From Candidatus Bathyarchaeota archaeon (GTDB taxonomy: Archaea; Thermoproteota; Bathyarchaeia; Bathyarchaeales; WUQV01), in assembly GCA_021158125.1 (NCBI GenBank), contig JAGGVF010000006.1:50938-114937 (forward strand): 64,000 bases of DNA. Reading direction: 5' to 3'. This document shows, one piece after another, positions 1 to 64,000 of the stretch. The notes under the pieces are model-generated. The model worked only from the letters and a program-made list of their open reading frames with translations, was not told the origin of the DNA and ran no database searches. A program made the position numbers and the translations under genes. How positions within the stretch are numbered: the first letter of the stretch is position 1; each line of letters starts with the position of its first letter.

Positions 1-366
1 TCCAAGTATCCGCCAGTATTCAACTTCTGTTCCAGCCTCAAGTTTAGCTGCAAGCTCTTGGTCGTCAGGCGGCGAAGTTTCAAAAACCTCGTAGGTTTCA
101 AGGTCCATAAGTTGAACTGAAGATTCCGTTTTTGCTATTACTTGGCCGCTGCGCTTCTCAATTATTGGAACCTCTATTTGGGCGTCAACAGGCTTAACAA
201 AACTTCTTTTCTGACCGTCAAATATTCCTATTGCAACTATTCTGGCTTTGGCTGCACCGTGTTTTCCAGGCTTAGACTTTGTTAATTCAACTATTCGGCA
301 GGGTTCATCATCAATTATTATGTATCCGCCAACACGTAAACTTCCAACATCAGCCGGCCTACTCAT
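1..366 (-). CDS. eif5a: translation initiation factor 5A (aIF5A); C-terminus cut by the window edge
   Basis: Reverse strand from ATG (364-366) reads [51 protein letters not shown]..., with the hypusine-site motif KPGKHGxAKA. Absent from the ORF track because it runs off the window. Confidence 0.9.
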
Positions 367-425
367 TTCAACCGCCTCAAATCAGCCTTAACATAACAGC
401 ATTCTTAAAAACAACCATATATAAG

Positions 426-1097
426 TTACCTAGCTTTTGGTTTGCTGTCTTTTTTCGATGAATACATTGAATATTTCTTTAATAGAATGTCAATACGCAT
501 GTATGTTTCTTTTAGGGCATAATGTGCATCGCCAGAAGTAAGGTCTCCCATTCTTCCATGGGCGCCAACTTCAGAAAGGTACGAGTATGTTGCCTCAGTA
601 AGTTTCTTCGTTTCTTTATCTATTATCCCTAAACTGCTTAATGTTCCTACATCCGTAGAGAAATAGCCGCTTGGTTTCTTCCCTATGGCGGACAAAATTG
701 AAGTTACAGTTTTTTCTAATGCTTCACGTGCTCTATCAATGGCATCTTTGAAGTGTTTTTCGGCAAAGTTCGTTTCTGCTTCATCAAGGCATTTTGTAAC
801 TTCTAAAAATCCCAAATCTGTCAACAAAGATTTTAACGCCACCTTTTCTTGAATTGGGTATAGCTTAAGCGCGTAAATTAATCTGACATCTTCAATGATT
901 TGATACATTAGTGATCTTATCATTTTGAAAAGATCAAACGCATCCGAAAAATTGTCAGCATCAATTTTGGCGCAAATACCATCTGGCTTCCTTATAATTT
1001 CTCCAATTTCTGTGACATTGTCGTCACAACGCTCAACATAAGATTCAGTCTTTTCATCTTTTAACTTCCTAACGTCCTCGTATAGAAGTTCAAGCAT
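426..1097 (-). CDS. hypothetical alpha-helical protein
   Basis: 223-codon ORF. Its ATG overlaps the stop of an upstream 52-codon ORF (ATGCTTGA). No motif I can assign. Confidence 0.5.
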   Translation of the reverse strand: MLELLYEDVRKLKDEKTESYVERCDDNVTEIGEIIRKPDGICAKIDADNFSDAFDLFKMIRSLMYQIIEDVRLIYALKLYPIQEKVALKSLLTDLGFLEVTKCLDEAETNFAEKHFKDAIDRAREALEKTVTSILSAIGKKPSGYFSTDVGTLSSLGIIDKETKKLTEATYSYLSEVGAHGRMGDLTSGDAHYALKETYMRIDILLKKYSMYSSKKDSKPKAR

Positions 1098-1248
1098 ACG
1101 TTGCAGTGATAAAAACCTTTTTTAGTGCTTCAGCTACATAGTTTGGCTTACTCCAGTAGGATGTAGGATATGAAGCCATTTCATGAAGCATTTTATAGGC
1201 TTCTTTATACTGACTTTCGATGGATGACAACCGATCTTCAATGCTCAA
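1090..1248 (-). CDS. small hypothetical protein, translationally coupled to 426-1097
   Basis: 52 codons (LSIEDRLSSIESQYKEAYKMLHEMASYPTSYWSKPNYVAEALKKVFITATYA) from a TTG start. Stop overlaps the downstream ATG by 8 nt. Below the track length cutoff. Confidence 0.3.
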   Translation of the reverse strand: MSIEDRLSSIESQYKEAYKMLHEMASYPTSYWSKPNYVAEALKKVFITATYA

Positions 1249-1390
1249 TTTTAATCATCCCATTCAATAATTTTTGCCAACTATTTCTACCAAATGTCAA
1301 CAATATCCATTACGGTTCTTAATCTTATATAGTTGTATCACAGAAAACTACCACATATAAATTAAGGTATCGCCATAAAAGGCATGAGAG

Positions 1391-2242
1391 ATGACTGACA
1401 AAATTAAGAGTGTAGGCCTAGTATCAAGGCTTGACATTAAAGAAGCCCTCGAATTATCCAGTAAAATAGCAGATTACATGAAAGAAAGAGGCTTAGAAGT
1501 TCTGGTTCAGACAGAACTAGCCGAAAAAATAGGATTTAAAGGAAAATTTCTGCCAATAGAAGAATTAAATGTTGATTTAGTAATAGTCGTTGGCGGAGAC
1601 GGAACAATACTCAGAACTTGCCTTTCACTTCCTAAGCCCGAACCACCACTTTTAACTGTTAACATGGGTGAAAGAGGGTTCTTAGCCGAAGTTAAGCCAA
1701 AAGAAGTTTTCCAAGCCCTAGACAAATGCCTAAAGGGAGAATTCATTTTGGAAAAACATACAAAACTCGCCGCATATATTAACGATAAACAAATCCCAGA
1801 CGCCCTAAACGAAGTTTTCATAACAACTGGAACGCCGGTTAAACTTATGTATGCAAGGATATGGAAAGACAGGAACTACGTTGGGGAATGTCAAGCCGAC
1901 GGCGTAATAGTGGCTTCTCAAGTAGGCTCAACTGGATACTCCCTCTCAGCAGGTGGACCAGTATTAGACAATGAAATGGAAGCGTTTGTTGTAACTCCCG
2001 TCTGCCCGCTTATTCCATTTCATCCAATAGTATTCCCTAAAAATTCCACAATTACCATTGACGTGAGAAGGCCTAGAAAAATCTCAGTAATTGTCGACGG
2101 CCACTACCAAGAAGTTGTGGAATCGGATAATCCTAAAATCAGCATTAAAATTTCAAATAACCAGACAAGATTCATACGTTTTAAGGAAGACTTCTACCAA
2201 CGACTAAGAAGCAGACTTCTATATCCGGGAGGAAAAAGTTAA
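1391..2242 (+). CDS. nadK: NAD kinase
   Basis: GGDGTILR motif, NEVFI and a GSTGYSLSAGGP-type C-terminal motif; length typical at 283 aa. Confidence 0.9.
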   Translation: MTDKIKSVGLVSRLDIKEALELSSKIADYMKERGLEVLVQTELAEKIGFKGKFLPIEELNVDLVIVVGGDGTILRTCLSLPKPEPPLLTVNMGERGFLAEVKPKEVFQALDKCLKGEFILEKHTKLAAYINDKQIPDALNEVFITTGTPVKLMYARIWKDRNYVGECQADGVIVASQVGSTGYSLSAGGPVLDNEMEAFVVTPVCPLIPFHPIVFPKNSTITIDVRRPRKISVIVDGHYQEVVESDNPKISIKISNNQTRFIRFKEDFYQRLRSRLLYPGGKS

Positions 2243-2272
2243 CTGGAAAAAGAAAAGAAAAAAACCATAATT

Positions 2273-2785
2273 TTGGATACCTCAGCCTTTATTGCCGGTT
2301 TCGAGCCCTTTTCGATTCAAAACGAAGTTTATTCCGTACCTCTTGTAAAGGAAGAATTAATTTCGGGTTCTCTGGCACATTTAAGATTTCAAACAGCAGT
2401 TGAAAATGGAAAACTAAAGGTTTTGAAGCCAAAAGAAAAATTTATAGAAACAGTGAAGCAGCAAGCAAAAAGAGTAGGCGACTACCGCTACTTATCGGAA
2501 GCAGACATCCAAGTTTTAGCCTTAGCCCTTCAACTAAAAAATTCAGGTAAAGATTCAGTCATTGTAACAGATGACTACTCAATACAGAACGTTGCCAACA
2601 AACTCAAAATAGAATTTGCCTCCCTAGCAACCTTCGGCATAAAATTCCAGTTCAAATGGATACTCTACTGCCCAGCATGCCACAAAAAATATCCGCCAGA
2701 CTACGAACTTAAAACATGTAAAATCTGCGGAACAGAGCTAAAACGCAAACCCGTAGGCAAGAAGCACATAAAAAATAAACAATAA
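2273..2785 (+). CDS. nob1: Nob1-like PIN-domain endonuclease with C-terminal zinc ribbon
   Basis: PIN start LDTSAFIAG, acidic VTDDYSIQN, then CPACHKKYPPDYELKTCKICG (CxxC...CxxC). The true start is probably upstream of the TTG given in the track. Confidence 0.8.
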   Translation: MDTSAFIAGFEPFSIQNEVYSVPLVKEELISGSLAHLRFQTAVENGKLKVLKPKEKFIETVKQQAKRVGDYRYLSEADIQVLALALQLKNSGKDSVIVTDDYSIQNVANKLKIEFASLATFGIKFQFKWILYCPACHKKYPPDYELKTCKICGTELKRKPVGKKHIKNKQ

Positions 2786-2872
2786 ACTATGCAATAATAC
2801 TTACCGAAATGCTTTTGGAAATTAATAGTTATATAATTTGATTCCAACTATGTACCCTAAAGGAGGGGAGTC

Positions 2873-4354
2873 ATGAAAATTCTTTTAACCGCTGATAGGA
2901 CGCTTATGAGCGATTATCACCGTAGCGAGTTCGTCGGCTTCGGAACATGTGCCCCACCAAATTTTGTGCCAGAATGGTTTTACAGAGCCTTATTCTTCCC
3001 AAAGATAAAAACTAAAAATGGAATTCCAGTTGCAGCTCCTTACGGACTAAGAAAAATTGAAGCTCAACTTATAAAGGAAGGATTCGACGTCCTAACAGTT
3101 GACCCAGACCACCTCGATAAGTATATAGATAACGCCAAAGTTTTAGGAATCCACGTTATGGACCCATTCGGAATGGGCCCAGCCTCAAGCACTTTTGCAG
3201 CCATATTGAAAAAAGAGCCTTACTTAGCTAAGTACTTCCGCCTCTTACTTGAAAAGCCGGAAATAAGAAGAGCCAAACGTAAAGGATTAAAAATAATTGT
3301 TGGAGGCCCCGGAGTTTGGCAATTCCGGTACAGGCCGGAATTCGTTAAGAAATATGGAATAGACTGCATAGTCGATGGAGAAGCAGAAAAAATTATAGGG
3401 AAAATATTTAGGATGGCGCTTAACGACGAGGAACTCCCAGAGTATTATGAAGTAAGCGTCAAAGACGCCCCAAATTTAGATGAGATCCCAAACATTATGG
3501 CTCCCTCCATTAACGGCCTAATTGAAATCGGCCGTGGATGCTGCCGCGGATGCCAGTTTTGCAGTGTAACTTTGAGGCCTCTACGCTGGTATCCATATGA
3601 GAAGATTATGCAGGAAATAGAGGCGAACCAAAGCTACTTTACGGGCGCCCTTCTCCACGCAGAAGACATCATGCTTTACGGTTCAAAGAATACAATACCG
3701 AACGATGAAAAATTAATTAAATTACATGAACTAGTTGTTGACAAATGCACTGGTTTGGGATGGAGCCACTGTTCATTAGCGGCAGTCGCCGTTAAGCCCA
3801 AACTCATAACGAAACTTTCTGAAATAATTCTTCAAAAGCAGCCATGGTGGGGTGCAGAAATAGGAATTGAAACTGGGTCACCTGAACTCGTTAAGAAGGC
3901 TATGCCAGCAAAGGTTCACCCATTTAAACCTGAACAGTGGCCAGAAGTCGTCAGAACAGCTATGGGGTTAATGCACGACAACATGCTTGTGCCAGCATGC
4001 ACCCTAATCGTGGGATTACCACAAGAAACCGAAGATGACTTGATAAAGACTATAGAGTTAATGGACGACCTAAAAGACATTAGAAGCCTAATAGTTCCAT
4101 TGTTCTTCGTTCCAATGGGAAGGCTAAAAGACAAAGACTGGTTTACAGACCAGCAAATGAATGAGCTACATAGGGAACTGCTAATTAAGTGTCTCCAACA
4201 CGACTTAAAATGGGTTAGAGAATTAATCAGAATAACCTTTTGCGGAAAAATTTACAATATAATGCTTAGGTTCCTATACGACTTGTTCGTTAAAATAATA
4301 GAGTACAAAGCTAGAAAACCATCTGTTCTTGGAAAACCAGTAATTTCAAAATAA
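2873..4354 (+). CDS. radical SAM protein with a B12-binding-like N-terminal region
   Basis: The GRGCCRGCQFCSV cluster fits the radical SAM CxxxCxxC-type site. 493 aa, with GGAGG upstream of the ATG. Confidence 0.85.
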   Translation: MKILLTADRTLMSDYHRSEFVGFGTCAPPNFVPEWFYRALFFPKIKTKNGIPVAAPYGLRKIEAQLIKEGFDVLTVDPDHLDKYIDNAKVLGIHVMDPFGMGPASSTFAAILKKEPYLAKYFRLLLEKPEIRRAKRKGLKIIVGGPGVWQFRYRPEFVKKYGIDCIVDGEAEKIIGKIFRMALNDEELPEYYEVSVKDAPNLDEIPNIMAPSINGLIEIGRGCCRGCQFCSVTLRPLRWYPYEKIMQEIEANQSYFTGALLHAEDIMLYGSKNTIPNDEKLIKLHELVVDKCTGLGWSHCSLAAVAVKPKLITKLSEIILQKQPWWGAEIGIETGSPELVKKAMPAKVHPFKPEQWPEVVRTAMGLMHDNMLVPACTLIVGLPQETEDDLIKTIELMDDLKDIRSLIVPLFFVPMGRLKDKDWFTDQQMNELHRELLIKCLQHDLKWVRELIRITFCGKIYNIMLRFLYDLFVKIIEYKARKPSVLGKPVISK

Positions 4355-4368
4355 AGCATAAAATGCTT

Positions 4369-4701
4369 TTAAACCCCCTTTGTAGGAGAGTAGAATTCTC
4401 TTCTTAAGTAGCCTTTTCTCATCAACCATTCAGATTGATTTCTCTTGTATCTCCAAATTATATCGCCCTTCACGTCTGATTGAAAGTCCCATGGAGAAAC
4501 AAGCACTATATCGCCTTTCCTTATCCAAACTCTACGCTTCAGTTTTCCTCTAACTCTGCATATTCTCTGCTTTCCATCCTGACATTTCACTAGGATATGG
4601 TCGCCGCCAAGCATTTTTATGGCTATTCCCATAACGTCGCTTCCCGCTGGAACTAGGATGTTTTGAAGTTCTTCTTCAGATTTTATTTTTCTTCTTCCCA
4701 A
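4369..4701 (-). CDS. eif1a: translation initiation factor 1A (aIF1A)
   Basis: GDHILVKCQDGKQRICRVRGKLKRRVWIRKGDIVLVSPWDFQ is the S1/OB fold signature of eIF1A. TTG start. Confidence 0.9.
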   Translation of the reverse strand: MGRRKIKSEEELQNILVPAGSDVMGIAIKMLGGDHILVKCQDGKQRICRVRGKLKRRVWIRKGDIVLVSPWDFQSDVKGDIIWRYKRNQSEWLMRKGYLRREFYSPTKGV

Positions 4702-4918
4702 GTTTAGGCTCCCAGCACTACGTTGTAACCGTCCTATTTAAAGTCATGCTGACTCTGCATTTTCGGGTTTTTGAAGTATTGTGTTGGGTGGAAGAAGACT
4801 TATATATTGTTTCGTGCGTATTAATATTCAGCATTCATTCATATGTCTCTAAAAAGACATATAGCGTATACGTAACACTACACAACCGTTCAACAAAAAT
4901 ACAAGAGAGGAAGATAAA

Positions 4919-5119
4919 ATGAAGCAAAACCAAAACACCAAGGAAATAAGATGGACCATAATAAAAAGCATACTAGACGAATTCCCAGAACTAAGAATTA
5001 GATGCCTAAAATACATACGCCAAACAGAAAAAAGAGAACTTAAAACTCTAATGAAGAAGCATCTACCACCCAAAGTGTACGAGAGAGTCCTAATTTTATA
5101 CAACGAAAAAGATTGCTAA
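4919..5119 (+). CDS. small hypothetical basic protein
   Basis: ATG preceded by GAGAGG. Charged composition, whereas the overlapping minus-strand ORF looks like antisense low-complexity sequence. Confidence 0.35.
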   Translation: MKQNQNTKEIRWTIIKSILDEFPELRIRCLKYIRQTEKRELKTLMKKHLPPKVYERVLILYNEKDC

Positions 5120-5219
5120 AATCCAACTTACACATTTTGAATTTTAAGCTACCTCATAATAAAATGCGGGAACCAGACGCTACAATAACCTTTGCAAACT
5201 TATCTGGAAACGGATTTTC

Positions 5220-5561
5220 CTAAACCATACCCGTTCTGGCCGAAGTTTTCAACTTATGCTTCAATTCATTCACATAATCAACAAAACTACATCTATCATC
5301 AACTTGCTCAAACTCAAATCCAAAATTTGAGTACAGCTCTTTAAGAATCATAATTTGCACCATACGCGCTCCAGAACCTAAAAACTCATTTAATCCCCTA
5401 ATAAAATCCTGTAAATTACACGTAATATTCCGCTGAGTCAAAGAATAGTTCTCTTCTATATAGCCATAAATAATTGAAGCCGCCTTTTCGCCGAAAACTT
5501 CAACGAGAACATCGTTTATTGTTTTTAGGAGGATTCTTTCAAACTCGCTTCTTTTGGCCAT
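5220..5561 (-). CDS. hypothetical protein
   Basis: 113-codon ORF, last gene of the kaiC-like/DUF835-like minus-strand cluster. Overlaps the upstream gene. Confidence 0.5.
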   Translation of the reverse strand: MAKRSEFERILLKTINDVLVEVFGEKAASIIYGYIEENYSLTQRNITCNLQDFIRGLNEFLGSGARMVQIMILKELYSNFGFEFEQVDDRCSFVDYVNELKHKLKTSARTGMV

Positions 5562-6970
5562 GAAAACTCCTCCTTCACTTCAGCGGGTTCGAAACTGGGA
5601 CTTGAAAGCTTTATGATTTCTATTTCCTTCCCGTTATAGAATAACTGGTCCTTGAATAGGCTTCTTATGCTTGAAACAATTTCTTCGTTATGAGCCTTAG
5701 GATTTAAAAGAAATATGGCGGTTGTTTTGCGGGCCTCTAAGTTTTCAAGAACATATCGAGTAAAAGCGTAGGTTTTCGGAAAGTCTAGTGATAATATTAA
5801 ATCTGACAAGCTGTCGAAGATTATGAGCGTTTTCTCTGGGCGATGTTTCGTGAATTCGTTGACAGCGTTTAATATTAGCGATATGTCCCTAACAGGCAAC
5901 AAAGTTTCACTTTCACGCGACCCCCTCGTGGGAACAGAAATATCCGGAGTTAGAATTACAAATTGAATTCTGCTTTTATCCGGAATATTTGCGTAAATTC
6001 CGCTGCTTTTACGCGTAAAAATTATCGGTACCACCCCTAAATCTTTAAATTCCGAAACTAAGGATAAAATCACTTTTTCATAATCTGACGATGGATCAAA
6101 TTCTAGAAGAAAACTCCTGCCGAATATTTGGTTGGGTTGGAATCCCAGTATTTCAGAGAATCTACGTCTGGTTTTGGCTGACAATTCCTCGGTCAAAGGC
6201 TCCCTTGAGACTTGAGCTATCTGACTTTCGAAGAAACTCGCTAAAACTGTCGGTTTTCTGAAGCCGTACCACATTAAAGCCAGCAAGCCTGTATGGATAA
6301 TGTAAACTAATTCATATTCTACATAGTCGTATTCTCTAAGAACAGTCAGCACTGGCGTGGACAATGTATAGATTATTAGGCATATAGCAAATACTTTGAG
6401 CGATTTTCTTACTTGGGGCAACTTATGCTTTGTAGACAATCTAGAGATGGTTAAACAGGGATACAAAAGTGTAGCAGTTCCCATCATCACAAGTAGATAC
6501 TCAAACCACGCTCTGTAAGACGCCGCATACTCCATTGCTCCAGTAAAGGGGCTTCTAAGCTGGATTATACGGAAAGGCGTGGTGAATATAGCTACACAAA
6601 TTACCGTGAGGCATAAGGCACTGTAAATTGCGAGAGGAGGATGGGGTTTTCTAAAAAATTCGCGGAGAAAGTCTTGAACAGAGGTTGTTTTTGTATAATG
6701 GCTGAGAATTGCTGTTAACGCGCCGAATATTAGTGCCATTATGCTGCTGGCGACAATTGAAATTTTCGTTCTGTAAATTGCTGCTTCGGGGGTATTTATG
6801 AATCCCGTAATTATCCTCATGTATCCCAGAAAAATGAAAATTAAAAACCATAGGTAGAATAGGCTGCGTATATTATAGAAGTAGGATAGTTTTTGTCTTT
6901 GAAGATTGAATAGCATAAGGTAGGCGAAGAATATTGCGCCGAGAATTAGGGATAGGCTTAAAATTTCCAT
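5525..6970 (-). CDS. polytopic membrane protein with C-terminal DUF835/KaiC-like domain lacking a Walker A
   Basis: About 240 aa of hydrophobic helices, then IIFTRKSS...LIIFDSLSDLILSL...AIFLLNPKAH, which resembles the RecA-fold core without a P-loop. Confidence 0.6.
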   Translation of the reverse strand: MEILSLSLILGAIFFAYLMLFNLQRQKLSYFYNIRSLFYLWFLIFIFLGYMRIITGFINTPEAAIYRTKISIVASSIMALIFGALTAILSHYTKTTSVQDFLREFFRKPHPPLAIYSALCLTVICVAIFTTPFRIIQLRSPFTGAMEYAASYRAWFEYLLVMMGTATLLYPCLTISRLSTKHKLPQVRKSLKVFAICLIIYTLSTPVLTVLREYDYVEYELVYIIHTGLLALMWYGFRKPTVLASFFESQIAQVSREPLTEELSAKTRRRFSEILGFQPNQIFGRSFLLEFDPSSDYEKVILSLVSEFKDLGVVPIIFTRKSSGIYANIPDKSRIQFVILTPDISVPTRGSRESETLLPVRDISLILNAVNEFTKHRPEKTLIIFDSLSDLILSLDFPKTYAFTRYVLENLEARKTTAIFLLNPKAHNEEIVSSIRSLFKDQLFYNGKEIEIIKLSSPSFEPAEVKEEFSWPKEASLKESS

Positions 6971-6976
6971 GCTTGT

Positions 6977-7669
6977 TTACTCCACGCTTATGCTTATTGG
7001 AATGATTTTTAGGCCCTTATCCGTTATTATGACGTTGTGATACTTTCTGCTGTGTCTTGTCCCTCTCATTTTGCGAATCAGAAATCTAGTTTTTAAGTCT
7101 GCTCCGCTGATTACATTTTCTAGAATCAGCACAGAATCGGCAACAAATTCCTCAATTCCTATCCCAAGCTTATTGCTGCCTAACGGAATGCTGCAAGTCA
7201 TTATTGTGGTGCATTTACTCCTCTTAAGTATTTTATAGAAGAGATGCATAAGGGCCCTATACTCAAACTCCTCCTTACATGCAACAAGAAAAGCCGTAAT
7301 CGAATCTATAACTAATCTTTTAGCGCCAATTCAATTTACCTCGCTTAAAATAAAGTCCATATTGGCGCTTACTCCCTTTCCCTTCATAGATTCCAAATCA
7401 AGAATTTTTATGCTGCCTTCATCCTCAAGCTTTTCCATATCAAATCCAAATCTGAGCATGTTTCTAACCAAAGTCCCCTTATCTTCCTCAAAAGTTGCGT
7501 AAACTCCCTTTTCGCCGTAGTGAACTGCACCTTCATAGATGAACTGAGCCGAAAAGATAGTTTTGCCAGCACCTGTTCCGCCAGCTAACAGAATTATGTC
7601 ACCTTTTAAGAAGCCTCCTTCAATAAGCTCGTCTAGTCCCGGTATGCCCGATTTAACCCGCTCAAACAT
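6977..7669 (-). pseudogene. KaiC/RadA-like ATPase interrupted by an in-frame TGA (7331-7333)
   Basis: N-terminal part has Walker A LLAGGTGAGKT. After the TGA the same frame continues IGAKRLVIDSITAF (Walker B) into track ORF 6977-7249. The two track ORFs are therefore one gene. Confidence 0.75.
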
Positions 7670-7782
7670 CCGCTATCCCTAGTTGCTGAGTTAAACTCAA
7701 AGTTTCCAGTTAGTAGCCTTCTTAGGATTTAATAAAAATTTATGAATTGGTGCTAAGTATTTGAGAAGAAGCAACTTCACGT

Positions 7783-7816
7783 AAAATTTTACTGTAAATT
7801 GGCGCCGGGGAGGGGA
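7783..7816. repeat. distal att repeat (displaced tRNA-Ser 3' fragment)
   Basis: AAAATTTTACTGTAAATTGGCGCCGGGGAGGGGA matches 43021-43055 except for one G indel. The last 17 nt equal the 3' end of the tRNA at 43039-43055. Confidence 0.8.
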
Positions 7817-7863
7817 TTTCAGCACCAATTTACCAGTAAAAAAAATTCTCGGAACTTTTTCGA

Positions 7864-8142
7864 TTGGCAAGGGAAAAACGTTATTTTAACTTACCGTTTG
7901 GTATGGGGAAAGGTGATTGGTTAAGAGTAGTAAAAGCCTGTTATGAAGAAGCTATAAGAGTTAAAGTATTTGCTGGTTCTTGGATTGTAGATAAGGTAGG
8001 CTGGTTTCCGTCTCTTCGGACTCTGGTAAAGTATGGAATTTTAGAAGTAGGAGACCCCGCTAGAGCTGGCAGAAGAGCATATTATAGAATGCCTGATCCT
8101 GAGGGTGTCAGGCGTGCTTTAGAGCAATTAGGATACTTATAA
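7864..8142 (+). CDS. small hypothetical protein, possible wHTH
   Basis: 92-codon ORF just inside the distal att site. C-terminal region GILEVGDPARAGRRAYYRM resembles a winged-helix wing. Confidence 0.4.
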   Translation: MAREKRYFNLPFGMGKGDWLRVVKACYEEAIRVKVFAGSWIVDKVGWFPSLRTLVKYGILEVGDPARAGRRAYYRMPDPEGVRRALEQLGYL

Positions 8143-8169
8143 TCTTAAATGCTCTGTTAAAGCTAGATA

Positions 8170-9048
8170 CTAGAGTAGAAGAGGCACTATTGTGTCGATT
8201 TTCTCACTTGCAATCGTGTAATTCATTGGAAAATCTATTTCCCTAAAACTTTGGATAACCGTCTGTCTCATTTGTTCCCAAGCAGGCCCATCGGTTATCC
8301 ATATAAAAGAGATTCCTTGTTTCTCGCGGATCTTCCTTTGTAAGTCTATGTATGCGTTTGCAGTTTCTATTGGTTTACTCCCAGTAGTATTATAGAAATT
8401 GCATTCAATCACTATTTTAGGCATATTTTGGGCATAAATTACAAAATCTGCTCTTTTTCTTCTTCTTACAATCACGCTGGGGTCCTCAGACCTTATTTCT
8501 ATTTTTTCGAAATTTCCCAATTTCCTCTTTAGCAGTAATTCAACAAGATTTTGAAATATTTCGCCGCTTCTGTTTTTTCTAGCATTCGAATCGAGACCCA
8601 CTTCTACTCCTAGTAGATATGCGTAAAGGTCATTGATTTCGCCGAAGAGCTGCAAAATTCCAACTTTATCACAGAAAGTAACTAGGTCTTCCGCTGCTTT
8701 CTTTGATAGTTTCCTTCTGGAGAAGTTAAATGTCTTATAAATTGCTTTTTCACCGATTTCAAGAATGGGCACACTTCTCTCTCTTACTGCAATTATGGAA
8801 GGAATGACAGGTATAATTTCTGGGTAGTTTATAAATAACTCCTTAAGTTCCGTCTTACGTTCTTCGGGAGGTATTTTAGTTAAAGAATTTAGAAGGCTTA
8901 TTTCTCTTACATATTTTCTAACATTTTGCTTAACCTTTTCCCAAGCCACAAAATAATCATAAGTCCAGTTTGTCTTTAGTAATGTGTCAAAGAAGTAATC
9001 AAAGTATTCATTTTCAGTTTTAAACCCCATAATGTCGTACTTAACCAA
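8170..9048 (-). CDS. type II restriction endonuclease, DpnII/MboI family (GATC expected)
   Basis: Matches the DpnII pattern along its length: NWTYDYF, YPEIIPVIPSIIAVR, GVEVGLDSNARKNRSG, IECNFYNTTGSKPIETANAY, FIWITDGPAW. Confidence 0.9.
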   Translation of the reverse strand: MVKYDIMGFKTENEYFDYFFDTLLKTNWTYDYFVAWEKVKQNVRKYVREISLLNSLTKIPPEERKTELKELFINYPEIIPVIPSIIAVRERSVPILEIGEKAIYKTFNFSRRKLSKKAAEDLVTFCDKVGILQLFGEINDLYAYLLGVEVGLDSNARKNRSGEIFQNLVELLLKRKLGNFEKIEIRSEDPSVIVRRRKRADFVIYAQNMPKIVIECNFYNTTGSKPIETANAYIDLQRKIREKQGISFIWITDGPAWEQMRQTVIQSFREIDFPMNYTIASEKIDTIVPLLL

Positions 9049-9110
9049 TTATCTTTCTCCTCTTATGAATGAATCATTAATTAAAGTAAAAAGCATTTTG
9101 CACAAATTTT

Positions 9111-9581
9111 ATGAATGTTCCAACTTTAAAATATCAAAAGAGGATCGACATGTCAGAGAAAATAGTTGGTATGATAATACCGATTCCTTCGTATCTCTTA
9201 ATGAGAATTTTTAAAGAGAAAAAGAACAAGATAATAAAAGTTGCAACAATCTTTAAACAAATTAAGCCAGGTTCGAAGGTTCTCTTTTATTCCTCTCATG
9301 AAACACATGCAGTTGTGGGTGAGGGAACAATAGAAACTTGCGAGATTGTTTCGGCAACTAATTTGGTTAAGAATTATAATAAATACAACGGTAACTTATT
9401 CATTACCAAAAAAGAGCTTAAAGAATATCTGTCACAGCGAAAAAGAAGCAAATTCTTAGTAATTTCCTTAAAGGAAATCAAACAGTACAAAAAACCTGTA
9501 AAACTAAGAAGATTCGTTCCAATGGCTGGTCAATATTTAACAAAAAGGCTTTACCAGAAAATCGCCTCTCAACAAAGTTGA
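9111..9581 (+). CDS. PUA-like (ASCH/EVE-type) domain protein
   Basis: IKPGSKVLFYSSHETHAVVGEGTIE fits the PUA-like beta-barrel pattern (GD/S-x-vlFY...ivG.g.v). The more likely start is the ATG at 9150, 5 nt after GAGGA. Confidence 0.5.
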   Translation: MNVPTLKYQKRIDMSEKIVGMIIPIPSYLLMRIFKEKKNKIIKVATIFKQIKPGSKVLFYSSHETHAVVGEGTIETCEIVSATNLVKNYNKYNGNLFITKKELKEYLSQRKRSKFLVISLKEIKQYKKPVKLRRFVPMAGQYLTKRLYQKIASQQS

Positions 9582-9657
9582 ATAATTTTGACCGTTAGCA
9601 GTTCGTAGAAGCGTAATGAATATATAAGTAGATAACAACATATCTATCTTGATACAA

Positions 9658-9822
9658 ATGGGCCAAATAAACCTCAAAATAGACGATAATCTCGAAAAAG
9701 AATTTAGAAGGGTTGCTGCAGAGAAATTCGAGGCTAAGAAGGGATTTTTAAAGAAGGCAATAGAGGAAGCAATTAGAGATTGGATTCGAAAAAACAGCCA
9801 AAGAGGCACCAAAAATGTCTGA
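9658..9822 (+). CDS. ribbon-helix-helix (CopG/Arc-like) protein; candidate R-M controller
   Basis: MGQINLKIDDNLEKEFRRVAAEKFEARKGFLKKAIEEAIRDWIRKN shows a beta-strand then two helices, as in RHH proteins. Stop overlaps the methyltransferase ATG (ATGTCTGA). Below the track cutoff. Confidence 0.6.
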   Translation: MGQINLKIDDNLEKEFRRVAAEKFEAKKGFLKKAIEEAIRDWIRKNSQRGTKNV

Positions 9823-10798
9823 AAAATATATAGATATGAAAGAAGTGACGTTTCAGGACTATAAAGAGTTTGTTAAAACGCATAAAGAAGTAACTATAGA
9901 AAACGTTAAAATAGAAATTGGACGGCCTAAAAGAATTAAGGAATTTCAGCCAAAATTTTTCGAGCTTGAAAGAACTAATGTATGGTCATTTCCAGACAGA
10001 GGAAAATGGGCGACTCACAGAGGAAATTTCAGAGGAAACTGGCCGCCTCAAATGGCAAGAAACATCATCATCAGATACTCAAAACCTGGTGAATGGATTT
10101 TAGACCAAATGTGTGGTTCGGGCACAACTTTAATAGAATGTAAGCTACTTGGCAGAAACGCCATTGGTGTAGATATAAACCCAGAATGTATAATGCTCAC
10201 GTTAGATAGGCTCAATTTTGAATATACTCCGCTTGATCTTGATTTTCCAAAAGTGAAAATTAAGACATATGTCGGAGATGCGAGGAACCTAAATCTTATT
10301 GATGACGATTCGGTAGACCTTATAGCTACTCATCCGCCATATGCTAGCATTATTCCATATTCCAAAAAGAAGAAGATTCCGGGTGATATCTCCAAAGTTC
10401 ACAGCATAGATGAGTATATTGATGCTATGAGAGAAGTTGCAAAGGAAAGTTTTAGGGTATTAAAACCGGGAAGATATTGTGCAATATTGGTGGGAGATAC
10501 GCGGAGGCATAGGCATCACGTTCCAATAGCGTTTAGAGTTATGCAAGCATTTTTAGATGTGGGCTTCATACTTAAGGAAGATATAGTAAAGTGTCAGTGG
10601 AAAACGAAAGTTACAAGGGAAAAATGGGAGGGGCTTTCCAAAACATCAGATGAATGCTGGGTGGATATTGACAGAAAGGCAAGAAAGGGACGGTACACAG
10701 ATTTCTACCTACTCTACTATGAGCACTTATTTATTTTCAGAAAACCTGAAGAAAATGAGGATGTTAAAAAATATAGAGATAGTATGAAGTGGTGGTAA
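9815..10798 (+). CDS. SAM-dependent DNA methyltransferase (N6-A/N4-C type)
   Basis: Motif I ILDQMCGSGTTLIECKLLGRNAIGVDIN and motif IV DLIATHPPY. Divergent from the DpnII-like nuclease gene. Confidence 0.85.
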   Translation: MSEKYIDMKEVTFQDYKEFVKTHKEVTIENVKIEIGRPKRIKEFQPKFFELERTNVWSFPDRGKWATHRGNFRGNWPPQMARNIIIRYSKPGEWILDQMCGSGTTLIECKLLGRNAIGVDINPECIMLTLDRLNFEYTPLDLDFPKVKIKTYVGDARNLNLIDDDSVDLIATHPPYASIIPYSKKKKIPGDISKVHSIDEYIDAMREVAKESFRVLKPGRYCAILVGDTRRHRHHVPIAFRVMQAFLDVGFILKEDIVKCQWKTKVTREKWEGLSKTSDECWVDIDRKARKGRYTDFYLLYYEHLFIFRKPEENEDVKKYRDSMKWW

Positions 10799-11393
10799 TA
10801 ATGAACTATAAAGAAGACATAGACTGCATCAAATTTTTAATGGAAAGTGTTATAAAACTCAGGACAATTGAAAAACAAAGTTGTCACAATACGCAAGGGC
10901 CTTCTCACAAAGTTCCTCAGCACTTTCAAAGTATTCTGCATCAATTTTGTGTATTTTAATTGGGCCTCCTAGTTAAAGAGGATAGCTACGCCCCTCGCTT
11001 GATAAGAATGACAGATAGATTAATTTTTTCTAGCTAAAGAACTTTGGCAGTAGAACTTTTCTGCTTGAACTGTGCGTTAATAGAGAGAAATGAAAAAGCA
11101 AAGGCATGGGGCATGAAAATTAAAGGCTCTTAGTAAAAACACTACTTGGTAGTCTTAACGTCTAATATTAAGAATCATTCTGGAAAGCCTGAATTTGACT
11201 AATTTCTTTATGTGTTTATTTAGATTATGCTTATGGGGTTTAAGAATTATATGGATTAAAGAGAAAGAATATTTTCGGTTCTCTCCGACCGTCTATGTTC
11301 TACTTGTTGTCCACAGGTTATTTTCTTTGCTTGTTAAAACTGAATTTAAGCATAAAGGCTAATAACATTTACACTTACACATAGGATAGAAGG

Positions 11394-12233
11394 GTGCTAA
11401 TTATGGTAAACTGGTGGATTGCAACAGGCCCACCAAAGTATTGGGAAATTGCTTTTGCATTCGGTAAAATTTGGGGAGTTAGGGCTGTTAAAATACTGGT
11501 TACTCGATGGAAGAAGTTGTCTGAAGGCGATAAAATACTTTTTTATGCAACGAAACCTGTAAGTGGTGTGATTGGGTACGGTATAGTTCGAACAAAGTTT
11601 AAACAGGACAAACCTCTCTGGCCGCGGGAAGTCAAAGAAGGAAAGGTCATATGGCCTTACAGATTTGAGTTCGATGTTGAATATGTTATTCCGCAAGATG
11701 AATGGATGACTCGGAAAGTCACTTCGGACTATATTAGTGCGTCCGCAAGAGGAGCTTTTCAAAAAGTTAAGGAAAGCGAAGCCGAAAAAATTGTTCAGAT
11801 GTTAACTGCCAAACCGCCTAAACCAGAAAAAGGGCGACGTTTGAACGTGCATGACCAAGTCATAGACAAACTCATTGAAATCGGCAAAATTCAAGGATTT
11901 ATAGCTGAAAAAGAGTACAATATGAATGGCGAAAGATTAGATGTTGTATGGAGAAGGGTAGAGAGAGGTGTTCCGACATATGTTTTTGAGGTTCAAGTTG
12001 GCGGAGACCCATATCATGCCATTGCGAAACTCAAACATGCACATGACCTTTGGAACAGCAATATATTCATAATTCTAACAGAAAAAGACGTTGCTAAAGT
12101 TCAAAAGCTTTTAACAGGAACATTCCACGAAATTCAGGGCAAAATTAAATTAATTGATGTAGAAAAAATAAAAAAGTTATTCGAACTTAAAAGGGCTTAT
12201 AAGGAGTTCGAACAGCAAATAGGTATTTCATAG
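11394..12233 (+). CDS. EVE/PUA-like domain fused to a PD-(D/E)xK-like domain (candidate modification-dependent nuclease)
   Basis: N-terminus WWIATGPPKYWEIAF...GDKILFYATKPVSGVIGYGIV...WPYRFEF is an EVE-type pattern. C-terminus has ERLDVVWRR...TYVFEVQVGG, a D...E-x-Q/K core. Confidence 0.6.
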   Translation: MLIMVNWWIATGPPKYWEIAFAFGKIWGVRAVKILVTRWKKLSEGDKILFYATKPVSGVIGYGIVRTKFKQDKPLWPREVKEGKVIWPYRFEFDVEYVIPQDEWMTRKVTSDYISASARGAFQKVKESEAEKIVQMLTAKPPKPEKGRRLNVHDQVIDKLIEIGKIQGFIAEKEYNMNGERLDVVWRRVERGVPTYVFEVQVGGDPYHAIAKLKHAHDLWNSNIFIILTEKDVAKVQKLLTGTFHEIQGKIKLIDVEKIKKLFELKRAYKEFEQQIGIS

Positions 12234-12316
12234 GTAACAAAGGTAATTTTATAAAAAATGGAATATTTTATCCTAAGCACAGTCAAGCCAATGTTCAAGA
12301 CCATGTCGCGAAGTAG

Positions 12317-12865
12317 TTATCTGCCCCTATAGCCAGCTGTTGATAAAATTTTATACAAATCAGTAGAATTCAAAAGGCTATTAACCACTCTACTAAACAT
12401 ATATGCTTGGGGGTTGTTAGTCTTTTCTTGTAACATTAGTAACTCCATTAAATGTGTCAAAAACTCTATGGAGAAGAAACCAGCAGCATTAAGAGGTTGG
12501 TAGCTTGTAATAAACTGTCCGCTCTGCGAGTATACCAGATTTCTTAAGATTGTTTGCATTTGTCTATTCGGAAGAGGAGTTATTTGGTTCCATCGGGTCA
12601 GCATATCATTTAAAAAAGCATTAGTAAGCCCGGGGTTACTAAATTTTTTAATAAGAATATCAACTGCCCAATGAATATGTTTTGGTGTTCTTATTTTTGA
12701 TCTTGGGATATTATAATCTCTAAATTTTATCCATATATCATTTTGGCTTATTGTGCCTGGAAAAACATATATCCACAACCCGTTGCCGAAATCTATGTCT
12801 AAGATAGAAGTTATGTTTTGGTTATTTTGTCTAATGCGTGTACATCCAGGAATATATCTAGGCAT
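12317..12865 (-). CDS. hypothetical protein
   Basis: 182-codon ORF with an ATG start. No recognisable motif. Confidence 0.45.
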   Translation of the reverse strand: MPRYIPGCTRIRQNNQNITSILDIDFGNGLWIYVFPGTISQNDIWIKFRDYNIPRSKIRTPKHIHWAVDILIKKFSNPGLTNAFLNDMLTRWNQITPLPNRQMQTILRNLVYSQSGQFITSYQPLNAAGFFSIEFLTHLMELLMLQEKTNNPQAYMFSRVVNSLLNSTDLYKILSTAGYRGR

Positions 12866-13091
12866 TAAACATCAATTAGAAGAGATTCCCTTTATGTTTT
12901 TCTATAGAAAATGAATATAACAGCTTAATTGGAAATGCAAGGCTTGATACAAATTATTGTTTTATATTTTTGGACCAGTATTGCTAATAAACTTGATTTG
13001 AGATATCAGCTGAAAATTCAGAAAAATTAAAAGTTCAAAAAATGATTAAACTAATGTGTCTTCAAAGAAATAAAGGCGATAGGTTAGTCTA

Positions 13092-16000
13092 ATGATTGTT
13101 CTCCATTCTTCTTCTTTATTTGATTTTCTAAGAGAACATTTGCAGAAAAACCTGCAAAGGACCTTATCGAATCCCAGATTTTTAGTGATTCTGCCTAGCG
13201 ATATTGCAATTAATAATTTTAACTACGCGGTTATGAAGGAGGGAATTCCACAATATAATCTGGAAGCAATAACATTTGATGATTTAGCTGAAAAAATTCT
13301 TGATCCGGATAAGAAGCTAGGAATACGAATATTGGACAAACAAACTCTTAGTCAAATAATAGCTAAAATAATAGAGGAAGCTACTTCCGGACCATTGAAA
13401 GATCTTCAGAATATTCCTTATGAAAATCCTGAGACCCGGGAGTTTTTAGTTGAGGAATTTTATGAATACTTAAGGGGTACAGATGCAGGCAATTTGAGTT
13501 CCTTCTTAGAGAATATTGCTCGTAATTTAAGTGATCCTTTTGCTTCTAAGTCTGCAACACGAATTGTAGAAGCATTTAAGATTCTAGAACAAGAAAGCAT
13601 GCTGAAAGTTGAAAATTTGGGCATAAACGTGTTCTTGTCTAGAGCCCATTTGTTAAGAGAAGCTAGAGAAATGCTGAGTTCTCACTGGCCAGGAGTTCTC
13701 GAAGTACAAGAAGTTTTAATATCAGATATTTCCGTATTCGATGCAGTCATATTAAAACTAGTGGTTTCTATTGCAGAAACTGGTCGAAAACGGAATAATT
13801 CTTTCAAAGTTAGAATATTTCAAAGAAGTGGCACCTATAAACAGCTCAAAAAACGCTTAAAAAATGCTGGGGTTGCATTTGGAGAAGAGAATAAGAATGT
13901 AGACGAGTTTCTGGGGATAAAGATCCTAGAAAATTATTATAAGAAGGGCACTTTAAAACTTATCGCTGTACCTGAGCGAAGAAGAGAAGTTATAAAAGCA
14001 GCTGAAAGAATACGTGAGCTTCTTCTTAATGGTGTTAACCCCCGCGAAATTTTAATAGTAGCAAGAGATTGTGGAAAGTATCTCGATCTAATCTCCGAAA
14101 TTTTTCCTGCATTTGGTATTCCTTACTTCGTTCAGACCCGCAGACCTTACGCACATCTTTCTCCGTATCGTTTTGTAAAAGCTACCTTAGATTTACTTGT
14201 GTCAGCGGAACGAAAAGACGTTAAATGGCATGAAATAACTGACCCCCTCAGACTAGGATTTTGTTTACCTTCAAGCAGAAGAGGCTGGCCGGTAGGTTCT
14301 AAGCAATTCGTATATCTTGAAGAATCTTTGTCAAGGATCCAGCATAAAAGAAGGGATCCAATTTCGTTACAGGACTGGCAGCAACTAGTTCAAGATGGGC
14401 TTCATTGGGAGTATCCCAAGAGATTATTACTGAAATTTCTTGAATGGATACAAGTTCAACTATCTTCCCCTCCAAAAGACCCAAGAGAGGCACGTGAACT
14501 TATTGCTAAACTACTTGGGACTTATATGTTTCAACAAAGCACTTGGAGCCGCAAATCCTTTTCACCACGCGTACAAAATCAGGAAAGATTTAACATAGTC
14601 GGGTTGCATCCAACTCATTTCGCCGCAAGAATCAGAAACGAATTAATTGAAATGGAAAACTACATTAGGGATTGCATCAACGCCTTAGGTCAAACTTTGG
14701 ACTGGGAACTTATCTCAAGAGCTTTCGGAGAAGTTTTCGGGACAAAGACCTACGGTCTGCCTGAGCAAGACATGTCTGCAATTAAAGTTGTTGACGCGGG
14801 CAACACACAATTTCTGAAGGCAAAACATCTGTTATTGCTAGGCCTTAGAGCAGACGAGTTTCCAAGAAAGTGCCCAAAGGGAATATTCCTTCCGGATGAC
14901 TTGCGAAAGGCACTTGATGAACCGAAAAAAGGAGAGAGTGCATATCTATATTTGAGAAGTAAGTGGAGCGATTACGCTAATGAATTTGATTACTTAGAAA
15001 CTGTTCTTCAAACAGAACCTGAAACTATTTGGTGTTCTATGCCTTATCTGGATGAAACGGGACATGTTTGTGAGTGGTCTTCGTTTATTGATGCTTTGGG
15101 GCTCGACAAAAAGGAAGAACGAATTCTACCCAATGAATGGTTGCCTACTCCGGCTGAAAAAAAGTGGGGAGAAATGGCAAAAAATTATCCTCCATGGATT
15201 CGGCAAAGGCTTTACTGTTACCATACCTACAGAAGATTTCCCAACCTAGACCCTCCCATTGACGTAAAAGGGGTTGAAGAGTTAGCATCTACCTTGGAAC
15301 CTCATGTTTACCTCACTCACCTAAAAGATAGAATAGAAAGGTATCTATCACCGCCAATGGTGATTGAAGTTCATTGTGATGAGCCTTGGTTTAGTAGATG
15401 CCCTCTTTCAAGAATTATGGGCCCTCCCTTCAGAGCACATGAAATGGACCTCCATGCAATTTGCCCAATTCAATTGTATTTTTGGCAATTTCTTTTCTTA
15501 TGGAACGGAAACACAATTGATAGGGATACTATTCCACTATATTTCAAAACTCCGCACTGGAGGTACGGAAGACCTCCAAAAAGACTTTCTTATGTTTATC
15601 CTTCTACACGCACGAATCAAAGAATTAAGGAGATAATAGAACAAAGATTTCCCAGAAGGCAAGAATCATTTCTTCAGTTCTCTGACGAAGATAAACTTAG
15701 GGACTATTTGGCGACATTCTTATCAGAATTCGAGCAAACTCAGTTTGGCAATTTCTTAATAGATGAGTGGTTGCTTGTAAGACAGGAGAAAAAAGATAAT
15801 ATAATAAGGCAATGGAATTGGAGTGCAAAGAATAGAGCTGTGGAAATCGGGCTACATGAAAAAGTTCAGGTAGTATTACCTCCCCATCGTGCAGATAATC
15901 TTCAAGGCAGTAAACTCATTATTGCATATATAAATTTCAGTGGACAATTAAATGACAGAAATCGAGGACTTTTCTATCCTAAAAAGGGCAAAGTAGTCAA

Positions 16001-16406
16001 GAAAATCCAAGACCCTCTAAGAGATTACAGATTACCTATTCTTCTAACTTACTATTCAACTGTGGAAAAAATTGCTGGTGCCCTATATATTGAACTATTC
16101 AGTGGTAAAAGACTAGGCTATTACGACCAATCTTTGCTCGCAAAACACAAAGGCCCGCGGGGTTACGAAGAGGAGTTGAGAATGCCATGGGATAGAGATG
16201 CAAAAAGCAGAATGCAAGTGCTATATCCGTTAGAATGGAAAAGTATGATTAACCAGTTTACAGCTGCAATAGTGCAGCGTGTAAAGAAAATGTCTCCAAA
16301 TCCTCACCTTCGTTTTGAAGCACCGCCCAGAGATCAACTACTCCGTGTCTGCACGAGATGCGTGTACAAAGACCTTTGTCAAATACCTAGGGCAGAGGGG
16401 TTGTAA
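13092..16406 (+). CDS. AddB-like subunit: helicase-like scaffold without a Walker A, with a C-terminal Cas4/AddB-type Fe-S nuclease-like domain
   Basis: No GxxxxGK[ST] seen. C-terminal HAICPIQLYFWQF plus CTRCVYKDLC gives the four-Cys pattern of AddB/Cas4 nucleases. Stop overlaps the start of the AddA-like gene (TAATG). Confidence 0.65.
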   Translation: MIVLHSSSLFDFLREHLQKNLQRTLSNPRFLVILPSDIAINNFNYAVMKEGIPQYNLEAITFDDLAEKILDPDKKLGIRILDKQTLSQIIAKIIEEATSGPLKDLQNIPYENPETREFLVEEFYEYLRGTDAGNLSSFLENIARNLSDPFASKSATRIVEAFKILEQESMLKVENLGINVFLSRAHLLREAREMLSSHWPGVLEVQEVLISDISVFDAVILKLVVSIAETGRKRNNSFKVRIFQRSGTYKQLKKRLKNAGVAFGEENKNVDEFLGIKILENYYKKGTLKLIAVPERRREVIKAAERIRELLLNGVNPREILIVARDCGKYLDLISEIFPAFGIPYFVQTRRPYAHLSPYRFVKATLDLLVSAERKDVKWHEITDPLRLGFCLPSSRRGWPVGSKQFVYLEESLSRIQHKRRDPISLQDWQQLVQDGLHWEYPKRLLLKFLEWIQVQLSSPPKDPREARELIAKLLGTYMFQQSTWSRKSFSPRVQNQERFNIVGLHPTHFAARIRNELIEMENYIRDCINALGQTLDWELISRAFGEVFGTKTYGLPEQDMSAIKVVDAGNTQFLKAKHLLLLGLRADEFPRKCPKGIFLPDDLRKALDEPKKGESAYLYLRSKWSDYANEFDYLETVLQTEPETIWCSMPYLDETGHVCEWSSFIDALGLDKKEERILPNEWLPTPAEKKWGEMAKNYPPWIRQRLYCYHTYRRFPNLDPPIDVKGVEELASTLEPHVYLTHLKDRIERYLSPPMVIEVHCDEPWFSRCPLSRIMGPPFRAHEMDLHAICPIQLYFWQFLFLWNGNTIDRDTIPLYFKTPHWRYGRPPKRLSYVYPSTRTNQRIKEIIEQRFPRRQESFLQFSDEDKLRDYLATFLSEFEQTQFGNFLIDEWLLVRQEKKDNIIRQWNWSAKNRAVEIGLHEKVQVVLPPHRADNLQGSKLIIAYINFSGQLNDRNRGLFYPKKGKVVKKIQDPLRDYRLPILLTYYSTVEKIAGALYIELFSGKRLGYYDQSLLAKHKGPRGYEEELRMPWDRDAKSRMQVLYPLEWKSMINQFTAAIVQRVKKMSPNPHLRFEAPPRDQLLRVCTRCVYKDLCQIPRAEGL

Positions 16407-19400
16407 TGATGCTTCTTAAGAGGAATAAAACCCCAGAGCTGGAAAGTGATCAGAAATACGTGATGAATTGTTACTTGCGTCCTGGAGGGCGAGTATGTGT
16501 CGATGCTGGAGCAGGTACTGGAAAAACAACAGTGTTAATAGAGACTTTAGCAGAAACTGTACTTCGAGAGCTTCAAGGCAAGCCAGGTAATTTTAATCCT
16601 ATGGAAAGAATACTGGTAGTTTCTTTCGGGGTAGAAGCTTCGAGACAACTGAAATCAAGACTCAAAGAACGCTTAAGGGATCATGAGTCTGCAGGTGGCA
16701 TCTTACCAACGAATATTTGGCGATTTATTGAAACAGAATCTCATATCCAAACAATTGATGCTTTTCTTCAAGCACTTTTAAGGGAAATTGTTACTGAAAT
16801 TGGATTAAACCCCTCATTCGAGATATCTACGGGATTAGAGCAGGATAACCTTGTTGATGAAATCATAAACAAAATTCGCAATGACCCATCACTAGCACCT
16901 AAATGGTTTAGGCTCGAAAGAGCATTCCCCAACCTTGATTATTTAGAATATCCTCCTGAAAATCTTCGTGACATGATATGGAATACTCATCAAAAAGCAC
17001 GTGAATTTTGTCTTGATGTTAAAGAGGTCAAGAATCAACTTGTTTTTGCCGTTAAGAACTTAATTCATAAAGGGTTTGAACCTCCCTTCACAATAGATGC
17101 TCTCCAAAAGCTTGTGCAACAATTATCCAATAACACGTATGTCCTGACTTGTCCAGACCATCAGAAAGCGGCTATGATTGAACATGCTGAAGATGTTTAC
17201 AACTACAGCTTACAGCTCGCAAACGATTTTGGTGACTTATTAATAGCGTTCGATGAACAATACGATGCCATCTCGAAGAAAACGGGAAAATTAACTTACA
17301 TTGATGTTGCGTATTTAGTATGGCAGTATACCTTCAAGAAGGGAGGAAATGACTGGAAGACACGTTTGCAAAATAGGTTTGACCACATATTTGTAGATGA
17401 ATTTCAAGATACTAATTTTGTTCAATATGAGATAATAAAAAGTCTAATCCGTTCAGGACCACCTGAAAAACGGAATCATGTTATGTTTATCGGAGACTTG
17501 AAACAATCAATTTACCAATGGCGAAGTGCTGAGCCACAGATTTTTAGGGATCTTATCCTTTCTCTAAAACAAAAAACAGCCGCTGATTCGATCCCCGAAG
17601 GGATGACCTATGCTCCGCTCGTCTCAAATTTCCGAAGTCATCCAAAGCTTATTGACTTTTTCAATGGTGTCTTTTCGCAGTTATTCAAGGATAGGGCAAG
17701 AGGAGCAGTTTCAGGAGAAGTTCCTTATGAGGAATTAATAGCCAAGGTCGAACTGGCTTCTGATGATAATAAGCCCAGAGTACACATTTTAATAAATCCT
17801 GGTAGAACTGTGAGAGAATGGGTTGATTACGAAGCTCAAAAACTTGCTGCTATTATTCGAGGTATTCTCCAACCAAACTCAGGCATTCTTGTACATGAAG
17901 AAAACAAGACCAGACAACCATATGCTGGAGATATTGTCCTTTTGTTCCGCAGAAAAGAAAACATACCTAGGTACGTTAATGAATTAAGGTCTTCTGGAAT
18001 AAACTGTGCGATCCAGACCGACGTATCATTATTCGGTGAACCCGAAGTATCCTTGATTATTGATTTTCTAGATTGGCTAGCTAACCCTGATTCAAGAGAA
18101 TCAATCACTCGAATTTTACGCTCCCCTATAATAGCTCTAAGCGATAAAACTTTGAGATACCTTGCGAGCAAACGTTTCTTTTTAGTAAAGGCGTTAAATG
18201 ACTGGAAGCCAGAGTTCAATTTACCTGAAGAAGACAAAAGAAGACTTATTGAACTGCTGAAATTCCGTGAAGACTTGAGATGGGACAGAGAAGGCCCTAA
18301 AGCAGCTTTAATTGAACGGATTATAGCACATGGCTATTTTGATTCAGTCGTATTAACTTCGGAAGACGGATTGCAAGCCCAAGCCAACCTATGGATGCTG
18401 ATCGAAGTTGTTTCTTCATGGGAAGAAGAAGAGCTTTTGTCTTACCGAGATTTCATAAAGACACTAAAGGCACTCCGTGATAGAGCATATAGAGGAGTTG
18501 AAAAAGATTTTCCAAGAGCTATTCTTGCAGATGAAAAGACTAAAGATTCAGTAAAAGTAATGACAATTCATGCAGCTAAGGGGCTGGAATTTCCAATAGT
18601 TATAATACCTGAAAGTATTGTGCATGCTCGTGAATCAGTTAGAAATGAAAGAATTATAAGGAACCGAAGAAGCGGCATTATTTTAAGACCAAGAGCAGAA
18701 CACACTTATTTACCTTCCGATGTCCAGATAACAAATGTAAACAACAATAAACATATTTCCTGGGTCGGCAGAGGAGACGAAGAGGCAATACTTTGGCTAT
18801 CACCAGAAAGGAGCACTGAAACTGGGCTTTTTGTTACAGATAGCCCGATTCACCAAAATGTTAAAAATGATGTAGCTGAATTTTGGAGACTCTTATACGT
18901 CGCCGCCACCAGAGCAAAGGATCATCTAATCTTTTCTATCGGGAATGATGACCGATGGGAAAAATATGAATGGAATTCATGGATGCGATTTCTCCGAACC
19001 TCTTTGAATCTAATTGATGTTCAAGCTGCGAATGGGAACACAAGCAAAAAAGTTGAGTTGGCCTCAAAGCAAATCGAGATAGGTATCGAAGACCTCCCGA
19101 GCGTGCCTCCCCCAACTCCCGCCCCATTCTTAGATAAGCCCATTCCAAATGGCAAGAACGCCGAGTATAAAAGTGGTTGCCCTAGTTTTGTTCCTTCGCA
19201 GATTAATCCTTCAGAATTCCCAATTTTTCTAGAATGCCCAAGACGTTATCAATACGCAGCAATCTGGCGGACAAGCGGATTACGAGAATCTTCATTAACA
19301 GCAGATGCCAGCGGTGCACAACCTCCATGTACAAAAAGTGGAAAAATGTCTGCTGATGAATGGGGTGACCAAGTCCATAAGGCATTGAGACTCTGGGATT

Positions 19401-20008
19401 TTTCTTTAAGTTTCAGCTCCGATCAGCGACTCAAAGATTACATGGATCGAGTCGAACGTGTACTTGGGACAAGGGTTCGGGCTGAAATTGAGAAGGCATT
19501 AACAAACTTCTCGAAGCTGAATGTTGGAAAAATGGCGATAAATGCGGCTCGAGACGGTAGACCAATTCATAAGGAAGAAGAATTGCAAGCATTAATTTCA
19601 TGGAATTCTTCTTTTCCGCCAATTCTAGTTAGGGGCCGTTTTGATCTTTTGTTCCAGAATGAAAAAGGAGATTGGATTCTTGTGGACTTCAAAGCTGAGA
19701 AAATGCCACCTCCTAACTCTTTTAGGGACAGAATATACAGAGGGCAAATAAATGCATATGCATGGCTTATATTAAACGCATTAGGCATTAAAATAAAAAA
19801 GGCCTATTTAGCCTACGTTCATCCCAACGGAGCTGAAAAAGAAGTCATCCCTGATGAAACAGAGTTCGAAGAACAAGTAAAATCAAGCATCAATTCACTA
19901 ACGCTTGATCCACAAAAAGGTCTAAAAGCCACACCATCTTACAGCCCAGATGGACCTTGTTCTAATTGCCCATACAGCCGAAAGGTTGGTGGTCCATGCG
20001 AGAATTGA
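16406..20008 (+). CDS. AddA/UvrD-like superfamily-1 helicase with C-terminal PD-(D/E)xK Fe-S nuclease
   Basis: Walker A DAGAGTGKTT, FVDEFQDTN, YQWRSA, MTIHAAKGLEFP, YVAATRAKDHL. Nuclease GRFDLL...ILVDFKAEK, QINAYAW. Cys ligands ECPRRY and CSNCPY...GGPC. Confidence 0.85.
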   Translation: MMLLKRNKTPELESDQKYVMNCYLRPGGRVCVDAGAGTGKTTVLIETLAETVLRELQGKPGNFNPMERILVVSFGVEASRQLKSRLKERLRDHESAGGILPTNIWRFIETESHIQTIDAFLQALLREIVTEIGLNPSFEISTGLEQDNLVDEIINKIRNDPSLAPKWFRLERAFPNLDYLEYPPENLRDMIWNTHQKAREFCLDVKEVKNQLVFAVKNLIHKGFEPPFTIDALQKLVQQLSNNTYVLTCPDHQKAAMIEHAEDVYNYSLQLANDFGDLLIAFDEQYDAISKKTGKLTYIDVAYLVWQYTFKKGGNDWKTRLQNRFDHIFVDEFQDTNFVQYEIIKSLIRSGPPEKRNHVMFIGDLKQSIYQWRSAEPQIFRDLILSLKQKTAADSIPEGMTYAPLVSNFRSHPKLIDFFNGVFSQLFKDRARGAVSGEVPYEELIAKVELASDDNKPRVHILINPGRTVREWVDYEAQKLAAIIRGILQPNSGILVHEENKTRQPYAGDIVLLFRRKENIPRYVNELRSSGINCAIQTDVSLFGEPEVSLIIDFLDWLANPDSRESITRILRSPIIALSDKTLRYLASKRFFLVKALNDWKPEFNLPEEDKRRLIELLKFREDLRWDREGPKAALIERIIAHGYFDSVVLTSEDGLQAQANLWMLIEVVSSWEEEELLSYRDFIKTLKALRDRAYRGVEKDFPRAILADEKTKDSVKVMTIHAAKGLEFPIVIIPESIVHARESVRNERIIRNRRSGIILRPRAEHTYLPSDVQITNVNNNKHISWVGRGDEEAILWLSPERSTETGLFVTDSPIHQNVKNDVAEFWRLLYVAATRAKDHLIFSIGNDDRWEKYEWNSWMRFLRTSLNLIDVQAANGNTSKKVELASKQIEIGIEDLPSVPPPTPAPFLDKPIPNGKNAEYKSGCPSFVPSQINPSEFPIFLECPRRYQYAAIWRTSGLRESSLTADASGAQPPCTKSGKMSADEWGDQVHKALRLWDFSLSFSSDQRLKDYMDRVERVLGTRVRAEIEKALTNFSKLNVGKMAINAARDGRPIHKEEELQALISWNSSFPPILVRGRFDLLFQNEKGDWILVDFKAEKMPPPNSFRDRIYRGQINAYAWLILNALGIKIKKAYLAYVHPNGAEKEVIPDETEFEEQVKSSINSLTLDPQKGLKATPSYSPDGPCSNCPYSRKVGGPCEN

Positions 20009-22438
20009 TTAATGACAAAATTCGCACGTCTAGCGATGTTCGATTCCCATTATATGACAAAGCTGAAAAACTAGGCGTGTTTACTGCCGAAAAAGGATGG
20101 TTGATCTCTGCACCGACAGCTACGGGAAAAAGTCATATTGGCATCGAAGTAATTAAGCGTAATCTTCCTAAAAAACCAAGAATGGAGACTTTTCTTTACC
20201 TTGTTTCCTATAAGGCACTTGCCGAAGAAATCTATGCAAAGCTCAAAAAGGAATTGCCGCCTGAGACACGAATTAACATAAAAACTGGCGATTATGACCG
20301 CCCATTTATACCTACAGAAACAGATGTTTTAGTTGCAACCTATGAAAGTATCGACGGAATGATCCAGCAAGGGATAGAGTTTTATCCTTCCATAGTCGTT
20401 GCTGATGAGATTTCAATTATTTCTGATGATCACAGAGGTGCAAAAATAGAATCTTTGATTTCTTATCTTGCTAAGTTCAAATCTGGCACTAAACTTTACG
20501 CATTGTCTGCCGTATTATCTGCACCTGAACGCATAGCTAAATGGTTAGGTACAGAGTTATTGCTGGGAAACGAGGAGGATAGACCTGTTAAACTTGAAAT
20601 CAAGTGTTTACTGATCCCTAAAGGGAAAAAAATTGCTACAATAAGAAAACTTATTAAAAACGGGCTCTCACAAGGGAATTTTCTGATCTTCTGTGAGACA
20701 AAAAGGGAAGTGGAGAAACTTTGCAGTGAACTAAAGAATATTGTCGCTGCTTCCATGACAAGTAGAGAAATTCGAGAAGTCAAAGAACTAGCTATCCAGC
20801 TTAAGAATGAATTTCCGTATCTTGTAGACATTCCTGAACTAATAACAAAAGGTGTGGCATATCATCATGCAGATCTAGAAGTCGACTTAAGAAACAGAAT
20901 AGAAGAGGCCTTTAGACAAAAGAAAATAAAAGTTGTCGTGGCGACAACCACTCTCTCAGCAGGAGTTAATCTTCCAGCTAGATTTGTAATAGTACGAGAC
21001 GTTACTCGCCATGAAGCTGGAAGAAGAAAACTGCTACCCATATCAGAAATGGTAAACATGCTTGGACGGGCTGGAAGACCAGGCCATGACAAGCTTGGAA
21101 CTGGCTATTTTTTTGTTCCAAAGGAAAAAGCGAACCAGCGAAGCTATAAGGAATTTATATCAAAAGTCAAAAAAATGCAAAGTAGAAGAATTAAATAGCC
21201 AGATTCCAAAAAGCATGACAAATGTTCTTCATTTTATTCTTGCGACCGCTGCAAGATTTAAGGGAATTACGCGTGATGATTTGATTTCAGTATACAATAC
21301 TACCTTATGGGGATTTGAACATCCGCTAAAGGGGCCATTTCTGTCTAGTGAAAAATTAACTAGTAGAATTAGAGAGGTCTTAAAACCTCCAAGAGGTGGT
21401 GTAAAGATCGATCAAACCAGTATCCGAATAGCTGGAAATGTTTTATACGCAAAAGGAGGGTCCAAACAATATGAAATCACAATATCAGAAGAGAAATGTA
21501 CATGCGAATGCCCTGCGTTCACCTATAGAGGAGGAATATGTAAACATATTAGGCAGCTTCAATACGATGCGATAATAGGAGACATTGGAAAGAAGAATCC
21601 CGAAGCAAAAACTATCGCAATCGCATCTTTTAAGAGCACTGGGCTTAAACGTGACCCAATGTATATGTTGTCTGTAGGCGTCGATTTACTGTTAAACTGG
21701 AAATTTTTAGAGGAAAAAAATGGAAAGCTCTTGATCACCAGAGACGGTAGACAAGCTCTTGTTAATTATCTACTTGAGATGGAACATGTTAGACTTTTAA
21801 GAGATCGTATCAAAAAAGGCGAAACTGTGAAAAATGAAGAAGACATAATTAGATGGGCTATAGAGGACTATACGATACCTGAAGATGAAACAACTCGAAG
21901 TGGTCTTCCAGAAGTGTTAGCTCAAGCTATTTGGAAACATGTCAAAAATCAACCATATAAGCAAATTCTGCCGAAACGCTGGATTAAACCTTTCTTGGAT
22001 GCAAAAGATAAGTTAAACCAAATTTTCAATGCCTACCTTGCATTTTGCCCAAAAGAAAACAAGATGCTTGCTCAACTCATCAGAACTGCTAGAAGGAGAG
22101 TCCATTATGGTTGCATCAAAGAACTTCTGCCGTTAATGGTTCTTGACATAGAAGAAATTAATGATGTCTTAAAAGCGGAAAAACTTTTCCAAAATGGAAT
22201 AAAGAACGTTAATGACCTTTCAAGAGTCTACTATGAAGAACTTTCCGAATTACTTAAAATCTCTCAAGATGAGGCAAGAAAAGCTGTACAAAAAGCAAAA
22301 AATATAGTCAAACTTGTTTCAGAATTTAGCGGAGACAGAGCACAACTAGGCATATTAGCGGCACGAACAGGGGTAAAGGTTGACGCCCTTCTTGACTATC
22401 TCCTTCCTAAGGAAATGGCTGAAAGACTTAGATATTAA
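19966..22438 (+). pseudogene. Ski2/Hel308-like superfamily-2 helicase with SWIM zinc finger, split by a +1 frameshift in an A7 run (21169-21175)
   Basis: Part 1: SAPTATGKSH (Walker A), VADEIS (DExx), ATTTLSAGVNLPA, MLGRAGRPG (motif VI). Part 2 (frame +1) continues with a winged-helix-like region, CTCECPAFTYRGGICKH (SWIM CxCxnCxH) and an HhH-like C-terminus. Removing one A joins ...SKVKKCKVEELNSQ. Confidence 0.75.
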
Positions 22439-22492
22439 CAGGGAATAGCCAGTTGCTCCATAAGGTTCTATTAACTTTTATTATCTTCTCAT

Positions 22493-22732
22493 TTACTTTT
22501 TAAGATTAATTGCTTCGAGTATCTCCAACATTTTGGTTCCATTTTCAGTTAATCGTAGCGATAAGCTTTCTATGCAGATAAGTTTCTTTCTTTCCAGAGA
22601 TTTTATGGCATTTTCAAAGGCATTTTTTTGGACGCCATTTTTAGTAAAGGTATCATATAACCAAAGAGTTGAGATAGGCTTGTCTGAAAGCCTTTTTAGT
22701 ATTTGAACTTCAAGATCACCAAGCATGAACAT
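22493..22732 (-). CDS. small wHTH protein
   Basis: LEVQILKRLSDKPISTLWLYDTF...IKSLERKKLICIESLSLRLTENG fits a MarR/ArsR-like winged helix. Confidence 0.5.
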   Translation of the reverse strand: MFMLGDLEVQILKRLSDKPISTLWLYDTFTKNGVQKNAFENAIKSLERKKLICIESLSLRLTENGTKMLEILEAINLKK

Positions 22733-22847
22733 ATTAATCTTCTGGAAATTGCCAGAGAATTAGATAGACTTTATGAATCTTGAATCTGTAGTTAGCCTTA
22801 ACAAATGATATGATAATAAGTAAAACGAAAGTAGCTTGGGGATATAT

Positions 22848-23009
22848 GTGAATGAAAAGGAAGAATATCATTGCAGAGTTTGTGGTCGGAAAATAAGCAA
22901 AGAAGAATATGAGGCGTTTGACGGCCTATGCGAAGAATGCTGGGAAGACGAAATGACAGAAGAAATCGACACAACAGAAGGAACAGACGAAGAATTCGTC
23001 CCAATATGA
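22848..23009 (+). CDS. small zinc-ribbon protein with acidic tail
   Basis: VNEKEEYHCRVCGRKISKEEYEAFDGLCEECWEDEM... has CxxC...CxxC. GTG start. Below the track cutoff. The overlapping minus ORF 22798-23091 looks spurious. Confidence 0.4.
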   Translation: MNEKEEYHCRVCGRKISKEEYEAFDGLCEECWEDEMTEEIDTTEGTDEEFVPI

Positions 23010-23137
23010 CATTAACACGGTAATATCCAGAAAAGTCAATCAAAGTCGTTTGCCTATATACAATTAACGCCCTTCTTACCACTACAGGCACGCATCTGGG
23101 CTTTGTTCTCTCGTTGTATCCCTTGGTTTCACAGCAC

Positions 23138-24391
23138 TCATGACATGCTTGAAGGGCTTGGAGGAGGTCGCGTTCCTAACTCAACGGCAAATGTCATTGT
23201 TTGGTTGTTTCTTACTATTGTTACGTTTATTGTTTGCCCCGGTAGAGTGTACTCTTCTAGGTAAGTTGCGAGGGCGTCTATGTTGGTGATTCTTGTTTGA
23301 TTGATGGCTATTATGATATCGCCGCCGATGGTTACCCATTTTCCCGCGATTTGGACTTGTTGTGTCCCGCCTTGTAAACCTGCTTGGTCTGCTGGTCCAT
23401 CACTTACAACATGGACGATTAGACAACCATATGTGATGTTAACCTTCATTGCCGTTGCGATTTCGTAGGTCATGTCTATTACTTCTACGCCTAGCCATGG
23501 ATGCTTATTATATGTACCATTTTCTATTAACGCTCCTATCTCCCGTAAAATAGTGTTTGATGGAATTGCGAAGCCGAGTCCTTGGGAATTCTTCACAATG
23601 GCTGTGGTTATGCCAACAACTTGTCCTCGGTAGTTTAGAAGCGGTCCTCCTGAGTTGCCAGGGTTAATCGGTGCGGTTATTTGGATGACGTTAGCTATTG
23701 GGTATCCACCAGTCGTTTCTTCAGTTATTGTTCTTCCTAGTTGACTAACTATGCCTGTGGTCACAGAGCCTGCTAGTCCAAACGGGTTGCCTACTGCTAT
23801 CACTGGGTCACCAACTTTTAGTGTTGATGAACTGACAATTTCTAGAGGCTTGTATTCGCTTTGTGGGGCGTCTGTTGAAAGCACTGCAAGATCTGCGTAG
23901 GGGTCCGAGCCTAGAACAGTTGCTGCGTACCCGTTTCCGTTCATGAAGGTTACGGTGATATTGATTGCATTATGGACTACGTGATAGTTTGTGAGGATTA
24001 CCATTTGTCCAGTAAAGTTGTAGACGAATCCTGACCCTTGGACTTGTGTGTAGTAGGGGCCCCAAGGACCATACTGCACTATTACCCCTCGGATTAAGAC
24101 AACAGAGTCTCTAATTTGCTCATATAACTGGGACAGTGAAACATTTTCTCCTAAGATGTAGGTTATATTTTGAGTGACGTTTTGACAAGTAGCATTCTGT
24201 GTTGATTGAAGATTCGAAATTTGTTCTTGAAGCACTGATAATTGATTCTGCATGTTGCTGATTCTTTCTGAAATCATTGAGTAACTTATTAAATAGCCGA
24301 GCGTTCCTCCTGCAAATAGGCTAACCACGACAATTGTTACTATAAGAATTGTTGAAAAGCGTGTTACTTTTGATTTTTGAGGAAGCTCCAA
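23138..24391 (-). CDS. HtrA/DegP-family serine protease with N-terminal TM/coiled coil and a PDZ domain
   Basis: Trypsin-fold motifs TNYHVV, DLAVL, GNSGGPLLN (catalytic Ser), followed by a PDZ-like region. Confidence 0.9.
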   Translation of the reverse strand: MELPQKSKVTRFSTILIVTIVVVSLFAGGTLGYLISYSMISERISNMQNQLSVLQEQISNLQSTQNATCQNVTQNITYILGENVSLSQLYEQIRDSVVLIRGVIVQYGPWGPYYTQVQGSGFVYNFTGQMVILTNYHVVHNAINITVTFMNGNGYAATVLGSDPYADLAVLSTDAPQSEYKPLEIVSSSTLKVGDPVIAVGNPFGLAGSVTTGIVSQLGRTITEETTGGYPIANVIQITAPINPGNSGGPLLNYRGQVVGITTAIVKNSQGLGFAIPSNTILREIGALIENGTYNKHPWLGVEVIDMTYEIATAMKVNITYGCLIVHVVSDGPADQAGLQGGTQQVQIAGKWVTIGGDIIIAINQTRITNIDALATYLEEYTLPGQTINVTIVRNNQTMTFAVELGTRPPPSPSSMS

Positions 24392-24411
24392 TTATAATCC
24401 CTCTTATGTGC

Positions 24412-25203
24412 TCATTTTTTTAGTTTCCTCCCGCAATGGGGGCACCGTATGTCATCCGGCTGAGTTCGGCCGCCACATCTGGGGCACATGAGCCCTTTCT
24501 CTACGAGGTGCGTTCCTTTCCTCTCTTTTTTCAATAGTCTTCCATCGTGGAGAAACAGCATTCTGTCTGTGAGTGTGGCTATGTGGCTGTCATGAGTTAC
24601 CATGACAATGGTGGTTCCTTGATCAATGTTTAGTTTTCCCAGAAGCCTGACGATCTGATAACTGGTTTTTGTATCTAGGTTGCCTGTGGGTTCATCTGCC
24701 AGAATTATGGCGGGATTGTTCGCTAATGCCCGAGCGATGGCGACTCTTTGTTGCTCTCCTGCACTTAATTGATGCGGCATGTGGTCTTCTCTTCCCGACA
24801 GCCCGACCATTTCCAATAGTTCGCGAGCTCTCTTCCTTCTTTCATCCCTTGACTTTTTTGTGCCTTCCATGGGGAGTTCCACGTTTTCAATTGCGTTCAA
24901 GTATGGTAGTAGGTTGAAAGTTTGGAAGACGAATCCTATTTTATGTCTTCTTATTTCATAGAGGCTCTTCTCTGGCAACTTTGTGACATCTACTCCGTCT
25001 AGAATAACTTTCCCACGTGTCGGTTTGTCGAGACAGCCCAAAATGTTTAGTAGCGTTGTCTTGCCGGAGCCGGAGGGGCCCATGATCGAGACGAACTCGC
25101 CCTTCTCTACTTGAAGGTTTACTCCAGAGAGGGCACGAATTCTGCGTCCACCTATTTTGTAGACCTTTTCTAGTTGTTCTGTTTTTAGAATCAGTTCACT
25201 CAT
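24412..25203 (-). CDS. ABC transporter ATP-binding protein (MacB/LolD type) with C-terminal zinc ribbon
   Basis: [36 protein letters not shown]-terminal CPRCGG...CPHCG. Confidence 0.9.
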
Positions 25204-26548
25204 GCCTCAACGCCTCTACAGGTCTTGTTCTGGACGCCCTCCACGCGGGGTATAGACTGCCTAAGGCTCCAAGTAGAACAGCTACGCCTATTCCAGCCAA
25301 TATGAGTTGCATATCAGGGCTTGCGACAACGGAGGGCTCCGAAGCCCAAGGTGCTGAACTGTGTCCTCCATGACTACTCAACATTTCTAAATTGGATCTA
25401 AGCTGAGGGAGTACTAGAGTCGCCAACATAGGTGCACCTACACTTCCAATGGCAGCTCCAACAATTCCTCCTATTAGGCTGATTATTGCTCCTTCAAGCA
25501 CGAATTGTGCCATGACATTCCAGTTGGTGAAACCCAAGGCTTTCATTATGCCTATCTCCTTTGTTCTTTCACGTACGGTGTAGAGCATTGTGAATAATAC
25601 CATTGAACCTGTAGCAATGAGGGAGATGAGAGTCACCTGATTAGCGGTAACTTGTATTTGACCGAGGTGCACAGATAATTTTTCCAGCATTTCTTCGTAT
25701 TGTCGCTGCATGCTTTCAGCTGTATGTTGCTGTTCATGATAGGTAGAGACTGCCAAATCGGGGTATTTCGCCTTTAATTCATTGGCTACCTTGTCTACAG
25801 AGGGGAGATCTTTCGCGACCACCATTATTTGTTCAACCTTTCCTTCGGCATTCAGTATTTTTTGAGCTTCTCGAAGATCCATGTAGACCATTTTTTCTTC
25901 AAGGTCGATGCTGGAGCGGAAAACGCCCACAACGCGAAAATCTGTTCCATTAATGTTCAAGGTGTCGCCGGCTCCAACATTAAAGCGGCGTGAAACGTTT
26001 AAACCGATGAGAACGGCGTCACTCTCTCCATCGTATGGTTTTCTTCCCTCAATAATGTCGCAAGGAAATAGGAAGTAAAGGTCGTCCAGCGTTGAATTAA
26101 ATGGTACACCTTGTATAACGTAATAGATATCCATGTAAGTGTATATGCTGGTCGCTGTTTGTTCTGTTTTCTTTTCTCCGAAGGCCTTCATCAGAAACGG
26201 CACCACATCTTGGACGCCATCCAAAGTCCGGATTTCGTCCACAATGCTTTCATTGATGAGGGGAATTTGAAATGTTTGATACAGTTGCTGATTGTTGGGT
26301 GTGCTGGGCATACCTGCAGTAACGTATATTTGTAGGGCTGTTCGGTTGATCTGCTCCATCAGGTGTGCAAGGTTTTCTTGGTACTTTTCCGTCATGGCTT
26401 GAGTAATGTCTTGGTTTGCCTTGATGCCTGCGGGGACCGAGATTAGAACCGCTATAGAGAAGCCCAAGGCGATAACTACTAACAGCACCCTAACTTTCCT
26501 TCTTGAAATGTTTCTGAATGCTCTTGTTAAGACACCCAAACGCATCAC
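25196..26548 (-). CDS. ABC transporter permease, FtsX/MacB type
   Basis: N-terminal TM, large extracytoplasmic domain, then three C-terminal TMs with KEIGIMKALGF (the FtsX signature). Overlaps the ATPase gene. Confidence 0.85.
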   Translation of the reverse strand: MMRLGVLTRAFRNISRRKVRVLLVVIALGFSIAVLISVPAGIKANQDITQAMTEKYQENLAHLMEQINRTALQIYVTAGMPSTPNNQQLYQTFQIPLINESIVDEIRTLDGVQDVVPFLMKAFGEKKTEQTATSIYTYMDIYYVIQGVPFNSTLDDLYFLFPCDIIEGRKPYDGESDAVLIGLNVSRRFNVGAGDTLNINGTDFRVVGVFRSSIDLEEKMVYMDLREAQKILNAEGKVEQIMVVAKDLPSVDKVANELKAKYPDLAVSTYHEQQHTAESMQRQYEEMLEKLSVHLGQIQVTANQVTLISLIATGSMVLFTMLYTVRERTKEIGIMKALGFTNWNVMAQFVLEGAIISLIGGIVGAAIGSVGAPMLATLVLPQLRSNLEMLSSHGGHSSAPWASEPSVVASPDMQLILAGIGVAVLLGALGSLYPAWRASRTRPVEALRHE

Positions 26549-26558
26549 TTCCCTTAAC

Positions 26559-26581
26559 AGCTACTATATGCTTTAGTAGCT
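26559..26581. promoter_or_regulatory. candidate BlaI-type operator 1 (AGCTACTA-N7-TAGTAGCT)
   Basis: Perfect 8-bp inverted arms with a 7-nt spacer, about 10 nt upstream of the permease start. Same geometry as 26926-26948. Confidence 0.45.
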
Positions 26582-26925
26582 CTTTCTTATAAGTATTACT
26601 ACGACAGATAGTAGCTCTTACGACCCATCAAGCAGTCTCAAGTGCTCTTGAAACTGGAATCCTTCATGGCTATCTCGATCGTCTTAATCTTCTAACCCAT
26701 CTGTCCGGGTGCATTGAGATTCTCAACTTTCTCAGCATCAATCGCTATGCTTTGTTGGAATCATAGAGCGTGTTGTTAAACATCTAAAACATTGGTTGCA
26801 AAGAAATCAAACGAGATCAGCATCAGAATCTAACGTGAAAACATGTTTCATTTATTTCTAGTTCCCGTAAGTAGCAACTGCTAAAGAACTGATGATGCCA
26901 TGGTATATTTTTCGAAAAATTAAAT

Positions 26926-26948
26926 AGCTACTATAGGTAATAGTAGTT
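26926..26948. promoter_or_regulatory. candidate BlaI-type operator 2 (AGCTACTA-N7-TAGTAGTT)
   Basis: Same arms (15/16 nt) and spacer length as operator 1, 12 nt upstream of the blaI-like ATG. Confidence 0.45.
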
Positions 26949-26959
26949 ATGAGAAAATT

Positions 26960-27412
26960 ATGTCTAAAAAGAAAAAATATAGAATTTCCCAGTATAACAT
27001 TGAAGGAGAACAATTAGAGAGCTTCTTAGGTCCCCTTGAGACAAAAGTAATCGAAGCAGTATGGAATTCTAAGAAAAAACCAGTAACTGTTAGAGAAATC
27101 TATGAGACACTTAGGAAACAGACGAAAATTGCCTACACCACTGTTATGTCGACCATGAACAGACTGTATGAGAAAGGCTTGCTTGACAGACGAATTGAAA
27201 GGGGGAAAGGCGGACTGTATTATGTCTACTGGCCGAAAGTTGGAGAACAGAATTTCAAGAAGTCAGCCGTTCGGCAAGTCATTAGTAGCCTTCTTAGAAA
27301 CTTTGGAGAAATTGTTACGAGTTGTTTTATCGAGGAAGCGGCTACAAGTGAAGAAGAATTGAAGGCCCTAAGAGAACAACTTGAGAAAATGCTGAAGGAA
27401 AGGAGGAAGTGA
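26960..27412 (+). CDS. BlaI/MecI/CopY-family transcriptional repressor
   Basis: LGPLETKVIEAVWNSKKKPVTVREIYETLRKQTKIAYTTVMSTMNRLYEKGLL is the penicillinase-repressor wHTH pattern. Confidence 0.85.
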   Translation: MSKKKKYRISQYNIEGEQLESFLGPLETKVIEAVWNSKKKPVTVREIYETLRKQTKIAYTTVMSTMNRLYEKGLLDRRIERGKGGLYYVYWPKVGEQNFKKSAVRQVISSLLRNFGEIVTSCFIEEAATSEEELKALREQLEKMLKERRK

Positions 27413-27416
27413 AGGC

Positions 27417-29267
27417 GTGTCTTCAATCAGCTTGGAAAGCATCCTTACTCAGCTTTTTCAGCCTTACTTCTACTACTCAGTCATTCTTTTAACGATTTCA
27501 GCAGTATGTATTAAAATCCTTCTGAGACACTATCACTTCCTAGGAAGGAGAGCAAAAAGCATTATTTACTTAATTCCACTCATAATTCCAGTAGTAGTTA
27601 TGTCGTTCTTTCACCCTGAAGTAACAGCAAGAATGGTTAGTTCCGTCAAGTCCACTATTAAGTCAAACGGTGACAAATTTGTACTTGTAACAATTTTCTC
27701 AACCGAAACTCTTTCAATAACTGGAATCCTGTGCTTAATTGGCTTGACCCTAGGAACAGCCTTTTTTATAACCTTAATTTTCTTTGGCGATAAAATTGCT
27801 ACCAAACTCTTTCATATCATCATGCTTACACGTGACGAGTATCCATGGCTCCAGAAAAGGGTAATTGAGATGGCTAAAAAATTTAACCTTTCAACGCCGA
27901 AAATAGGAATTGTGGAAGACCTCAGACCAAACGCATTCACAATAGGATATGGCCGCAGAGCCATACTCGTCTTTTCAATAGGACTTTTAGACATCCTTAA
28001 CGAAGAAGAAGTGATTGCCGTTGCATCCCACGAATTAGCCCACCTCAAGAACCACGATTTCTTCTTTAAGACGTTATCCAACGCATTAAATATAATTTCA
28101 TTTTTCAATCCCTTTGCATACATCACAGCTTCGGCGGCTCAAAGAGAAAGAGAGATGCTTGCAGATGAGAGTGGATCCAAGCTCCTAAAGCATCCTGAAC
28201 TCCTAGCGAAGGCACTTACAAAAATACATAAAGTATTACAGACGTTTCCTAAAGAAAGCTTACTGGCTCGCTTGACCTCAAGCTTATTCCTTGTATCTCC
28301 TATCGCCCAGAAGTCCGAGATATTTGCAACTCATCCACATGTAAATCAAAGAGTAAGGAACATTGCCAGGTTGACATCAAGGAATAGTTTAGTGCACCGC
28401 AACGCAGCGGTCGCGGTCACACTATCTCTCTTAATAATTTTCGGAGGAATCACAACCAGCTATTATCTGATCAATATTCAAACATCGTTTATACAAAAAG
28501 ATTCACCTATAATTTCGTTGCACCAACCTACTGATAACTTCATGCTTAACCCAAAAAATGGAAACATTCTATTATCCATACCTACATACACCTTAAAGTA
28601 TGTGACCCGCCCCACCCCTAAGTGCATTCATGTTAAAGCAACAACAGGAACGATAATGTTATCTTTGCAAACTGAATTAGAAAATCTGGAAGCCAAATAC
28701 GATAGTATAGACGGAAATAGGCTAATTAACATTAGTAACTCTGAAATCGGTGCTTTTTGTTTAGAGAATTCGGCCTCCGCACCTCTTCCATACAGTTCCA
28801 CGCGACCACAAAGTAGACCTATTTATGGATTTAGAATTGGATTTGAACCCTTTCGGGTATTAGTCCTAGATTTTCACTTAAAGAAGATGGAAAGTTTGCT
28901 CGTTCAGGACAGGCATGGTCGTCATAGCTTAAATACGAGAGGATACACAGCCGTTGAGGCAGTAAACACTATAGAAAGGTACGGCTGGTTTAGACAGGCC
29001 TTCTACTTCAATGTAATAGTTTTTACGCTCGTAAACTTACGGGCCTATATAAACTTCTCATTAAGCACCAGCTTCCTAGTTGTTTTGGGATTGTCAACCA
29101 CTTGGATAGCATTATACACTTATTGGACTTTGGTTCGCAGAAGAGCATTTATCAACTGGAAAGGGCACAGAAACAAAACTGGCCTAAGCAAAATAACACA
29201 GAAGTTTTATCACAAGGCTAGGCGGACGATTGGTGCTCCAACTGCGATTTTCGGGGTTTACCAGTAA
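27417..29267 (+). CDS. BlaR1-like (M56/M48) membrane metalloprotease sensor with an unassigned extracytoplasmic domain
   Basis: Multiple TMs and SHELAHLKNHD (HExxH...D as in M56). About 200 aa of non-hydrophobic region between TM blocks. Immediately follows the blaI-like gene. Confidence 0.8.
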   Translation: MSSISLESILTQLFQPYFYYSVILLTISAVCIKILLRHYHFLGRRAKSIIYLIPLIIPVVVMSFFHPEVTARMVSSVKSTIKSNGDKFVLVTIFSTETLSITGILCLIGLTLGTAFFITLIFFGDKIATKLFHIIMLTRDEYPWLQKRVIEMAKKFNLSTPKIGIVEDLRPNAFTIGYGRRAILVFSIGLLDILNEEEVIAVASHELAHLKNHDFFFKTLSNALNIISFFNPFAYITASAAQREREMLADESGSKLLKHPELLAKALTKIHKVLQTFPKESLLARLTSSLFLVSPIAQKSEIFATHPHVNQRVRNIARLTSRNSLVHRNAAVAVTLSLLIIFGGITTSYYLINIQTSFIQKDSPIISLHQPTDNFMLNPKNGNILLSIPTYTLKYVTRPTPKCIHVKATTGTIMLSLQTELENLEAKYDSIDGNRLINISNSEIGAFCLENSASAPLPYSSTRPQSRPIYGFRIGFEPFRVLVLDFHLKKMESLLVQDRHGRHSLNTRGYTAVEAVNTIERYGWFRQAFYFNVIVFTLVNLRAYINFSLSTSFLVVLGLSTTWIALYTYWTLVRRRAFINWKGHRNKTGLSKITQKFYHKARRTIGAPTAIFGVYQ

Positions 29268-29720
29268 AATGATAACCTAGTGATTACACCATTACGCTTT
29301 CATCTATACCTCTTCTCTCAAGAGATTTCTTCCTTTTCAACTAATGTTTTTACTGAACCATTCACGAAGAGGGGCTGATCCATAGGTTATTGCTAAGACC
29401 CCGATAAACCATAGAAAGAGTATGAAAATGCAGGATGGGGGGGTATATGCTTATGGAGGGTTGCCATGAGTGTGGTGATGTTGGAACCCAAACTATGCGT
29501 ATGCCATTTGCTAATGCGTAGAGTGCAAATGTTAAAACCGATCATCCTACAGCTTGAAGGATTATGAATTCGCCTCTGGAGACCGTTTTTACCCAGTGGC
29601 AAGATATTCCCACGCATAGCATAATTATTGAACTCATTAAAATTCCCAACCCTATGGGTGAAATTAAGTTTTAAACCTCTGCCAGAGAGAAACTAGGCAG
29701 GTGCCCTGCCACAAGGTGAC

Positions 29721-29981
29721 TTAATGATTTTTCATCTTTTCTAGTCTTTTAATTTCTTTTCGAACTGCTTTAATCTCCTCTAGAATCTTATTAATTGTTT
29801 CTGATACTATATTTGCCATTTCTATATTGCCTATTTCACGATAGAATTTTAGCCTTTCCAAAGCATTTTTATGCTGAACCTCCAACGTGGCTAAAGTTTC
29901 CCGTAGCTTATGAAGTAGGAATAGTTGTTCCACCAAATATGTCAACTTATTCTTCAGTAGACAATCCTCTCCATTATACAA
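29721..29981 (-). CDS. small coiled-coil protein
   Basis: 86 codons with heptad-like charged sequence. The overlapping plus-strand ORF looks antisense-derived. Confidence 0.4.
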   Translation of the reverse strand: MYNGEDCLLKNKLTYLVEQLFLLHKLRETLATLEVQHKNALERLKFYREIGNIEMANIVSETINKILEEIKAVRKEIKRLEKMKNH

Positions 29982-30123
29982 AATAACCGAAGCTAACGAA
30001 AAGCATTTCTCCTTATTAATTGTTATGCAGCTCCATCATAATACGTCTAGTTAAATAAGAAGTGACTGCTACTGGCAAAATGGCTCTGATACTGCTACCT
30101 CCATCAATTCCTTCCTTAAGAAT

Positions 30124-30798
30124 TCACGTATCTTTTCCTCTTTCTTTCAACTTAGCTAGTTGCTCAAATTTAGTCTCTATCTCTTGCTCAATTGGTTTAA
30201 CATGTGCGGAGAGATTCTCTAAGCCATCCTGAAAGCCTAATCGTATTTCTGGATATTTTTCACTAAGCTTCAAAATTTCATCAAAAAAGGAATAAAACTT
30301 ATCAGCTGAAAAACTTGAAAGCCTACTTCTAGACTCCCATGGAAGCTCACTTTCAATGAGCCCAGTAGCTAATAAAGGAAGCGTCTCATAAATCAACCAA
30401 ACCATTATTGAACCAGCATCTTTTTGACTTATGAGATTATACTTCAGACTTTCCTTCAACAGTCGAAGCTTATCAAAGCAGTCGTCCCACATTGCCTTTA
30501 GCATCTTCTCTTTCTTTTCAAATCTCTCTACAGTTTCAGTTAACGAAATAACGCTTTTCTTCCCTCTTCTCTTTTTCTCCCATTTGACTAAACCCATTTT
30601 TTCAAGTTCAATTAACTTCTTTCGTAAAGAAACATGAGAGATGTATTCTCGCAAATCGGCACATAATTCTCTGAAGCCACAGCTACCTTTTTTTAAACGA
30701 TCCAAAATTATCTTATCCACATCTCTCTCCATTTGGCTGTTCATGTAATAATCACCAGTGACCAAGTGAGTGTTAAAGTAAGATATTAATACTTTCAC
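30124..30798 (-). CDS. wHTH-domain protein
   Basis: ILDRLKKGSCGFRELCADLREYISHVSLRKKLIELEKMGLVKWEKK fits a winged helix. The helical C-terminal domain is unassigned. Confidence 0.5.
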   Translation of the reverse strand: MKVLISYFNTHLVTGDYYMNSQMERDVDKIILDRLKKGSCGFRELCADLREYISHVSLRKKLIELEKMGLVKWEKKRRGKKSVISLTETVERFEKKEKMLKAMWDDCFDKLRLLKESLKYNLISQKDAGSIMVWLIYETLPLLATGLIESELPWESRSRLSSFSADKFYSFFDEILKLSEKYPEIRLGFQDGLENLSAHVKPIEQEIETKFEQLAKLKERGKDT

Positions 30799-30819
30799 AC
30801 ATAAATATTTTTCTTACAG

Positions 30820-31383
30820 ATGAAAAGGATGAAGAAGAATTACAAGGGGCTAATAATACAGTTTCTCAACAAAGCCACAGCCCCTATGAATGTAGAACAA
30901 GTCAGAACCGTGTGCGGAATAAGAAGCAGGAATGCCGCATTAAAACTTTGTCTCGAACTCCTTACAGAAGGGAAAATCAAAGGGCAAAAAACATCAAAAG
31001 GTTGGATTTTTTGGATTCACAAATCAATACAATTAAAACCATGGCAAGAAGCAGTAGGAACCTTCAAAGAATTGAAAATCACTAAAGAAAACATAAAAGT
31101 AATCCTGAAAATTTCCAAAGACCTAACAATAACCATACCAAAAACACCACACACAGAACAAACAGTCCAAACCCTACAAAAAATACCAAAAGGAACAAAA
31201 ATTGCAATACTCCACACAAGCAACCCACAAAAACCAATAATGATTAGAACCTTCAACGAAACCGCAGTTTCGACAAAAAATTTTTTGTCGAAACCGTGGT
31301 TTCGCAAAAGGGCGTCGTTAGTTGCGTTTATGATGGTTGCGTTGAAGAAGGCCCTTTTTACGATGCCCGAGTTGCGTTTATGA
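30820..31383 (+). CDS. hypothetical protein with N-terminal wHTH-like region
   Basis: LIIQFLNKATAPMNVEQVRTVCGIRSRNAALKLCLELLTEGKIKGQK. The 3' 130 nt overlap strongly structured DNA (palindrome plus direct repeats), so the real C-terminus is uncertain. Confidence 0.4.
   Translation: MKRMKKNYKGLIIQFLNKATAPMNVEQVRTVCGIRSRNAALKLCLELLTEGKIKGQKTSKGWIFWIHKSIQLKPWQEAVGTFKELKITKENIKVILKISKDLTITIPKTPHTEQTVQTLQKIPKGTKIAILHTSNPQKPIMIRTFNETAVSTKNFLSKPWFRKRASLVAFMMVALKKALFTMPELRL
31267..31294. repeat. perfect 28-nt palindrome GTTTCGACAAAAAATTTTTTGTCGAAAC
   Basis: Read directly. Flanked by two CGAAAC-N4-GTTTCG sub-palindromes. Lies 90 nt upstream of the integrase start at 31385. Confidence 0.8.
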
Positions 31384-31384
31384 G

Positions 31385-32827
31385 GTGGTGGCTATGTATG
31401 GAAGGCCTGACTGGTGGAGTTTCCTGCGGATTAGTAGTGATGGGTGGTCGAGTGAATTTCGTAGTGTAGATAGACTTTTGAGGCATTTGTCACGGAAGAC
31501 AGGGAGTATTGCTTCCAGGAACGCATATTGTTATATTCTGTGGAAGTTATGTGAAAGCGATTATGTCCAAAAGAGGTTGGGCTCAGAAATTAATCCTGAT
31601 CAACTTATTCTTAAGGCAAAGGAAGATCCCGAACTTATAACAAATATTGTCCAGGCATTTGGTGACGAGGTTTATCGAAAGAGATCTGTTAGATACGCTA
31701 ACCACAGGATTCAATTATTGAAAACTTTCTTCAAGGTCAACAAAGTCGACTCTAAGTTGGATCTAAATTTGTATTCGCAACCAACACGAAGCCGCAAAAG
31801 ACCAGAGTATATTCCCACGCTAGAAGAAGCATTAAGGATGGCTGAGGTTTCTGGAAATCTTAGAGATAGGCTTATCATTGAATTTCTGCTCTATACTGGT
31901 TTGCGAAACTCTACCCTTAGAGCACTAGTGTACAATGAGCATTATCCAGAACCTCTTCTGAAAGAGTATACAATTAAAAGGGAGCTAGAAAGGGGCGAAG
32001 AGTGCATTGTTATAATCGTCCATGAAATTATGAAAGAGCGAGTGCCAAATGCGTGTAAAAATCGAATATTCTACTATACTTTCATTCCACCAAAAGTTAC
32101 AGCCGACCTTCACGCCTATATCAGAGAAAGAGAGGAAAAATACGGCCCCCTCCGTGATGATGATCCAATTTTTCCTACGGGAAATAGAAGGATACCGCTA
32201 AGTGTAAGACTCCAAACCCCGATTTCATCACGTGAACTGCAGGAAATAGTTAAAAAGGCGGCAAAGAGAGCTGGAGTAGAACATGAGCGTTATGTATATC
32301 CACACTGTCTCCGGAAGACTTATGAAAGCTTTCTACGTAATCAACCCAATGATGTGAAGTTAGACATCAAGGAACGGGAATTCCTTTTCGGTCACGTTTT
32401 GCCGGGCAGCCAAGACACCTACTTCGATAGGACAAAAATTGAAGAAATGCGAGCAAAATATGCTAGATTAAACTTCGAACCGATTGTTATTGAAACGGAG
32501 GAACGGGTAGTAAAACAGGAAGATCTTCAGTCATTCCTTGAGCAAGGCTGGAAATTTGTGGCTGCATTGTCGAACGGCAAAGTCGTAATTTCTAGGAAAG
32601 TCAAAAGACAGGCCAAAAAAGTGCATATAACACCTGAGTTTGACAGAGACTCATGCACAGCTCAGAATACTCCACTATCAACCAAAGAAAGGGAACATAA
32701 CAATCTTCCAAGAGCTTCGCAAGAAAATGAAGCTACTTTTACCGACAATCAGAAATTAGATTTAGAAGAATCCCTTACTAAAAAAACGAGGCAAAAAAAG
32801 CTCCAGGAGTTTCTTTCGCCTGATTAA
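31385..32827 (+). CDS. tyrosine recombinase/integrase (long archaeal type), paralog A
   Basis: GLRNSTLRAL (Arg), HCLRKTYESFL (HxxR), GHVLPGSQDTYFD (His...Tyr). Confidence 0.85.
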   Translation: MVAMYGRPDWWSFLRISSDGWSSEFRSVDRLLRHLSRKTGSIASRNAYCYILWKLCESDYVQKRLGSEINPDQLILKAKEDPELITNIVQAFGDEVYRKRSVRYANHRIQLLKTFFKVNKVDSKLDLNLYSQPTRSRKRPEYIPTLEEALRMAEVSGNLRDRLIIEFLLYTGLRNSTLRALVYNEHYPEPLLKEYTIKRELERGEECIVIIVHEIMKERVPNACKNRIFYYTFIPPKVTADLHAYIREREEKYGPLRDDDPIFPTGNRRIPLSVRLQTPISSRELQEIVKKAAKRAGVEHERYVYPHCLRKTYESFLRNQPNDVKLDIKEREFLFGHVLPGSQDTYFDRTKIEEMRAKYARLNFEPIVIETEERVVKQEDLQSFLEQGWKFVAALSNGKVVISRKVKRQAKKVHITPEFDRDSCTAQNTPLSTKEREHNNLPRASQENEATFTDNQKLDLEESLTKKTRQKKLQEFLSPD

Positions 32828-32837
32828 CGGGCTTGTG

Positions 32838-34076
32838 TTATATTTTTTGTCTATATTTTCTCATCTGGACGTATTCCTCTATCACTTTATCTGGGTCAAG
32901 TCCCGTACCCTCAAATGCTTTTGCAACAGCCATTCTCAAAATCTTGAATTTATTCTCCACAACGACTCTTCCGAAGCTGAGTCTCGCGTATTCTGCCCTT
33001 AAGTATTCCACTTTAGATTTATCGAAGTAGGTGTCTTGGCTGCCCGGCAGGATGTGGCCCATAAAGAATTCCTGAATTTTTGGGTCTAATCGTCCACCGT
33101 CTATGAGCTCGCTATGCAGGACCGTTTCAAATGCCTTACGAAGACTATGTGGAGTTATATATTTCCACTGCTGAATTCCAGCTTTCTTTGCGGCTGATTT
33201 AACTATAAACTGGACTTGTCTTGATGTCAGGATTTTTGATCTCCGTTTGCTTCTTTCAATTTGGTTATAGTCTGAGGAAAAAAGAGGCTCATGACTTAAT
33301 ATTTCTCCATATTTCTCTTCTCTCTCACGCAAATAAAGCCTAATTGCCTCAGTTGCTTCATCACATGTGAAAGTAAAGTAGGAGATATTACGTTTACACG
33401 CGTATGGATCTACAAGTTTCATCTCAGGATAAACTGGAATAAGGAGGTTACTAACACCTTTTGACAGCTCTTCTTCAATATCTCTGATAAGCAACGCTCG
33501 TAAAGTAGAGTTTCTGATACCGCTACTGTAGAGTGTTAGAATTATAGCTCTATCTCTTAATGAAGCCGCACAGTCAGCCATTGCATAAATTTCATTTTTC
33601 TTTGGAATATACTCGGGAACTTTTCTATATCTCGCTGGCATGTAATATCGTTCGACTTCAAGTCCCTTGGATCCTTTAAAACCGTTTACTCTAAAAAATG
33701 TAGTTAGAAGCTCGATTATGTTGTTCAGGTATCTTACACTATAACTACCATTACTACTGTAATTGTATTCATCTACATAGTCTTGAATGAGTTTTTCAAT
33801 TGTACTTTTAGGAAGTGTAATGAGTTTATCTGGATTCGCTCCGGCATAGATGCAGAAGGAGTAAAGTCTGTACAAGTAGGCTCTTCGTGAAGCCTCACTT
33901 CTACATTTTCTTGAAAGGTACCTAAGCAATAGATCCACGCTTTGATATTCGCTTCTCCATCCGTTAACCTTCAGGAAGCTAAAGCATTTGCCTGACTCTC
34001 TTGGTTGACACTGACTAACTAAGTGCTTGCCTTTATTTAGTACTCTAGTTGTTTGCATAAAAAATGATACATTCAA
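32838..34076 (-). CDS. tyrosine recombinase/integrase, paralog B (convergent with A)
   Basis: GIRNSTLRAL, HSLRKAFETVL, GHILPGSQDTYFD. The N-terminal WRSEYQSVDLLLRYLSRK parallels paralog A. Confidence 0.85.
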   Translation of the reverse strand: MNVSFFMQTTRVLNKGKHLVSQCQPRESGKCFSFLKVNGWRSEYQSVDLLLRYLSRKCRSEASRRAYLYRLYSFCIYAGANPDKLITLPKSTIEKLIQDYVDEYNYSSNGSYSVRYLNNIIELLTTFFRVNGFKGSKGLEVERYYMPARYRKVPEYIPKKNEIYAMADCAASLRDRAIILTLYSSGIRNSTLRALLIRDIEEELSKGVSNLLIPVYPEMKLVDPYACKRNISYFTFTCDEATEAIRLYLREREEKYGEILSHEPLFSSDYNQIERSKRRSKILTSRQVQFIVKSAAKKAGIQQWKYITPHSLRKAFETVLHSELIDGGRLDPKIQEFFMGHILPGSQDTYFDKSKVEYLRAEYARLSFGRVVVENKFKILRMAVAKAFEGTGLDPDKVIEEYVQMRKYRQKI

Positions 34077-34078
34077 AT

Positions 34079-35257
34079 TTATGCACCTTTACACTGAGAA
34101 TATTTCGTAATCTTTGTTTGATCGGATTCGGCTATTTTTTCAATGGAATTTCTTTCTATTACTTCAAGGATTTTTGCTGGGAAATATTTGATTTCTTTGT
34201 ATCTATTCTGTCTGTATTTAAATTCCCTTTCATCTCTTTGTTCCAAATTTTGTATTGTTGCCAAAAATTCTTCGAAGATAGGCTCTAGCAATCTTAGGAA
34301 ACCATGTCCTTTCTCGATAAACGTATTTACGTCAATAATACCTGTTGTAGCTATGTCATACCATACCTTCAAATGGATTGCGTATTCTGTTAACCTTACA
34401 ACATAAAGTCCTCTTTTTGGAACTGTACGCTTTATTTCTCTCAACACGTTAGGTGCCACGCCAGCATTTGGTATAATTACATATCCGATACTTGCGTTCA
34501 GACCATCCATGTATTCTGATACTTTCCTTATTTTTTCTCTAATAGTGTTGACATTTTCAGTTGTGACCTCGTCTGCAACTATCTTTATTCTGTGATTGTT
34601 AATGAAAACGTCTGGTTGGTACTGGCCTATCTTTTCCTTGAACTTGATTTCTCCGTTGTTTGGCCAGAAGATTGTTGTAATTTCCTTTACGCTTTGTTCG
34701 TGTACTGCTTGTGCAGTTCTTGCTTCTGCTAGTTCCTCTAACTGTACTCGAAGCGGGTCTCTTTCCAGATCTTTTATCTTTTGTTTTAAGGCTTTTATTT
34801 CTTCATATAATTGGGTGTGCTCTTTTTGTTCTATTCTTTCGAAGGCGGATTCTAGCTTAGTTATTACGTTGGCTAGTCTGTTTACGGTTTCGTTTTGGAT
34901 CTTGGCATTTTTGTCGGTTATCTCTTTAAAAGCGTTTGCTGTAATTTCGCTTAGCTTTGTGTATGTCCCTTTTAGTAGGTTTACGGCACTCTGAAGTCTC
35001 TCTGAGTATTCGTTAAGGAGCTTTTCACGGAGTTCCCTTGAATCCCTATCTTGCTTTTCTCTAAGCTTTTCAATTTTCTCCTCAAGGCCTTCAAGTATTT
35101 TTATCCGCTCTTCTAATTTTGCTAGTTGCGTCAAGGTTGCGTTATTATTACTGGTTAGTTTTGGAACTTTTGGAACTTTTGGAAGTAACCCCTTTCTCCT
35201 GAGGATGTAGTATATCGTCGATCCAAGTATTATTAAAAGGATTATCTCCAGCAACAT
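34079..35257 (-). CDS. membrane-anchored coiled-coil protein with a possible RmuC/PD-(D/E)xK-like C-terminal domain
   Basis: N-terminal TM, about 170 aa of coiled coil, then YQPDVFINNHRIKIVADEVTT (PD...DEV). The functional assignment is weak. Confidence 0.35.
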   Translation of the reverse strand: MLLEIILLIILGSTIYYILRRKGLLPKVPKVPKLTSNNNATLTQLAKLEERIKILEGLEEKIEKLREKQDRDSRELREKLLNEYSERLQSAVNLLKGTYTKLSEITANAFKEITDKNAKIQNETVNRLANVITKLESAFERIEQKEHTQLYEEIKALKQKIKDLERDPLRVQLEELAEARTAQAVHEQSVKEITTIFWPNNGEIKFKEKIGQYQPDVFINNHRIKIVADEVTTENVNTIREKIRKVSEYMDGLNASIGYVIIPNAGVAPNVLREIKRTVPKRGLYVVRLTEYAIHLKVWYDIATTGIIDVNTFIEKGHGFLRLLEPIFEEFLATIQNLEQRDEREFKYRQNRYKEIKYFPAKILEVIERNSIEKIAESDQTKITKYSQCKGA

Positions 35258-35380
35258 CTATCTCACGCTCATAACACTTGTTTGTCTTATAATAAGACAG
35301 GTAAGACAGGAATATAAGTATTTCGCTTAAACTAAGATTTATAAATGAACCAAGACAAATACTTAAAGCAGTGATTATTA

Positions 35381-35542
35381 ATGGCTAAGAAAACATGGTC
35401 AACAAGGCTAGACGAGGAAACGGAAAGAAAAGTAAGAAACCTTATCGAGAAAACAGGATTGAAGGAAGCAGAAGTCCTACGAAGACTAATAATAATAGGA
35501 CTAAAAAACGTAAAAGAACCAGCAGACCTCTTAAAAATATAA
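35381..35542 (+). CDS. ribbon-helix-helix (CopG-like) protein
   Basis: MAKKTWSTRLDEETERKVRNLIEKTGLKEAEVLRRLIIIGLKNV is a typical RHH pattern. Below the track cutoff. Confidence 0.55.
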   Translation: MAKKTWSTRLDEETERKVRNLIEKTGLKEAEVLRRLIIIGLKNVKEPADLLKI

Positions 35543-35622
35543 CTTTATTATCTTAACTTAGCTATGATTACTACTACACTTATCCATTTTCAATTATTGA
35601 GCTGTAAAACTTAAAAGTAAAT

Positions 35623-35868
35623 TTGTCCTATTGCCATAATGAAGCCAAAATGAGTAAAGGCATAAAATACATGGTACTAATCGTTCAATATAAGGAGAAG
35701 GATGAAAAAATCATTGATGAAATTCTAAAAAAATTTGAGGGCAGTATCAATGCCAAAAATGGTCAAGTTTTGTGTCCATACAAGGGTTATGAAAGGCGGC
35801 TAATTACAGCTCTTGAAAGTATACTAGAGCTAACAAGGACAGCCAACAAAATTAGTGGTAACATTTAA
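35623..35868 (+). CDS. small hypothetical protein
   Basis: 81-codon ORF; an internal ATG at about 35650 may be the start. No motif. Confidence 0.35.
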   Translation: MSYCHNEAKMSKGIKYMVLIVQYKEKDEKIIDEILKKFEGSINAKNGQVLCPYKGYERRLITALESILELTRTANKISGNI

Positions 35869-35909
35869 CTTACTTATGTGTACAATTACTAAAACATAGA
35901 GGGATAGAA

Positions 35910-36599
35910 TTGAGAGAGCGAATAGCGAATAAATGTCTTTTTTGTAAGGCTGATTTGGAAAACAACGAAGTATGCCCTGAATGTGGACTAAGTCAAAACG
36001 AAAGAACCCTTGTTGATTGGGAAATTAAAAAATTACTTGATTTAGAAGTAATTATTGTTGAACCAATACTTAACTTGGAGGAGCAGTTAGGCCCTACGGG
36101 GTTAGATTTGAGACTTGATGGCGTATTTAGAGAACTTCGACATACACGAAGGGGATTTATTGATTTATCATCCGAAATACCTGAACATGAATTTTATGAT
36201 ACCAAAATTTTAGAAATAGATAAAGGACAGCATTACTATATACAGCCGGGAAAGTTTGTCCTAGGTCAGACTTTTGAGTATGTTGCGTTACCTGAGTTCA
36301 TCTTAGGAGAACTTGACGGAAGGAGTAGCTGGAGTAAATCGGGGCTTGAAGTTCATGCGACAGCTTCCAAAATTGCACCAGGATTTAAAGGGCATATTAC
36401 CTTTGAACTAAAAAATTCTGGAGAAATGCCAGTCAAGTTGCAACCCCTCTCACGAGTAGCATGTCTAACTTTTAGGGTCACTAAAAGACCTCAAAAAACT
36501 TACAAAGGCAAATTTCAATTTCAAGTAAAAATTAAACCGCCAAAACCTGATGATGATGTGAAAAGACTAGATTCATACTTCAAGCAGAACGTGGGTTAA
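35910..36599 (+). CDS. dCTP deaminase/dUTPase-superfamily protein with N-terminal zinc ribbon
   Basis: CLFCKADLENNEVCPECG, then Dcd-like LGPTGLDLRLDG, IQPGKFVLGQTFEYVALP, DGRSSWSKSGLEVH, APGFKGHITFELKNSG. Confidence 0.8.
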   Translation: MRERIANKCLFCKADLENNEVCPECGLSQNERTLVDWEIKKLLDLEVIIVEPILNLEEQLGPTGLDLRLDGVFRELRHTRRGFIDLSSEIPEHEFYDTKILEIDKGQHYYIQPGKFVLGQTFEYVALPEFILGELDGRSSWSKSGLEVHATASKIAPGFKGHITFELKNSGEMPVKLQPLSRVACLTFRVTKRPQKTYKGKFQFQVKIKPPKPDDDVKRLDSYFKQNVG

Positions 36600-37830
36600 G
36601 GACTGGCTCGAATTTTCTTCGTAGGTATGTCAGACGAATACTATCCATAAGGATATAGTTAAATTCTCTTTCAAATTTGACCTTTTTATCATTTGAATAT
36701 TGATTAAGCAACTCCGCCTTTGCTTTTTCAGCAATATTAAATAGAATTTTGAAGTTATCTGTATATGGTACCAGCATCCTTAATCTTCGCGTAGCTTTCT
36801 CTTCCGCTTCTGCATCTGGCTTATACGTACATCCAGCGAGTTGTCTTGATGCTTGGTTAATAATTTCCGGCAGATGTTCGATGCTTTCCTTAGGAATCAA
36901 TGTTCTTTCTTGCGGGATTTTTTGAAAAATCGGAGCATACTGTTCTTCCATTGTTAGTTCATTCTCTTTTAACCATTCTTGCATTGCTTTCAGTCGTTCG
37001 TCCCAAGAAGGATGATCAGGGGAAATACGAATTTCTTTACGGTAGTAACCAAGAAGGGTTCTAGTGGGAAATACTGGTCCAATATAGCATGTTGCAATGT
37101 AATCAGCTAAATATTCTTTTGCATACCGGTACTTTATTAATGGCGTAACGTAATTCGAAACTGAGAAAGGGAAGATGTCTTGGAGCGAATAGTATCGATT
37201 TACTATATTCCACAGTTGCTCTTCTATTATGTGCCCCAACTCATGAATTACTAGTGGCCAATCAGTCACATTATTAGTAAGGGCAGGGGGCACGAATATT
37301 ATCCAAAAGAATGGATAATTCGAATCAATAAGCTCAGAAGTCGCTGGTAAGGAACTGAACAGTCTGTAGAAACCTTGTGAGAAGTTTGTAGTGGAAAGTT
37401 CACGCCCAGTAACCAAGAGATACCTTATATCGCTAATGTTGAGATCATCCACTACGAGTTCGATAAAATAATACATCTCCAATGGAACTTCACGTGATTG
37501 TCTTGTGATCATCATTATTTCAAACATAAATTCTTCTAAAATTCTCAGAATCAGCTCTGAACGATGTATTCGCGTCTCGATATCATCTACATTTCGAATT
37601 TCCTCAATAACTAATTTTAGCTCTTCTTTAAGAGAGTAAATAATACCTCGAACGAGCCTTTTGAACTCATTCTCAGATCGCCCGTATAACTTAGAACGTT
37701 CAAGTTCTTCTTCAATGTCTCTTAATATTCTCTTATAGATCTCCGCTCTTTCAGCCACTAAGTCATATTGCGGGGACAAGTCTGAGATACCCATAGTATA
37801 GTTTTTCCTCTTCTCTAAATGTTGATTCAA
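36580..37830 (-). CDS. predicted zinc metallopeptidase (HExxH) with N-terminal helical domain
   Basis: WPLVIHELGHIIEE plus downstream EYLADYIATCYIGPVF (a Glu third-ligand-like motif). Family not assigned. Confidence 0.55.
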   Translation of the reverse strand: MNQHLEKRKNYTMGISDLSPQYDLVAERAEIYKRILRDIEEELERSKLYGRSENEFKRLVRGIIYSLKEELKLVIEEIRNVDDIETRIHRSELILRILEEFMFEIMMITRQSREVPLEMYYFIELVVDDLNISDIRYLLVTGRELSTTNFSQGFYRLFSSLPATSELIDSNYPFFWIIFVPPALTNNVTDWPLVIHELGHIIEEQLWNIVNRYYSLQDIFPFSVSNYVTPLIKYRYAKEYLADYIATCYIGPVFPTRTLLGYYRKEIRISPDHPSWDERLKAMQEWLKENELTMEEQYAPIFQKIPQERTLIPKESIEHLPEIINQASRQLAGCTYKPDAEAEEKATRRLRMLVPYTDNFKILFNIAEKAKAELLNQYSNDKKVKFEREFNYILMDSIRLTYLRRKFEPVLNPRSA

Positions 37831-38290
37831 TATCTTTATCTAGACAAATCAGAAAATCCTTCACATTATTTATGTCTCTTTCATCAACTGTTCTCCCTTC
37901 CTTTATCTTAGAGAAGACTTCAAGGGCTAATTTAAATCCACTTATATATTTTTCAAGTTTTCCTTTATCAATAGGTTCTCTTCTTTTCTTCGTCAGAATA
38001 TTAAGGAAAATAGGACTCACATAGTTGCATATACTTGTTTCTATTTTATTCAAGGCCTCTAAAGACTTGGTACATAATTCTAATGCATCCGCAGTATACT
38101 TTTCCATATTCTTGCTGTGAAACTTTGCTTTATATAAGCCCAAGGCCATCAACGCATTTGAGATTTTACTCCTTAAACCTATAACACTATGGACAATCTC
38201 ATAAAGTACCGTAAACGTTTTATCGCGATCCCCGCTCAAAAGGCTTAACGCCACGGAGTTAAGATACTCCTTTTCCATCATCTCTCCCAT
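37763..38290 (-). CDS. hypothetical all-helical protein, overlapping partner of the HExxH protein
   Basis: 175-codon ORF whose 3' end overlaps the start region of 36580-37830. Confidence 0.45.
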   Translation of the reverse strand: MGEMMEKEYLNSVALSLLSGDRDKTFTVLYEIVHSVIGLRSKISNALMALGLYKAKFHSKNMEKYTADALELCTKSLEALNKIETSICNYVSPIFLNILTKKRREPIDKGKLEKYISGFKLALEVFSKIKEGRTVDERDINNVKDFLICLDKDIESTFREEEKLYYGYLRLVPAI

Positions 38291-38347
38291 ACGGGCGGTG
38301 AGGGATCGCCAATTATTAAATATTACGTTTGAATTTAAAAAAGTTTT

Positions 38348-39175
38348 TTGCAGAAAATCTTTTTAGCAAAAAACTTTTATACAGATAAAAGGGGAGAAAT
38401 GCACAAGAAAAAGATTGATGCTTTTGACATATTTGCAGCAGTTTTTAGCCAAAAACGAACAGTCTCTGCTATTAGGTTATTAATACTGAAAACCATCTAT
38501 AAAAGTAAAGAAGGAACGCTAAAATTTTCCGACATTCTAAAGGCTATCCAGTCATATAAAGATAGGAATTATTCATCACAGAGACTTACTTATGACCTAA
38601 ATGTTCTCAAAGAAAATGCATTAATAGACCAAACTTCTGATGGAAATTACTCAATAACAGATTATGGATGTTATATTCTAGATGTGTACGACAAAATGCG
38701 ACGAGAGCTAGAGGATATAGGAACAAATGAGAAACCCGGATTTGTTGCCGGGGCTAACGGATTTATAATTGCAAGAAATTTTGACTATAGGATTTTGGGG
38801 CAGGAATTATGGGAACTGCCATTTTTTAGAAAAGTGCCAAGTAGGGAACAGAATAAAATAAACTTGAAATGGAACGATTCAAATGATAATTTCGAATCTG
38901 ACATTGAAATATCAAGTGATGGTAGTTTCACTATACAGGTAGTGATTTATGTCGATGCATTACCCTCAATTGAAGGGGCATTCAAAGAGGATTTAGAAAA
39001 AACTGCGAAGTGGCATAATGCGGCAAAAGGCATAGTTCAAGCAATTCTTTACTATATAGAACGGACAGCACACAGATTATGGAATAATTGCAGAGTAGAT
39101 ATTATCTTCGGACCGGATTCTTATCCCATAAATCTATATGCTGGGGTGAAAGAGGCTGAGGAAAATACAAATTAA
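38348..39175 (+). CDS. wHTH protein with an unassigned ~150-aa C-terminal domain; pAgo-associated
   Basis: RTVSAIRLLILKTIYKSKEGTLKFSDILKAI...LTYDLNVLKENALIDQTSDGNYSITDYG fits an ArsR-like wHTH. The likely start is the ATG at 38399, after GGGGAG. The stop lies inside the stop-free 5' extension of the pAgo frame. Confidence 0.6.
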   Translation: MQKIFLAKNFYTDKRGEMHKKKIDAFDIFAAVFSQKRTVSAIRLLILKTIYKSKEGTLKFSDILKAIQSYKDRNYSSQRLTYDLNVLKENALIDQTSDGNYSITDYGCYILDVYDKMRRELEDIGTNEKPGFVAGANGFIIARNFDYRILGQELWELPFFRKVPSREQNKINLKWNDSNDNFESDIEISSDGSFTIQVVIYVDALPSIEGAFKEDLEKTAKWHNAAKGIVQAILYYIERTAHRLWNNCRVDIIFGPDSYPINLYAGVKEAEENTN

Positions 39176-39335
39176 CTTATTTGAATACCAAGGAAGACCT
39201 TTCAACGAAGGAGTCAAAACCATAATCTACAAACCTTCCAGCCGAATCCCCAAGGACAAATTATACATAATTAAAGAGGCCATTAAAAAACTGGAAAAAG
39301 ATGCAGGGAAACACTCCGTAGTTGTACAACACGAC

Positions 39336-41486
39336 ATGAGTATTTTTTGTGTTCCGGTGAACCCTGCAAGTCTAAGAGAAACAATATCTGTTTGTACTAC
39401 TGATGGTGTCGAATTCTACTGGACTAAAGAAGAGCAGGCTGAAAATCTTCTAACTAATGATGAGAAATCACGAAGAATAATAGAGCAAATCATGGCAAAA
39501 GCTATTTCAAAACAGCAACTTGCAAGGGGATGGTTTGTTGAGTCATATAAGAGGGTCTATTACTGGTCATTTACACTCACAGAGCAACTGTCTATGGGAC
39601 TTATGGATGTCTATCCTGGGTTTATATTTAAACCATATGTCTACGACGATGGATCTTGTGCGGTTATGATAGACCCTAAATTTAAGTTTGTCCCACGCAA
39701 GACTTTAAGAGACATTATTGATCAAATGTTAATGGAAGGAAAAACTCATCATGAAATTATATCGCTCTTCGAAAATGAAATAGTTATTGATGCTTGCCCT
39801 GTAATTGATTGCCCCTTCAGAAAAGATCCATCGAGCAATTGCCATTTAAAGGGGGCCGGAAAAAGGCGTATTCTAAGTCGACTTGACTTTAATTTGAAAC
39901 CGTCAATCGCAAAATTTGGAAACTTAATAACCTACCATAAACAGAAATGCCCAAATAATGGGCGGTTAGGTAGGTTAATCGAGGATAAACCACCACTAGC
40001 GATAGTGGAATCCAAGAAATCTGGTAAATTATTTGAATTCCCGCTTGAACGTTTAAGAAAAGAACTCAAACTGCATGAACTTGATAAATTTGGCAGAATT
40101 TTAGTGACCAAGTATATTCGGCCCTCGATGAAAGAGCGATGGTATCTCACAAGAGGGTTTTTAGCCTATCTTGATGGTATAAGGATAGGGCGGTTGCCTC
40201 CACTACGACTTGTAAAACATTTCGTTGATGTAGGAAAATCACCAGAAAAACCATGGTATCACTATACCGTTTTTGAAGATATGCCACTCATGTTCGCTAA
40301 TCGAAAAATAGGCTTTGACCCTTTTTCCGCATTAGAAGCCTATGGCCCATACGATTTAACCGGAAAACATAGACGTAAATTTAACAAGTTGCGGATAATT
40401 ATTTATAATTTTTCCGATAAACTCACGAAGAATGATATTGAAAGGTTCTATAGAGATTTGGTTAATGGTTTCTCCTATAGACCAAGTTATAGCGGAATTA
40501 AAAGGATTTTCAGATTAGAAGTTCCAGCATTTGGAAAGGGAACTTATAGACGCGATACATTTGATGTAAGAATCCCCTTCCTTAATAAGAATGAAGCTCT
40601 TATAGTTTTAGCAGTAGCACCGGAAAATGGCAACAGAAAAATTAAACAATATAAATTTTTTAAGCAAGAACTTACTCGTTTGGGGATTCCTTGTCAGTTC
40701 ATCCTTGATAAAAATATCCAATTGGCAAACTCAATCTCAAAATATTCGGGATTTATGAAAAACCTTGCACTTTGCATATACCATAAAGTCGGGGGAGTGG
40801 CTTGGATCCTTAGCAAACCAGTTGGTAACAATAAATGTTTTGTTGGTTTAGATATGATTTCTAGACATAATAGAATTTATATGTCATTGCATGTATTCAA
40901 CTCCTATGGATTATGGCTAGGCGGGGATATATTATCAGTAAAAAAAGAGTTTTATCCACAAGTTTTAGTAGATAAGGTAAATGAAGCGATAGACATATAC
41001 ACTCGAGAAGAACGTATGACGCCAGAAGAATTGATATTACATAAAAATGGAGAAGTGTGGCCTAACATAGAGTTAAAACCTCTAATTGACGGCCTTACAG
41101 TCAAGAGCAGGATTGTTAGTATTAAAAAAACAGGAATCCCAAGAGTATATAATGTGCTTGATGAGGATTATATTTCAGACCGGGGGCTTTGCGTACAAAT
41201 CGATAAAAATGAAGCGTTACTAGTAACAAGCGGGCCCCCGCACCAAATTCAAGGCTCTCAAAAACCATTGACGGTTGAAATTAAATATCCAAAGGGAAAC
41301 TGGCCTCTTCTAAGAGAGACGTGCAAAGAAATTTTCTATCTGTCATTACTATATGGAGGATACTTGTTAGCTGTAACGTCAAGACCTATTACAACCCATT
41401 TAGCGAGTGCGGCGGTTAGTTTAGCGGCAAATTACGATATTAATGAAGTGAGCGAAAAGTTATCAAAGAAGGCTTGGTTCATTTAG
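39336..41486 (+). CDS. prokaryotic Argonaute (long pAgo; catalytic tetrad apparently degenerate)
   Basis: MID pocket KIKQYKFFKQELTRLGIPCQFI. PIWI motifs CFVGLDMISRH, ELILHKNGEV (N where active pAgos have D), TSRPITTHLASAAV (S where D/H is expected). The frame is open from 39150. Confidence 0.85.
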   Translation: MSIFCVPVNPASLRETISVCTTDGVEFYWTKEEQAENLLTNDEKSRRIIEQIMAKAISKQQLARGWFVESYKRVYYWSFTLTEQLSMGLMDVYPGFIFKPYVYDDGSCAVMIDPKFKFVPRKTLRDIIDQMLMEGKTHHEIISLFENEIVIDACPVIDCPFRKDPSSNCHLKGAGKRRILSRLDFNLKPSIAKFGNLITYHKQKCPNNGRLGRLIEDKPPLAIVESKKSGKLFEFPLERLRKELKLHELDKFGRILVTKYIRPSMKERWYLTRGFLAYLDGIRIGRLPPLRLVKHFVDVGKSPEKPWYHYTVFEDMPLMFANRKIGFDPFSALEAYGPYDLTGKHRRKFNKLRIIIYNFSDKLTKNDIERFYRDLVNGFSYRPSYSGIKRIFRLEVPAFGKGTYRRDTFDVRIPFLNKNEALIVLAVAPENGNRKIKQYKFFKQELTRLGIPCQFILDKNIQLANSISKYSGFMKNLALCIYHKVGGVAWILSKPVGNNKCFVGLDMISRHNRIYMSLHVFNSYGLWLGGDILSVKKEFYPQVLVDKVNEAIDIYTREERMTPEELILHKNGEVWPNIELKPLIDGLTVKSRIVSIKKTGIPRVYNVLDEDYISDRGLCVQIDKNEALLVTSGPPHQIQGSQKPLTVEIKYPKGNWPLLRETCKEIFYLSLLYGGYLLAVTSRPITTHLASAAVSLAANYDINEVSEKLSKKAWFI

Positions 41487-41500
41487 ATAACTTTCGTAAG

Positions 41501-42475
41501 TCAATCTATTCCAAGCTTTGGTACACATGCAAGATACATTCTTCTCAGTTCTCTCCTATCAATATGGTGATATACATCTATCGCTTCGCTTCTTTTGTCG
41601 CCTCTTAGTTCTTTTACATATTCTCTTGGCATTCCATTCCTAAGTAACCATGTTGTAAACCAATGCCTAAAACAGTGCGGAGTCAAATGATCCTCTGGCT
41701 TTTTACTCTTTGAATTATGTAAGCCAACCTTCTCTGCATACTTAGTTACAACACGATATACACCGTGCCTTTTCAGTCTTTGTCCACGTCTCCCTATGAA
41801 CAAAGCTTTACAGCTGGGAGCCACTTTCCAGTTCTTCCTAGCATTATGCCACCTATGCAATACACGTGCACATTCGTCGTCAAAGAACACTATTAAATTG
41901 CTTCTCTTAGGATGGGGCTTTAATCGGATGCTTTGTTCCTTCCAATCAATGTCATCTACATCTATATTAATCAGTTCCTTTCTACGAATGCCAGTCTTCG
42001 CTAACAAAGTGACAATAGCCTTATCCCTAGGATCCAATATGGAATTTATTAGCATTCTCATCTGTTCAACTGAAATAAGCTTTCTCTCCGAAACCAGATT
42101 ACGTCTCTCCGCCTTGTACTGACGAATATAGCGTTTCCTAAAAGGTAACACAGGATTCTTCTCTACGAACCCTTCATAAGCTAAATAATCGTAGAAACTG
42201 GATAGAGCCGAAAAATAATTTTCCAGAGTCTTGATTGCGTAGCCCTTATCATTAATCAGGAATTTTAGTAACTTTTTCAACCCATTCCTATCTAGACTAA
42301 GAAAGGATAGCCCATTTTGTTTGAGGAATCTTGAAGTAATTCTCAGTATAGATTTATAGCTCCTAACGCTTTCTTCGGAAAAATTTCTTAACTTGCAGTC
42401 GACAAGGAAGTCTTCAATAAGTTTAGCATCATCAACTTCGCCTTCTAGTAAATTTACTTGCTTCATCCTATCCAT
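41501..42475 (-). CDS. tyrosine recombinase (XerC/D-like integrase) of the element
   Basis: GIRRKELINI (Arg), HCFRHWFTTWLL (HxxR), RGD...IDVYHH (Tyr). Adjacent to tRNA-Ser and the att repeat. Confidence 0.9.
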   Translation of the reverse strand: MDRMKQVNLLEGEVDDAKLIEDFLVDCKLRNFSEESVRSYKSILRITSRFLKQNGLSFLSLDRNGLKKLLKFLINDKGYAIKTLENYFSALSSFYDYLAYEGFVEKNPVLPFRKRYIRQYKAERRNLVSERKLISVEQMRMLINSILDPRDKAIVTLLAKTGIRRKELINIDVDDIDWKEQSIRLKPHPKRSNLIVFFDDECARVLHRWHNARKNWKVAPSCKALFIGRRGQRLKRHGVYRVVTKYAEKVGLHNSKSKKPEDHLTPHCFRHWFTTWLLRNGMPREYVKELRGDKRSEAIDVYHHIDRRELRRMYLACVPKLGID

Positions 42476-42996
42476 CTCCAGCCAGTAGGCGTATATTTCA
42501 CAAGTCCATATGCCTCCAAGTTTTCTAGTTGCCTCGAGATAGCTTTAATCACAGCTGATTCAGAAGGATCTACGCCTAAATGTGCGAATATCTCATCGCT
42601 ACTAACAACCTCTCGGCTCTTGAGGAGATTTATCAGTTCTTTTTCATAAACCCTAACACCTTCAAATTCCTCTTCCAAGAATGGTCTAGCTCTGTATCTC
42701 CGAAGTTCCTCCTCAAGCCGCTCTACAGCCCTTTCCAAAAGCCTACATCTCTTTGAAAGCTCCTGTACTTTCTTTTTTAATTCACTGTTCTCCTTCAAAA
42801 GGTCACTACGAGACTTATAGCCTGGCTCCTCTTCTTGCCGAATAGAATTTTCAACATACTCAATTACAAACTTCGAAAGACTGACTCCCAATTTCTTAGC
42901 GTACCTCTCCCACCTCTCCTTATGCTCCACAGAAGGAAGATACACATAGATAGCTCTCTGCTTAATGGTCTCCGTCTTGCCCACTAACAACACCAA
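42463..42996 (-). CDS. RHH - coiled coil - wHTH protein (candidate excision/regulatory factor)
   Basis: N-terminal AIYVYLPSVEHKERWERYAKKLGVSLSKFVIEYVE (RHH-like) and C-terminal VSSDEIFAHLG...LENLEAYGLVKY (wHTH-like). Overlaps the integrase start by 13 nt. Confidence 0.5.
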   Translation of the reverse strand: MVLLVGKTETIKQRAIYVYLPSVEHKERWERYAKKLGVSLSKFVIEYVENSIRQEEEPGYKSRSDLLKENSELKKKVQELSKRCRLLERAVERLEEELRRYRARPFLEEEFEGVRVYEKELINLLKSREVVSSDEIFAHLGVDPSESAVIKAISRQLENLEAYGLVKYTPTGWRWIG

Positions 42997-43020
42997 ACTA
43001 CCATAAGCTAACAGACTATT

Positions 43021-43055
43021 AAAATTTTACTGGTAAATTGGCGCCGGGGAGGGGA
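43021..43055. repeat. tRNA-proximal att repeat
   Basis: AAAATTTTACTGGTAAATTGGCGCCGGGGAGGGGA. Copy of 7783-7816. Confidence 0.8.
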
Positions 43056-43165
43056 CTTGAACCCCTGCGGGCCGTGGGGCCCACCGGCTGACTTGTCAAG
43101 GCCCCTTTTTAACTATTGCCTAGTAGATCTCGAGGCCGGCGCATTAGCCGCTCTGCCACCCCGGC
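43039..43165 (-). tRNA. tRNA-Ser(CGA) with a 39-nt intron at the canonical 37/38 position and encoded CCA
   Basis: Hand-folded: acceptor GCCGGGG/CCCCGGC, D arm GCA..TGC, anticodon stem CCGGC/GCCGG, loop CTCGAGA, long variable arm TGGGCCCCACGGCCCGC, T arm AGGGG-TTCAAGT-CCCCT, then GCCA. 127 nt = 88 + 39. Confidence 0.85.
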
Positions 43166-43204
43166 TATTTGAGAATTTAGCGAAGAGTGTCTTTTAGCTT
43201 TATC

Positions 43205-43975
43205 TTATTGAACGTTTGTTATGTCTCGTTCGTTAAGGATTTTTACTGCTTCGTTTGCTGCTTTTATGCAGTTTTCTTCGCCTGCTCCTGGTTTGAATTC
43301 GTCTTTTATGCGGTTTGCGTAGACTGCGCATATTGCTCCGCTTCTTAGTCTGTATAGACTTGCTAATACGAAGAGGGTTGCTGCTTCCATTTCGAATATG
43401 AGGACGTTTGCTTTTCTCAGTGTTTCTATCAAGTTTGAATTTTGTGAGTGTTGGAAGGTTGGTCTTTGTTGTCCAGCGTAGAAGTCGCATGTTGTGCAGC
43501 CTATTCCTACATGATAGCGGTAGCCTAGTTCCTCGCATGCTTGAATTAGGGCTTGTACAACATCATAGTTGGCTACTGCTGGATACTCTACTGGAATGTA
43601 GCATTCGCTTGTTCTGTCCAGGCGAACGGCAGCGGTTAAAATAACTAGGTCTCCGCATTCAATGAAGTCTTGAATTGCCCCGCAGCTTCCAACCCTAATA
43701 AAGGTTTCAACTCCAACGAGTCTAGCCTCATTGACAACTATGCTCATACAAGCTGGGCCAATGCCGCTTGACAAAGCTGAAATCGGAACTCCCTTGTAAG
43801 TGCCAGTAAAAGCCCTAAATTCCCGATGAGAAGAAACTTCAGAGGCGGAATCCCAGTACTTGACAATTTTAGGAACTCTTTCCGGGTCTCCGGGAACAAG
43901 CAGGTATTTTGCCAAGTCGCCGGGCTTACATCTGATATGGTACTGCCTGCCTTCAGAAATTTCTGTTTTATGCAT
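43205..43975 (-). CDS. udp: uridine phosphorylase (PNP/UDP family 1)
   Basis: LVPGDPERV, SHREF, SSGIGPACMSIVVNE, IRVGSCGAIQ and FEMEAATLF parallel E. coli Udp. Confidence 0.8.
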   Translation of the reverse strand: MHKTEISEGRQYHIRCKPGDLAKYLLVPGDPERVPKIVKYWDSASEVSSHREFRAFTGTYKGVPISALSSGIGPACMSIVVNEARLVGVETFIRVGSCGAIQDFIECGDLVILTAAVRLDRTSECYIPVEYPAVANYDVVQALIQACEELGYRYHVGIGCTTCDFYAGQQRPTFQHSQNSNLIETLRKANVLIFEMEAATLFVLASLYRLRSGAICAVYANRIKDEFKPGAGEENCIKAANEAVKILNERDITNVQ

Positions 43976-44033
43976 GGAGTCTTCACCTAAATTCTACTAG
44001 GTCACTAATGAATATTTGTTGTAAGAAATAGTT

Positions 44034-45011
44034 TTAGGCTGAAAGTCTTGGAATTACTAGGTCTGCTATGTCAACGCTGTTTTCGTATATTCGTGTTAAA
44101 TGTGAAATTGCAGAAAACAAGTATTGAGCAATTTTTTCTTGCCTTATTTTTCGCTGTATTTTTTCACGTAAATCTTTAATCTTGCTTTGCATGTTCCTAA
44201 CCGACTCTGCCAAGGAAACGTCGTGAAGGAAAAGTGCCTTAACCGCTGTTTCATGGGAGTCATAGACAGCTGAATGCAGTTGCATAATTAGTTCGGCATG
44301 TTCCTTTGATGGTTTATTACCTTTATATTCAATAACGTCCCGGGCTAACTGGGCTGACTGGTCGCCGATGGATTCCACAAGTGAACTTGTAATTCTATAG
44401 TCCAGACAGTTTATTGGAAGTATCCCGAGTTTTTCTCCTAGGCTTGGATTCTGAATGACTGTCCGCAGGATACGTACGAGAAGGAAGTAGAGACGGTTAA
44501 CTTCGTCGTCTCTTGCGACAACGTTTTTTGCAAGACGCTTATCGTCATCTAGCAAGGCGGTTACGGCATCTCTGTGCATGCTTGCAGCAATTGCATATTC
44601 ACGACGCAAAACTTTCTCAGGTGGGAAGGATGAAGGTTCAAGCAGACATTGTAAAACAATTTTAGAATAATCTTCCTCAACTATTTCTAGGCCGACTAGA
44701 CGGCTGGCTGCACGTTTAACCTTTTCTCGGTCTTCAGGCATTATACGCTCTTTAGATTCAACTTTGATTACGTCGTATCCAAGCAGATACTTACCAGTTA
44801 TCTCCCTATCCAAGTAGGGACTCGGCTTAAGTGTAATCTCCCTTAAAACCCTCTCGGCTGAATACTTCGGATTTATAATAAGCCGCCCATCAGAAGTTTC
44901 CGAAATAGCCACAACAGAGCCCCTTTCTAAACCGTTCTTCTCAGCCCAGTCTTTAGGCAAACAAACAAAGAAAGTTCCGGTCTTCGTTCGTTGTATCTTT
45001 CTAAGTTCCAT
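44034..45011 (-). CDS. AbrB/SpoVT-PhoU domain regulator (PhoU-like)
   Basis: N-terminal FFVCLPKDWAEKNGLERGSVVAI is an AbrB-type swapped hairpin. Followed by two PhoU-like helical repeats (DDEVNRLY...). Confidence 0.75.
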   Translation of the reverse strand: MELRKIQRTKTGTFFVCLPKDWAEKNGLERGSVVAISETSDGRLIINPKYSAERVLREITLKPSPYLDREITGKYLLGYDVIKVESKERIMPEDREKVKRAASRLVGLEIVEEDYSKIVLQCLLEPSSFPPEKVLRREYAIAASMHRDAVTALLDDDKRLAKNVVARDDEVNRLYFLLVRILRTVIQNPSLGEKLGILPINCLDYRITSSLVESIGDQSAQLARDVIEYKGNKPSKEHAELIMQLHSAVYDSHETAVKALFLHDVSLAESVRNMQSKIKDLREKIQRKIRQEKIAQYLFSAISHLTRIYENSVDIADLVIPRLSA

Positions 45012-45087
45012 ACTAAAGCCTCAGATTCGAAATATTAATTTATCAAAAGTCAAGCCAAATATATAAATTTAGGCGGTAAATTCAAAT

Positions 45088-45684
45088 TTGAACGGAAAAA
45101 TCATAATAGGTATAGACTTATCAGCAAGCGAACTGAAGCCCACTGGATGGGCAAAAATAGAGAACAGAACTGTAAAGGCCATACAATTATATACAGATGA
45201 AGAAATTGTCGAAACAACAGTCAAATACAACCCTACAATTGTAGCAATAGATGCCCCATTAACTTTTCCAAAGAAAGGAATTATGCGAAAAGCAGACAGG
45301 GAAATGTATAGACTTGGATACCCAGTTTTTCCACCCCTTTTCAGAACAATGCAAAAATTAACTGCAAGAGCGGTGAAACTTTCTGAAATTTTAAGGATGA
45401 AAGGCTTAGAAGTAATTGAGGTGCATCCTACATCTTCACGTAAGGCTTTATCTATGCCAACCAAGGACTGGAGAAAAATTCAAGCGTTGTTTAAGCATAT
45501 AGGTTTAAGGGGAGAACACGAAAGACGCAAGTTGACAAGGCATGAAATAGATGCAGTGACAGCAGCCCTTACTGGATGGCTACACTTGCATGGAAAAACA
45601 ATGCTTGTAGGAGAACCAACCGAAGGATGCATAGTAGTTCCAATAAAAAACGATTGGAGAAAACTGAAATTTGAGTCTAGATGA
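45088..45684 (+). CDS. DUF429-like predicted RNase H-fold nuclease
   Basis: IIGIDLSASELKPTGWA...PTIVAIDAPLTFP fits the DUF429 pattern. The antisense ORF 45069-45464 was rejected. Confidence 0.5.
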   Translation: MNGKIIIGIDLSASELKPTGWAKIENRTVKAIQLYTDEEIVETTVKYNPTIVAIDAPLTFPKKGIMRKADREMYRLGYPVFPPLFRTMQKLTARAVKLSEILRMKGLEVIEVHPTSSRKALSMPTKDWRKIQALFKHIGLRGEHERRKLTRHEIDAVTAALTGWLHLHGKTMLVGEPTEGCIVVPIKNDWRKLKFESR

Positions 45685-47191
45685 GAACCTACGAAAAGCC
45701 GTTTCATTCACAGTTTCCGCAGGCTACCAACTAGACAAAGAAGCCTTCGACTTTCTAAGTTCAATATCAAAAACAACAGACCCCATAGAATTCATGGAAA
45801 AAGTAATTAAAAAGGCACAGAGCCTATCTGAAAAACCAGTTTTCCTAAATAGAGAATTCCTTGAAAAAATAGCTGAAGAAACCCTCATAGTTAAAGAAGC
45901 GGACTCTTCGATTATTTCCCAAGCAAAAAGGATGTTTAAGCCTCTTGCAAAGGAAATAACCCCTGACATAAAGATAATAGAGGATCCAACTGAAAAAATT
46001 TCGGCAACTGGTTCTATGGAGGAGTATCTGAGGCATTTCCGCGACAGATTTAGTAAATTGGAGAAAATTTTAAGGCAGAGAATAGACGTGAGAGACGCCG
46101 TTTCAATAAGGGACGCCTACAAGGCGAGTGTAAACGCTAAACTTAAGATTATCGGCATGGTCACGGAGAAGAGGGAATCGAAAAAGAGAATTCTGCTTAG
46201 ACTTGAAGATTTAGAGGCTGCTGTAACCGTTCTGGTCCCCAGCAATGTTTCAAGAGAAACTCTGGAAAGGGCCCGTTCAATACTTTTAGACCAAGTTATT
46301 TGTGTTTCTGTAAGGAAGGCAAGAAACAATCTGCTAATTGCCGAAGACATTATTTGGCCGGATATTCCCAAAAGAAAGCCGAGAACCGCCACAGAACCAG
46401 TATATGCAGCGTTAATTTCAGACTTACATGTTGGAAGTAAAACGTTCATGCGTAAAGAATTCAACAATTTCCTTCTCTGGCTTAACGGCAAATACGGAAA
46501 CTCAAAACTAACGGAAATAGCTGGCAAAGTGAAGTATTTGGTTATTGCCGGCGACATAGTTGACGGAATAGGAGTTTATCCGCAACAGGTCAAGGAACTT
46601 GCAATAAAAGACATTTCCAAACAGTATGAACTGGCTTCAGAATACTTTGAACAGATTCCAGACTACATTGAAGTTATAGTTATTCCGGGAAATCACGATG
46701 CTTCAAGGAAGGCTTTACCCCAGCCGGCTATTCCAAAAGAGTATGCTGAAGCAATCTATGAGAAGAGGAAAATATATTCGTTGGGAGACCCCGCCACAGT
46801 TAGGCTTCACGGAGTTGAAGTACTAATTTACCATGGGCGAAGCCTAGATGATGTTATTGTTAATTCTCCAAACGCCAACTTTGATAATCCCCAAAAAGCC
46901 ATGAAGCTTCTCCTTCAGTGTAGACACCTAGCTCCCACATATGGCGAAAGAACCCCCATTGCCCCTGAACCCCGCGACTTTCTAGTAATAGAAAGGGTTC
47001 CAGACATTTTCCATGCTGGACATGTCCATGTCTTGGGATATGAAAACTACCGTGGAACCTTAATAATTAATTCTGGCGCCTGGCAAAGGCAAACAGCCTA
47101 TCAGAAAAAAATGGGACTTAAGCCTACGCCTGGCATTGCTCCCATAGTCAACTTGCAAAGTTTGGAAGTAATTAGCATTTCATTTTCCTAG
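45671..47191 (+). CDS. DNA polymerase II (PolD) small subunit DP1
   Basis: OB-fold plus calcineurin-like phosphoesterase motifs: ALISDLHVGS, IAGDIVDG, IPGNHDASR, HAGHVH. TTG start overlapping the upstream gene. Confidence 0.9.
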   Translation: MSLDENLRKAVSFTVSAGYQLDKEAFDFLSSISKTTDPIEFMEKVIKKAQSLSEKPVFLNREFLEKIAEETLIVKEADSSIISQAKRMFKPLAKEITPDIKIIEDPTEKISATGSMEEYLRHFRDRFSKLEKILRQRIDVRDAVSIRDAYKASVNAKLKIIGMVTEKRESKKRILLRLEDLEAAVTVLVPSNVSRETLERARSILLDQVICVSVRKARNNLLIAEDIIWPDIPKRKPRTATEPVYAALISDLHVGSKTFMRKEFNNFLLWLNGKYGNSKLTEIAGKVKYLVIAGDIVDGIGVYPQQVKELAIKDISKQYELASEYFEQIPDYIEVIVIPGNHDASRKALPQPAIPKEYAEAIYEKRKIYSLGDPATVRLHGVEVLIYHGRSLDDVIVNSPNANFDNPQKAMKLLLQCRHLAPTYGERTPIAPEPRDFLVIERVPDIFHAGHVHVLGYENYRGTLIINSGAWQRQTAYQKKMGLKPTPGIAPIVNLQSLEVISISFS

Positions 47192-47196
47192 ATTAG

Positions 47197-47757
47197 CTAA
47201 GGGGCAGTAAGGCCTCTTGCTATAATCCTCGCAGCTCGGACCGGTTCGGGAACTCTACATGAAAAGCTGCATGCCCTAATTATTTTTTCAGCCCACTCTG
47301 GTTCCGCCCCTAAAACTTCAGTATATATTGGAGGTTCATTCCTTAAAGGCCTAAACTGGTAAACGGGCCCAAGCTTCTCGAATATTCGCCATCTAATTTT
47401 CCAGTCTTCAAAATGTTCCATTAAAGCTCTTTTAACAGCCAAATTGTTTGGTTTAGATCTTGTAACTATTATAACTGGCTTTTTGAATTCTTCAACTATT
47501 TTTGTCGGATCAATTAGGTTGAATCCTGCAAATGATATTCCAGCTAACATTACGGCTTGAAATTTCCATTCTTTTAGCATTTGTAGGGCTTTTTGAGTTG
47601 CGTCTAGGCCGTCGACAGTTATCTCTTCAATTTTTACGTCTTCTATCCAAATGCCATCTTTCATTAAGACCGCAACTAAAATCGTTGTTGGTGTTTCTTC
47701 CGTGAAGGATCCGTCTTCAAGCCCTACTATCATGTTTGGGAAGGCATTTGGGCACAT
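47197..47757 (-). CDS. UPF0215/DUF99-family protein
   Basis: MIVGLEDGSF... with a Thr/Val-rich core typical of DUF99. Assignment from memory of the family pattern. Confidence 0.5.
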   Translation of the reverse strand: MCPNAFPNMIVGLEDGSFTEETPTTILVAVLMKDGIWIEDVKIEEITVDGLDATQKALQMLKEWKFQAVMLAGISFAGFNLIDPTKIVEEFKKPVIIVTRSKPNNLAVKRALMEHFEDWKIRWRIFEKLGPVYQFRPLRNEPPIYTEVLGAEPEWAEKIIRACSFSCRVPEPVRAARIIARGLTAP

Positions 47758-48967
47758 AACTTATCAGGCTTCCAAGCCTTTCATCATTTTGGAAAACCTC
47801 TTTAATAACAGTGCGGCCTATTCCTAGACGAATCTTCTTTGTTCGGCCATATCGTCCCATACTTACAACACGGGAGTTAAGTAGCCCCATAGCGTCAAGT
47901 TCGCTGATTAATGTGCTTACACGACGCTGAGTTAATGGAGAAATTCCGGTTTCATTGCAAAGTTCGCGGTAAACTTCGTATATGTCGCCGGTTATGGCGT
48001 AGTTAACCCTAGCCTTAGAAAGGAGGTAGACACTGCAAAGTACAAGTTTTGAGTGAAGGGGCATATTTTTAATAGCTTCGAAAACTCTGTTGTGTTCTAT
48101 TCTCTTTTCGGCCAGTCTAACATGTTCTTCCGTTATTTGTTTTGCCCCTTCTCTTTCAGCTATCTCAGCTGCAACTCGGAGCAAATCTAAAGCTCGCCTA
48201 GCATCACCATGTTCAGCTGCAGCCAAAGCAGAGCATAGACTTAGGGCCCCATCAGTTAACACACCGTCATGAAAAGCCAGCTTAGCTCTTTCAGCAAGTA
48301 TATCCCTCAACTCAGAAGCGTTATAGGGCCTAAAGACAATTTCTTCCTCGCTTAAAGAACTTAGAACCCTCGGGTCCAACCACTCTTTAAATCTTAGGTC
48401 ATTTGAAATTCCAATAAGGGAAACTTTACTTCTCGTTAAAGTTTCATTTATCCTTGTAAGTTCATAAAGGAGAGAATCCCCCTTTGCTTTTACTAAGGCG
48501 TCAATTTCGTCTAATACAACTATTAGAAGGTTCTTTCTTAGGTCAATTCCACTTTTGAATCGGTCGAAAATTTCGCCTAGGGCAAGTCCCGTGAAGGGAA
48601 CCTTGATTCCTATGCTACTGCAAAGATAATAGAATACCCTATACTCTGTTCCCACATACCTGCAATTTATGTAGGAGACGATGACTGGGGCGTCAAGTTC
48701 CTTAGCCTTTTCCTGAACACGTTTCAAAACATACTTCGTCACGGCTGTCTTCCCGGTTCCAGGTTTGCCGTAAATGAAAAGGTTTGAGCATCTACATTCC
48801 TTTAGCGCAGGGGCAACAACTTCCCCCACACGTTTAATTTCATTTTCCCTATGGGGCAGATGCACCGGGACATAATCATGCCGGAGGACTTCTCTATCCT
48901 TAAATACACCTGCATAATTCAGGAACTGCTCAAACAGAGAGTCTAGGACGTCTCGACCTTCTCCCAT
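47717..48967 (-). CDS. cdc6: Orc1/Cdc6 replication initiator
   Basis: AAA+ motifs YGKPGTGKTAV, VVLDEID, sensor regions and a C-terminal wHTH (RVSTLISELDAMGLL). Faces the ORB-containing intergenic region. Confidence 0.95.
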   Translation of the reverse strand: MGEGRDVLDSLFEQFLNYAGVFKDREVLRHDYVPVHLPHRENEIKRVGEVVAPALKECRCSNLFIYGKPGTGKTAVTKYVLKRVQEKAKELDAPVIVSYINCRYVGTEYRVFYYLCSSIGIKVPFTGLALGEIFDRFKSGIDLRKNLLIVVLDEIDALVKAKGDSLLYELTRINETLTRSKVSLIGISNDLRFKEWLDPRVLSSLSEEEIVFRPYNASELRDILAERAKLAFHDGVLTDGALSLCSALAAAEHGDARRALDLLRVAAEIAEREGAKQITEEHVRLAEKRIEHNRVFEAIKNMPLHSKLVLCSVYLLSKARVNYAITGDIYEVYRELCNETGISPLTQRRVSTLISELDAMGLLNSRVVSMGRYGRTKKIRLGIGRTVIKEVFQNDERLGSLISYVPKCLPKHDSRA

Positions 48968-49108
48968 AAATTGCTACCCCTCAGCTACTAGGCAGATAAC
49001 ATGCGAAAGAAGACGTCCTCCTAGTAAGATAAGAGGTGTTGTATAAAAAACTGGAGGCTGCATCTATCAGTCTAAAGTTGACGGATAATAGGAAAGCTAA
49101 GGGGCTCA

Positions 49109-49130
49109 CCCCTAAATTTCCATTGGAAAC
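49109..49130 (-). repeat. ORB1 (CCCCTAAATTTCCATTGGAAAC)
   Basis: Dyad core TTCCA-T-TGGAA with the C-string on the left, i.e. a G-string on the minus strand. Confidence 0.7.
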
Positions 49131-49288
49131 TCCTTACAAATCTGCAATAGAAATACTGATTCTTCTTCTAGAAGAAGAATACACTCCGAAAGGTTTGTTC
49201 AACTAACCAAATTTAACTATTACACTAAATAATTCTATAGCACATCGTTAATTTTTTTGATCTGCTAATATTATGTGCTTTTTGACTA

Positions 49289-49310
49289 ATTTCCATTGGA
49301 AACTAAGGGG
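49289..49310 (+). repeat. ORB2 (ATTTCCATTGGAAACTAAGGGG)
   Basis: Same 17-nt core AATTTCCATTGGAAACT as ORB1, with the G-string on the right. Inverted relative to ORB1. Confidence 0.7.
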
Positions 49311-49532
49311 TAGGAGTCTACAATCTTTCAACTTTTTCACATTCGTAAGCTATGGGGCAACTCATTAGCACATTGTTTTAGTCTTCACCGCTCACTTCAA
49401 AACTTGAATCCTTTTTATATGATGCACTTCACTTCAGCGAAATACTTGTGAATTTAACAATCCAATTAATTATATTCACTTGCATTTTTCAAAATTTTAC
49501 TTTTTTATGTATCATCTACTGTGAATTTCTGA

Positions 49533-49553
49533 CCCCATCGTTTCTACTGGAAC
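49533..49553 (-). repeat. ORB3, degenerate (CCCCATCGTTTCTACTGGAAC)
   Basis: C-string plus a degenerate dyad. Same orientation as ORB1. Confidence 0.45.
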
Positions 49554-49751
49554 TTTAAATGCAGTCAAAGTTTTTCTTCTTTTAAAAGGAAAATACTGCT
49601 GTGAAGTTCGTGAAGTAGAAATATCTGCATTTCAAACATGTTTTATAATTTTATGGCTGTTTTAAGGACTTTCACTTTTCACTTTTCACCACAATTTCTT
49701 TAACTTGTGAACTGTAAATTGTTAAGTTGCCCCTTTATGGTGTTTCCATAA

Positions 49752-50177
49752 ATGCCTGCACGGAAAATGCGCATCGAAGTATTCGACAGTGAAGGCAACA
49801 AATATACCATTTCTTTAGAGGGGAACATCTCACGTGAAAAAGCCATCAAAATCCTGGACTTAGTCGAGCTTTTGGGAGGAATTCCCTCTAGTAATCCTAT
49901 CTTGGCTGATTCTTCGCAGAAAATTACTAAAATTGAAAAAGTTAAGATGCTTATTGAGAAGCGTTTTCCAATAATATGGTTTTCTTCAAGAGAAGTTCAG
50001 GAAGCCTATGAAAACGAGTTTAGGGAACCCGTAAGCCTAAGTACAATCTCAACGTATTTGTCCCGTCTGGCAGATAGAGGCTTTCTCATGGTTAATTCTA
50101 ATTCTAGGACTAAGCGTTATAAGATGGTAACGGAAATAACCAAGAGTGCACTACGTTTTATGAGGGGAGAAAGTTAG
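49752..50177 (+). CDS. small protein with C-terminal wHTH
   Basis: FSSREVQEAYENEFREPVSLSTISTYLSRLADRGFLMV. First gene of the nurA-herA cluster. Confidence 0.5.
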   Translation: MPARKMRIEVFDSEGNKYTISLEGNISREKAIKILDLVELLGGIPSSNPILADSSQKITKIEKVKMLIEKRFPIIWFSSREVQEAYENEFREPVSLSTISTYLSRLADRGFLMVNSNSRTKRYKMVTEITKSALRFMRGES

Positions 50178-50188
50178 AGGAAAGGTCG

Positions 50189-51178
50189 ATGAGTAAAGAT
50201 CCAGCGAAGGACTTAGTCGACATAATTAATGTGCTTAAAAAGTACATTGAAGATGGATGGCTCCCTTCAGCTTTACAGTTAAGGGAAGAACCAAAATTGC
50301 TTGAAACTCCAGATGAATCCAAGATAAAGCCTCTGAAGAAAGTTAAGGCGGATAACACCAAATTCTTGGCAGTTGACTGTTCTACAAGAACTTTGAAGAG
50401 GTCTCATAACTGGGGAATATACATTTTCCGAACTGCGTATGCCTTGGTTCAAAATCGTGAAGTTAAATGGGGCTATGAGGAGAAGCCTCAAATCATAATT
50501 GGAGATTACAGAAGGAGAGCTCATACGTTAAGATGGTTTAGATTAGAGTTCGAAAGTGAGGCGGCGCTTAAAGTTATTAACTCCCTGTCTGAAGACGACT
50601 ACCTTCTCCTGGACGGAGCCAGCTACTTCGGGGAAAAGAAAGGTTTCTACATATCCCTATACGAAGAATGCAAGGAAAGGGGCATCAAGCTGTTGGCTAT
50701 AAGTAAACAGTCGCCAATTCTCCATGATAATAAGGGAAGAGACCTAAATGCAACAATCTATCTGATGGCAAGTTATCCCTTATGGATTTATCATCCAGTT
50801 AAAAAGGCAAACAAAAACGAACAGTTATACGGCGATATTTCGCTAGTAAAACTCTGCGACAGTAGCCCCAGAGTTTTCCGCTGCGACATAATGGATTACT
50901 TAACAGAAAACAATGAACCAGCAGAAATAGTTTCGCCTCTAACAGCAATCTCGGAAGACCCCAGATGCTTAGGATACCCAATTGCCTTGTGGCTTGCCCA
51001 CGATTTTTCAGGAATCTCCAACTCGAAACTGCTTTATTATCATGACCAACTCGAAAAGTTACTGAAGGAAACGGGGATTTTTGAAAGGGTTCGAAGGGAA
51101 GAACTTTCATGCAATTTCCCGGACGAACTGCATGGAGTTAGGTATCCCTTTGAAAAGGAGCTGATAGAATATGTCTGA
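50189..51178 (+). CDS. nurA: NurA 5'-3' nuclease
   Basis: FLAVDCSTRTL (catalytic Asp), LLLDGASYFG, LLAISKQS and PRVFRCDI follow the NurA domain pattern. Confidence 0.8.
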   Translation: MSKDPAKDLVDIINVLKKYIEDGWLPSALQLREEPKLLETPDESKIKPLKKVKADNTKFLAVDCSTRTLKRSHNWGIYIFRTAYALVQNREVKWGYEEKPQIIIGDYRRRAHTLRWFRLEFESEAALKVINSLSEDDYLLLDGASYFGEKKGFYISLYEECKERGIKLLAISKQSPILHDNKGRDLNATIYLMASYPLWIYHPVKKANKNEQLYGDISLVKLCDSSPRVFRCDIMDYLTENNEPAEIVSPLTAISEDPRCLGYPIALWLAHDFSGISNSKLLYYHDQLEKLLKETGIFERVRREELSCNFPDELHGVRYPFEKELIEYV

Positions 51179-52721
51179 GCAAACACATATAGGTTCAGTT
51201 ATGGAAGTTACAGGTGATAAAGTAAGGTTTTTCTTAGACAAAGGTTCTTCACTTTCTTTCGGTCAAATAGTGCGCATAAACTCAACTGATAGAATATTCT
51301 ATGCGAGGGTAGTCAATTCAGAAAGCGGATCCACACTTAGGACCGATGAACAGTTAAGGGAAGCAGAAGGGAAAGAAGCTTTCGGGCCCTACTCGTCTTA
51401 CCGATGTGTTGAAGCAATTCTTTTCTTGGAGAAACAGAAAGGGCGAGTTAGGTCTCCAACTTTTAATCCAAGCTACATGGATAAAGTCTACACAGCAACC
51501 GAAGAAGACTGCTCAATTCTAAAATTGGATGGACCATTAAAAATCGGGCATCTTCGTTCGGGAGAAAAAATTCTAGGCTCTGTAGGAATAGACATCGAAG
51601 CCATTCCGAGGATGATGGGAATGTTCGGCATGACAGGCTCCGGAAAAACCAACTGCGAACTAGTTTTGAACGCCCAAATAATAGATCACAGTCCCAAAAC
51701 CGTAGGGCTAATCTTTGACTTTGCCGGGCAACTACTTGATGGAAGAGGAATTCATCCACAAAGGGGACTAAGGGACCACCCACTCTTTCACACGAAGGTT
51801 AGATATTACTCCGCTAGAGAAGGGAAACTCAAGATAGGCCTAAACTCCCTTACTCCCGGAAAACTTCAGATAATATTTCCTGAACTTGGCTTCCCTCAAT
51901 CTAGACTTGCTCAAAGTCTTTACAGTAAATTAGGCGAAAGCTGGATAGTTGACGCTGTGGAAACTTACACGCAGGAAGGATATAGCGGCATAAAAAAGCT
52001 GGCTGGATACGGCCACAAGGGAGTTATTGACGCTCTAATGCTGAAACTTTCAAACTTGGCAATGTCTGAAGAAATTTTTCCAGCCTCAAGCTACAGTTTT
52101 GTAGACGAGGTTATTAGGAACATCAGCCAGGGAATAACTTGTCTCATAGACATTTCAGGTCTAAGCTCGGAACAGCAGCAAAGTGTAACATGTCTCACGG
52201 CCGCTATGGTCGCTTTCTACTATAAACGAATGTGGGAACAAAACTACAAAGAATGGGAGAAACTGCCAACTCTGCTGATAACCCTTGAAGAAGCCCACGA
52301 ATTCCTTGACCCCACAAAACCGAAAACAATATTCTCGGATATAGCCCTAACCTACCGAAAATACCGGGTGGGTTTAAACGCTGTTACACCTAGGCCGTCC
52401 AGAATTAACTTTGACGTCTTCGCTGAACTATGGACAAAAGTCATCATGAAAACTGAACTTCGGAGGGACAGAAGCTATCTAACGGAAAACACACCTTACC
52501 TGGAGTACAGCGACACTGAAATAAAAATGCTGGATGTCGGTGAAGCGCTTCTAATTTCGGAGCCAAGGATAAGGTTTGCGGTTCCAATAAAAGTTATGCA
52601 TTACCCAGAATACCTAGAGGAGAGAGAAAAAGTTGATTATGCCCTTCCAGAATCAGAATCTTTAAGCGAACTTGAAAACAGACTTAAACGCTTAAAAACT
52701 ACAGAAGAATCCCTATTCTGA
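51171..52721 (+). CDS. herA: HerA-type hexameric ATPase/helicase
   Basis: N-terminal HAS-barrel-like GSVMEVTGDKVRF...FGQIVRI. Walker A FGMTGSGKTN, Walker B LLITLEEAHEF. Overlaps nurA by 8 nt. Confidence 0.85.
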   Translation: MSEQTHIGSVMEVTGDKVRFFLDKGSSLSFGQIVRINSTDRIFYARVVNSESGSTLRTDEQLREAEGKEAFGPYSSYRCVEAILFLEKQKGRVRSPTFNPSYMDKVYTATEEDCSILKLDGPLKIGHLRSGEKILGSVGIDIEAIPRMMGMFGMTGSGKTNCELVLNAQIIDHSPKTVGLIFDFAGQLLDGRGIHPQRGLRDHPLFHTKVRYYSAREGKLKIGLNSLTPGKLQIIFPELGFPQSRLAQSLYSKLGESWIVDAVETYTQEGYSGIKKLAGYGHKGVIDALMLKLSNLAMSEEIFPASSYSFVDEVIRNISQGITCLIDISGLSSEQQQSVTCLTAAMVAFYYKRMWEQNYKEWEKLPTLLITLEEAHEFLDPTKPKTIFSDIALTYRKYRVGLNAVTPRPSRINFDVFAELWTKVIMKTELRRDRSYLTENTPYLEYSDTEIKMLDVGEALLISEPRIRFAVPIKVMHYPEYLEEREKVDYALPESESLSELENRLKRLKTTEESLF

Positions 52722-53435
52722 AGTTTTCCTTTTCTTCAAAAGGCTAAGCATTTCCTCCTTTATCCTGTATGAGTAGGGAATTTTAGAAGTATTCCTCTCT
52801 AAATATCCCTGCTCGTAAAGTTTCTTCATAAGCCTCGCTGTATGCTCCCTTGAAAGATTTATTCTACTCCTAATCTGAGGAGCAGTTTTCGGCCCCTCGT
52901 CTGCGAGTATCTTCAAAACTGCAAGTTCAGTTTCTGTAAGTCTAGACAACACTTTATCCCTTTTTATGGGAATAGGCGTTACCGAAGTTAGATCTTCACT
53001 TTCAGTGGAAAGCTGATACTCTAAATTTTCAAGTTCAACAAGTTTTTCCTCGATTTTCTTGTAACTTTCAGCTAATTTTTCAACTTTTTCGTCCAGTTTA
53101 TCTCCAAGTTGACGGAACCCCTTTAATTTTGCTGCTAACTTTTCGATTTTTCCTTCTAACTCGCTTACTTTTCCCTCTAAACTGTTACTCTTAAGATAAC
53201 TGACTTCAGCCCTACGTTTGATAGAATCTAAAACTTCTTCATGTCGATTTAATTGCCTATTAAAACTGACAACAATGTCACCTACAACTTCCTTTGCCTC
53301 AACATATTTCTCTTTAACCTCACGCAATCTCCGATAGAAAAGGAAAGAGGCGCCTAACGTTAAAATCAGAAGCAGGCAAGTCAGCAGTAAGAGCATGTCA
53401 AACATCATATCACCCGTGACGCAGCTGTGATTCAA
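52713..53435 (-). CDS. membrane-anchored coiled-coil protein with C-terminal MarR-like wHTH
   Basis: TM LLLLTCLLLILTLGASFLF, coiled coil, then LTETELAVLKILADEGPKTAPQIRSRINLSREHTARLMKKLYEQGYLER. The probable start is an internal ATG (MMFDM). Confidence 0.55.
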   Translation of the reverse strand: MNHSCVTGDMMFDMLLLLTCLLLILTLGASFLFYRRLREVKEKYVEAKEVVGDIVVSFNRQLNRHEEVLDSIKRRAEVSYLKSNSLEGKVSELEGKIEKLAAKLKGFRQLGDKLDEKVEKLAESYKKIEEKLVELENLEYQLSTESEDLTSVTPIPIKRDKVLSRLTETELAVLKILADEGPKTAPQIRSRINLSREHTARLMKKLYEQGYLERNTSKIPYSYRIKEEMLSLLKKRKTSE

Positions 53436-53698
53436 ACTGTTGCATCACTAACATACTTCAAATCACATTTATCATTCAAATTTAAACTTAAATCTTGCGG
53501 TATGAACGTTTTATGTGACGTCACAAGTCATAACTCACATAATAAAAATCCACTGAAAAACGAGTAAATTGGTTTAAACAAAAAGATTCAAGTTTATTTC
53601 ATATTACTGCCTACATCAAGGGTTAACTATTAAACTTCCCTTATTTTTGATATTAATTTACGTTGCTAAAAATAATTCGTGATATCACAAGTCACAGC

Positions 53699-54157
53699 TT
53701 ATCGTTCTCTCAAAATCTTTTCTATTTCTTCGCGTAACAGTTTAATTATCTCTATTTTCTCGTTTTTCCCTTCTTTTATGCTTTCTTCGTAAGCTTTTAC
53801 GTATTCTTTTAGTTTGTTTGAGACTTCTATGTATGGTGTTATGCTGGAGTTTTCGAATATTCCTAGATATCCAAGTAGCATTATTGTGTATATTGCCTTT
53901 ATGACGTTGTCCTTCGCTTGTTTTAGTGTTCTGTTGAATGCTCCTCTGGTTACTGGAGGGTTTGTTAGTCTTAATTGGGCTTTTTCCTCGTAGCTTAATG
54001 GATTTTCTGAAATATTTTCAGTTAAAACATCTATTAGAAGAGTTTCAAGCTGTGTTTTTGTTAGATGGCTGTTTTTTAGTAATATTTTTACAATTGGGTC
54101 GTTTAATGATTGTTTAATCATTATTTGGACGTTTTTTCGAAAGTTTAATTTTTTCAC
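53699..54157 (-). CDS. hypothetical protein
   Basis: 152-codon ORF with no assignable motif. Confidence 0.45.
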   Translation of the reverse strand: MKKLNFRKNVQIMIKQSLNDPIVKILLKNSHLTKTQLETLLIDVLTENISENPLSYEEKAQLRLTNPPVTRGAFNRTLKQAKDNVIKAIYTIMLLGYLGIFENSSITPYIEVSNKLKEYVKAYEESIKEGKNEKIEIIKLLREEIEKILRER

Positions 54158-54282
54158 TTAACTTCACCTTTGTGGGTATACTCTTTTGTATACGGCTAAA
54201 ACTTTATAACTTTGGCTGTTAACTAACTTTATCTTAATACCAGAATATCCAGAATATTAAAGTAAAATTTAGAAATGAGGCA

Positions 54283-55476
54283 TTGATGTTGGAGCAAAAA
54301 TTAAGAAAGGCCAAAAGAGTGGAGAAACTTAAAATTTCGGAAATTAGACGCTTTTTCGCTGCAGCAAGGCTTTATCCAGACGCAATTAACTTAGGAATAG
54401 GCGAACCTGACTTTACTTCACCAAAAAACGTTATAAAAGCAGCGGAAAAGGCAATGGAAGAAGGAAAAACTCATTATACCCCTACAAATGGAATTCCGGA
54501 GCTTTTAGAGGCAATAGCCGAAAAGACACGGGGAGATTACAACCTTAACTATAATCCTGAAACCGAAATTCTAGTAACAGCCGGAGCAGTCGAAGCCGTT
54601 TTCCTTGCCTTAATGGCTACTATAAATCCCGGCGATGAAGTGCTCATCCCTGATCCCGGATTTGTTGTTTATCAGCCTATAGTTGAACTGGCTGAGGGGG
54701 TTCCAGTATCAATACCCTTGAGGGAAGAGAACGGTTTCAGGTTTAACGCCGATACTGTGAGGTCACTAATCACAGAGAAGTCACGGGTTCTACTATTAAA
54801 TTCGCCCCATAACCCTACTGGTTCTGTTCTTTCCTATGAGGATTTGAGTTCGATAGCGAAGCTTGCTGTTGAGCATGATTTGATTGTGATTTCTGACGAG
54901 GTTTATGAGAAAATCACATATGATGGTGTTCGGCATTACTGTGCTGCTTCCTTCCCCGGGATGCGTGAAAGAACGGTTGTGGTGAATTCCTTTTCGAAAA
55001 CTTATGCTATGACTGGTTTTAGGATAGGTTTTGCTGTTGGGCCTGAAGACATTATTTCGGCTATGATTTTGATTCATCAATATGCTGTTACTTGTGTTAA
55101 TGGTCCAACGCAGTATGCAGCCTTGGAGGCTCTCACTGGTCCTCAAGACTTCGTTGTTGAGATGGTTCGGGAGTTTGATAGGAGAAGAAGGCTTGTTTGT
55201 AAGCGGATTAATGAAATAGAAGGGCTTAGCTGCATAACTCCAAAGGGCGCCTTCTACGTGTTTCCTAACATTAAGGCTTTTGGCATGTCATCTAAAGACT
55301 TCGCGCAGTTTCTACTTAAGGAAGCAAGGGTTGTCACTGTTCCTGGCTCCGGATTTGGAAAATATGGAGAGGGCTATCTCAGGCTTTCTTATGCTACCTC
55401 ATACGAGCAACTTGAGGAAGCCATGAATAGAATTGAAAAGGCTGTAAAGAAATTAAAGAAGCCGGGCAGTTTCTAG
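54283..55476 (+). CDS. class I/II PLP-dependent aminotransferase (aspartate aminotransferase-like)
   Basis: LGIGEPDF, NSPHNPTG, SDEVYE, SFSKTYAMTGFRIG (PLP Lys). Confidence 0.9.
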   Translation: MMLEQKLRKAKRVEKLKISEIRRFFAAARLYPDAINLGIGEPDFTSPKNVIKAAEKAMEEGKTHYTPTNGIPELLEAIAEKTRGDYNLNYNPETEILVTAGAVEAVFLALMATINPGDEVLIPDPGFVVYQPIVELAEGVPVSIPLREENGFRFNADTVRSLITEKSRVLLLNSPHNPTGSVLSYEDLSSIAKLAVEHDLIVISDEVYEKITYDGVRHYCAASFPGMRERTVVVNSFSKTYAMTGFRIGFAVGPEDIISAMILIHQYAVTCVNGPTQYAALEALTGPQDFVVEMVREFDRRRRLVCKRINEIEGLSCITPKGAFYVFPNIKAFGMSSKDFAQFLLKEARVVTVPGSGFGKYGEGYLRLSYATSYEQLEEAMNRIEKAVKKLKKPGSF

Positions 55477-55788
55477 AAGTTTACTTATTTCCTCTTCGAT
55501 TTCTTCTTCCTTCCTTTGGATTTCTAGGAGTTGATGTTTTGCGTAGCCTTCTTTGGCTTTTTCTACTGGTATAACTTTTCTTTCTAACTGTAACGCTTTA
55601 ACTGTGGGATGGGTCTTTATTGTGATGTAGGCTCTTGAAATGTTTGCTATGGTGGCTTCTTGAAGTATAATGGTCTTTTCCTTCAGTTTCATGCATATAC
55701 GTAGATGTTTGTGTCCTTTCGGTGTTCCGATTAAAACTTGTTCTATGTCTTCGTTTCTAATCACGTAGTTCATCACATGTGACCTCAC
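55453..55788 (-). CDS. hypothetical protein
   Basis: ORF downstream of the nitrilase gene. The probable start is the ATG at 55773, after GAGGT. Acidic coiled C-terminus. Confidence 0.45.
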   Translation of the reverse strand: MRSHVMNYVIRNEDIEQVLIGTPKGHKHLRICMKLKEKTIILQEATIANISRAYITIKTHPTVKALQLERKVIPVEKAKEGYAKHQLLEIQRKEEEIEEEISKLLETARLL

Positions 55789-55797
55789 AAATCACAG

Positions 55798-56673
55798 CTA
55801 GAGAGCTTCTGCCATGTCCTTTAGTTTTTGGTAAATTTCTGGTCTTAAATCCCTTATTGTTGGGACAAATGCTGCTACATGTCTTATATCGTCTAAGTCT
55901 ATTTCGCCGACTACGAAGTCTTCTTCGTTGTATTTTGCCTTCTTAATTATGCTTCCACTTGGGCTTATTATGCGGCTTCCTCCCCAAAATTGGAGGCCTT
56001 CCTCTATTCCAACCAAATTAACGTAGATTACAAATGTGTTGTTTTCTATTGCCCTTGCGGCTGTTAATGTTTCAAAAAAGTTTCTTCTTACTGCCGGAGA
56101 AGCGGATATACAAACTATTATTTGGGCTCCTTTAAGCTTTAGCGCCCTGCTGACTTCTGGGAAGAAAACGTCGTAGCATATTGTTAAGCCGATTTTGCCA
56201 AGTTCCGTTTCAAAGACTGGTGTTTCATAGCCCGGTCTGAAATATCTTTTTTCTTCGAAGACGCTGTGGGTTGGTAGGTACATTTTTCGGTATTTTCCAA
56301 TGTATCCTCTTGGTCCAACGAGGACTGCAGTGTTATAAATTACGCTTTCTGCTTTTTCGCTTTTCTCGGGCATTCCGAAAACCATGTATAGTTTGTTTTC
56401 TTTTGCTATTTCAGCGATTTTTTCCACTGATGGGCCTGGAACTGGTTCTGCCAGTTCGTAGAGAAAGTCTCTTACAACGTAGTCGGTTAGGGATAGTTCT
56501 GGGAAAACAACTAGCTTTGCTTTTTCTTTCCTTGCTTTCTCGGCAAATGTTTTCATTTTATTTATGTTCTTGTTTTTGTCAGCTTTGGTGCATGTCATTT
56601 GGGCGAGGGCGACTTTTAATTGGGTCATTAATGTTTTCCTCCTATTTTGTTCTTGGTATGCGGAAATCTGCAC
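55798..56673 (-). CDS. carbon-nitrogen hydrolase (nitrilase superfamily); likely glutaminase partner of NadE
   Basis: Catalytic triad context VVFPELSLTDY (Glu), a conserved Lys region, ICYDVFFPE (Cys). Overlaps nadE by 32 nt. Confidence 0.85.
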   Translation of the reverse strand: MQISAYQEQNRRKTLMTQLKVALAQMTCTKADKNKNINKMKTFAEKARKEKAKLVVFPELSLTDYVVRDFLYELAEPVPGPSVEKIAEIAKENKLYMVFGMPEKSEKAESVIYNTAVLVGPRGYIGKYRKMYLPTHSVFEEKRYFRPGYETPVFETELGKIGLTICYDVFFPEVSRALKLKGAQIIVCISASPAVRRNFFETLTAARAIENNTFVIYVNLVGIEEGLQFWGGSRIISPSGSIIKKAKYNEEDFVVGEIDLDDIRHVAAFVPTIRDLRPEIYQKLKDMAEAL

Positions 56674-57481
56674 CTACTGTGCGGTATTGAAGTTTAACTG
56701 TTAAAGGCATTCTTCTCTTATGTTCGTTTGCTATCCATCTTTCCTTTATTTTATTCACGGTTTCAACCGATAATTCAAGCTGTTCGGCTATTTTCTTTGG
56801 GGGCATGAATCTTTCTAGGCCGTATAGGATTAGGTCTAGAATTTCATATTTTATGCCCAGTTCTTCCTCTGCTAGGTGTCCTGGCCAGAGCGCTGGGGTT
56901 GAGGGTTTCATAGCTATTTCTTTTGGTACTCCTATGTGAAGTGCTAATTTTCTAACTTGGGTTTTGTATAAGTCCATTAGGGGTGATATGTCTGCTGCTA
57001 CGTCTCCCCATTTGGTGAAGTAGCCCATCATTGTTTCTGATTTGTCCGAGCTTCCGACTACTACTCTTTTTTGCGTGTTTGCGTAATAGTAGATGCATAT
57101 CATACGGGTTCTTGCCTTGATGTTTCCCTTGCTTATTTTTTCCTCAGGGTTGAAAGCTGGAATTGAACTGTAGAAGGCCTTTAAAATTTTTGAGATGTCC
57201 ACTGTTTCAGTTTTAAATCCGAATTTTTCTGCTATGAGTTTTGCGTCTTCTATGTCCTTTGGGTTGTAGGTTTCTTCTTCAGGCATTATTAAGCCTAGGA
57301 CTTTGTCTCCGCCTAATGCTAGCGCTGAGATTGCTGCGGCTGTACTGCTGTCTACTCCGCCAGAAATTCCTAAAACAACTCCGTTTGCTGACACTTTCTC
57401 TACGTAATCTTTTATGAATTGTTTAATTCTTTCAGCTGTGGCTTCCCAGTTTAGTTCTAAAACTTGGGGTGTTAGCTTCAA
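56642..57481 (-). CDS. nadE: NAD+ synthetase
   Basis: PP-loop GISGGVDSSTAAA and the NadE C-terminal pattern SDKSETMMGYFTKWGD. Confidence 0.9.
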   Translation of the reverse strand: MKLTPQVLELNWEATAERIKQFIKDYVEKVSANGVVLGISGGVDSSTAAAISALALGGDKVLGLIMPEEETYNPKDIEDAKLIAEKFGFKTETVDISKILKAFYSSIPAFNPEEKISKGNIKARTRMICIYYYANTQKRVVVGSSDKSETMMGYFTKWGDVAADISPLMDLYKTQVRKLALHIGVPKEIAMKPSTPALWPGHLAEEELGIKYEILDLILYGLERFMPPKKIAEQLELSVETVNKIKERWIANEHKRRMPLTVKLQYRTVGADFRIPRTK

Positions 57482-57574
57482 TTTTATTCACCTTTTGCCT
57501 TGTTGAGTCAAATATTTAAGGGATAACGGCAAACTTGAACTATTGAGTTAGGAAGAGTATATGAGGATTTCCCT

Positions 57575-57817
57575 ATGGGACGTAGACGTAGAAAAGTCAT
57601 TCGCATTCCAAAGAAGAAGCTTCCGAGAATATTTACTTGTCCAAACTGTGGAAAGATGGCTGTTAGAGTTGAAATTTTTAAAGATGATGGACGCGCCGTT
57701 GTTAGGTGCGGAAACTGCGGCTTGACAGATGAATTTCCAATAAAACCAGCCTTTCAGGAAGTTGATGTGTACTGCCTTTTCACTGATAGATTCTATGCGA
57801 AAGCCGCAAGTAGGTAA
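57575..57817 (+). CDS. elf1: Elf1-like transcription elongation factor (zinc ribbon)
   Basis: MGRRRRK... FTCPNCGK...VRCGNCG...[10 protein letters not shown] parallels eukaryotic Elf1 (CxxC...CxxC...DVY). Confidence 0.75.
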
Positions 57818-57823
57818 CATGCT

Positions 57824-58594
57824 ATGACTGGAAAAGTTGAACAATATCTACTGAGTCAGATTCAAGAAGAGGGAGCCATACATATAACTCTAATAGACCC
57901 TGAAAAGGTGACGTCTTCAGCTGCCTCAAAAATAGTTAAAGATGCAAGTAAATCAGGGACTTCCGCAATAATGATAGGCGGCTCAACCTTCGTCTCGACA
58001 TCGCATCTTGATAATGTTATAAAGGCGATAAAGAAAGCTACGAAGATTCCAGTAATACTCTTCCCAAATAACATAACCGGAATAAGTCGTTACGCCGATG
58101 CAATATGGTTTATGTCCCTGTTAAATTCCGTTGATCCATACTTTATTATAGGCGCTCACATTCTTGGCGCTCCCCTAGTTAAACGTTTTAATCTTGAGCC
58201 CATACCTATGGGCTATATAATAGTTGGCGAAGGTGGAACAGCCGGAGTTATTGGTAGGGCTGCACCCATTCCTTATGATAAACCGGAACTTGCTGCTGCT
58301 CATGCGTTGGCTGCTCAATATTTGGGTATGCGCTTTATCTATTTGGAAGCAGGCTCTGGAGCTAAGCTTCCGGTTCCTCCATCAATGATTTCTGCTGTTC
58401 GAAAAGTAGTTAACATTCCATTGATTGTTGGTGGGGGAATAAGGTCTGCTGACCATGCAAGGATAGCTGTTAGCGCTGGGGCAGACATAATTGTTACTGG
58501 AAATTTAGTTGAAGGCGCCGACGTTAAAGGTAGAGTTAGTGAAATTATTGACGGAATTAAGGCTGGAGTGAAAGCTAAAAATGACATGTTTTGA
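57824..58594 (+). CDS. geranylgeranylglyceryl phosphate synthase (PcrB/GGGPS family)
   Basis: IMIGGS, ILFPNN, YLEAGSGA, LIVGGGIRS and IVTGN are TIM-barrel motifs of GGGPS. Confidence 0.9.
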   Translation: MTGKVEQYLLSQIQEEGAIHITLIDPEKVTSSAASKIVKDASKSGTSAIMIGGSTFVSTSHLDNVIKAIKKATKIPVILFPNNITGISRYADAIWFMSLLNSVDPYFIIGAHILGAPLVKRFNLEPIPMGYIIVGEGGTAGVIGRAAPIPYDKPELAAAHALAAQYLGMRFIYLEAGSGAKLPVPPSMISAVRKVVNIPLIVGGGIRSADHARIAVSAGADIIVTGNLVEGADVKGRVSEIIDGIKAGVKAKNDMF

Positions 58595-58892
58595 AAGATT
58601 TTTCGAAGCTTTAAAGAAGGCCCTTGCTAGAGAAGACTTATATGAGATTTGGCCCGACTTCACGCCTGAATATGATGAAAAGGAATTTGCATGGACAACC
58701 TTGCGGGGGCTCGGCGAAGTTTTAATTTTAAATTGTGGAACATGTGACGGGCCTTCCGACCTTAGACATCCCAGATGCAAAGAATGCGCTGATAAACGTT
58801 CACAAACTGCAAAAGAAGCCTATCAAAAGGCTACTGGAAGGCCAAAGGAAAAATGGCCAGTCATAATTCTCGGCAGAATCTACACTGAATAA
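58581..58892 (+). CDS. hypothetical Cys-containing protein
   Basis: 103-codon ORF overlapping the GGGPS stop. Contains CGTCDG...CKEC. Confidence 0.4.
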   Translation: MTCFERFFEALKKALAREDLYEIWPDFTPEYDEKEFAWTTLRGLGEVLILNCGTCDGPSDLRHPRCKECADKRSQTAKEAYQKATGRPKEKWPVIILGRIYTE

Positions 58893-58968
58893 ATTCATAA
58901 TTGACTTTTTCATGTTGAAAACTGAAATATTCCCATGGTTACGGTTCAGTTAAGATAGGAGAGCTACT

Positions 58969-61900
58969 TTGAACTCTGAAGAGATGAGTGAAGCCTATAG
59001 ACAATACGTTGTTAACTTGGAAAATGAACTGGAAAAACTACGTAAAATAGCTGAAAAAGCCAGAGAAAAAGGGTTAGACCCTTCTACTAAGCCTGAATGC
59101 GACATTGCAAAAGATCTAGCCGGTCTAGTAGAAGGTTTGGTCGGTCCTCCTGGGGTTGCTGAAAGCATTAGGAGCTTAAGCGAGAGGCTTCCAAGGGAAG
59201 AAATTGCCTTCAAGGTTGCCGAAGAAATAGTTTATGGCAAGTTTGGTCATATGGAGCCTAAAGAAGCGGCAGAACAAGCAGTTAGAACTGCTCTTGCAAT
59301 TTTAACTGAGGGCATTACTGCCGCTCCCTTACAAGGGGTTGCCAAAGTTGAGATAAAAGATAATTTTGATCATACAAAGTATTTGGCAATATATTTTGCT
59401 GGGCCCATACGTTCTGCCGGCGGAACTGAACAGGCCTTGACGCTTGTTATAGGAGACTTTATTAGAAAGCTTTTGGGGCTTGACCGTTACAAGCCTACAG
59501 AAGAGGAGATAGCTCGTTTCATTGAAGAAGTTAGACTTTTTGAACGTTCGGTTGCTCGTTTTCAATATCACGTTTCAGATGAACAGCTACGTGAGGCCCT
59601 ACAACGCATTCCAGTTGAAGTTACAGGAACGGAATCAGACCCAATAGAGGTTTCATCTTATAGAAATTTGCCTAGAATTGAGACGAACAGACTGCGAGGT
59701 GGGGCCCTAAGGGTGGTGAACGACGGCATAGTGGGAAGGGCAGCGAAAGTATGGGCCATAGTTGAAAAGCTTGGAATTGAAGGTTGGGACTGGCTGAAGA
59801 CTGTAGGAGAGACAAAAAAGGAAAAGTCAACCGGCTTTCTAGATGATGTAATCGCCGGAAGACCCATCTTCGCTTTCCCATCTAGGTCGGGAGGGTTTCG
59901 TTTAAGGTATGGTAGGGCGAGAAACACTGGAATAGCCGCTGTTGGGATTCATCCAGCTACCATGCTGGTTTTACAGGGCTTCCTAGCCGCTGGGACTCAG
60001 CTACGTTTAGAGTTGCCAGGTAAGGGCGGAATTGTTCTTCCAGTTGATAGTATTGAGCCTCCGGTTGTTCGTCTAAGAGATGGCTCAGTTGTGCGGGTTA
60101 CGCTTGAAAATTACTCTAAAATTAGAGATTTAATAGATAAGGTGCTTTTCCTCGGGGATATCCTCATAAGTTATGGGGATTTCCTCTATAATAATAAGCC
60201 GTTGGCGGCTGCCGGCTACTGCGAGGAATGGTGGAGCAAAGAACTTAAAAGGGCAATAGACAAGGAGTTTGATGGCAATTTAGAGGCAGCTGCGGAGAAA
60301 TCTGGCGTTTCTCTTGAACGGCTTAAAGCTTTCATTGAAAATCCGTTTGACAATAAGCCTAATGCTAAAGAAGCCTTGGCCATTTCCCTAAAGCTTAACG
60401 TTCCTCTTCATCCTTGCTTTACCTATTTTTGGAGCATTCTTCCATTGTGGGTTTTTAAACGCTTGCGTAAATGGGTTTTAGAAGCCGAGAAAAATGTTGT
60501 AGAAGGCCTAGTAATTCGAATTTCCGGCATGAACGATGAGTTGGTTAAGAAGGCTCTTGAAAGAATGTGTGTTCCGCATAGGCTTGTTGACGGTAAAATA
60601 ATTGTTGAGGGTGATGATGCCTCCATACTTGCCTTCTGTGTTGCGTGGCACCTTTCAGAAGCAAAAATTCCGGAAGGACGTTCTGTTCTGGAAGTCATAA
60701 GGGAACTAAGCGGAGTTGTTGTTAGGGAGAAGGCGGCAACTCTTGTTGGGGCTAGGATGGGACGGCCTGAAAAGGCGAAGCGGAGGGAAATGAAGCCTCT
60801 TGTTCATGTTCTGTTTCCGGTTGGGCTTGCCGGCGGTTCTCAACGTGATCTAGTTGTTGCAGCTGGAAAAGAGCATGTTTGGGTTGAAATTGTTAGAAAG
60901 CGTTGCCCAAACTGCGGTGAAAGCTTCTTTTTCTATTCTAAATGTCCGAACTGTGGAGCCGAATTGAAACTGGAGAAAATTTGCCCAATTTGCGGGCGAA
61001 CTTTAAACGTAGACTTTTGTCCTACATGTAATGTTCAGACTAGAAGTTATGTTCGTCAAGCAGTTAATGTTAGGGCCTTACTAGAAGAAGCCTGCAGAAA
61101 GCTTAACGTTCCATTCCCTGAAATTGTGAAGGGTGTAAAGGGCTTAACAAACGAGTCGAAAATGCCTGAAATAATTGAGAAGGGAATTTTAAGGGCGAAA
61201 TATGACCTTTCAGTCTTTAAGGATGGAACTGTTCGTTTTGACGCTACGAACGCTCCTTTAACCCACTTTAAACCTTCCGAGATAGGCGTTAATGTTGAAA
61301 GGCTTAGGAAACTTGGATACACCCATGACATAAACGGCGAACCGTTAACTAGGCCTGACCAAATTTGCGAGTTAAAGCTTCAAGATGTGATTATTCCGCT
61401 TAGCTGCGCCCAATACTTCGTTAGAGTCGCCAATTTTATAGATGAGTTGCTAGAGAAAGTGTATGGGCTTCCACGGTACTATAATGTGAAGAAAGTGGAG
61501 GACCTAGTCGGCCACTTAGTTATAGGCTTAGCCCCGCATACCTCAGTTGGCATTTTAGGGCGAATAATAGGTTTTACGCCGCTGAGTCTCTGTTATGCTC
61601 ATCCGATGTGGCATTCAGCTAAAAGAAGGGACTGCGACGGCGATGAAGACGCCCTAATACTAGCCTTAGACGTCTTACTCAACTTTTCAAGAGAATATCT
61701 TCCCGCACAGATAGGCGGAATAATGGACGCTCCGTTGCTGATCAATCCGTTTGTAAATCCACGTGAGGTTCAACGTCAAGCTCAGCTCATGGACATCGAT
61801 AAAAGTTACCCGCTGGAATTTTATGAGAAAACTCTAGAAGGCGTGCAATCAAAGGAAGTTTCCAACTTAATTGACTTAGTTGCGGATAGACTTGGTACTC

Positions 61901-62385
61901 CAGCCCAGTTTGAAGGTTTCGGTTACACGGTTCCGGTTTCGAATGTTAACTTGGGTAATCGTGAAAGCTCCTATAAGCGGTTTAAACGTATGATAGACAA
62001 GCTTAACAGTCAACTGGAGTTGGCTGAAAAAATTAGGGCTGTTAACGCTAGAATAGTTGCAAGAAAAGTTTTAACCACCCATTTTCTACGTGACATTGCC
62101 GGAAATCTCCGTGCGTTTTCAACTCAGGGATTTAGATGTAAGTCATGTAATAAGCGCTTTAGAAGACCTCCGTTGAAGGGCAAGTGTCCAGAATGCGGGG
62201 GGCCTATAACATTGACTGTTTATCGTGGGGGAATCGAAAAGTACTTGGAGGCTGCAAAATATCTGGTTAAAAAGTATAATTTGCCAAATTACTTTGCTCA
62301 GCGGATAGCCCTAATTGAAAATGAGATTAACTACTTGTTTGAAGGAAAGGGGCCCAAGCAAGTAAGCCTAACCGATTTTGCCTAA
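58969..62385 (+). CDS. DNA polymerase II (PolD) large subunit DP2
   Basis: 1138 aa. Conserved PolD blocks FAGPIRSAGGTEQA, GRPIFAFPSRSGGFRLRYGRARNTG, multiple Cys4 zinc modules, CDGDED catalytic-centre motif. No intein-sized insertion evident. Confidence 0.95.
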   Translation: MNSEEMSEAYRQYVVNLENELEKLRKIAEKAREKGLDPSTKPECDIAKDLAGLVEGLVGPPGVAESIRSLSERLPREEIAFKVAEEIVYGKFGHMEPKEAAEQAVRTALAILTEGITAAPLQGVAKVEIKDNFDHTKYLAIYFAGPIRSAGGTEQALTLVIGDFIRKLLGLDRYKPTEEEIARFIEEVRLFERSVARFQYHVSDEQLREALQRIPVEVTGTESDPIEVSSYRNLPRIETNRLRGGALRVVNDGIVGRAAKVWAIVEKLGIEGWDWLKTVGETKKEKSTGFLDDVIAGRPIFAFPSRSGGFRLRYGRARNTGIAAVGIHPATMLVLQGFLAAGTQLRLELPGKGGIVLPVDSIEPPVVRLRDGSVVRVTLENYSKIRDLIDKVLFLGDILISYGDFLYNNKPLAAAGYCEEWWSKELKRAIDKEFDGNLEAAAEKSGVSLERLKAFIENPFDNKPNAKEALAISLKLNVPLHPCFTYFWSILPLWVFKRLRKWVLEAEKNVVEGLVIRISGMNDELVKKALERMCVPHRLVDGKIIVEGDDASILAFCVAWHLSEAKIPEGRSVLEVIRELSGVVVREKAATLVGARMGRPEKAKRREMKPLVHVLFPVGLAGGSQRDLVVAAGKEHVWVEIVRKRCPNCGESFFFYSKCPNCGAELKLEKICPICGRTLNVDFCPTCNVQTRSYVRQAVNVRALLEEACRKLNVPFPEIVKGVKGLTNESKMPEIIEKGILRAKYDLSVFKDGTVRFDATNAPLTHFKPSEIGVNVERLRKLGYTHDINGEPLTRPDQICELKLQDVIIPLSCAQYFVRVANFIDELLEKVYGLPRYYNVKKVEDLVGHLVIGLAPHTSVGILGRIIGFTPLSLCYAHPMWHSAKRRDCDGDEDALILALDVLLNFSREYLPAQIGGIMDAPLLINPFVNPREVQRQAQLMDIDKSYPLEFYEKTLEGVQSKEVSNLIDLVADRLGTPAQFEGFGYTVPVSNVNLGNRESSYKRFKRMIDKLNSQLELAEKIRAVNARIVARKVLTTHFLRDIAGNLRAFSTQGFRCKSCNKRFRRPPLKGKCPECGGPITLTVYRGGIEKYLEAAKYLVKKYNLPNYFAQRIALIENEINYLFEGKGPKQVSLTDFA

Positions 62386-62435
62386 AACTGCATTAAACTT
62401 TTTTACCTTAAAGGATAGAAGATAATTGGAAAGTT

Positions 62436-62717
62436 ATGACAGAAAGAATTGTTTTTCATCCTAAGGCGTTTCTCTCTCACAGAAGAAACGTCAAGTTCGG
62501 AGTTTCCTCAAGAAGTAGAATAATTGAAGTTTTAGAACGTGAACCTGCAAGCGCCAAAACTATTGCCAATAAAACTGGACTTAGCTATTCCAATGTTATG
62601 CATCATCTGCGGCTCTTAGAAGAGGAGAAAATCGTTAAACGTGAGGGAGAAAAACCTTACGTTTGGAGGCTTACAGGCGCAGGACAACTACGCCTAACAG
62701 AGATAACTGTTCAATAA
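62436..62717 (+). CDS. ArsR-family wHTH regulator
   Basis: RSRIIEVLEREPASAKTIANKTGLSYSNVMHHLRLLEEEKIVKRE. Confidence 0.7.
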   Translation: MTERIVFHPKAFLSHRRNVKFGVSSRSRIIEVLEREPASAKTIANKTGLSYSNVMHHLRLLEEEKIVKREGEKPYVWRLTGAGQLRLTEITVQ

Positions 62718-62855
62718 CTTTAGATAATGAATAAAGTTCAAGATTAGATTATAATTATGAAGATAATTTGAATTCTATTCAGACTTTGACTAAAATTTTA
62801 AATATTAATTCGACCTCAACTTTAAGCCTACTCAATATATATAAGGTGAATAAGG

Positions 62856-63215
62856 GTGACTTCTTCAATTAGAAGAGTTGCCCGAAACCTCAAAAAGCGT
62901 GTTCTTACAGATTATATGGACCTGATTATCCTCTCGTTGATGAGTAATGGCCATGAGGCAATTGGGGGCTATGACATAATCAGGTATTTACATAAGCATT
63001 TCCGTTTTCTGCCAAGTCCAGGAACGGTTTATTCGCAACTCTATTCCTTGGAGAGGAAAGGGCTAATAAAGAATGTGGGAAATGAGCGAAAAAGAACTTA
63101 CACTTTATCTGAGAAGGGGCGCAAATATTTTCAAATGATACAGAGTTGCAAAGAGTATATTCAAATGATACTTAACGACGTTATCTTCAAAAACGGATTC
63201 AAGCCTTCTCAATAA
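62856..63215 (+). CDS. PadR-family transcriptional regulator
   Basis: LIILSLMSNGHEAIGGYDIIRYL...PSPGTVYSQLYSLERKGLIK...RKRTYTLSEKGRKYF. Confidence 0.8.
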   Translation: MTSSIRRVARNLKKRVLTDYMDLIILSLMSNGHEAIGGYDIIRYLHKHFRFLPSPGTVYSQLYSLERKGLIKNVGNERKRTYTLSEKGRKYFQMIQSCKEYIQMILNDVIFKNGFKPSQ

Positions 63216-63360
63216 CAGTGACTTTCTCTACGTCCTTCATCCACGGAATCTTCGGTGGCGGCGTAGAGAGGGCTCTGAATATTTCTTTCTCTAATTCATT
63301 GTTGCTTTTACCTTCGCTTTCTTTCACCAGTGATATTACAATTATGGCTTCCTTAGCCAT
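63199..63360 (-). CDS. small hypothetical protein
   Basis: 53 codons (MAKEAIIVISLVKESEGKSNNELEKEIFRALSTPPPKIPWMKDVEKVTVIEKA). Convergent 17-nt overlap with padR. Below the track cutoff. Confidence 0.3.
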   Translation of the reverse strand: MAKEAIIVISLVKESEGKSNNELEKEIFRALSTPPPKIPWMKDVEKVTVIEKA

Positions 63361-63453
63361 ACGTCAACCTCATCCATTTTAAAACGCATAAACCAACTCA
63401 GCTTTAAACTTTGCTGTATTTCGATTATAGAAGAATTCTCTTTTTTTAGAGGT

Positions 63454-63741
63454 TTAGAATGTGCATTTGCATGGTTTTTGTCCGCATTTTGGACATTTAT
63501 AATCATACTTTTTCAATGCAGCCTTCTCTAGGTCCACGCCGACAACATTCGCCAAAGAAGCAAGCCAAGCAATAACATCGGCAAATTCCTCTTCAAGATT
63601 TTCTCTATCGTTACTTTTCAAGGCTTCGCCAAGCTCTTTAACCTCATCAACAAGCCAATTATAAGTTCCATCCGCACCACGCCTAGAATCACGATGAAAA
63701 TAAATCTCTTTCATCAAATTTTGAAACTCACTTATGTGCAT
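63454..63741 (-). CDS. mazG: MazG-like nucleotide pyrophosphohydrolase with C-terminal Cys cluster
   Basis: WLVDEVKELGEAL...EEEFADVIAWLASLANVVGVDLEKA (ExxE...ExxD MazG core), then CPKCGQKPCKC. Confidence 0.8.
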   Translation of the reverse strand: MHISEFQNLMKEIYFHRDSRRGADGTYNWLVDEVKELGEALKSNDRENLEEEFADVIAWLASLANVVGVDLEKAALKKYDYKCPKCGQKPCKCTF

Positions 63742-63801
63742 GGCTTCATCCCTTGCATGCTTGATTAAGCATCATTTAGCCTCTTAAGATTTGGGTCAAC
63801 A

Positions 63802-64000
63802 CTAAACAATTATCAGCGTATATGAGAGTAGATAAATTGCAATAAATATGGCTCCGGCCTTTTTATCTATTTTTTTCCTTGCTGCAAGAGTGAAAATGAC
63901 AGCTAAAGAAGCAATTATAGTGTAAAGAGTTGTGATTTCTGCAATTTCGCTGGAAACTGCTTGGGGGAAGAAAAATTGACCTATTCCTATGGAAAGACTT
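63802..64000 (-). CDS. C-terminal part of a membrane protein (possibly a cation antiporter type); 5' end outside the window
   Basis: Reverse frame reads ...SLSIGIGQFFFPQAVSSEIAEITTLYTIIASLAVIFTLAARKKIDKKAGAIFIAIYLLSYTLIIV then stop. The family guess is weak. Confidence 0.4.
   Translation of the reverse strand, partial: SLSIGIGQFFFPQAVSSEIAEITTLYTIIASLAVIFTLAARKKIDKKAGAIFIAIYLLSYTLIIV

What the first reader, a model, noticed from the sequence alone, without database searches (positions are those of the whole stretch)
13092..22438. Element-borne three-gene helicase-nuclease module: AddB-like, AddA-like, and a Ski2-like helicase with a SWIM finger
Three large genes (1104 aa, 1200 aa, about 820 aa once the frameshift is repaired) are translationally coupled. 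The first junction is a TAATG overlap at 16404-16408. The second gene ends at 20008, after candidate starts of the third at 19966 and 19996. Gene 2 has a complete UvrD/AddA motor and an intact PD-(D/E)xK Fe-S nuclease. Gene 1 looks like the AddB-type partner. Gene 3 is a Hel308/Ski2-type SF2 helicase carrying CTCECPAFTYRGGICKH (SWIM, 21497-21547) and an HhH-like tail. AddAB/RecBCD-type machines are a bacterial hallmark. Archaeal end resection is normally done by Mre11-Rad50-HerA-NurA, and a NurA-HerA pair is present in this same window. An AddAB-like pair with an extra SF2 helicase on an archaeal integrated element, among R-M, EVE and pAgo genes, could be a defence module or an element-maintenance module. 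I cannot match it to a named system.
Basis: partly seen in the sequence, partly recalled or inferred. Interest (0 to 1): 0.65.

Follow-up and report, generated by a model that had tools for sequence, protein, structure and literature searches.

The report
Archaeal AddAB-like nuclease with Hel308-SWIM helicase
A 35-kb mobile element in a Bathyarchaeia genome carries a three-gene DNA-end-processing machine (AddB-like, AddA-like, and a Hel308-type helicase with a zinc finger) that recurs in archaeal defence islands, often beside Argonaute genes, although archaea are generally said to lack such enzymes.

Summary
Three translationally coupled genes lie at 13092-22438: an AddB-fold protein (1104 aa), an AddA-like UvrD helicase with a Cas4-type Fe-S nuclease (1200 aa), and an 813-aa Hel308-fold helicase with a SWIM finger inserted in its winged-helix domain. 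The third gene is broken by one extra A in an A7 run (21169-21175); two 98.8%-identical metagenome contigs have A6 and an intact gene.

The module sits inside a ~35-kb integrated element bounded by a 36-nt repeat of a tRNA 3' end (7782-7816 / 43021-43056), with an integrase next to the tRNA. The same gene order recurs in at least 9 distinct lineages with unrelated flanks rich in R-M, TIR, recombinase and similar genes.

The AddA-like and AddB-like proteins form a clade whose named members are all archaeal, clearly separated from bacterial AddAB. A two-gene form occurs in cultured haloarchaea. Bacteria carry a related pair: SWIM-Hel308 helicase plus UvrD-Cas4 nuclease.

New here: pAgo genes lie next to the three-gene module in 5 of 9 lineages, including this element. 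No named defence system matches.

Best reading: a mobile anti-invader end-processing machine, possibly feeding or executing pAgo interference. Function is inferred, not shown.

The parts
13092..16406 (+). g1: AddB-like subunit (1104 aa). It has a degenerate SF1 helicase fold with no Walker A. Its C-terminal RecB/Cas4-type domain has four invariant Cys (C791, C1087, C1090, C1096) and D935, but N-F-S in place of D-x-K.
   Evidence: ORF. No Pfam hit, weak TIGR02773 AddB hit. Profile versus PDB AddB, E 1.8e-8. AF2 model and Foldseek: AddB chain E 1e-28, then RecC. Conserved residues. hhalign against the g2 nuclease domain.
16406..20008 (+). g2: AddA-like subunit (1200 aa). It has an active-looking UvrD-type motor and a C-terminal Cas4-type PD-(D/E)xK nuclease with a 4-Cys cluster. 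Its start overlaps the g1 stop (TAATG).
   Evidence: Pfam UvrD-helicase 1e-42, UvrD_C, PDDEXK_1. TIGR02785 AddA 2e-80, below its cut-off. Best solved relative is B. subtilis AddA, 3e-43. Motifs. Junction read.
19996..22438 (+). g3: Hel308-fold SF2 helicase with a SWIM-containing insertion and an HhH tail (813 aa once one A is removed). It overlaps the end of g2 by 13 nt.
   Evidence: Intact 99%-identical protein P0018. AF2 model pLDDT 89, best PDB hits Hel308/Hjm. Alignment to canonical Hel308 places a ~115-aa insertion in the WH domain.
21169..21175 (+). A7 homopolymer carrying the +1 frameshift that splits g3. Close relatives have A6.
   Evidence: It is the only indel inside coding sequence across 10 kb of alignment with L079.
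21497..21547 (+). SWIM zinc finger CxCx9CxH (CTCECPAFTYRGGICKH). C, C, C, K and H are invariant in 36 family members, including bacterial ones at 30% identity.
7782..7816 (.). Distal att repeat: a copy of the last ~17 nt of the tRNA plus 19 nt of its 3' flank. It marks the left end of the ~35-kb integrated element.
43021..43165 (-). Intron-containing tRNA gene (43042-43165) and the proximal att repeat (43021-43056). They mark the right end of the element.
   Evidence: Rfam tRNA, 45 bits. ARAGORN missed it. Sequence, alignment.
41501..42475 (-). Tyrosine integrase next to the target tRNA.
   Evidence: Pfam Phage_integrase 2e-28 plus SAM-like N-terminal domains.
39336..41486 (+). Long pAgo (716 aa) in the same element. 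Its catalytic tetrad reads D-E-N-S when aligned to CbAgo, so it is probably catalytically inactive.
   Evidence: PADLOC pAgo 3.7e-54. CbAgo 6qzk 1.7e-15 with residue alignment. No Pfam hit.
8170..12233 (.). Neighbouring defence genes in the element: DpnII endonuclease (8170-9048, -), DUF365 (9111-9581), N6/N4 methyltransferase (9815-10798) and an EVE-domain protein (11394-12233).
   Evidence: The same DpnII and MTase pair lies next to the module in related lineages L007 and L086.

Best explanation
The three genes encode a horizontally mobile, archaea-specific AddAB-type helicase-nuclease plus a dedicated Hel308-type helicase, carried as cargo of defence islands and integrated elements.

Inferred mechanism:
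- g1 and g2 form a heterodimer that binds double-stranded DNA ends.
- g2 supplies the only motor (UvrD-type, 3'-5') and the only canonical nuclease site.
- g1 supplies the AddB/RecC-like scaffold with a structural Fe-S 'iron staple', but probably no cleavage.
- The complex unwinds and degrades linear or broken DNA, as RecBCD and AddAB do to phage and plasmid DNA in bacteria.
- g3, a 3'-5' SF2 helicase whose SWIM module sits where Ski2/Mtr4 carry their arch domain, acts as an accessory loader or sensor on 3'-tailed or branched DNA.

The net role is restriction of invading DNA. In about half of the lineages it probably works together with a neighbouring pAgo, either by producing small DNA guides or by degrading DNA that pAgo has marked.

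Shown here: gene structure, folds, motifs, conserved synteny, mobility, neighbourhoods. Inferred: complex formation, activities, defence role, pAgo cooperation.
For: Folds and motifs.

Overlapping start and stop codons suggest co-translation.

g1-g2-g3 order is conserved in at least 9 lineages, down to 32% g1 identity and 42% g3 identity.

Flanks differ in every lineage and carry Dam/DpnII/AlwI R-M, a FokI-domain protein, TIR, SNF2, serine recombinases, integrases, Csa3 and DndB.

The haloarchaeal two-gene form sits on a 280-kb replicon between Eco57I, HNH and McrBC-like genes.

In this window the module lies in a tRNA-integrated 35-kb element.

The family is rare. There are 16 g1 clusters by word search and 61 representatives at E<=1e-30 among 1.84 billion proteins. 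It is absent from 185,579 GTDB species representatives as far as the two g1 peptide patterns used for that scan can see. This argues against a core repair function.

pAgo genes lie within 1-17 kb in 5 of 9 three-gene lineages, against 0 of about 30 bacterial two-gene loci (Fisher p = 2e-4).

Literature: RecBCD and AddAB generate pAgo guides in bacteria, and the source of guides is unknown where they are absent (PMC12094033). UvrD-nuclease and DEAD-box helicases are enriched in pAgo operons (PMC6299218). UvrD-Cas4 fusions are predicted defence components (PMC5704561).
Against: No experiment supports any of this.

AddAB enzymes are repair enzymes first, and a transferable repair module is not excluded.

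Four of 9 lineages show no pAgo in the flanks available. In this window the pAgo is 17 kb away.

The g1-g2 pair occurs without g3 in L002 and in haloarchaea, so g3 is not obligatory.

g3 and g2 have the same predicted polarity, so g3 cannot be a RecD-like second motor running on the other strand.

g3 is frameshifted in this particular sequence, so here the module may be partly inactive. Alternatively the extra A is an assembly error.

The module was not found on IMG/VR viral contigs.

The pAgo HMM was built from archaeal sequences and may under-detect pAgos in the bacterial loci.
Confidence: 0.5

Rival explanations
1. Accessory double-strand-break repair module. The AddAB-like enzyme resects DNA ends for RadA-mediated recombination. 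The Hel308-like helicase handles stalled forks or D-loops. The element carries the genes because they benefit host or element survival, not immunity.
For: g1 and g2 are closest in fold and sequence to the bacterial recombination enzyme AddAB. g3 is closest to the repair helicase Hel308, with an HhH tail also similar to the RadA N-terminus. Some haloarchaeal g2 homologues sit on main chromosomes of 2.6-3.2 Mb.
Against: The host already has NurA-HerA. The distribution is sporadic and rare, and flanks differ in every lineage. Neighbours are R-M, TIR, pAgo and recombinases, not repair genes. Bacteria that carry the related SWIM-helicase plus UvrD-Cas4 pair normally have their own RecBCD or AddAB.
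Confidence: 0.2
2. Hachiman-like abortive or damage-sensing system. The Hel308/HamB-like helicase g3 surveys DNA and detects aberrant 3' ends or damage caused by infection. It then unleashes the helicase-nuclease g1-g2 to degrade all DNA in the cell.
For: g3 matches HamB profiles at E 1e-40. Hachiman is a helicase-sensor plus PD-(D/E)xK-effector pair (PMC12278908). In bacteria the g3 family is almost always followed by a UvrD-PD-(D/E)xK nuclease gene, in about 25 loci. That gives a two-gene sensor/effector layout.
Against: No HamA/DUF1837 protein is present. g3 scores better against Hel308 models (E 7e-63) and its fold is Hel308 with all five domains. The g1-g2 pair exists without g3. A processive end-dependent nuclease does not need release by a sensor.
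Confidence: 0.15
3. Element-maintenance or anti-defence function. The module serves the integrated element itself, for example by processing its excised or replicating DNA, or by destroying competing elements or host restriction products.
For: It is located inside a tRNA-integrated element with three integrases. Recombinases lie next to the module in L006 and L007.
Against: No replication, conjugation or virion genes are linked to it in any locus. It was not found on viral contigs. L001 and the haloarchaeal copies lie in large replicons with no obvious element genes within 10 kb. The rest of the element cargo (R-M, pAgo, EVE) is typical host-protective cargo.
Confidence: 0.1

Closest known systems
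Bacterial AddAB (B. subtilis AddA/AddB; PDB 3U4Q, 4CEH)
   Same: There are two large co-translated subunits. The AddA-like subunit has a UvrD motor plus a RecB-type nuclease. The AddB-like subunit has a dead helicase fold and a C-terminal domain stapled by a 1+3 cysteine Fe-S cluster. AddB and AddA are the best structural and sequence matches for g1 and g2.
   Different: Scores are far below the NCBIfam equivalog cut-offs: 32 versus 904 bits for AddB, and 271 versus 708 bits for AddA. g1 lacks both a Walker A motif and the D-x-K of the nuclease site. g2 carries its own 4-Cys cluster; from my own knowledge, B. subtilis AddA has none. The clade is separated from bacterial AddA by a large score gap, and all its named members are archaeal. 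It is mobile and sporadic, and has a third helicase gene.
RecBCD (E. coli)
   Same: It is a heterotrimer of one helicase-nuclease (RecB), one dead helicase/nuclease-fold scaffold (RecC) and a second helicase (RecD). RecC is the second-best structural match of g1. With a dead g1 nuclease, the single-nuclease logic resembles RecBCD more than AddAB.
   Different: The third subunit here is an SF2 Hel308-type 3'-5' helicase, not an SF1B 5'-3' RecD, so a bipolar two-motor mechanism is unlikely. g1 keeps the Fe-S cysteines that, from my own knowledge, RecC lacks.
Hel308/Hjm (archaeal DNA repair helicase; PDB 2P6R, 2VA8, 2ZJ8)
   Same: It has the five-domain architecture (RecA1, RecA2 with beta-hairpin, WH, ratchet, HhH/HLH). 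Target-normalised TM is 0.74-0.79. All ATPase motifs are present.
   Different: Identity is only 21-23%. A ~115-aa insertion with a SWIM zinc finger lies inside the WH domain. It scores below the equivalog cut-off (213 versus 891 bits). It is encoded in an operon with a helicase-nuclease and is patchily distributed, whereas Hel308 is a vertically inherited core gene (PMC10946056).
UvrD-Cas4 fusion proteins of defence contexts (Hudaiberdiev et al. 2017, PMC5704561)
   Same: A UvrD-type helicase is fused to a Cas4-like Fe-S nuclease. These proteins occur in bacteria and mesophilic archaea next to R-M genes and are predicted to be defence components. The bacterial partner of the g3 family (~945 aa) has exactly this architecture.
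   Different: In the passages I retrieved by term search, that paper describes stand-alone or R-M/Dcm-Vsr-linked fusions. Those passages mention neither an AddB-like partner nor a Hel308-SWIM partner. g2 is longer (1200 aa) and AddA-like.
Hachiman (HamA-HamB)
   Same: A Ski2/Hel308-like helicase is paired with a PD-(D/E)xK nuclease in defence islands. g3 hits HamB models at 1e-40.
   Different: There is no HamA/DUF1837. The nuclease partner is itself a processive helicase-nuclease. No SWIM module was reported for HamB in the papers I consulted.
pAgo accessory nucleases and helicases (APACE1: pAgo + Cas4-family ACE1, PMC12094033; og_6/og_34/og_37 of Ryazansky 2018, PMC6299218)
   Same: A Cas4-family Fe-S nuclease and helicases are encoded beside pAgo. 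The idea is that they supply or process DNA for pAgo where RecBCD and AddAB are missing.
   Different: Here the nuclease is part of a full AddAB-like motor enzyme plus a Hel308-SWIM helicase, in archaea. Linkage to pAgo is frequent (5 of 9 lineages) but not obligatory, and the genes are usually not in one operon with pAgo.

Membership tests
AddAB helicase-nuclease | AddA subunit: UvrD-like SF1A motor with intact ATPase motifs | tested here: met
   Pfam UvrD-helicase 1e-42 and UvrD_C 1e-25. GAGTGKT, DEFQD and GDxKQSIYxWRSA are conserved in 8 homologues. The best solved relative is AddA, 3e-43.
AddAB helicase-nuclease | AddA subunit: C-terminal RecB-type nuclease with D...(D/E)xK | tested here: met
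   PDDEXK_1 7.6e-15. GRFDLL, VDFK and QxxxY are conserved.
AddAB helicase-nuclease | AddB subunit: SF1-like fold without motor function, partnered with and co-encoded upstream of AddA | tested here: met
   Foldseek full-length match to AddB chain B, E 1e-28. No Walker A in the N-terminus. g1 lies directly upstream with a TAATG overlap. Physical pairing was not tested.
AddAB helicase-nuclease | AddB subunit: 4-Cys Fe-S 'iron staple' around the nuclease domain | tested here: met
   C791 and C1087-x2-C1090-x5-C1096 are invariant in 15 sequences. Metal binding itself was not tested.
AddAB helicase-nuclease | AddB subunit: active second nuclease (D...DxK) giving the dual-nuclease mechanism | tested here: not met
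   The motif II Asp (D935) is kept. The position of D-x-K reads N-F-S (V-N-F/Y-S in 13 of the 15 family members; L-S-Y-S and V-R-T-D in the other two) in a weak but co-linear hhalign with the g2 nuclease. A non-canonical site using other invariant residues (E784, D786, H788, H932, E1001, H1019, K1020) cannot be excluded.
AddAB helicase-nuclease | Score above the curated equivalog cut-offs (TIGR02773 AddB, TIGR02785 AddA) | tested here: not met
   AddB scores 32 bits against a cut-off of 904. AddA scores 271 bits against 708.
AddAB helicase-nuclease | Chi-site recognition and ATP-dependent resection of dsDNA ends | not testable with these tools
   This needs biochemistry.
Hel308 family (Ski2-like SF2 DNA helicases) | Five-domain architecture: RecA1, RecA2, WH, ratchet, HhH | tested here: met
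   AF2 model pLDDT 89, pTM 0.84. Hel308 and Hjm are the top PDB matches at target-normalised TM 0.74-0.79.
Hel308 family (Ski2-like SF2 DNA helicases) | Orthology to archaeal Hel308 (equivalog score; vertical inheritance) | tested here: not met
   213 bits against a cut-off of 891 for PRK01172, and 178 against 1200 for NF040935. Canonical Hel308 proteins align over only about 50% of g3 at 30% identity. Distribution is patchy and operon-linked.
SWIM zinc finger | CxCxnCxH signature, above the Pfam gathering score | tested here: met
   29.2 and 28.3 bits against a cut-off of 19.6. C503, C505, C515 and H517 are invariant in 36 sequences.
Hachiman (HamAB) | HamA (DUF1837) nuclease encoded next to the HamB helicase | tested here: not met
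   No HamA hit for any of the module proteins scanned against PADLOC. The neighbours of g3 are g2 and an intergenic region.
Integrated mobile element (tRNA-targeting) | Direct repeat of a tRNA 3' end at both borders, with an integrase adjacent to the intact tRNA | tested here: met
   A 35-36-nt repeat with one indel. tRNA found by Rfam. Integrase at 41501-42475. An empty site in a related genome was not found or tested.

The most novel reading that the evidence does not exclude
The g1-g2-g3 module is the missing archaeal counterpart of RecBCD/AddAB for Argonaute immunity. It would be a mobile AddAB-like motor nuclease with a Hel308-SWIM helicase that travels with pAgo genes. It would shred invader DNA ends into the small DNA guides that pAgo loads. 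For catalytically inactive pAgos, such as the D-E-N-S protein in this element, it could instead act as the nuclease effector recruited to pAgo-marked DNA. This would define a new multi-gene pAgo-associated defence system. It would also overturn the statement that archaea have no AddAB/RecBCD-type enzymes.
Probability: 0.25. Interest if true: 0.85.

Novelty: new variant of a known kind. Interest (0 to 1): 0.68.

Why it matters
Current papers state that RecBCD/AddAB-type nucleases are not present in archaea (bioRxiv 10.64898/2026.05.08.723854). They also state that the source of pAgo DNA guides is unclear in organisms lacking these enzymes (PMC12094033).

This work shows a distinct, archaea-specific AddAB-like clade. 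It is found in Bathyarchaeia, Thorarchaeota and Thermoplasmata, and in cultured haloarchaea (Haloarcula amylolytica, Halobacterium sp., Haloprofundus halobius, Natronorarus salvus). It is mobile, sits in defence islands, and in its three-gene form is often next to pAgo.

That turns an open question into an experiment. One can delete or transplant the module in a haloarchaeon and then measure virus and plasmid resistance, pAgo-bound small DNAs and CRISPR spacer acquisition.

It also defines two uncharacterised candidate defence cassettes built around a Hel308-fold helicase with a SWIM insertion: the archaeal three-gene form, and a bacterial two-gene form with a UvrD-Cas4 nuclease.

Tried and rejected
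- A scan of GTDB species representatives with g1 patterns found nothing. I used the second scan on PolD DP2 to identify the host as Bathyarchaeia.
- An IMG/VR viral scan with g1 found nothing.
- ARAGORN found no tRNA. Rfam later found an intron-containing one.
- Global hhalign of the g1 and g2 nuclease domains failed. Local mode gave a weak (E 0.006, probability 6%) but co-linear alignment.
- phmmer of the g1 C-terminal domain against the PDB gave only chance hits.
- PADLOC gave only generic HamB, GajB, SngC and BrxH helicase-core matches, and nothing for g1. I therefore rejected membership in Hachiman, Gabija, Shango and BREX.
- The sigma-70 promoter and terminator scan is at chance level and not relevant to archaea.
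- Literature searches for Hel308+SWIM, SWIM+defence, and archaeal AddAB/RecBCD-like enzymes in defence islands found no description of this module.
- Programmed frameshifting in g3 was rejected because all relatives are in frame at that site.
- The idea that g3 is a RecD analogue was rejected on predicted polarity: Hel308 and UvrD-type motors both move 3'-5' (established knowledge).
- P0078 (Gandjariella) could not be located on a contig.

Full report
**1. What is in the sequence**

The ORF list shows three same-strand genes.
- g1 spans 13092-16406 (1104 aa).
- g2 spans 16406-20008 (1200 aa).
- The third gene is split into two overlapping frames, 19966-21198 and 21062-22438.

I read the junctions directly. 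The g1 stop TAA (16404-16406) shares an A with the g2 ATG (16406-16408). An ATG at 19996 precedes the g2 stop TGA at 20006-20008.

Removing one A from the A7 run at 21169-21175 joins the two halves of g3. The result is an 813-aa protein from the ATG at 19996. It aligns end to end with intact homologues; across the junction, KEFISKVKKCKVEELNSQIP compares with L007 KEFISKVKKCKVEELDSQIP.

Two independent metagenome contigs are 98.8% identical to the window over 10 kb and 4 kb (L079 from ENA, L083 from JGI). Both have A6 and encode the intact protein P0018. This run is the only indel inside coding sequence in that 10-kb alignment. In g2, 24 of 31 substitutions between the window and L079 fall on third codon positions, so the genes are under purifying selection.

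The frameshift is therefore either a homopolymer sequencing error or a very recent strain-specific lesion. It is not a programmed shift.

**2. What the proteins are**

*g2.* It carries Pfam UvrD-helicase, UvrD_C and PDDEXK_1. Its best match among NCBIfam models is AddA (2e-80, below the equivalog cut-off). Among solved structures its best match is B. subtilis AddA (3e-43, twenty orders of magnitude ahead of Rep, PcrA and UvrD).

Eight family members conserve the following:
- Walker A: GAGTGKT.
- Helicase motifs: DEFQD and GDxKQSIYxWRSA.
- A Cas4-type nuclease signature: CPRRYQY...GRFDLL...VDFK...QINAY...CxxCx8-9C.

So g2 looks like an active motor, with an active nuclease and a four-cysteine cluster.

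*g1.* It has no Pfam or PADLOC hit. A profile of 15 homologues hits AddB of B. subtilis co-linearly (E 1.8e-8). The AlphaFold model (pLDDT 77) matches AddB chains over the full length (E 1e-28, TM about 0.5). RecC, UvrD and AdnA follow.

The N-terminus has no Walker A; LVILPxxIA stands in its place. The C-terminal domain keeps one N-terminal and three C-terminal invariant cysteines (C791; C1087, C1090, C1096) and the motif II aspartate (HRxD935). Where g2 has VDFK, 13 of the 15 family members have VNFS or VNYS; the other two read LSYS and VRTD. I therefore read g1 as an AddB/RecC-like scaffold with an iron staple and probably no canonical nuclease activity. This rests on a weak alignment. The many other invariant polar residues leave room for a non-canonical site.

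*g3.* Its model is confident (pLDDT 89, pTM 0.84). The best PDB matches are Hel308/Hjm (2VA8, 2ZJ8, 2P6R; target-normalised TM 0.74-0.79). The Pol theta helicase and Brr2 come next.

Alignment with canonical archaeal Hel308 proteins shows a ~115-aa insertion inside the winged-helix domain. It consists of a beta-rich segment, the SWIM finger and a helical segment. This is the same topological position at which Ski2 and Mtr4 carry their arch domain (PMC10946056).

The SWIM signature (C503, C505, C515, K516, H517) is invariant in 36 family members down to 30% identity. It passes the Pfam cut-off.

**3. Host and element**

The window encodes PolD DP1 and DP2, Cdc6/Orc1, GGGP synthase and NurA-HerA. 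The best relatives of DP2 (81% identity) are Bathyarchaeia MAGs.

A 36-nt direct repeat with one indel lies at 7782-7816 and 43021-43056. The second copy is the 3' end, plus flank, of an intron-containing tRNA at 43042-43165. Rfam detects this tRNA and ARAGORN missed it. A tyrosine integrase (41501-42475) lies next to it.

The module is therefore cargo of a ~35-kb tRNA-integrated element. Other cargo on the element:
- a DpnII R-M pair;
- an EVE-domain protein;
- an HtrA protease;
- a MacB-type ABC transporter;
- BlaI/BlaR1-like genes;
- two more integrases;
- a dCTP-deaminase-like gene;
- a pAgo.

**4. Distribution and synteny**

g1 has only 16 real homologue clusters in the 5.8-billion-protein word-indexed search. 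The exhaustive profile search of 1.84 billion representatives finds 61 at E<=1e-30, with a tail that merges into bacterial AddB only over profile positions 270-365.

No g1 relative was found in 185,579 GTDB species representatives with the patterns used, or in IMG/VR.

The g2 search shows a sharp score gap. About 75 clusters score at least 500 bits (31-100% identity). Bacterial AddA-like proteins score at most 192 bits. Every named member above the gap is archaeal: Thorarchaeota, Thermoplasmata, Haloarcula amylolytica, Halobacterium sp. NMX12-1, Natronorarus salvus and Haloprofundus halobius.

The order g1-g2-g3 recurs in loci L001, L004, L005, L006, L007, L080, L086, L091 and their near-duplicates. 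After merging sequences at least 90% identical, that makes 9 lineages with usable flanks. L089 (67% g3 identity) is a further lineage, but its contig is too short to give flanks.

The flanks share almost nothing and are typical of defence islands and mobile elements:
- Dam methylases and a DUF7226 ATPase (L001);
- a FokI-domain protein, an HsdM fragment, UvrD and Nmad3 (L004);
- SNF2 and an Exo5-like nuclease (L005);
- TIR proteins and serine recombinases, with TBP and TFIIB confirming an archaeal host (L006);
- an integrase, a UvrD-Cas4-MTase trio and DpnII R-M (L007);
- AlwI R-M (L080).

Two loci have g1-g2 without g3. One is a MAG (L002) next to Csa3-like regulators and DndB. The other is the cultured haloarchaeon Natronorarus salvus, on a 280-kb replicon between Eco57I-type, HNH and McrBC/EVE-like genes.

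The g3 family extends into bacteria at about 30% identity (Armatimonadota, Gandjariella). In about 25 loci there, g3 is followed immediately, and often with overlap, by a ~945-aa UvrD + PD-(D/E)xK protein. There is no g1. That partner has the UvrD-Cas4 fusion architecture discussed as a predicted defence component by Hudaiberdiev et al. (PMC5704561).

**5. The Argonaute link**

The 716-aa protein at 39336-41486 has no Pfam hit. It is nevertheless a pAgo (PADLOC 3.7e-54; CbAgo 1.7e-15). Aligned to CbAgo, its catalytic tetrad reads D-E-N-S, so the third acidic residue is lost.

pAgo genes also flank the module in other lineages:

| Locus | pAgo | Position relative to the module |
|---|---|---|
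| L004 | 736 aa | ~1 kb upstream |
| L005 | split into two ORFs | 2-4 kb upstream |
| L080 | 889-aa Piwi protein plus a small PD-(D/E)xK protein | directly upstream, same strand |
| L092 | pAgo-like ORF | 2.7 kb downstream |

That is 5 of 9 three-gene lineages, against none of about 30 bacterial two-gene loci and none of the g1-g2-only loci (Fisher p = 2e-4 against the bacterial loci).

Caveats:
- The pAgo HMM is archaeal.
- The flanks available are short.
- The sample is small.
- Linked inheritance of an ancestral island would inflate the count.

The pAgos are very divergent (23% identity between the window and L005), and their position and orientation differ. So the linkage is old or recurrent. 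Either points to function.

The literature gives a rationale. RecBCD and AddAB generate pAgo guides in bacteria, and the pathway is unknown where they are absent (PMC12094033). UvrD-nuclease and DEAD-box helicase orthogroups are enriched in pAgo operons (PMC6299218). Inactive pAgos generally rely on co-encoded nucleases (PMC6299218).

**6. Interpretation**

The best-supported reading is a mobile, archaea-specific AddAB-type end-processing enzyme with one motor and one canonical nuclease, both in g2. g1 is the Fe-S-stapled scaffold. A dedicated Hel308-SWIM helicase accompanies them. The module is kept in defence islands to restrict invading DNA, and in many lineages it works with pAgo.

Folds, motifs, synteny, mobility and neighbourhoods are shown. 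Complex formation, activities and the defence role are inferred.

Three rivals remain open:
- a transferable repair module;
- a Hachiman-like sensor/effector system;
- an element-maintenance function.

PADLOC recognises no system here. My literature searches found no description of the module.

**7. Verdict**

It is a new variant of a known kind: AddAB-type helicase-nucleases and Hel308-type helicases, assembled into an undescribed archaeal cassette.

It matters for three reasons:
- It contradicts the common statement that archaea lack AddAB/RecBCD-type enzymes (bioRxiv 10.64898/2026.05.08.723854).
- It offers a concrete candidate for archaeal pAgo guide biogenesis or effector function.
- It has homologues in cultured haloarchaea, which makes it testable.

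Noticed in passing
window 7782-7816 and 43021-43165: An intron-containing tRNA (124 nt, found by Rfam only) is the integration target of a ~35-kb element. Its 3' end plus 19 nt of flank is repeated 35 kb away. ARAGORN in bacterial mode missed the tRNA.
   Followed up: yes
window 39336-41486: A long pAgo that Pfam does not recognise but PADLOC and PDB searches do. Aligned to CbAgo, the DEDX tetrad reads D-E-N-S, so it is probably catalytically inactive. pAgos also sit next to the module in L004, L005, L080 and L092.
   Followed up: yes
loci L082, L097-L128 (for example L110 9959-15234): A bacterial two-gene cassette: a SWIM-containing Hel308-fold helicase (~800 aa) immediately followed by a ~945-aa UvrD + PD-(D/E)xK (Cas4-like) helicase-nuclease. 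It occurs in about 25 metagenomic loci. PADLOC does not recognise it as a system.
   Followed up: partly
L163 (Natronorarus salvus CP144124.1, 139669-163088): A cultured haloarchaeon carries the g1-g2 pair without g3 on a 280-kb replicon. It lies next to a 1285-aa McrB-N/EVE/AAA_5 protein, Eco57I-type enzymes, an HNH protein and another 1074-aa PD-(D/E)xK protein.
   Followed up: partly
window 8170-10798; L007 20226-22669; L086 13399-15390: The same DpnII endonuclease and N6/N4 methyltransferase pair (MTase E 1e-173, DpnII up to 8e-146) accompanies the module in three related lineages, but on different sides of it. The island was rearranged while the linkage was kept.
   Followed up: partly
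window 12317-12865 (-): A 182-aa ORF with no family hit is transcribed divergently just upstream of g1. It has a homologue in the same position in L086 (E 6e-19). It may be a regulator or a fourth component in the closest lineages only.
   Followed up: no
window 49115-49131 and 49288-49304: Two perfect copies of AATTTCCATTGGAAACT lie in the 780-bp gap next to cdc6/orc1 (47717-48967), with PolD DP1 on the other side of cdc6. From memory, this resembles the ORB core TTCCAnTGGAAA. A chromosomal replication origin is likely here.
   Followed up: partly
window 31385-34076: Two convergent tyrosine-recombinase genes (480 and 412 aa) lie in the middle of the 35-kb element. This suggests a nested or composite element.
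   Followed up: no
window 11394-12233: The EVE-domain protein has a ~140-aa C-terminal extension with no family hit. It could be a modified-base-dependent restriction enzyme.
   Followed up: no
window 50189-52721: NurA (weak Pfam hit, 7.7e-6) and HerA are adjacent and overlapping, but no Mre11 or Rad50 genes are next to them in the window.
   Followed up: no
L080 1281-2240: A 319-aa protein between the Piwi gene and g1 matches CARF-PD-(D/E)xK/Csx1 nuclease models (4e-7). It may be a pAgo-associated nuclease.
   Followed up: no

Follow-up and report, generated by a model that had tools for sequence, protein, structure and literature searches.

The dCTP deaminases that share a fold with dUTPases include canonical monofunctional enzymes, exemplified by the Dcd of E. 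coli (1XS1), and bifunctional Dcd-Dut enzymes, such as MJ0430 of M. jannaschii, an archaeal precedent, and Rv0321 of M. tuberculosis. An aspartate that is conserved superfamily-wide (D128 in the E. coli enzyme, D119 in that of M. tuberculosis) is indispensable for dUTP hydrolysis and touches both the nucleotide 3′-OH and the catalytic water; in the bifunctional enzymes, this catalytic Asp is combined with an aromatic residue at the position of E. coli R126 (PMC3360063). The established anti-phage dCTP deaminases, including AvcD of Vibrio cholerae, have a zinc-dependent cytidine-deaminase (CDA) fold accompanied by an N-terminal kinase or P-loop domain (Tal et al., 2021/2022) and consist of a single protein or, in AvcID, of a protein and an sRNA. 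Systems of another kind, namely BlaR1/BlaI, IrrE/DdrO and CapP/CapH, rely on their own dedicated zinc peptidase, whose cleavage of a small partner protein sets off the response. The locus described here resembles each of these in part.

The window analyzed is a 64-kb stretch of DNA from a Candidatus Bathyarchaeota archaeon. Positions 35910..36599 of its forward strand encode a 229-aa protein, hereafter ZnR-Dcd, in which an N-terminal four-cysteine ribbon precedes a dCTP deaminase domain of the Dcd fold, and which is predicted to be the enzymatic or effector part of a three-gene cassette. The gene starts with a TTG codon, with a Shine-Dalgarno-like motif (AGAGGGA) located 6 nt 5′ of it, and the same 229-aa product (P0001) was obtained by public gene callers from four metagenome contigs. 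Residues 34-212 match positions 2-179 of the 180 positions of the NCBIfam profile TIGR02274 with 143.5 bits (curated cut-off, 92.8), and significant matches were also obtained with Pfam PF22769 (E = 2.5e-32; 112.5 bits against a cut-off of 27) and the PHROG dCTP deaminase (E = 1e-36); the top relatives in the PDB are the Dcds of M. tuberculosis and E. coli (E ~1e-23). By these sequence comparisons, the match to the Dcd family is far beyond chance. An earlier note on this DNA, prepared from the sequence alone, described a 229-aa fusion of a ribbon with a Dcd fold, flanked by an RHH gene, a metallopeptidase pair and a pAgo cassette; the ORF, the Cys motif and the other motifs quoted there are all present, and each of the neighbors was located in the window.

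The ribbon (C9-x2-C12-x9-C22-x2-C25; 35934..35984, forward strand) comprises approximately 25 aa and is followed by a clade motif, SQxERTLVDWEI, that enters the N-terminus of the catalytic domain (residues 34-212; 36009..36545, forward strand), as delineated by alignments to 1XS1 and 2QXX. All four Cys are kept in the 15 closest homologs (P0002-P0016) and are found also in Dehalococcoidia and in L008-type loci; they are absent from the other Dcds linked to the same partner genes. Because all ribbon sequences are recovered as a single clade in only 17 of 100 bootstrap replicates, the ribbon is to be regarded as the marker of a sub-branch or grade. Hence the fusion that the earlier note considered a distinct archaeal architecture is genuine but is confined to a sub-branch and occurs in bacteria as well. 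The protein ends in a C-terminal tail, KPPKPDDDVKRLDSYFKQNVG (36534..36596, forward strand), identified by alignment and motif tabulation. Its motif, KPPKPDxDL, is present in most of the cassette-linked Dcds and missing from the canonical relatives P0055 and P0058; it might serve as a docking or cleavage site. In the phylogenetic tree of the family, the group that includes the window protein is sister to a Dehalococcoidia group (94 of 100 bootstraps), which implies that the whole cassette has moved between domains.

ZnR-Dcd shares with canonical monofunctional Dcd the fold, the family and the active-site Ser-Ser, His and Glu138, as well as a basic residue at the R126 position. The equivalent residues in the window protein are S139/S140 (S111/S112 in E. 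coli), K143 (R115), H149 (H121), K154 (R126), A156 (D128) and E166 (E138). In E. coli numbering, S111, S/T112, R/K115, H121 and E138 are kept in all 45 clade members tabulated, which argues that catalysis is under selection; the Lys that replaces Arg at position 115 in the branch of the window protein is a conservative change. The superfamily Asp, by contrast, is replaced by Ala156, so that the sequence reads IAPGF rather than IDPGF/W. This position is occupied by A, S, T or E in approximately 10 of the 45 sequences, distributed over several cassette-linked branches, and it varies only within the cassette clade, such recurrent loss being unseen in canonical Dcd. Of the catalytic residues, on the conservation of which the earlier note made its proposal depend, those of deamination are accordingly retained, and the superfamily Asp is not. 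Most cassette-linked Dcds retain the Asp but have no ribbon, and the system is therefore defined by neither.

Assignment of ZnR-Dcd to the bifunctional Dcd-Dut enzymes, with which it has the fold in common, is ruled out by the absence of both the Asp and the aromatic residue (Ala156 and Lys154, respectively). With these two residues, formation of dUMP is not expected, and the replacement of the Asp leads to the prediction that dCTP is converted to dUTP that the enzyme does not clean up. Since the Asp contacts the 3′-OH, its loss could also impair or alter substrate binding rather than merely abolish dUTPase activity. The nucleotide pocket is otherwise canonical, and the Y..Q..Q motif of the C-terminal lid is retained; the best explanation of this residue pattern is that ZnR-Dcd is a catalytically competent dCTP deaminase. 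It differs from canonical Dcd in the additional ribbon and KPPKPDxDL tail, in the substitutions at R115 and Asp128, in its association with a peptidase and a small protein outside any nucleotide-metabolism operon, and in its rare, patchy and horizontally transferred occurrence.

The likeness to anti-phage dCTP deaminases drawn in the earlier note does not extend to homology. Both the CDA-fold domain and the N-terminal kinase/P-loop region are absent from ZnR-Dcd, only models of the Dcd/dUTPase family match it, and the PADLOC models yielded no match to any of the three cassette proteins; membership in the Tal/AvcD family is therefore ruled out by the unrelated fold. The parallel is at most a functional analogy, comprising predicted deamination of deoxycytidine nucleotides, dCTP depletion and the status of an accessory gene in variable regions, and the window has three genes where those systems have one protein, with or without an sRNA.

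The second gene of the cassette, pep (36580..37830, reverse strand), is convergent with that of ZnR-Dcd, with the 3′ ends overlapping by 20 nt, and encodes a soluble HExxH protein of approximately 400 aa (416 aa when translation begins at the first start codon; 404 aa in the public call, which starts at 37794). The motifs HELGH (196-200), E239-x2-AD243 and HPSWxER (273-279) make up the M48-type series, HExxH ... E..AD ... (T/S)HP..R, that is also found in HtpX, BepA, Ste24 and Oma1, and W191, H196, E197, H200, E239, D243, H273 and R279 are invariant among 46 diverse representatives. An hhalign comparison aligned THPxWxxR of pep with THP...R of an M56/M48 protein encoded in the window, a local match that alone is not significant. 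The protein falls below the Pfam thresholds for M48 (PF01435), with weak signals, and for M78 (PF06114), for which only 2 of the 46 members gave hits, likewise weak (best E = 0.0068); the small partner encoded beside it also has no HTH, as would be expected of the repressor substrate of an ImmA/IrrE (M78) peptidase. The AF2 model built on the 46-sequence alignment is confident (pLDDT 92.8, pTM 0.90; a model from a 5-sequence alignment, with a pLDDT of 41, was discarded) and has long helical domains at both termini. No solved structure in the PDB was found to be its neighbor (best E ~1), comparison of the pep profile with PDB sequences gave only coiled-coil noise, no transmembrane segment was predicted, and searches of PADLOC, NCBIfam and PHROGs gave no match. 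From motifs and model, pep is best explained as an M48-like zinc metallopeptidase of a new family and overall architecture.

The third gene, denoted small (37763..38290, reverse strand), lies 5′ of pep in the same operon, with overlapping ORFs, and encodes a soluble protein of 171-175 aa. Across the cassette loci, the family appears as a helical protein of approximately 160 aa, whose homology is recognizable and whose position is kept in L005, L007, L008, L010, L014 and L021-L042; searches of Pfam, including an alignment-based one, NCBIfam, PADLOC and PHROG gave no match, and no HTH or other fold was recognized. The three genes occur together in essentially all of the more than 40 loci where the contig allows this to be seen, in three orders: convergent, as in the window; small-pep-Dcd (L015); and Dcd-small-pep, with all three genes on one strand and their ORFs overlapping (L046/47). 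A Dcd-like gene accompanies pep at every locus of sufficient length. The functional unit is the cassette of Dcd, pep and small. The earlier note, which treated the ribbon-Dcd protein as the unit, thus needs to be revised: its metallopeptidase pair is the obligate partner. In comparison with the protease-gated regulators named above, pep is at most loci convergent to the gene presumed to be controlled, rather than divergent, and its small partner has no recognizable HTH.

The cassette is rare, with pep represented by 112 sequences among 1.84 billion proteins and detected in 2 of 185,579 species genomes, and its hosts span both prokaryotic domains (Bathyarchaeota, Dehalococcoidales and Acidimicrobiia); carriers include Dehalococcoidales CAZZAC01, JABUBO01 and the 562-kb contig Ga0307433_1000002. 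A literature search, which left most subscription journals uncovered, found no description of a multi-gene system with a Dcd-fold protein; the cassette appears undescribed, although, with this coverage, an earlier description cannot be fully excluded. No contig in a scan of viral contigs for pep carries the cassette, which is compatible with a host system yet uninformative. Of 14 independent lineages, only about 4 have a recognized defense gene within reach; the conflict-type neighbors at some loci include pAgo, adjoining in three lineages, GmrSD, integrases or transposases, and a UPF0175/DUF3368 pair with helicases.

In the window, the cassette is preceded by an RHH-like ORF of 53 aa (35381-35542), and three tyrosine recombinases lie on its two sides (31385-34076 and 41501-42475). 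GC content drops to 0.35-0.37 between 34 and 41 kb, against 0.40-0.44. Direct repeats of the att type around the recombinases amount only to short pairs at chance level, no tRNA gene was found, and no Rfam family was detected at 33-43 kb. For the integrated element postulated in the earlier note, the recombinases and the GC dip thus speak in favor, whereas att-like repeats and a tRNA gene are lacking. On the kind of dcd, the earlier note fares better: the protein belongs to a rare accessory clade rather than to canonical Dcd, and its gene has a pAgo gene as neighbor within a variable region; the canonical relative P0055 is found in a nusG-rplK-dcd-tmk setting without the cassette partners.

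The reading that we tentatively favor, at somewhat under an even chance, is that the cassette forms an accessory conflict system, of the antiviral or abortive-infection type, that poisons the nucleotide pool under the control of a protease. Until a trigger is sensed, the deaminase would be inhibited, with the small protein or the extended C-terminal tail of the enzyme as plausible inhibitors; a proteolytic step by pep would then free it to turn dCTP into dUTP, and the product would stay dUTP. Replication would be starved of dCTP and flooded with dUTP, which would be particularly damaging to the uracil-sensing DNA polymerases of archaea, whose replicative enzymes stall at uracil. We infer the enzymatic activity and its product, the division into sensor and executor and the antiviral role of the cassette; the gating of Dcd by pep-mediated proteolysis is pure conjecture. 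On the whole unlikely, but with appreciable weight, is regulated housekeeping, in which ribbon-Dcd would feed dUTP to Dut and thymidylate synthase, and pep and small would be regulators or merely linked genes. The equivalog-level score for dCTP deaminase agrees with such a role, as does the divergent Dut-type gene, a natural metabolic partner, beside the cassette in L008, L009, L028, L033 and L034; at L025, the cassette adjoins folE. The 64-kb window has no second Dcd or Dut gene. Chromosomal, syntenic orthologs, which the earlier note held to speak against its proposal, do exist in part: the window and L009 occupy the same chromosomal position, with a shared PNP_UDP_1-PhoU-DUF429-PolD flank, and in at least five Dehalococcoidia lineages the trio always lies between nadD and gyrB, near dnaA. 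Between the window and L009, however, the trio (50%, 38% and 28% identity) has diverged faster than the flank proteins (53-67%). The core Dut family of the phylum, a separate Dut-type enzyme of approximately 147 aa, is widespread in Bathyarchaeota (486 clusters, against about 15 for ribbon-Dcd), and by comparison the cassette is extremely rare and patchy in its occurrence. None of the 10 inspected NCBI clusters of the Dut family carried an accession of the MCD624xxxx series, that of the MAG to which the window belongs. The cross-domain distribution with evidence of transfer, the interruption of pep by an IS element in one genome, the integrase, transposase, pAgo or GmrSD genes near the cassette in many lineages and the repeated loss of an Asp that is invariant elsewhere also argue against housekeeping, and to our knowledge no housekeeping Dcd requires a dedicated peptidase.

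The remaining readings are less probable still. In a toxin-antitoxin-like (TA) addiction module, the deaminase would be the toxin and small the antitoxin, degraded or processed by pep, and the module would stabilize mobile DNA with no dedicated antiviral role. This we consider improbable: the cassette is indeed compact, autonomous and horizontally moving, has integrases, transposases and further TA pairs as neighbors and contains overlapping ORFs suggestive of tight stoichiometric expression, but chromosomal positions that are stable over the long term are atypical of such modules, and three components including a dedicated peptidase of approximately 400 aa would be unusual. Because the boundary between TA and abortive infection is blurred, this explanation overlaps that of a conflict system. 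There is likewise only a small probability that the substrate is non-canonical, be it CTP, a dCTP with a virus-specific modification, or cytosines of a nucleic acid bound at the ribbon, with the loss of the Asp reflecting altered sugar recognition. The lost residue normally contacts the deoxyribose 3′-OH and its position varies in the cassette clade alone, R115 is changed to Lys in the branch of the window protein, and zinc ribbons are typical add-ons for binding nucleic acids or proteins; set against this are the canonical character of the remaining pocket and deamination residues and of the Y..Q lid motif, and the retention of the Asp, without a ribbon, in most cassette-linked Dcds. Finally, the cassette could be the effector arm of the adjoining, probably non-slicing pAgo, within a five-gene system. 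A wHTH-like gene (38348-39175, forward strand) is separated by 57 bp from the divergently transcribed small-pep operon and forms an operon with the pAgo gene (39336-41486, forward strand; PADLOC pAgo, E = 3.7e-54), and the whole block, Dcd-pep-small-wHTH-pAgo, is common to the window and L010, with 39-62% identity per protein. A third pAgo, unrelated to these, adjoins a trio-type Dcd in L020, so that at least two unrelated pAgo types are represented. In each of the three, the catalytic tetrad is incomplete (GLD...KNG...H in the window), and pAgos of this kind usually rely on partner effectors, as in SPARTA and the long-B systems. Under this scheme, pAgo and wHTH would sense invader nucleic acid and act through pep on Dcd, which would turn the dCTP pool to dUTP, amounting to guide-directed immunity in Bathyarchaeia and bacteria. 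Both the five-gene system and this route of sensing appear highly improbable: pAgo adjoins the cassette only in the window, L010 and L020, most cassette loci are without it, and the cassette is accordingly autonomous of pAgo; the consistent co-operonic effector that characterizes SPARTA, SPARSA and long-B pAgo systems is not seen here; a large survey of pAgo neighborhoods names no deaminase, dUTPase or peptidase partner; and adjacency within defense islands is common without functional coupling.

The approximately 400-aa pep defines a new family of metallopeptidases, with a confident predicted structure that has no solved neighbor. If the cassette belongs to housekeeping, ZnR-Dcd would provide the first known case of a dCTP deaminase with a protease devoted to it, a smaller result that would point to a new form of regulation in nucleotide metabolism. 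If the favored reading of the cassette as a defense system is correct, attack on the dCTP pool would have at least two evolutionary origins in unrelated folds, that of CDA and that of Dcd/dUTPase, the latter with a different logic, in which a dedicated peptidase and a small protein replace the fused kinase and the product is uncleared dUTP, an especially potent poison in archaea. The cassette would then be among the very few candidate immune systems known primarily from uncultivated subsurface archaea, the Bathyarchaeia, with evidence of transfer from archaeon to bacterium.

The ORF at 35910-36599 (plus strand) is intact, starts with TTG 6 nt downstream of a ribosome-binding-like AGAGGGA motif and encodes a 229-aa protein; public gene callers predicted the identical product on four metagenome contigs. 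The earlier note described this protein as a zinc ribbon fused to a dCTP deaminase (Dcd) fold, and the database searches bear this out: the CxxC-x9-CxxC ribbon consists of C9, C12, C22 and C25, and the Dcd domain spans residues 34-212, with matches to Pfam PF22769 (E = 2.5e-32), the NCBIfam equivalog 'dCTP deaminase' (TIGR02274, 143.5 bits vs the curated cut-off of 92.8) and the dCTP deaminase PHROG (E = 1e-36). The nearest solved structures are the Dcds of M. tuberculosis and E. coli (E ~1e-23). A number of proteins encoded in the window are the same as, or share 90% identity or more with, MCD62424xx proteins of an NCBI MAG, which identifies the host as a Candidatus Bathyarchaeota archaeon. 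The ribbon of this protein, hereafter ZnR-Dcd, is confined to one part of the Dcd clade. In one locus (L007, 8001-9170; P0014), the ribbon-bearing Dcd is called as a 389-aa protein with an extension of ~160 aa ahead of the ribbon, which is either a further fused N-terminal domain or a mis-called start.

The residues of deamination, Ser111, Ser/Thr112, Arg/Lys115, His121 and the catalytic Glu138 (E. coli numbering; S139, S140, K143, H149 and E166 in ZnR-Dcd), are retained in all 45 tabulated members of the clade, as the deaminase role envisaged in the earlier note requires, and the deamination chemistry is therefore under purifying selection. HMM match and deamination residues place ZnR-Dcd in the Dcd family, but one defining residue of the superfamily is missing: the Asp that is described as conserved superfamily-wide, indispensable to dUTP hydrolysis and in contact with the nucleotide 3'-OH (E. 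coli D128, M. tuberculosis D119; PMC3360063) is replaced by Ala156, and about 10 of the 45 tabulated sequences carry A, S, T or E at this site. Two residues earlier, ZnR-Dcd has a Lys, where monofunctional Dcds have Arg and bifunctional Dcd-Dut enzymes an aromatic residue. Together, these two positions rule out a bifunctional Dcd-Dut identity, and we infer that ZnR-Dcd can deaminate dCTP, its putative substrate, but would be unable to hydrolyse the resulting dUTP; loss of the Asp could alter sugar recognition too. In Bathyarchaeota, the dUTPase-superfamily gene that occurs in abundance, also on Mb-scale contigs, encodes a Dut-type enzyme of ~147 aa. Such proteins (L008 7012-7464, L009 1950-2402 and L028 2882-3349; P0229, P0247 and P0267) are labeled 'dCTP deaminase' by NCBI and JGI, as are their nearest solved structures, PDB 9LN0 and 8Y1W; because none of them has the deaminase Glu and all retain the dUTPase Asp, the label is probably wrong, and dUTPase-like proteins are the likelier assignment.

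Two minus-strand genes adjoin ZnR-Dcd: pep (36580-37830), directly 3' of it, which encodes a ~400-aa HExxH protein, and small (37763-38290), which encodes a helical protein. The earlier note saw here a neighboring 'metallopeptidase pair'; the genes exist but are constant companions of the Dcd clade rather than mere neighbors. HMM scans of every fetched locus detected small, pep and Dcd wherever the contig reaches far enough, and a search starting from pep yielded 23 metagenome loci and two genomes. The Dcd of the trio bears the ribbon in P0016 (L005/6, 44% identity), P0014 (L007), P0013 (L008/9), P0002 (L010) and P0007 (L011/12) and lacks it in P0022 (L016/17) and P0030 (L018/19). The usual length of pep is ~390-424 aa, with versions of up to 516 aa at divergent loci; small is ~136-178 aa long. 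Most commonly, Dcd is convergent with pep and small, the 3' ends touching or overlapping (by 20 nt in the window); in L015 (Acidimicrobiia), pep precedes Dcd on one strand, and in L046/47 (P0046), Dcd, a 136-aa gene and a 491-aa pep (E = 6e-59 to the family profile) are co-directional with overlapping ORFs. A canonical Dcd, P0055, is found in the context nusG-rplK-dcd-x-tmk without the partners. Conservation of this neighborhood across domains of life and in three gene orders is strong evidence of a functional unit, and it is highly probable that the three genes form one. No report of a multi-gene system with a Dcd fold was found in the literature searched; the cassette is a previously undescribed, cross-domain one with a putative function. 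In L014 (7980-11391; Dehalococcoidales MAG CAZZAC010000003.1) and L041, pep is split by an IS element with a 349-aa transposase, Dcd and small being intact, which amounts to a natural knockout of pep. Directly upstream of ZnR-Dcd, on the same strand (35381-35868), lie a 53-aa RHH/CopG-like ORF and a 72-81-aa ORF, both kept in near-identical contigs only; in other lineages the cassette does not include them.

Pep belongs to a small family: of 1.84 billion cluster representatives, 112 fall within it at E <= 1e-3. W191, H196, E197, H200, E239, D243, H273 and R279 are invariant in 46 diverse members, and the motif series HExxH ... E..AD ... (T/S)HPxWxxR is typical of M48 peptidases. Three further signals of M48 kinship are all non-significant: 9 of the 46 members match PF01435 below threshold, the top BFVD matches include a phage 'Peptidase M48' model (E = 0.5), and hhalign aligns HP..R with the same motif of the window's own M56/M48 protein. 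In the confident AF2 model based on the 46-sequence alignment (pLDDT 92.8, pTM 0.90), three long helices at the N-terminus precede an alpha/beta core, to which the HExxH helix belongs, and the C-terminal domain is helical; a Foldseek search of the PDB with this model found no neighbor (best E ~1, TM below 0.2). Pep, predicted to be soluble, is best described as a divergent gluzincin of new architecture, tentatively M48-like, and would represent a new metallopeptidase family with predicted activity. Small is also predicted to be soluble and matched no family in the Pfam, PADLOC, NCBIfam and PHROG searches. The nearest conceptual precedents are protease-gated switches such as BlaR1/BlaI, IrrE/DdrO and CapP/CapH; pep shows no detectable homology to these systems. 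Just outside the island (26960-29267), the window encodes a BlaI/BlaR1-like pair, a Penicillinase_R repressor and a 616-aa M56/M48 sensor peptidase.

The kinship with bacterial anti-phage dCTP deaminases suggested in the earlier note does not hold at the family level: these enzymes combine a zinc-dependent cytidine-deaminase fold with an N-terminal kinase (Tal et al.), whereas ZnR-Dcd lacks both domains and is not recognized by any PADLOC model, so membership is rejected. By analogy, ZnR-Dcd may nevertheless work like them. From the observed anatomy of the cassette, we infer an activity, a direction of control and a biological role, and tentatively propose an accessory conflict system acting through nucleotide poisoning. 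The Dcd-fold enzyme would be the effector that converts dCTP to dUTP without clean-up, bringing about dCTP starvation and dUTP flooding together. Template uracil stalls archaeal family-B polymerases, and dUTP-derived products inhibit them. The M48-like peptidase and small would form the sensing and gating part, perhaps through cleavage of small or of the conserved KPPKPDxDL tail of Dcd by the peptidase.

In the window, the low-GC segment is bracketed by two adjacent, convergent tyrosine recombinases of 480 and 412 aa (31385-34076) and, on the other side, by a 324-aa XerC/D-like integrase (41501-42475), in agreement with the integrated element of the earlier note; however, neither att-type direct repeats around the recombinases nor a tRNA gene was found, which leaves its boundaries undefined. 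Between the recombinases and the cassette lies a minus-strand gene (34079-35257) whose 392-aa product carries a membrane anchor at its N-terminus (MLLEIILLIILGSTIYYIL), contains a long coiled coil and has weak PADLOC matches to LeoA and ZorA. Elsewhere, two very large adjacent ORFs (13092-20008; 1104 and 1200 aa) are 'hypothetical' in the NCBI MAG.

A regulated housekeeping Dcd is an unlikely but still serious alternative to a conflict system. The earlier note regarded syntenic chromosomal orthologs as contrary to a defense role, and such orthologs partly exist: in L008/9, the trio adjoins Dut and the PNP_UDP_1-PhoU-DUF429-PolD-small genes, that is, the flank of the window island, without recombinases or pAgo, and the Dehalococcoidia cassettes are always located between nadD and gyrB, near dnaA. 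The L025 cassette adjoins folE, and the lack of att repeats points the same way. Against a housekeeping role, ribbon-Dcds form only about 15 clusters, and a pattern search detected the cassette in 2 of 185,579 species genomes, compared with 486 clusters of the Dut-type enzyme. The hosts are scattered among Bathyarchaeota, Dehalococcoidales and Acidimicrobiia, and a neighbor-joining tree recovers the window's group and the Dehalococcoidia group as sisters (94/100 bootstraps) and leaves another archaeal group outside the pair, a topology implying that the cassette as a whole was transferred between domains. The IS insertion in pep of a Dehalococcoidales copy, the drop of GC to 0.35-0.37 over 34-41 kb of the window and the faster divergence of the trio (50, 38 and 28% identity to L009 vs 53-67% for flanking genes) also argue against housekeeping, as do mobile or defense neighbors in various lineages: three recombinases and pAgo in the window, pAgo in L010 and L020, a GmrSD-type (DUF262) type IV restriction gene ~1.1 kb from the P0003 cassette (L021 4456-6105), IS110 or other integrases with a SNF2/NOV_C helicase in L005/6, DDE transposases in L018 and L024, and a UPF0175/DUF3368 pair with a large helicase in L007. 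The weight of evidence favors an accessory cassette able to reside stably.

A TA-like addiction module appears improbable, and so, to the same degree, does a deaminase with a non-canonical substrate. Even less probable is a cassette that serves as the effector arm of the adjacent pAgo (716 aa), which is encoded together with a 275-aa wHTH-like protein at 38348-41486. Its PIWI domain is missed by Pfam and detected by the PADLOC pAgo models, and because the catalytic tetrad is incomplete (GLD...KNG...H), this pAgo is probably non-slicing. The L010 homolog carries a different substitution (GLS...RDG...H), and in L020 a trio-type Dcd lies beside a pAgo that is unrelated (22% identity) and paired with another partner; the tetrad is incomplete in all three. 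The window and L010 share a five-gene block (identities: Dcd 62%, pep 41%, small 39%, wHTH 47%, pAgo 50%), and the small-pep and wHTH-pAgo operons diverge across a 57-bp spacer. The adjacency is either ordinary defense-island clustering or a hint of coupling; since most cassettes lack pAgo, coupling is unlikely. The main survey of pAgo neighborhoods does not mention a Dcd/peptidase-type partner.

The observation stands and goes further than the earlier note had it, namely to a three-gene cassette built on a Dcd with an unusual active-site change linked to a predicted new metallopeptidase family; if the accessory conflict system proposed here is real, the cassette would belong with the systems that target the nucleotide pool.
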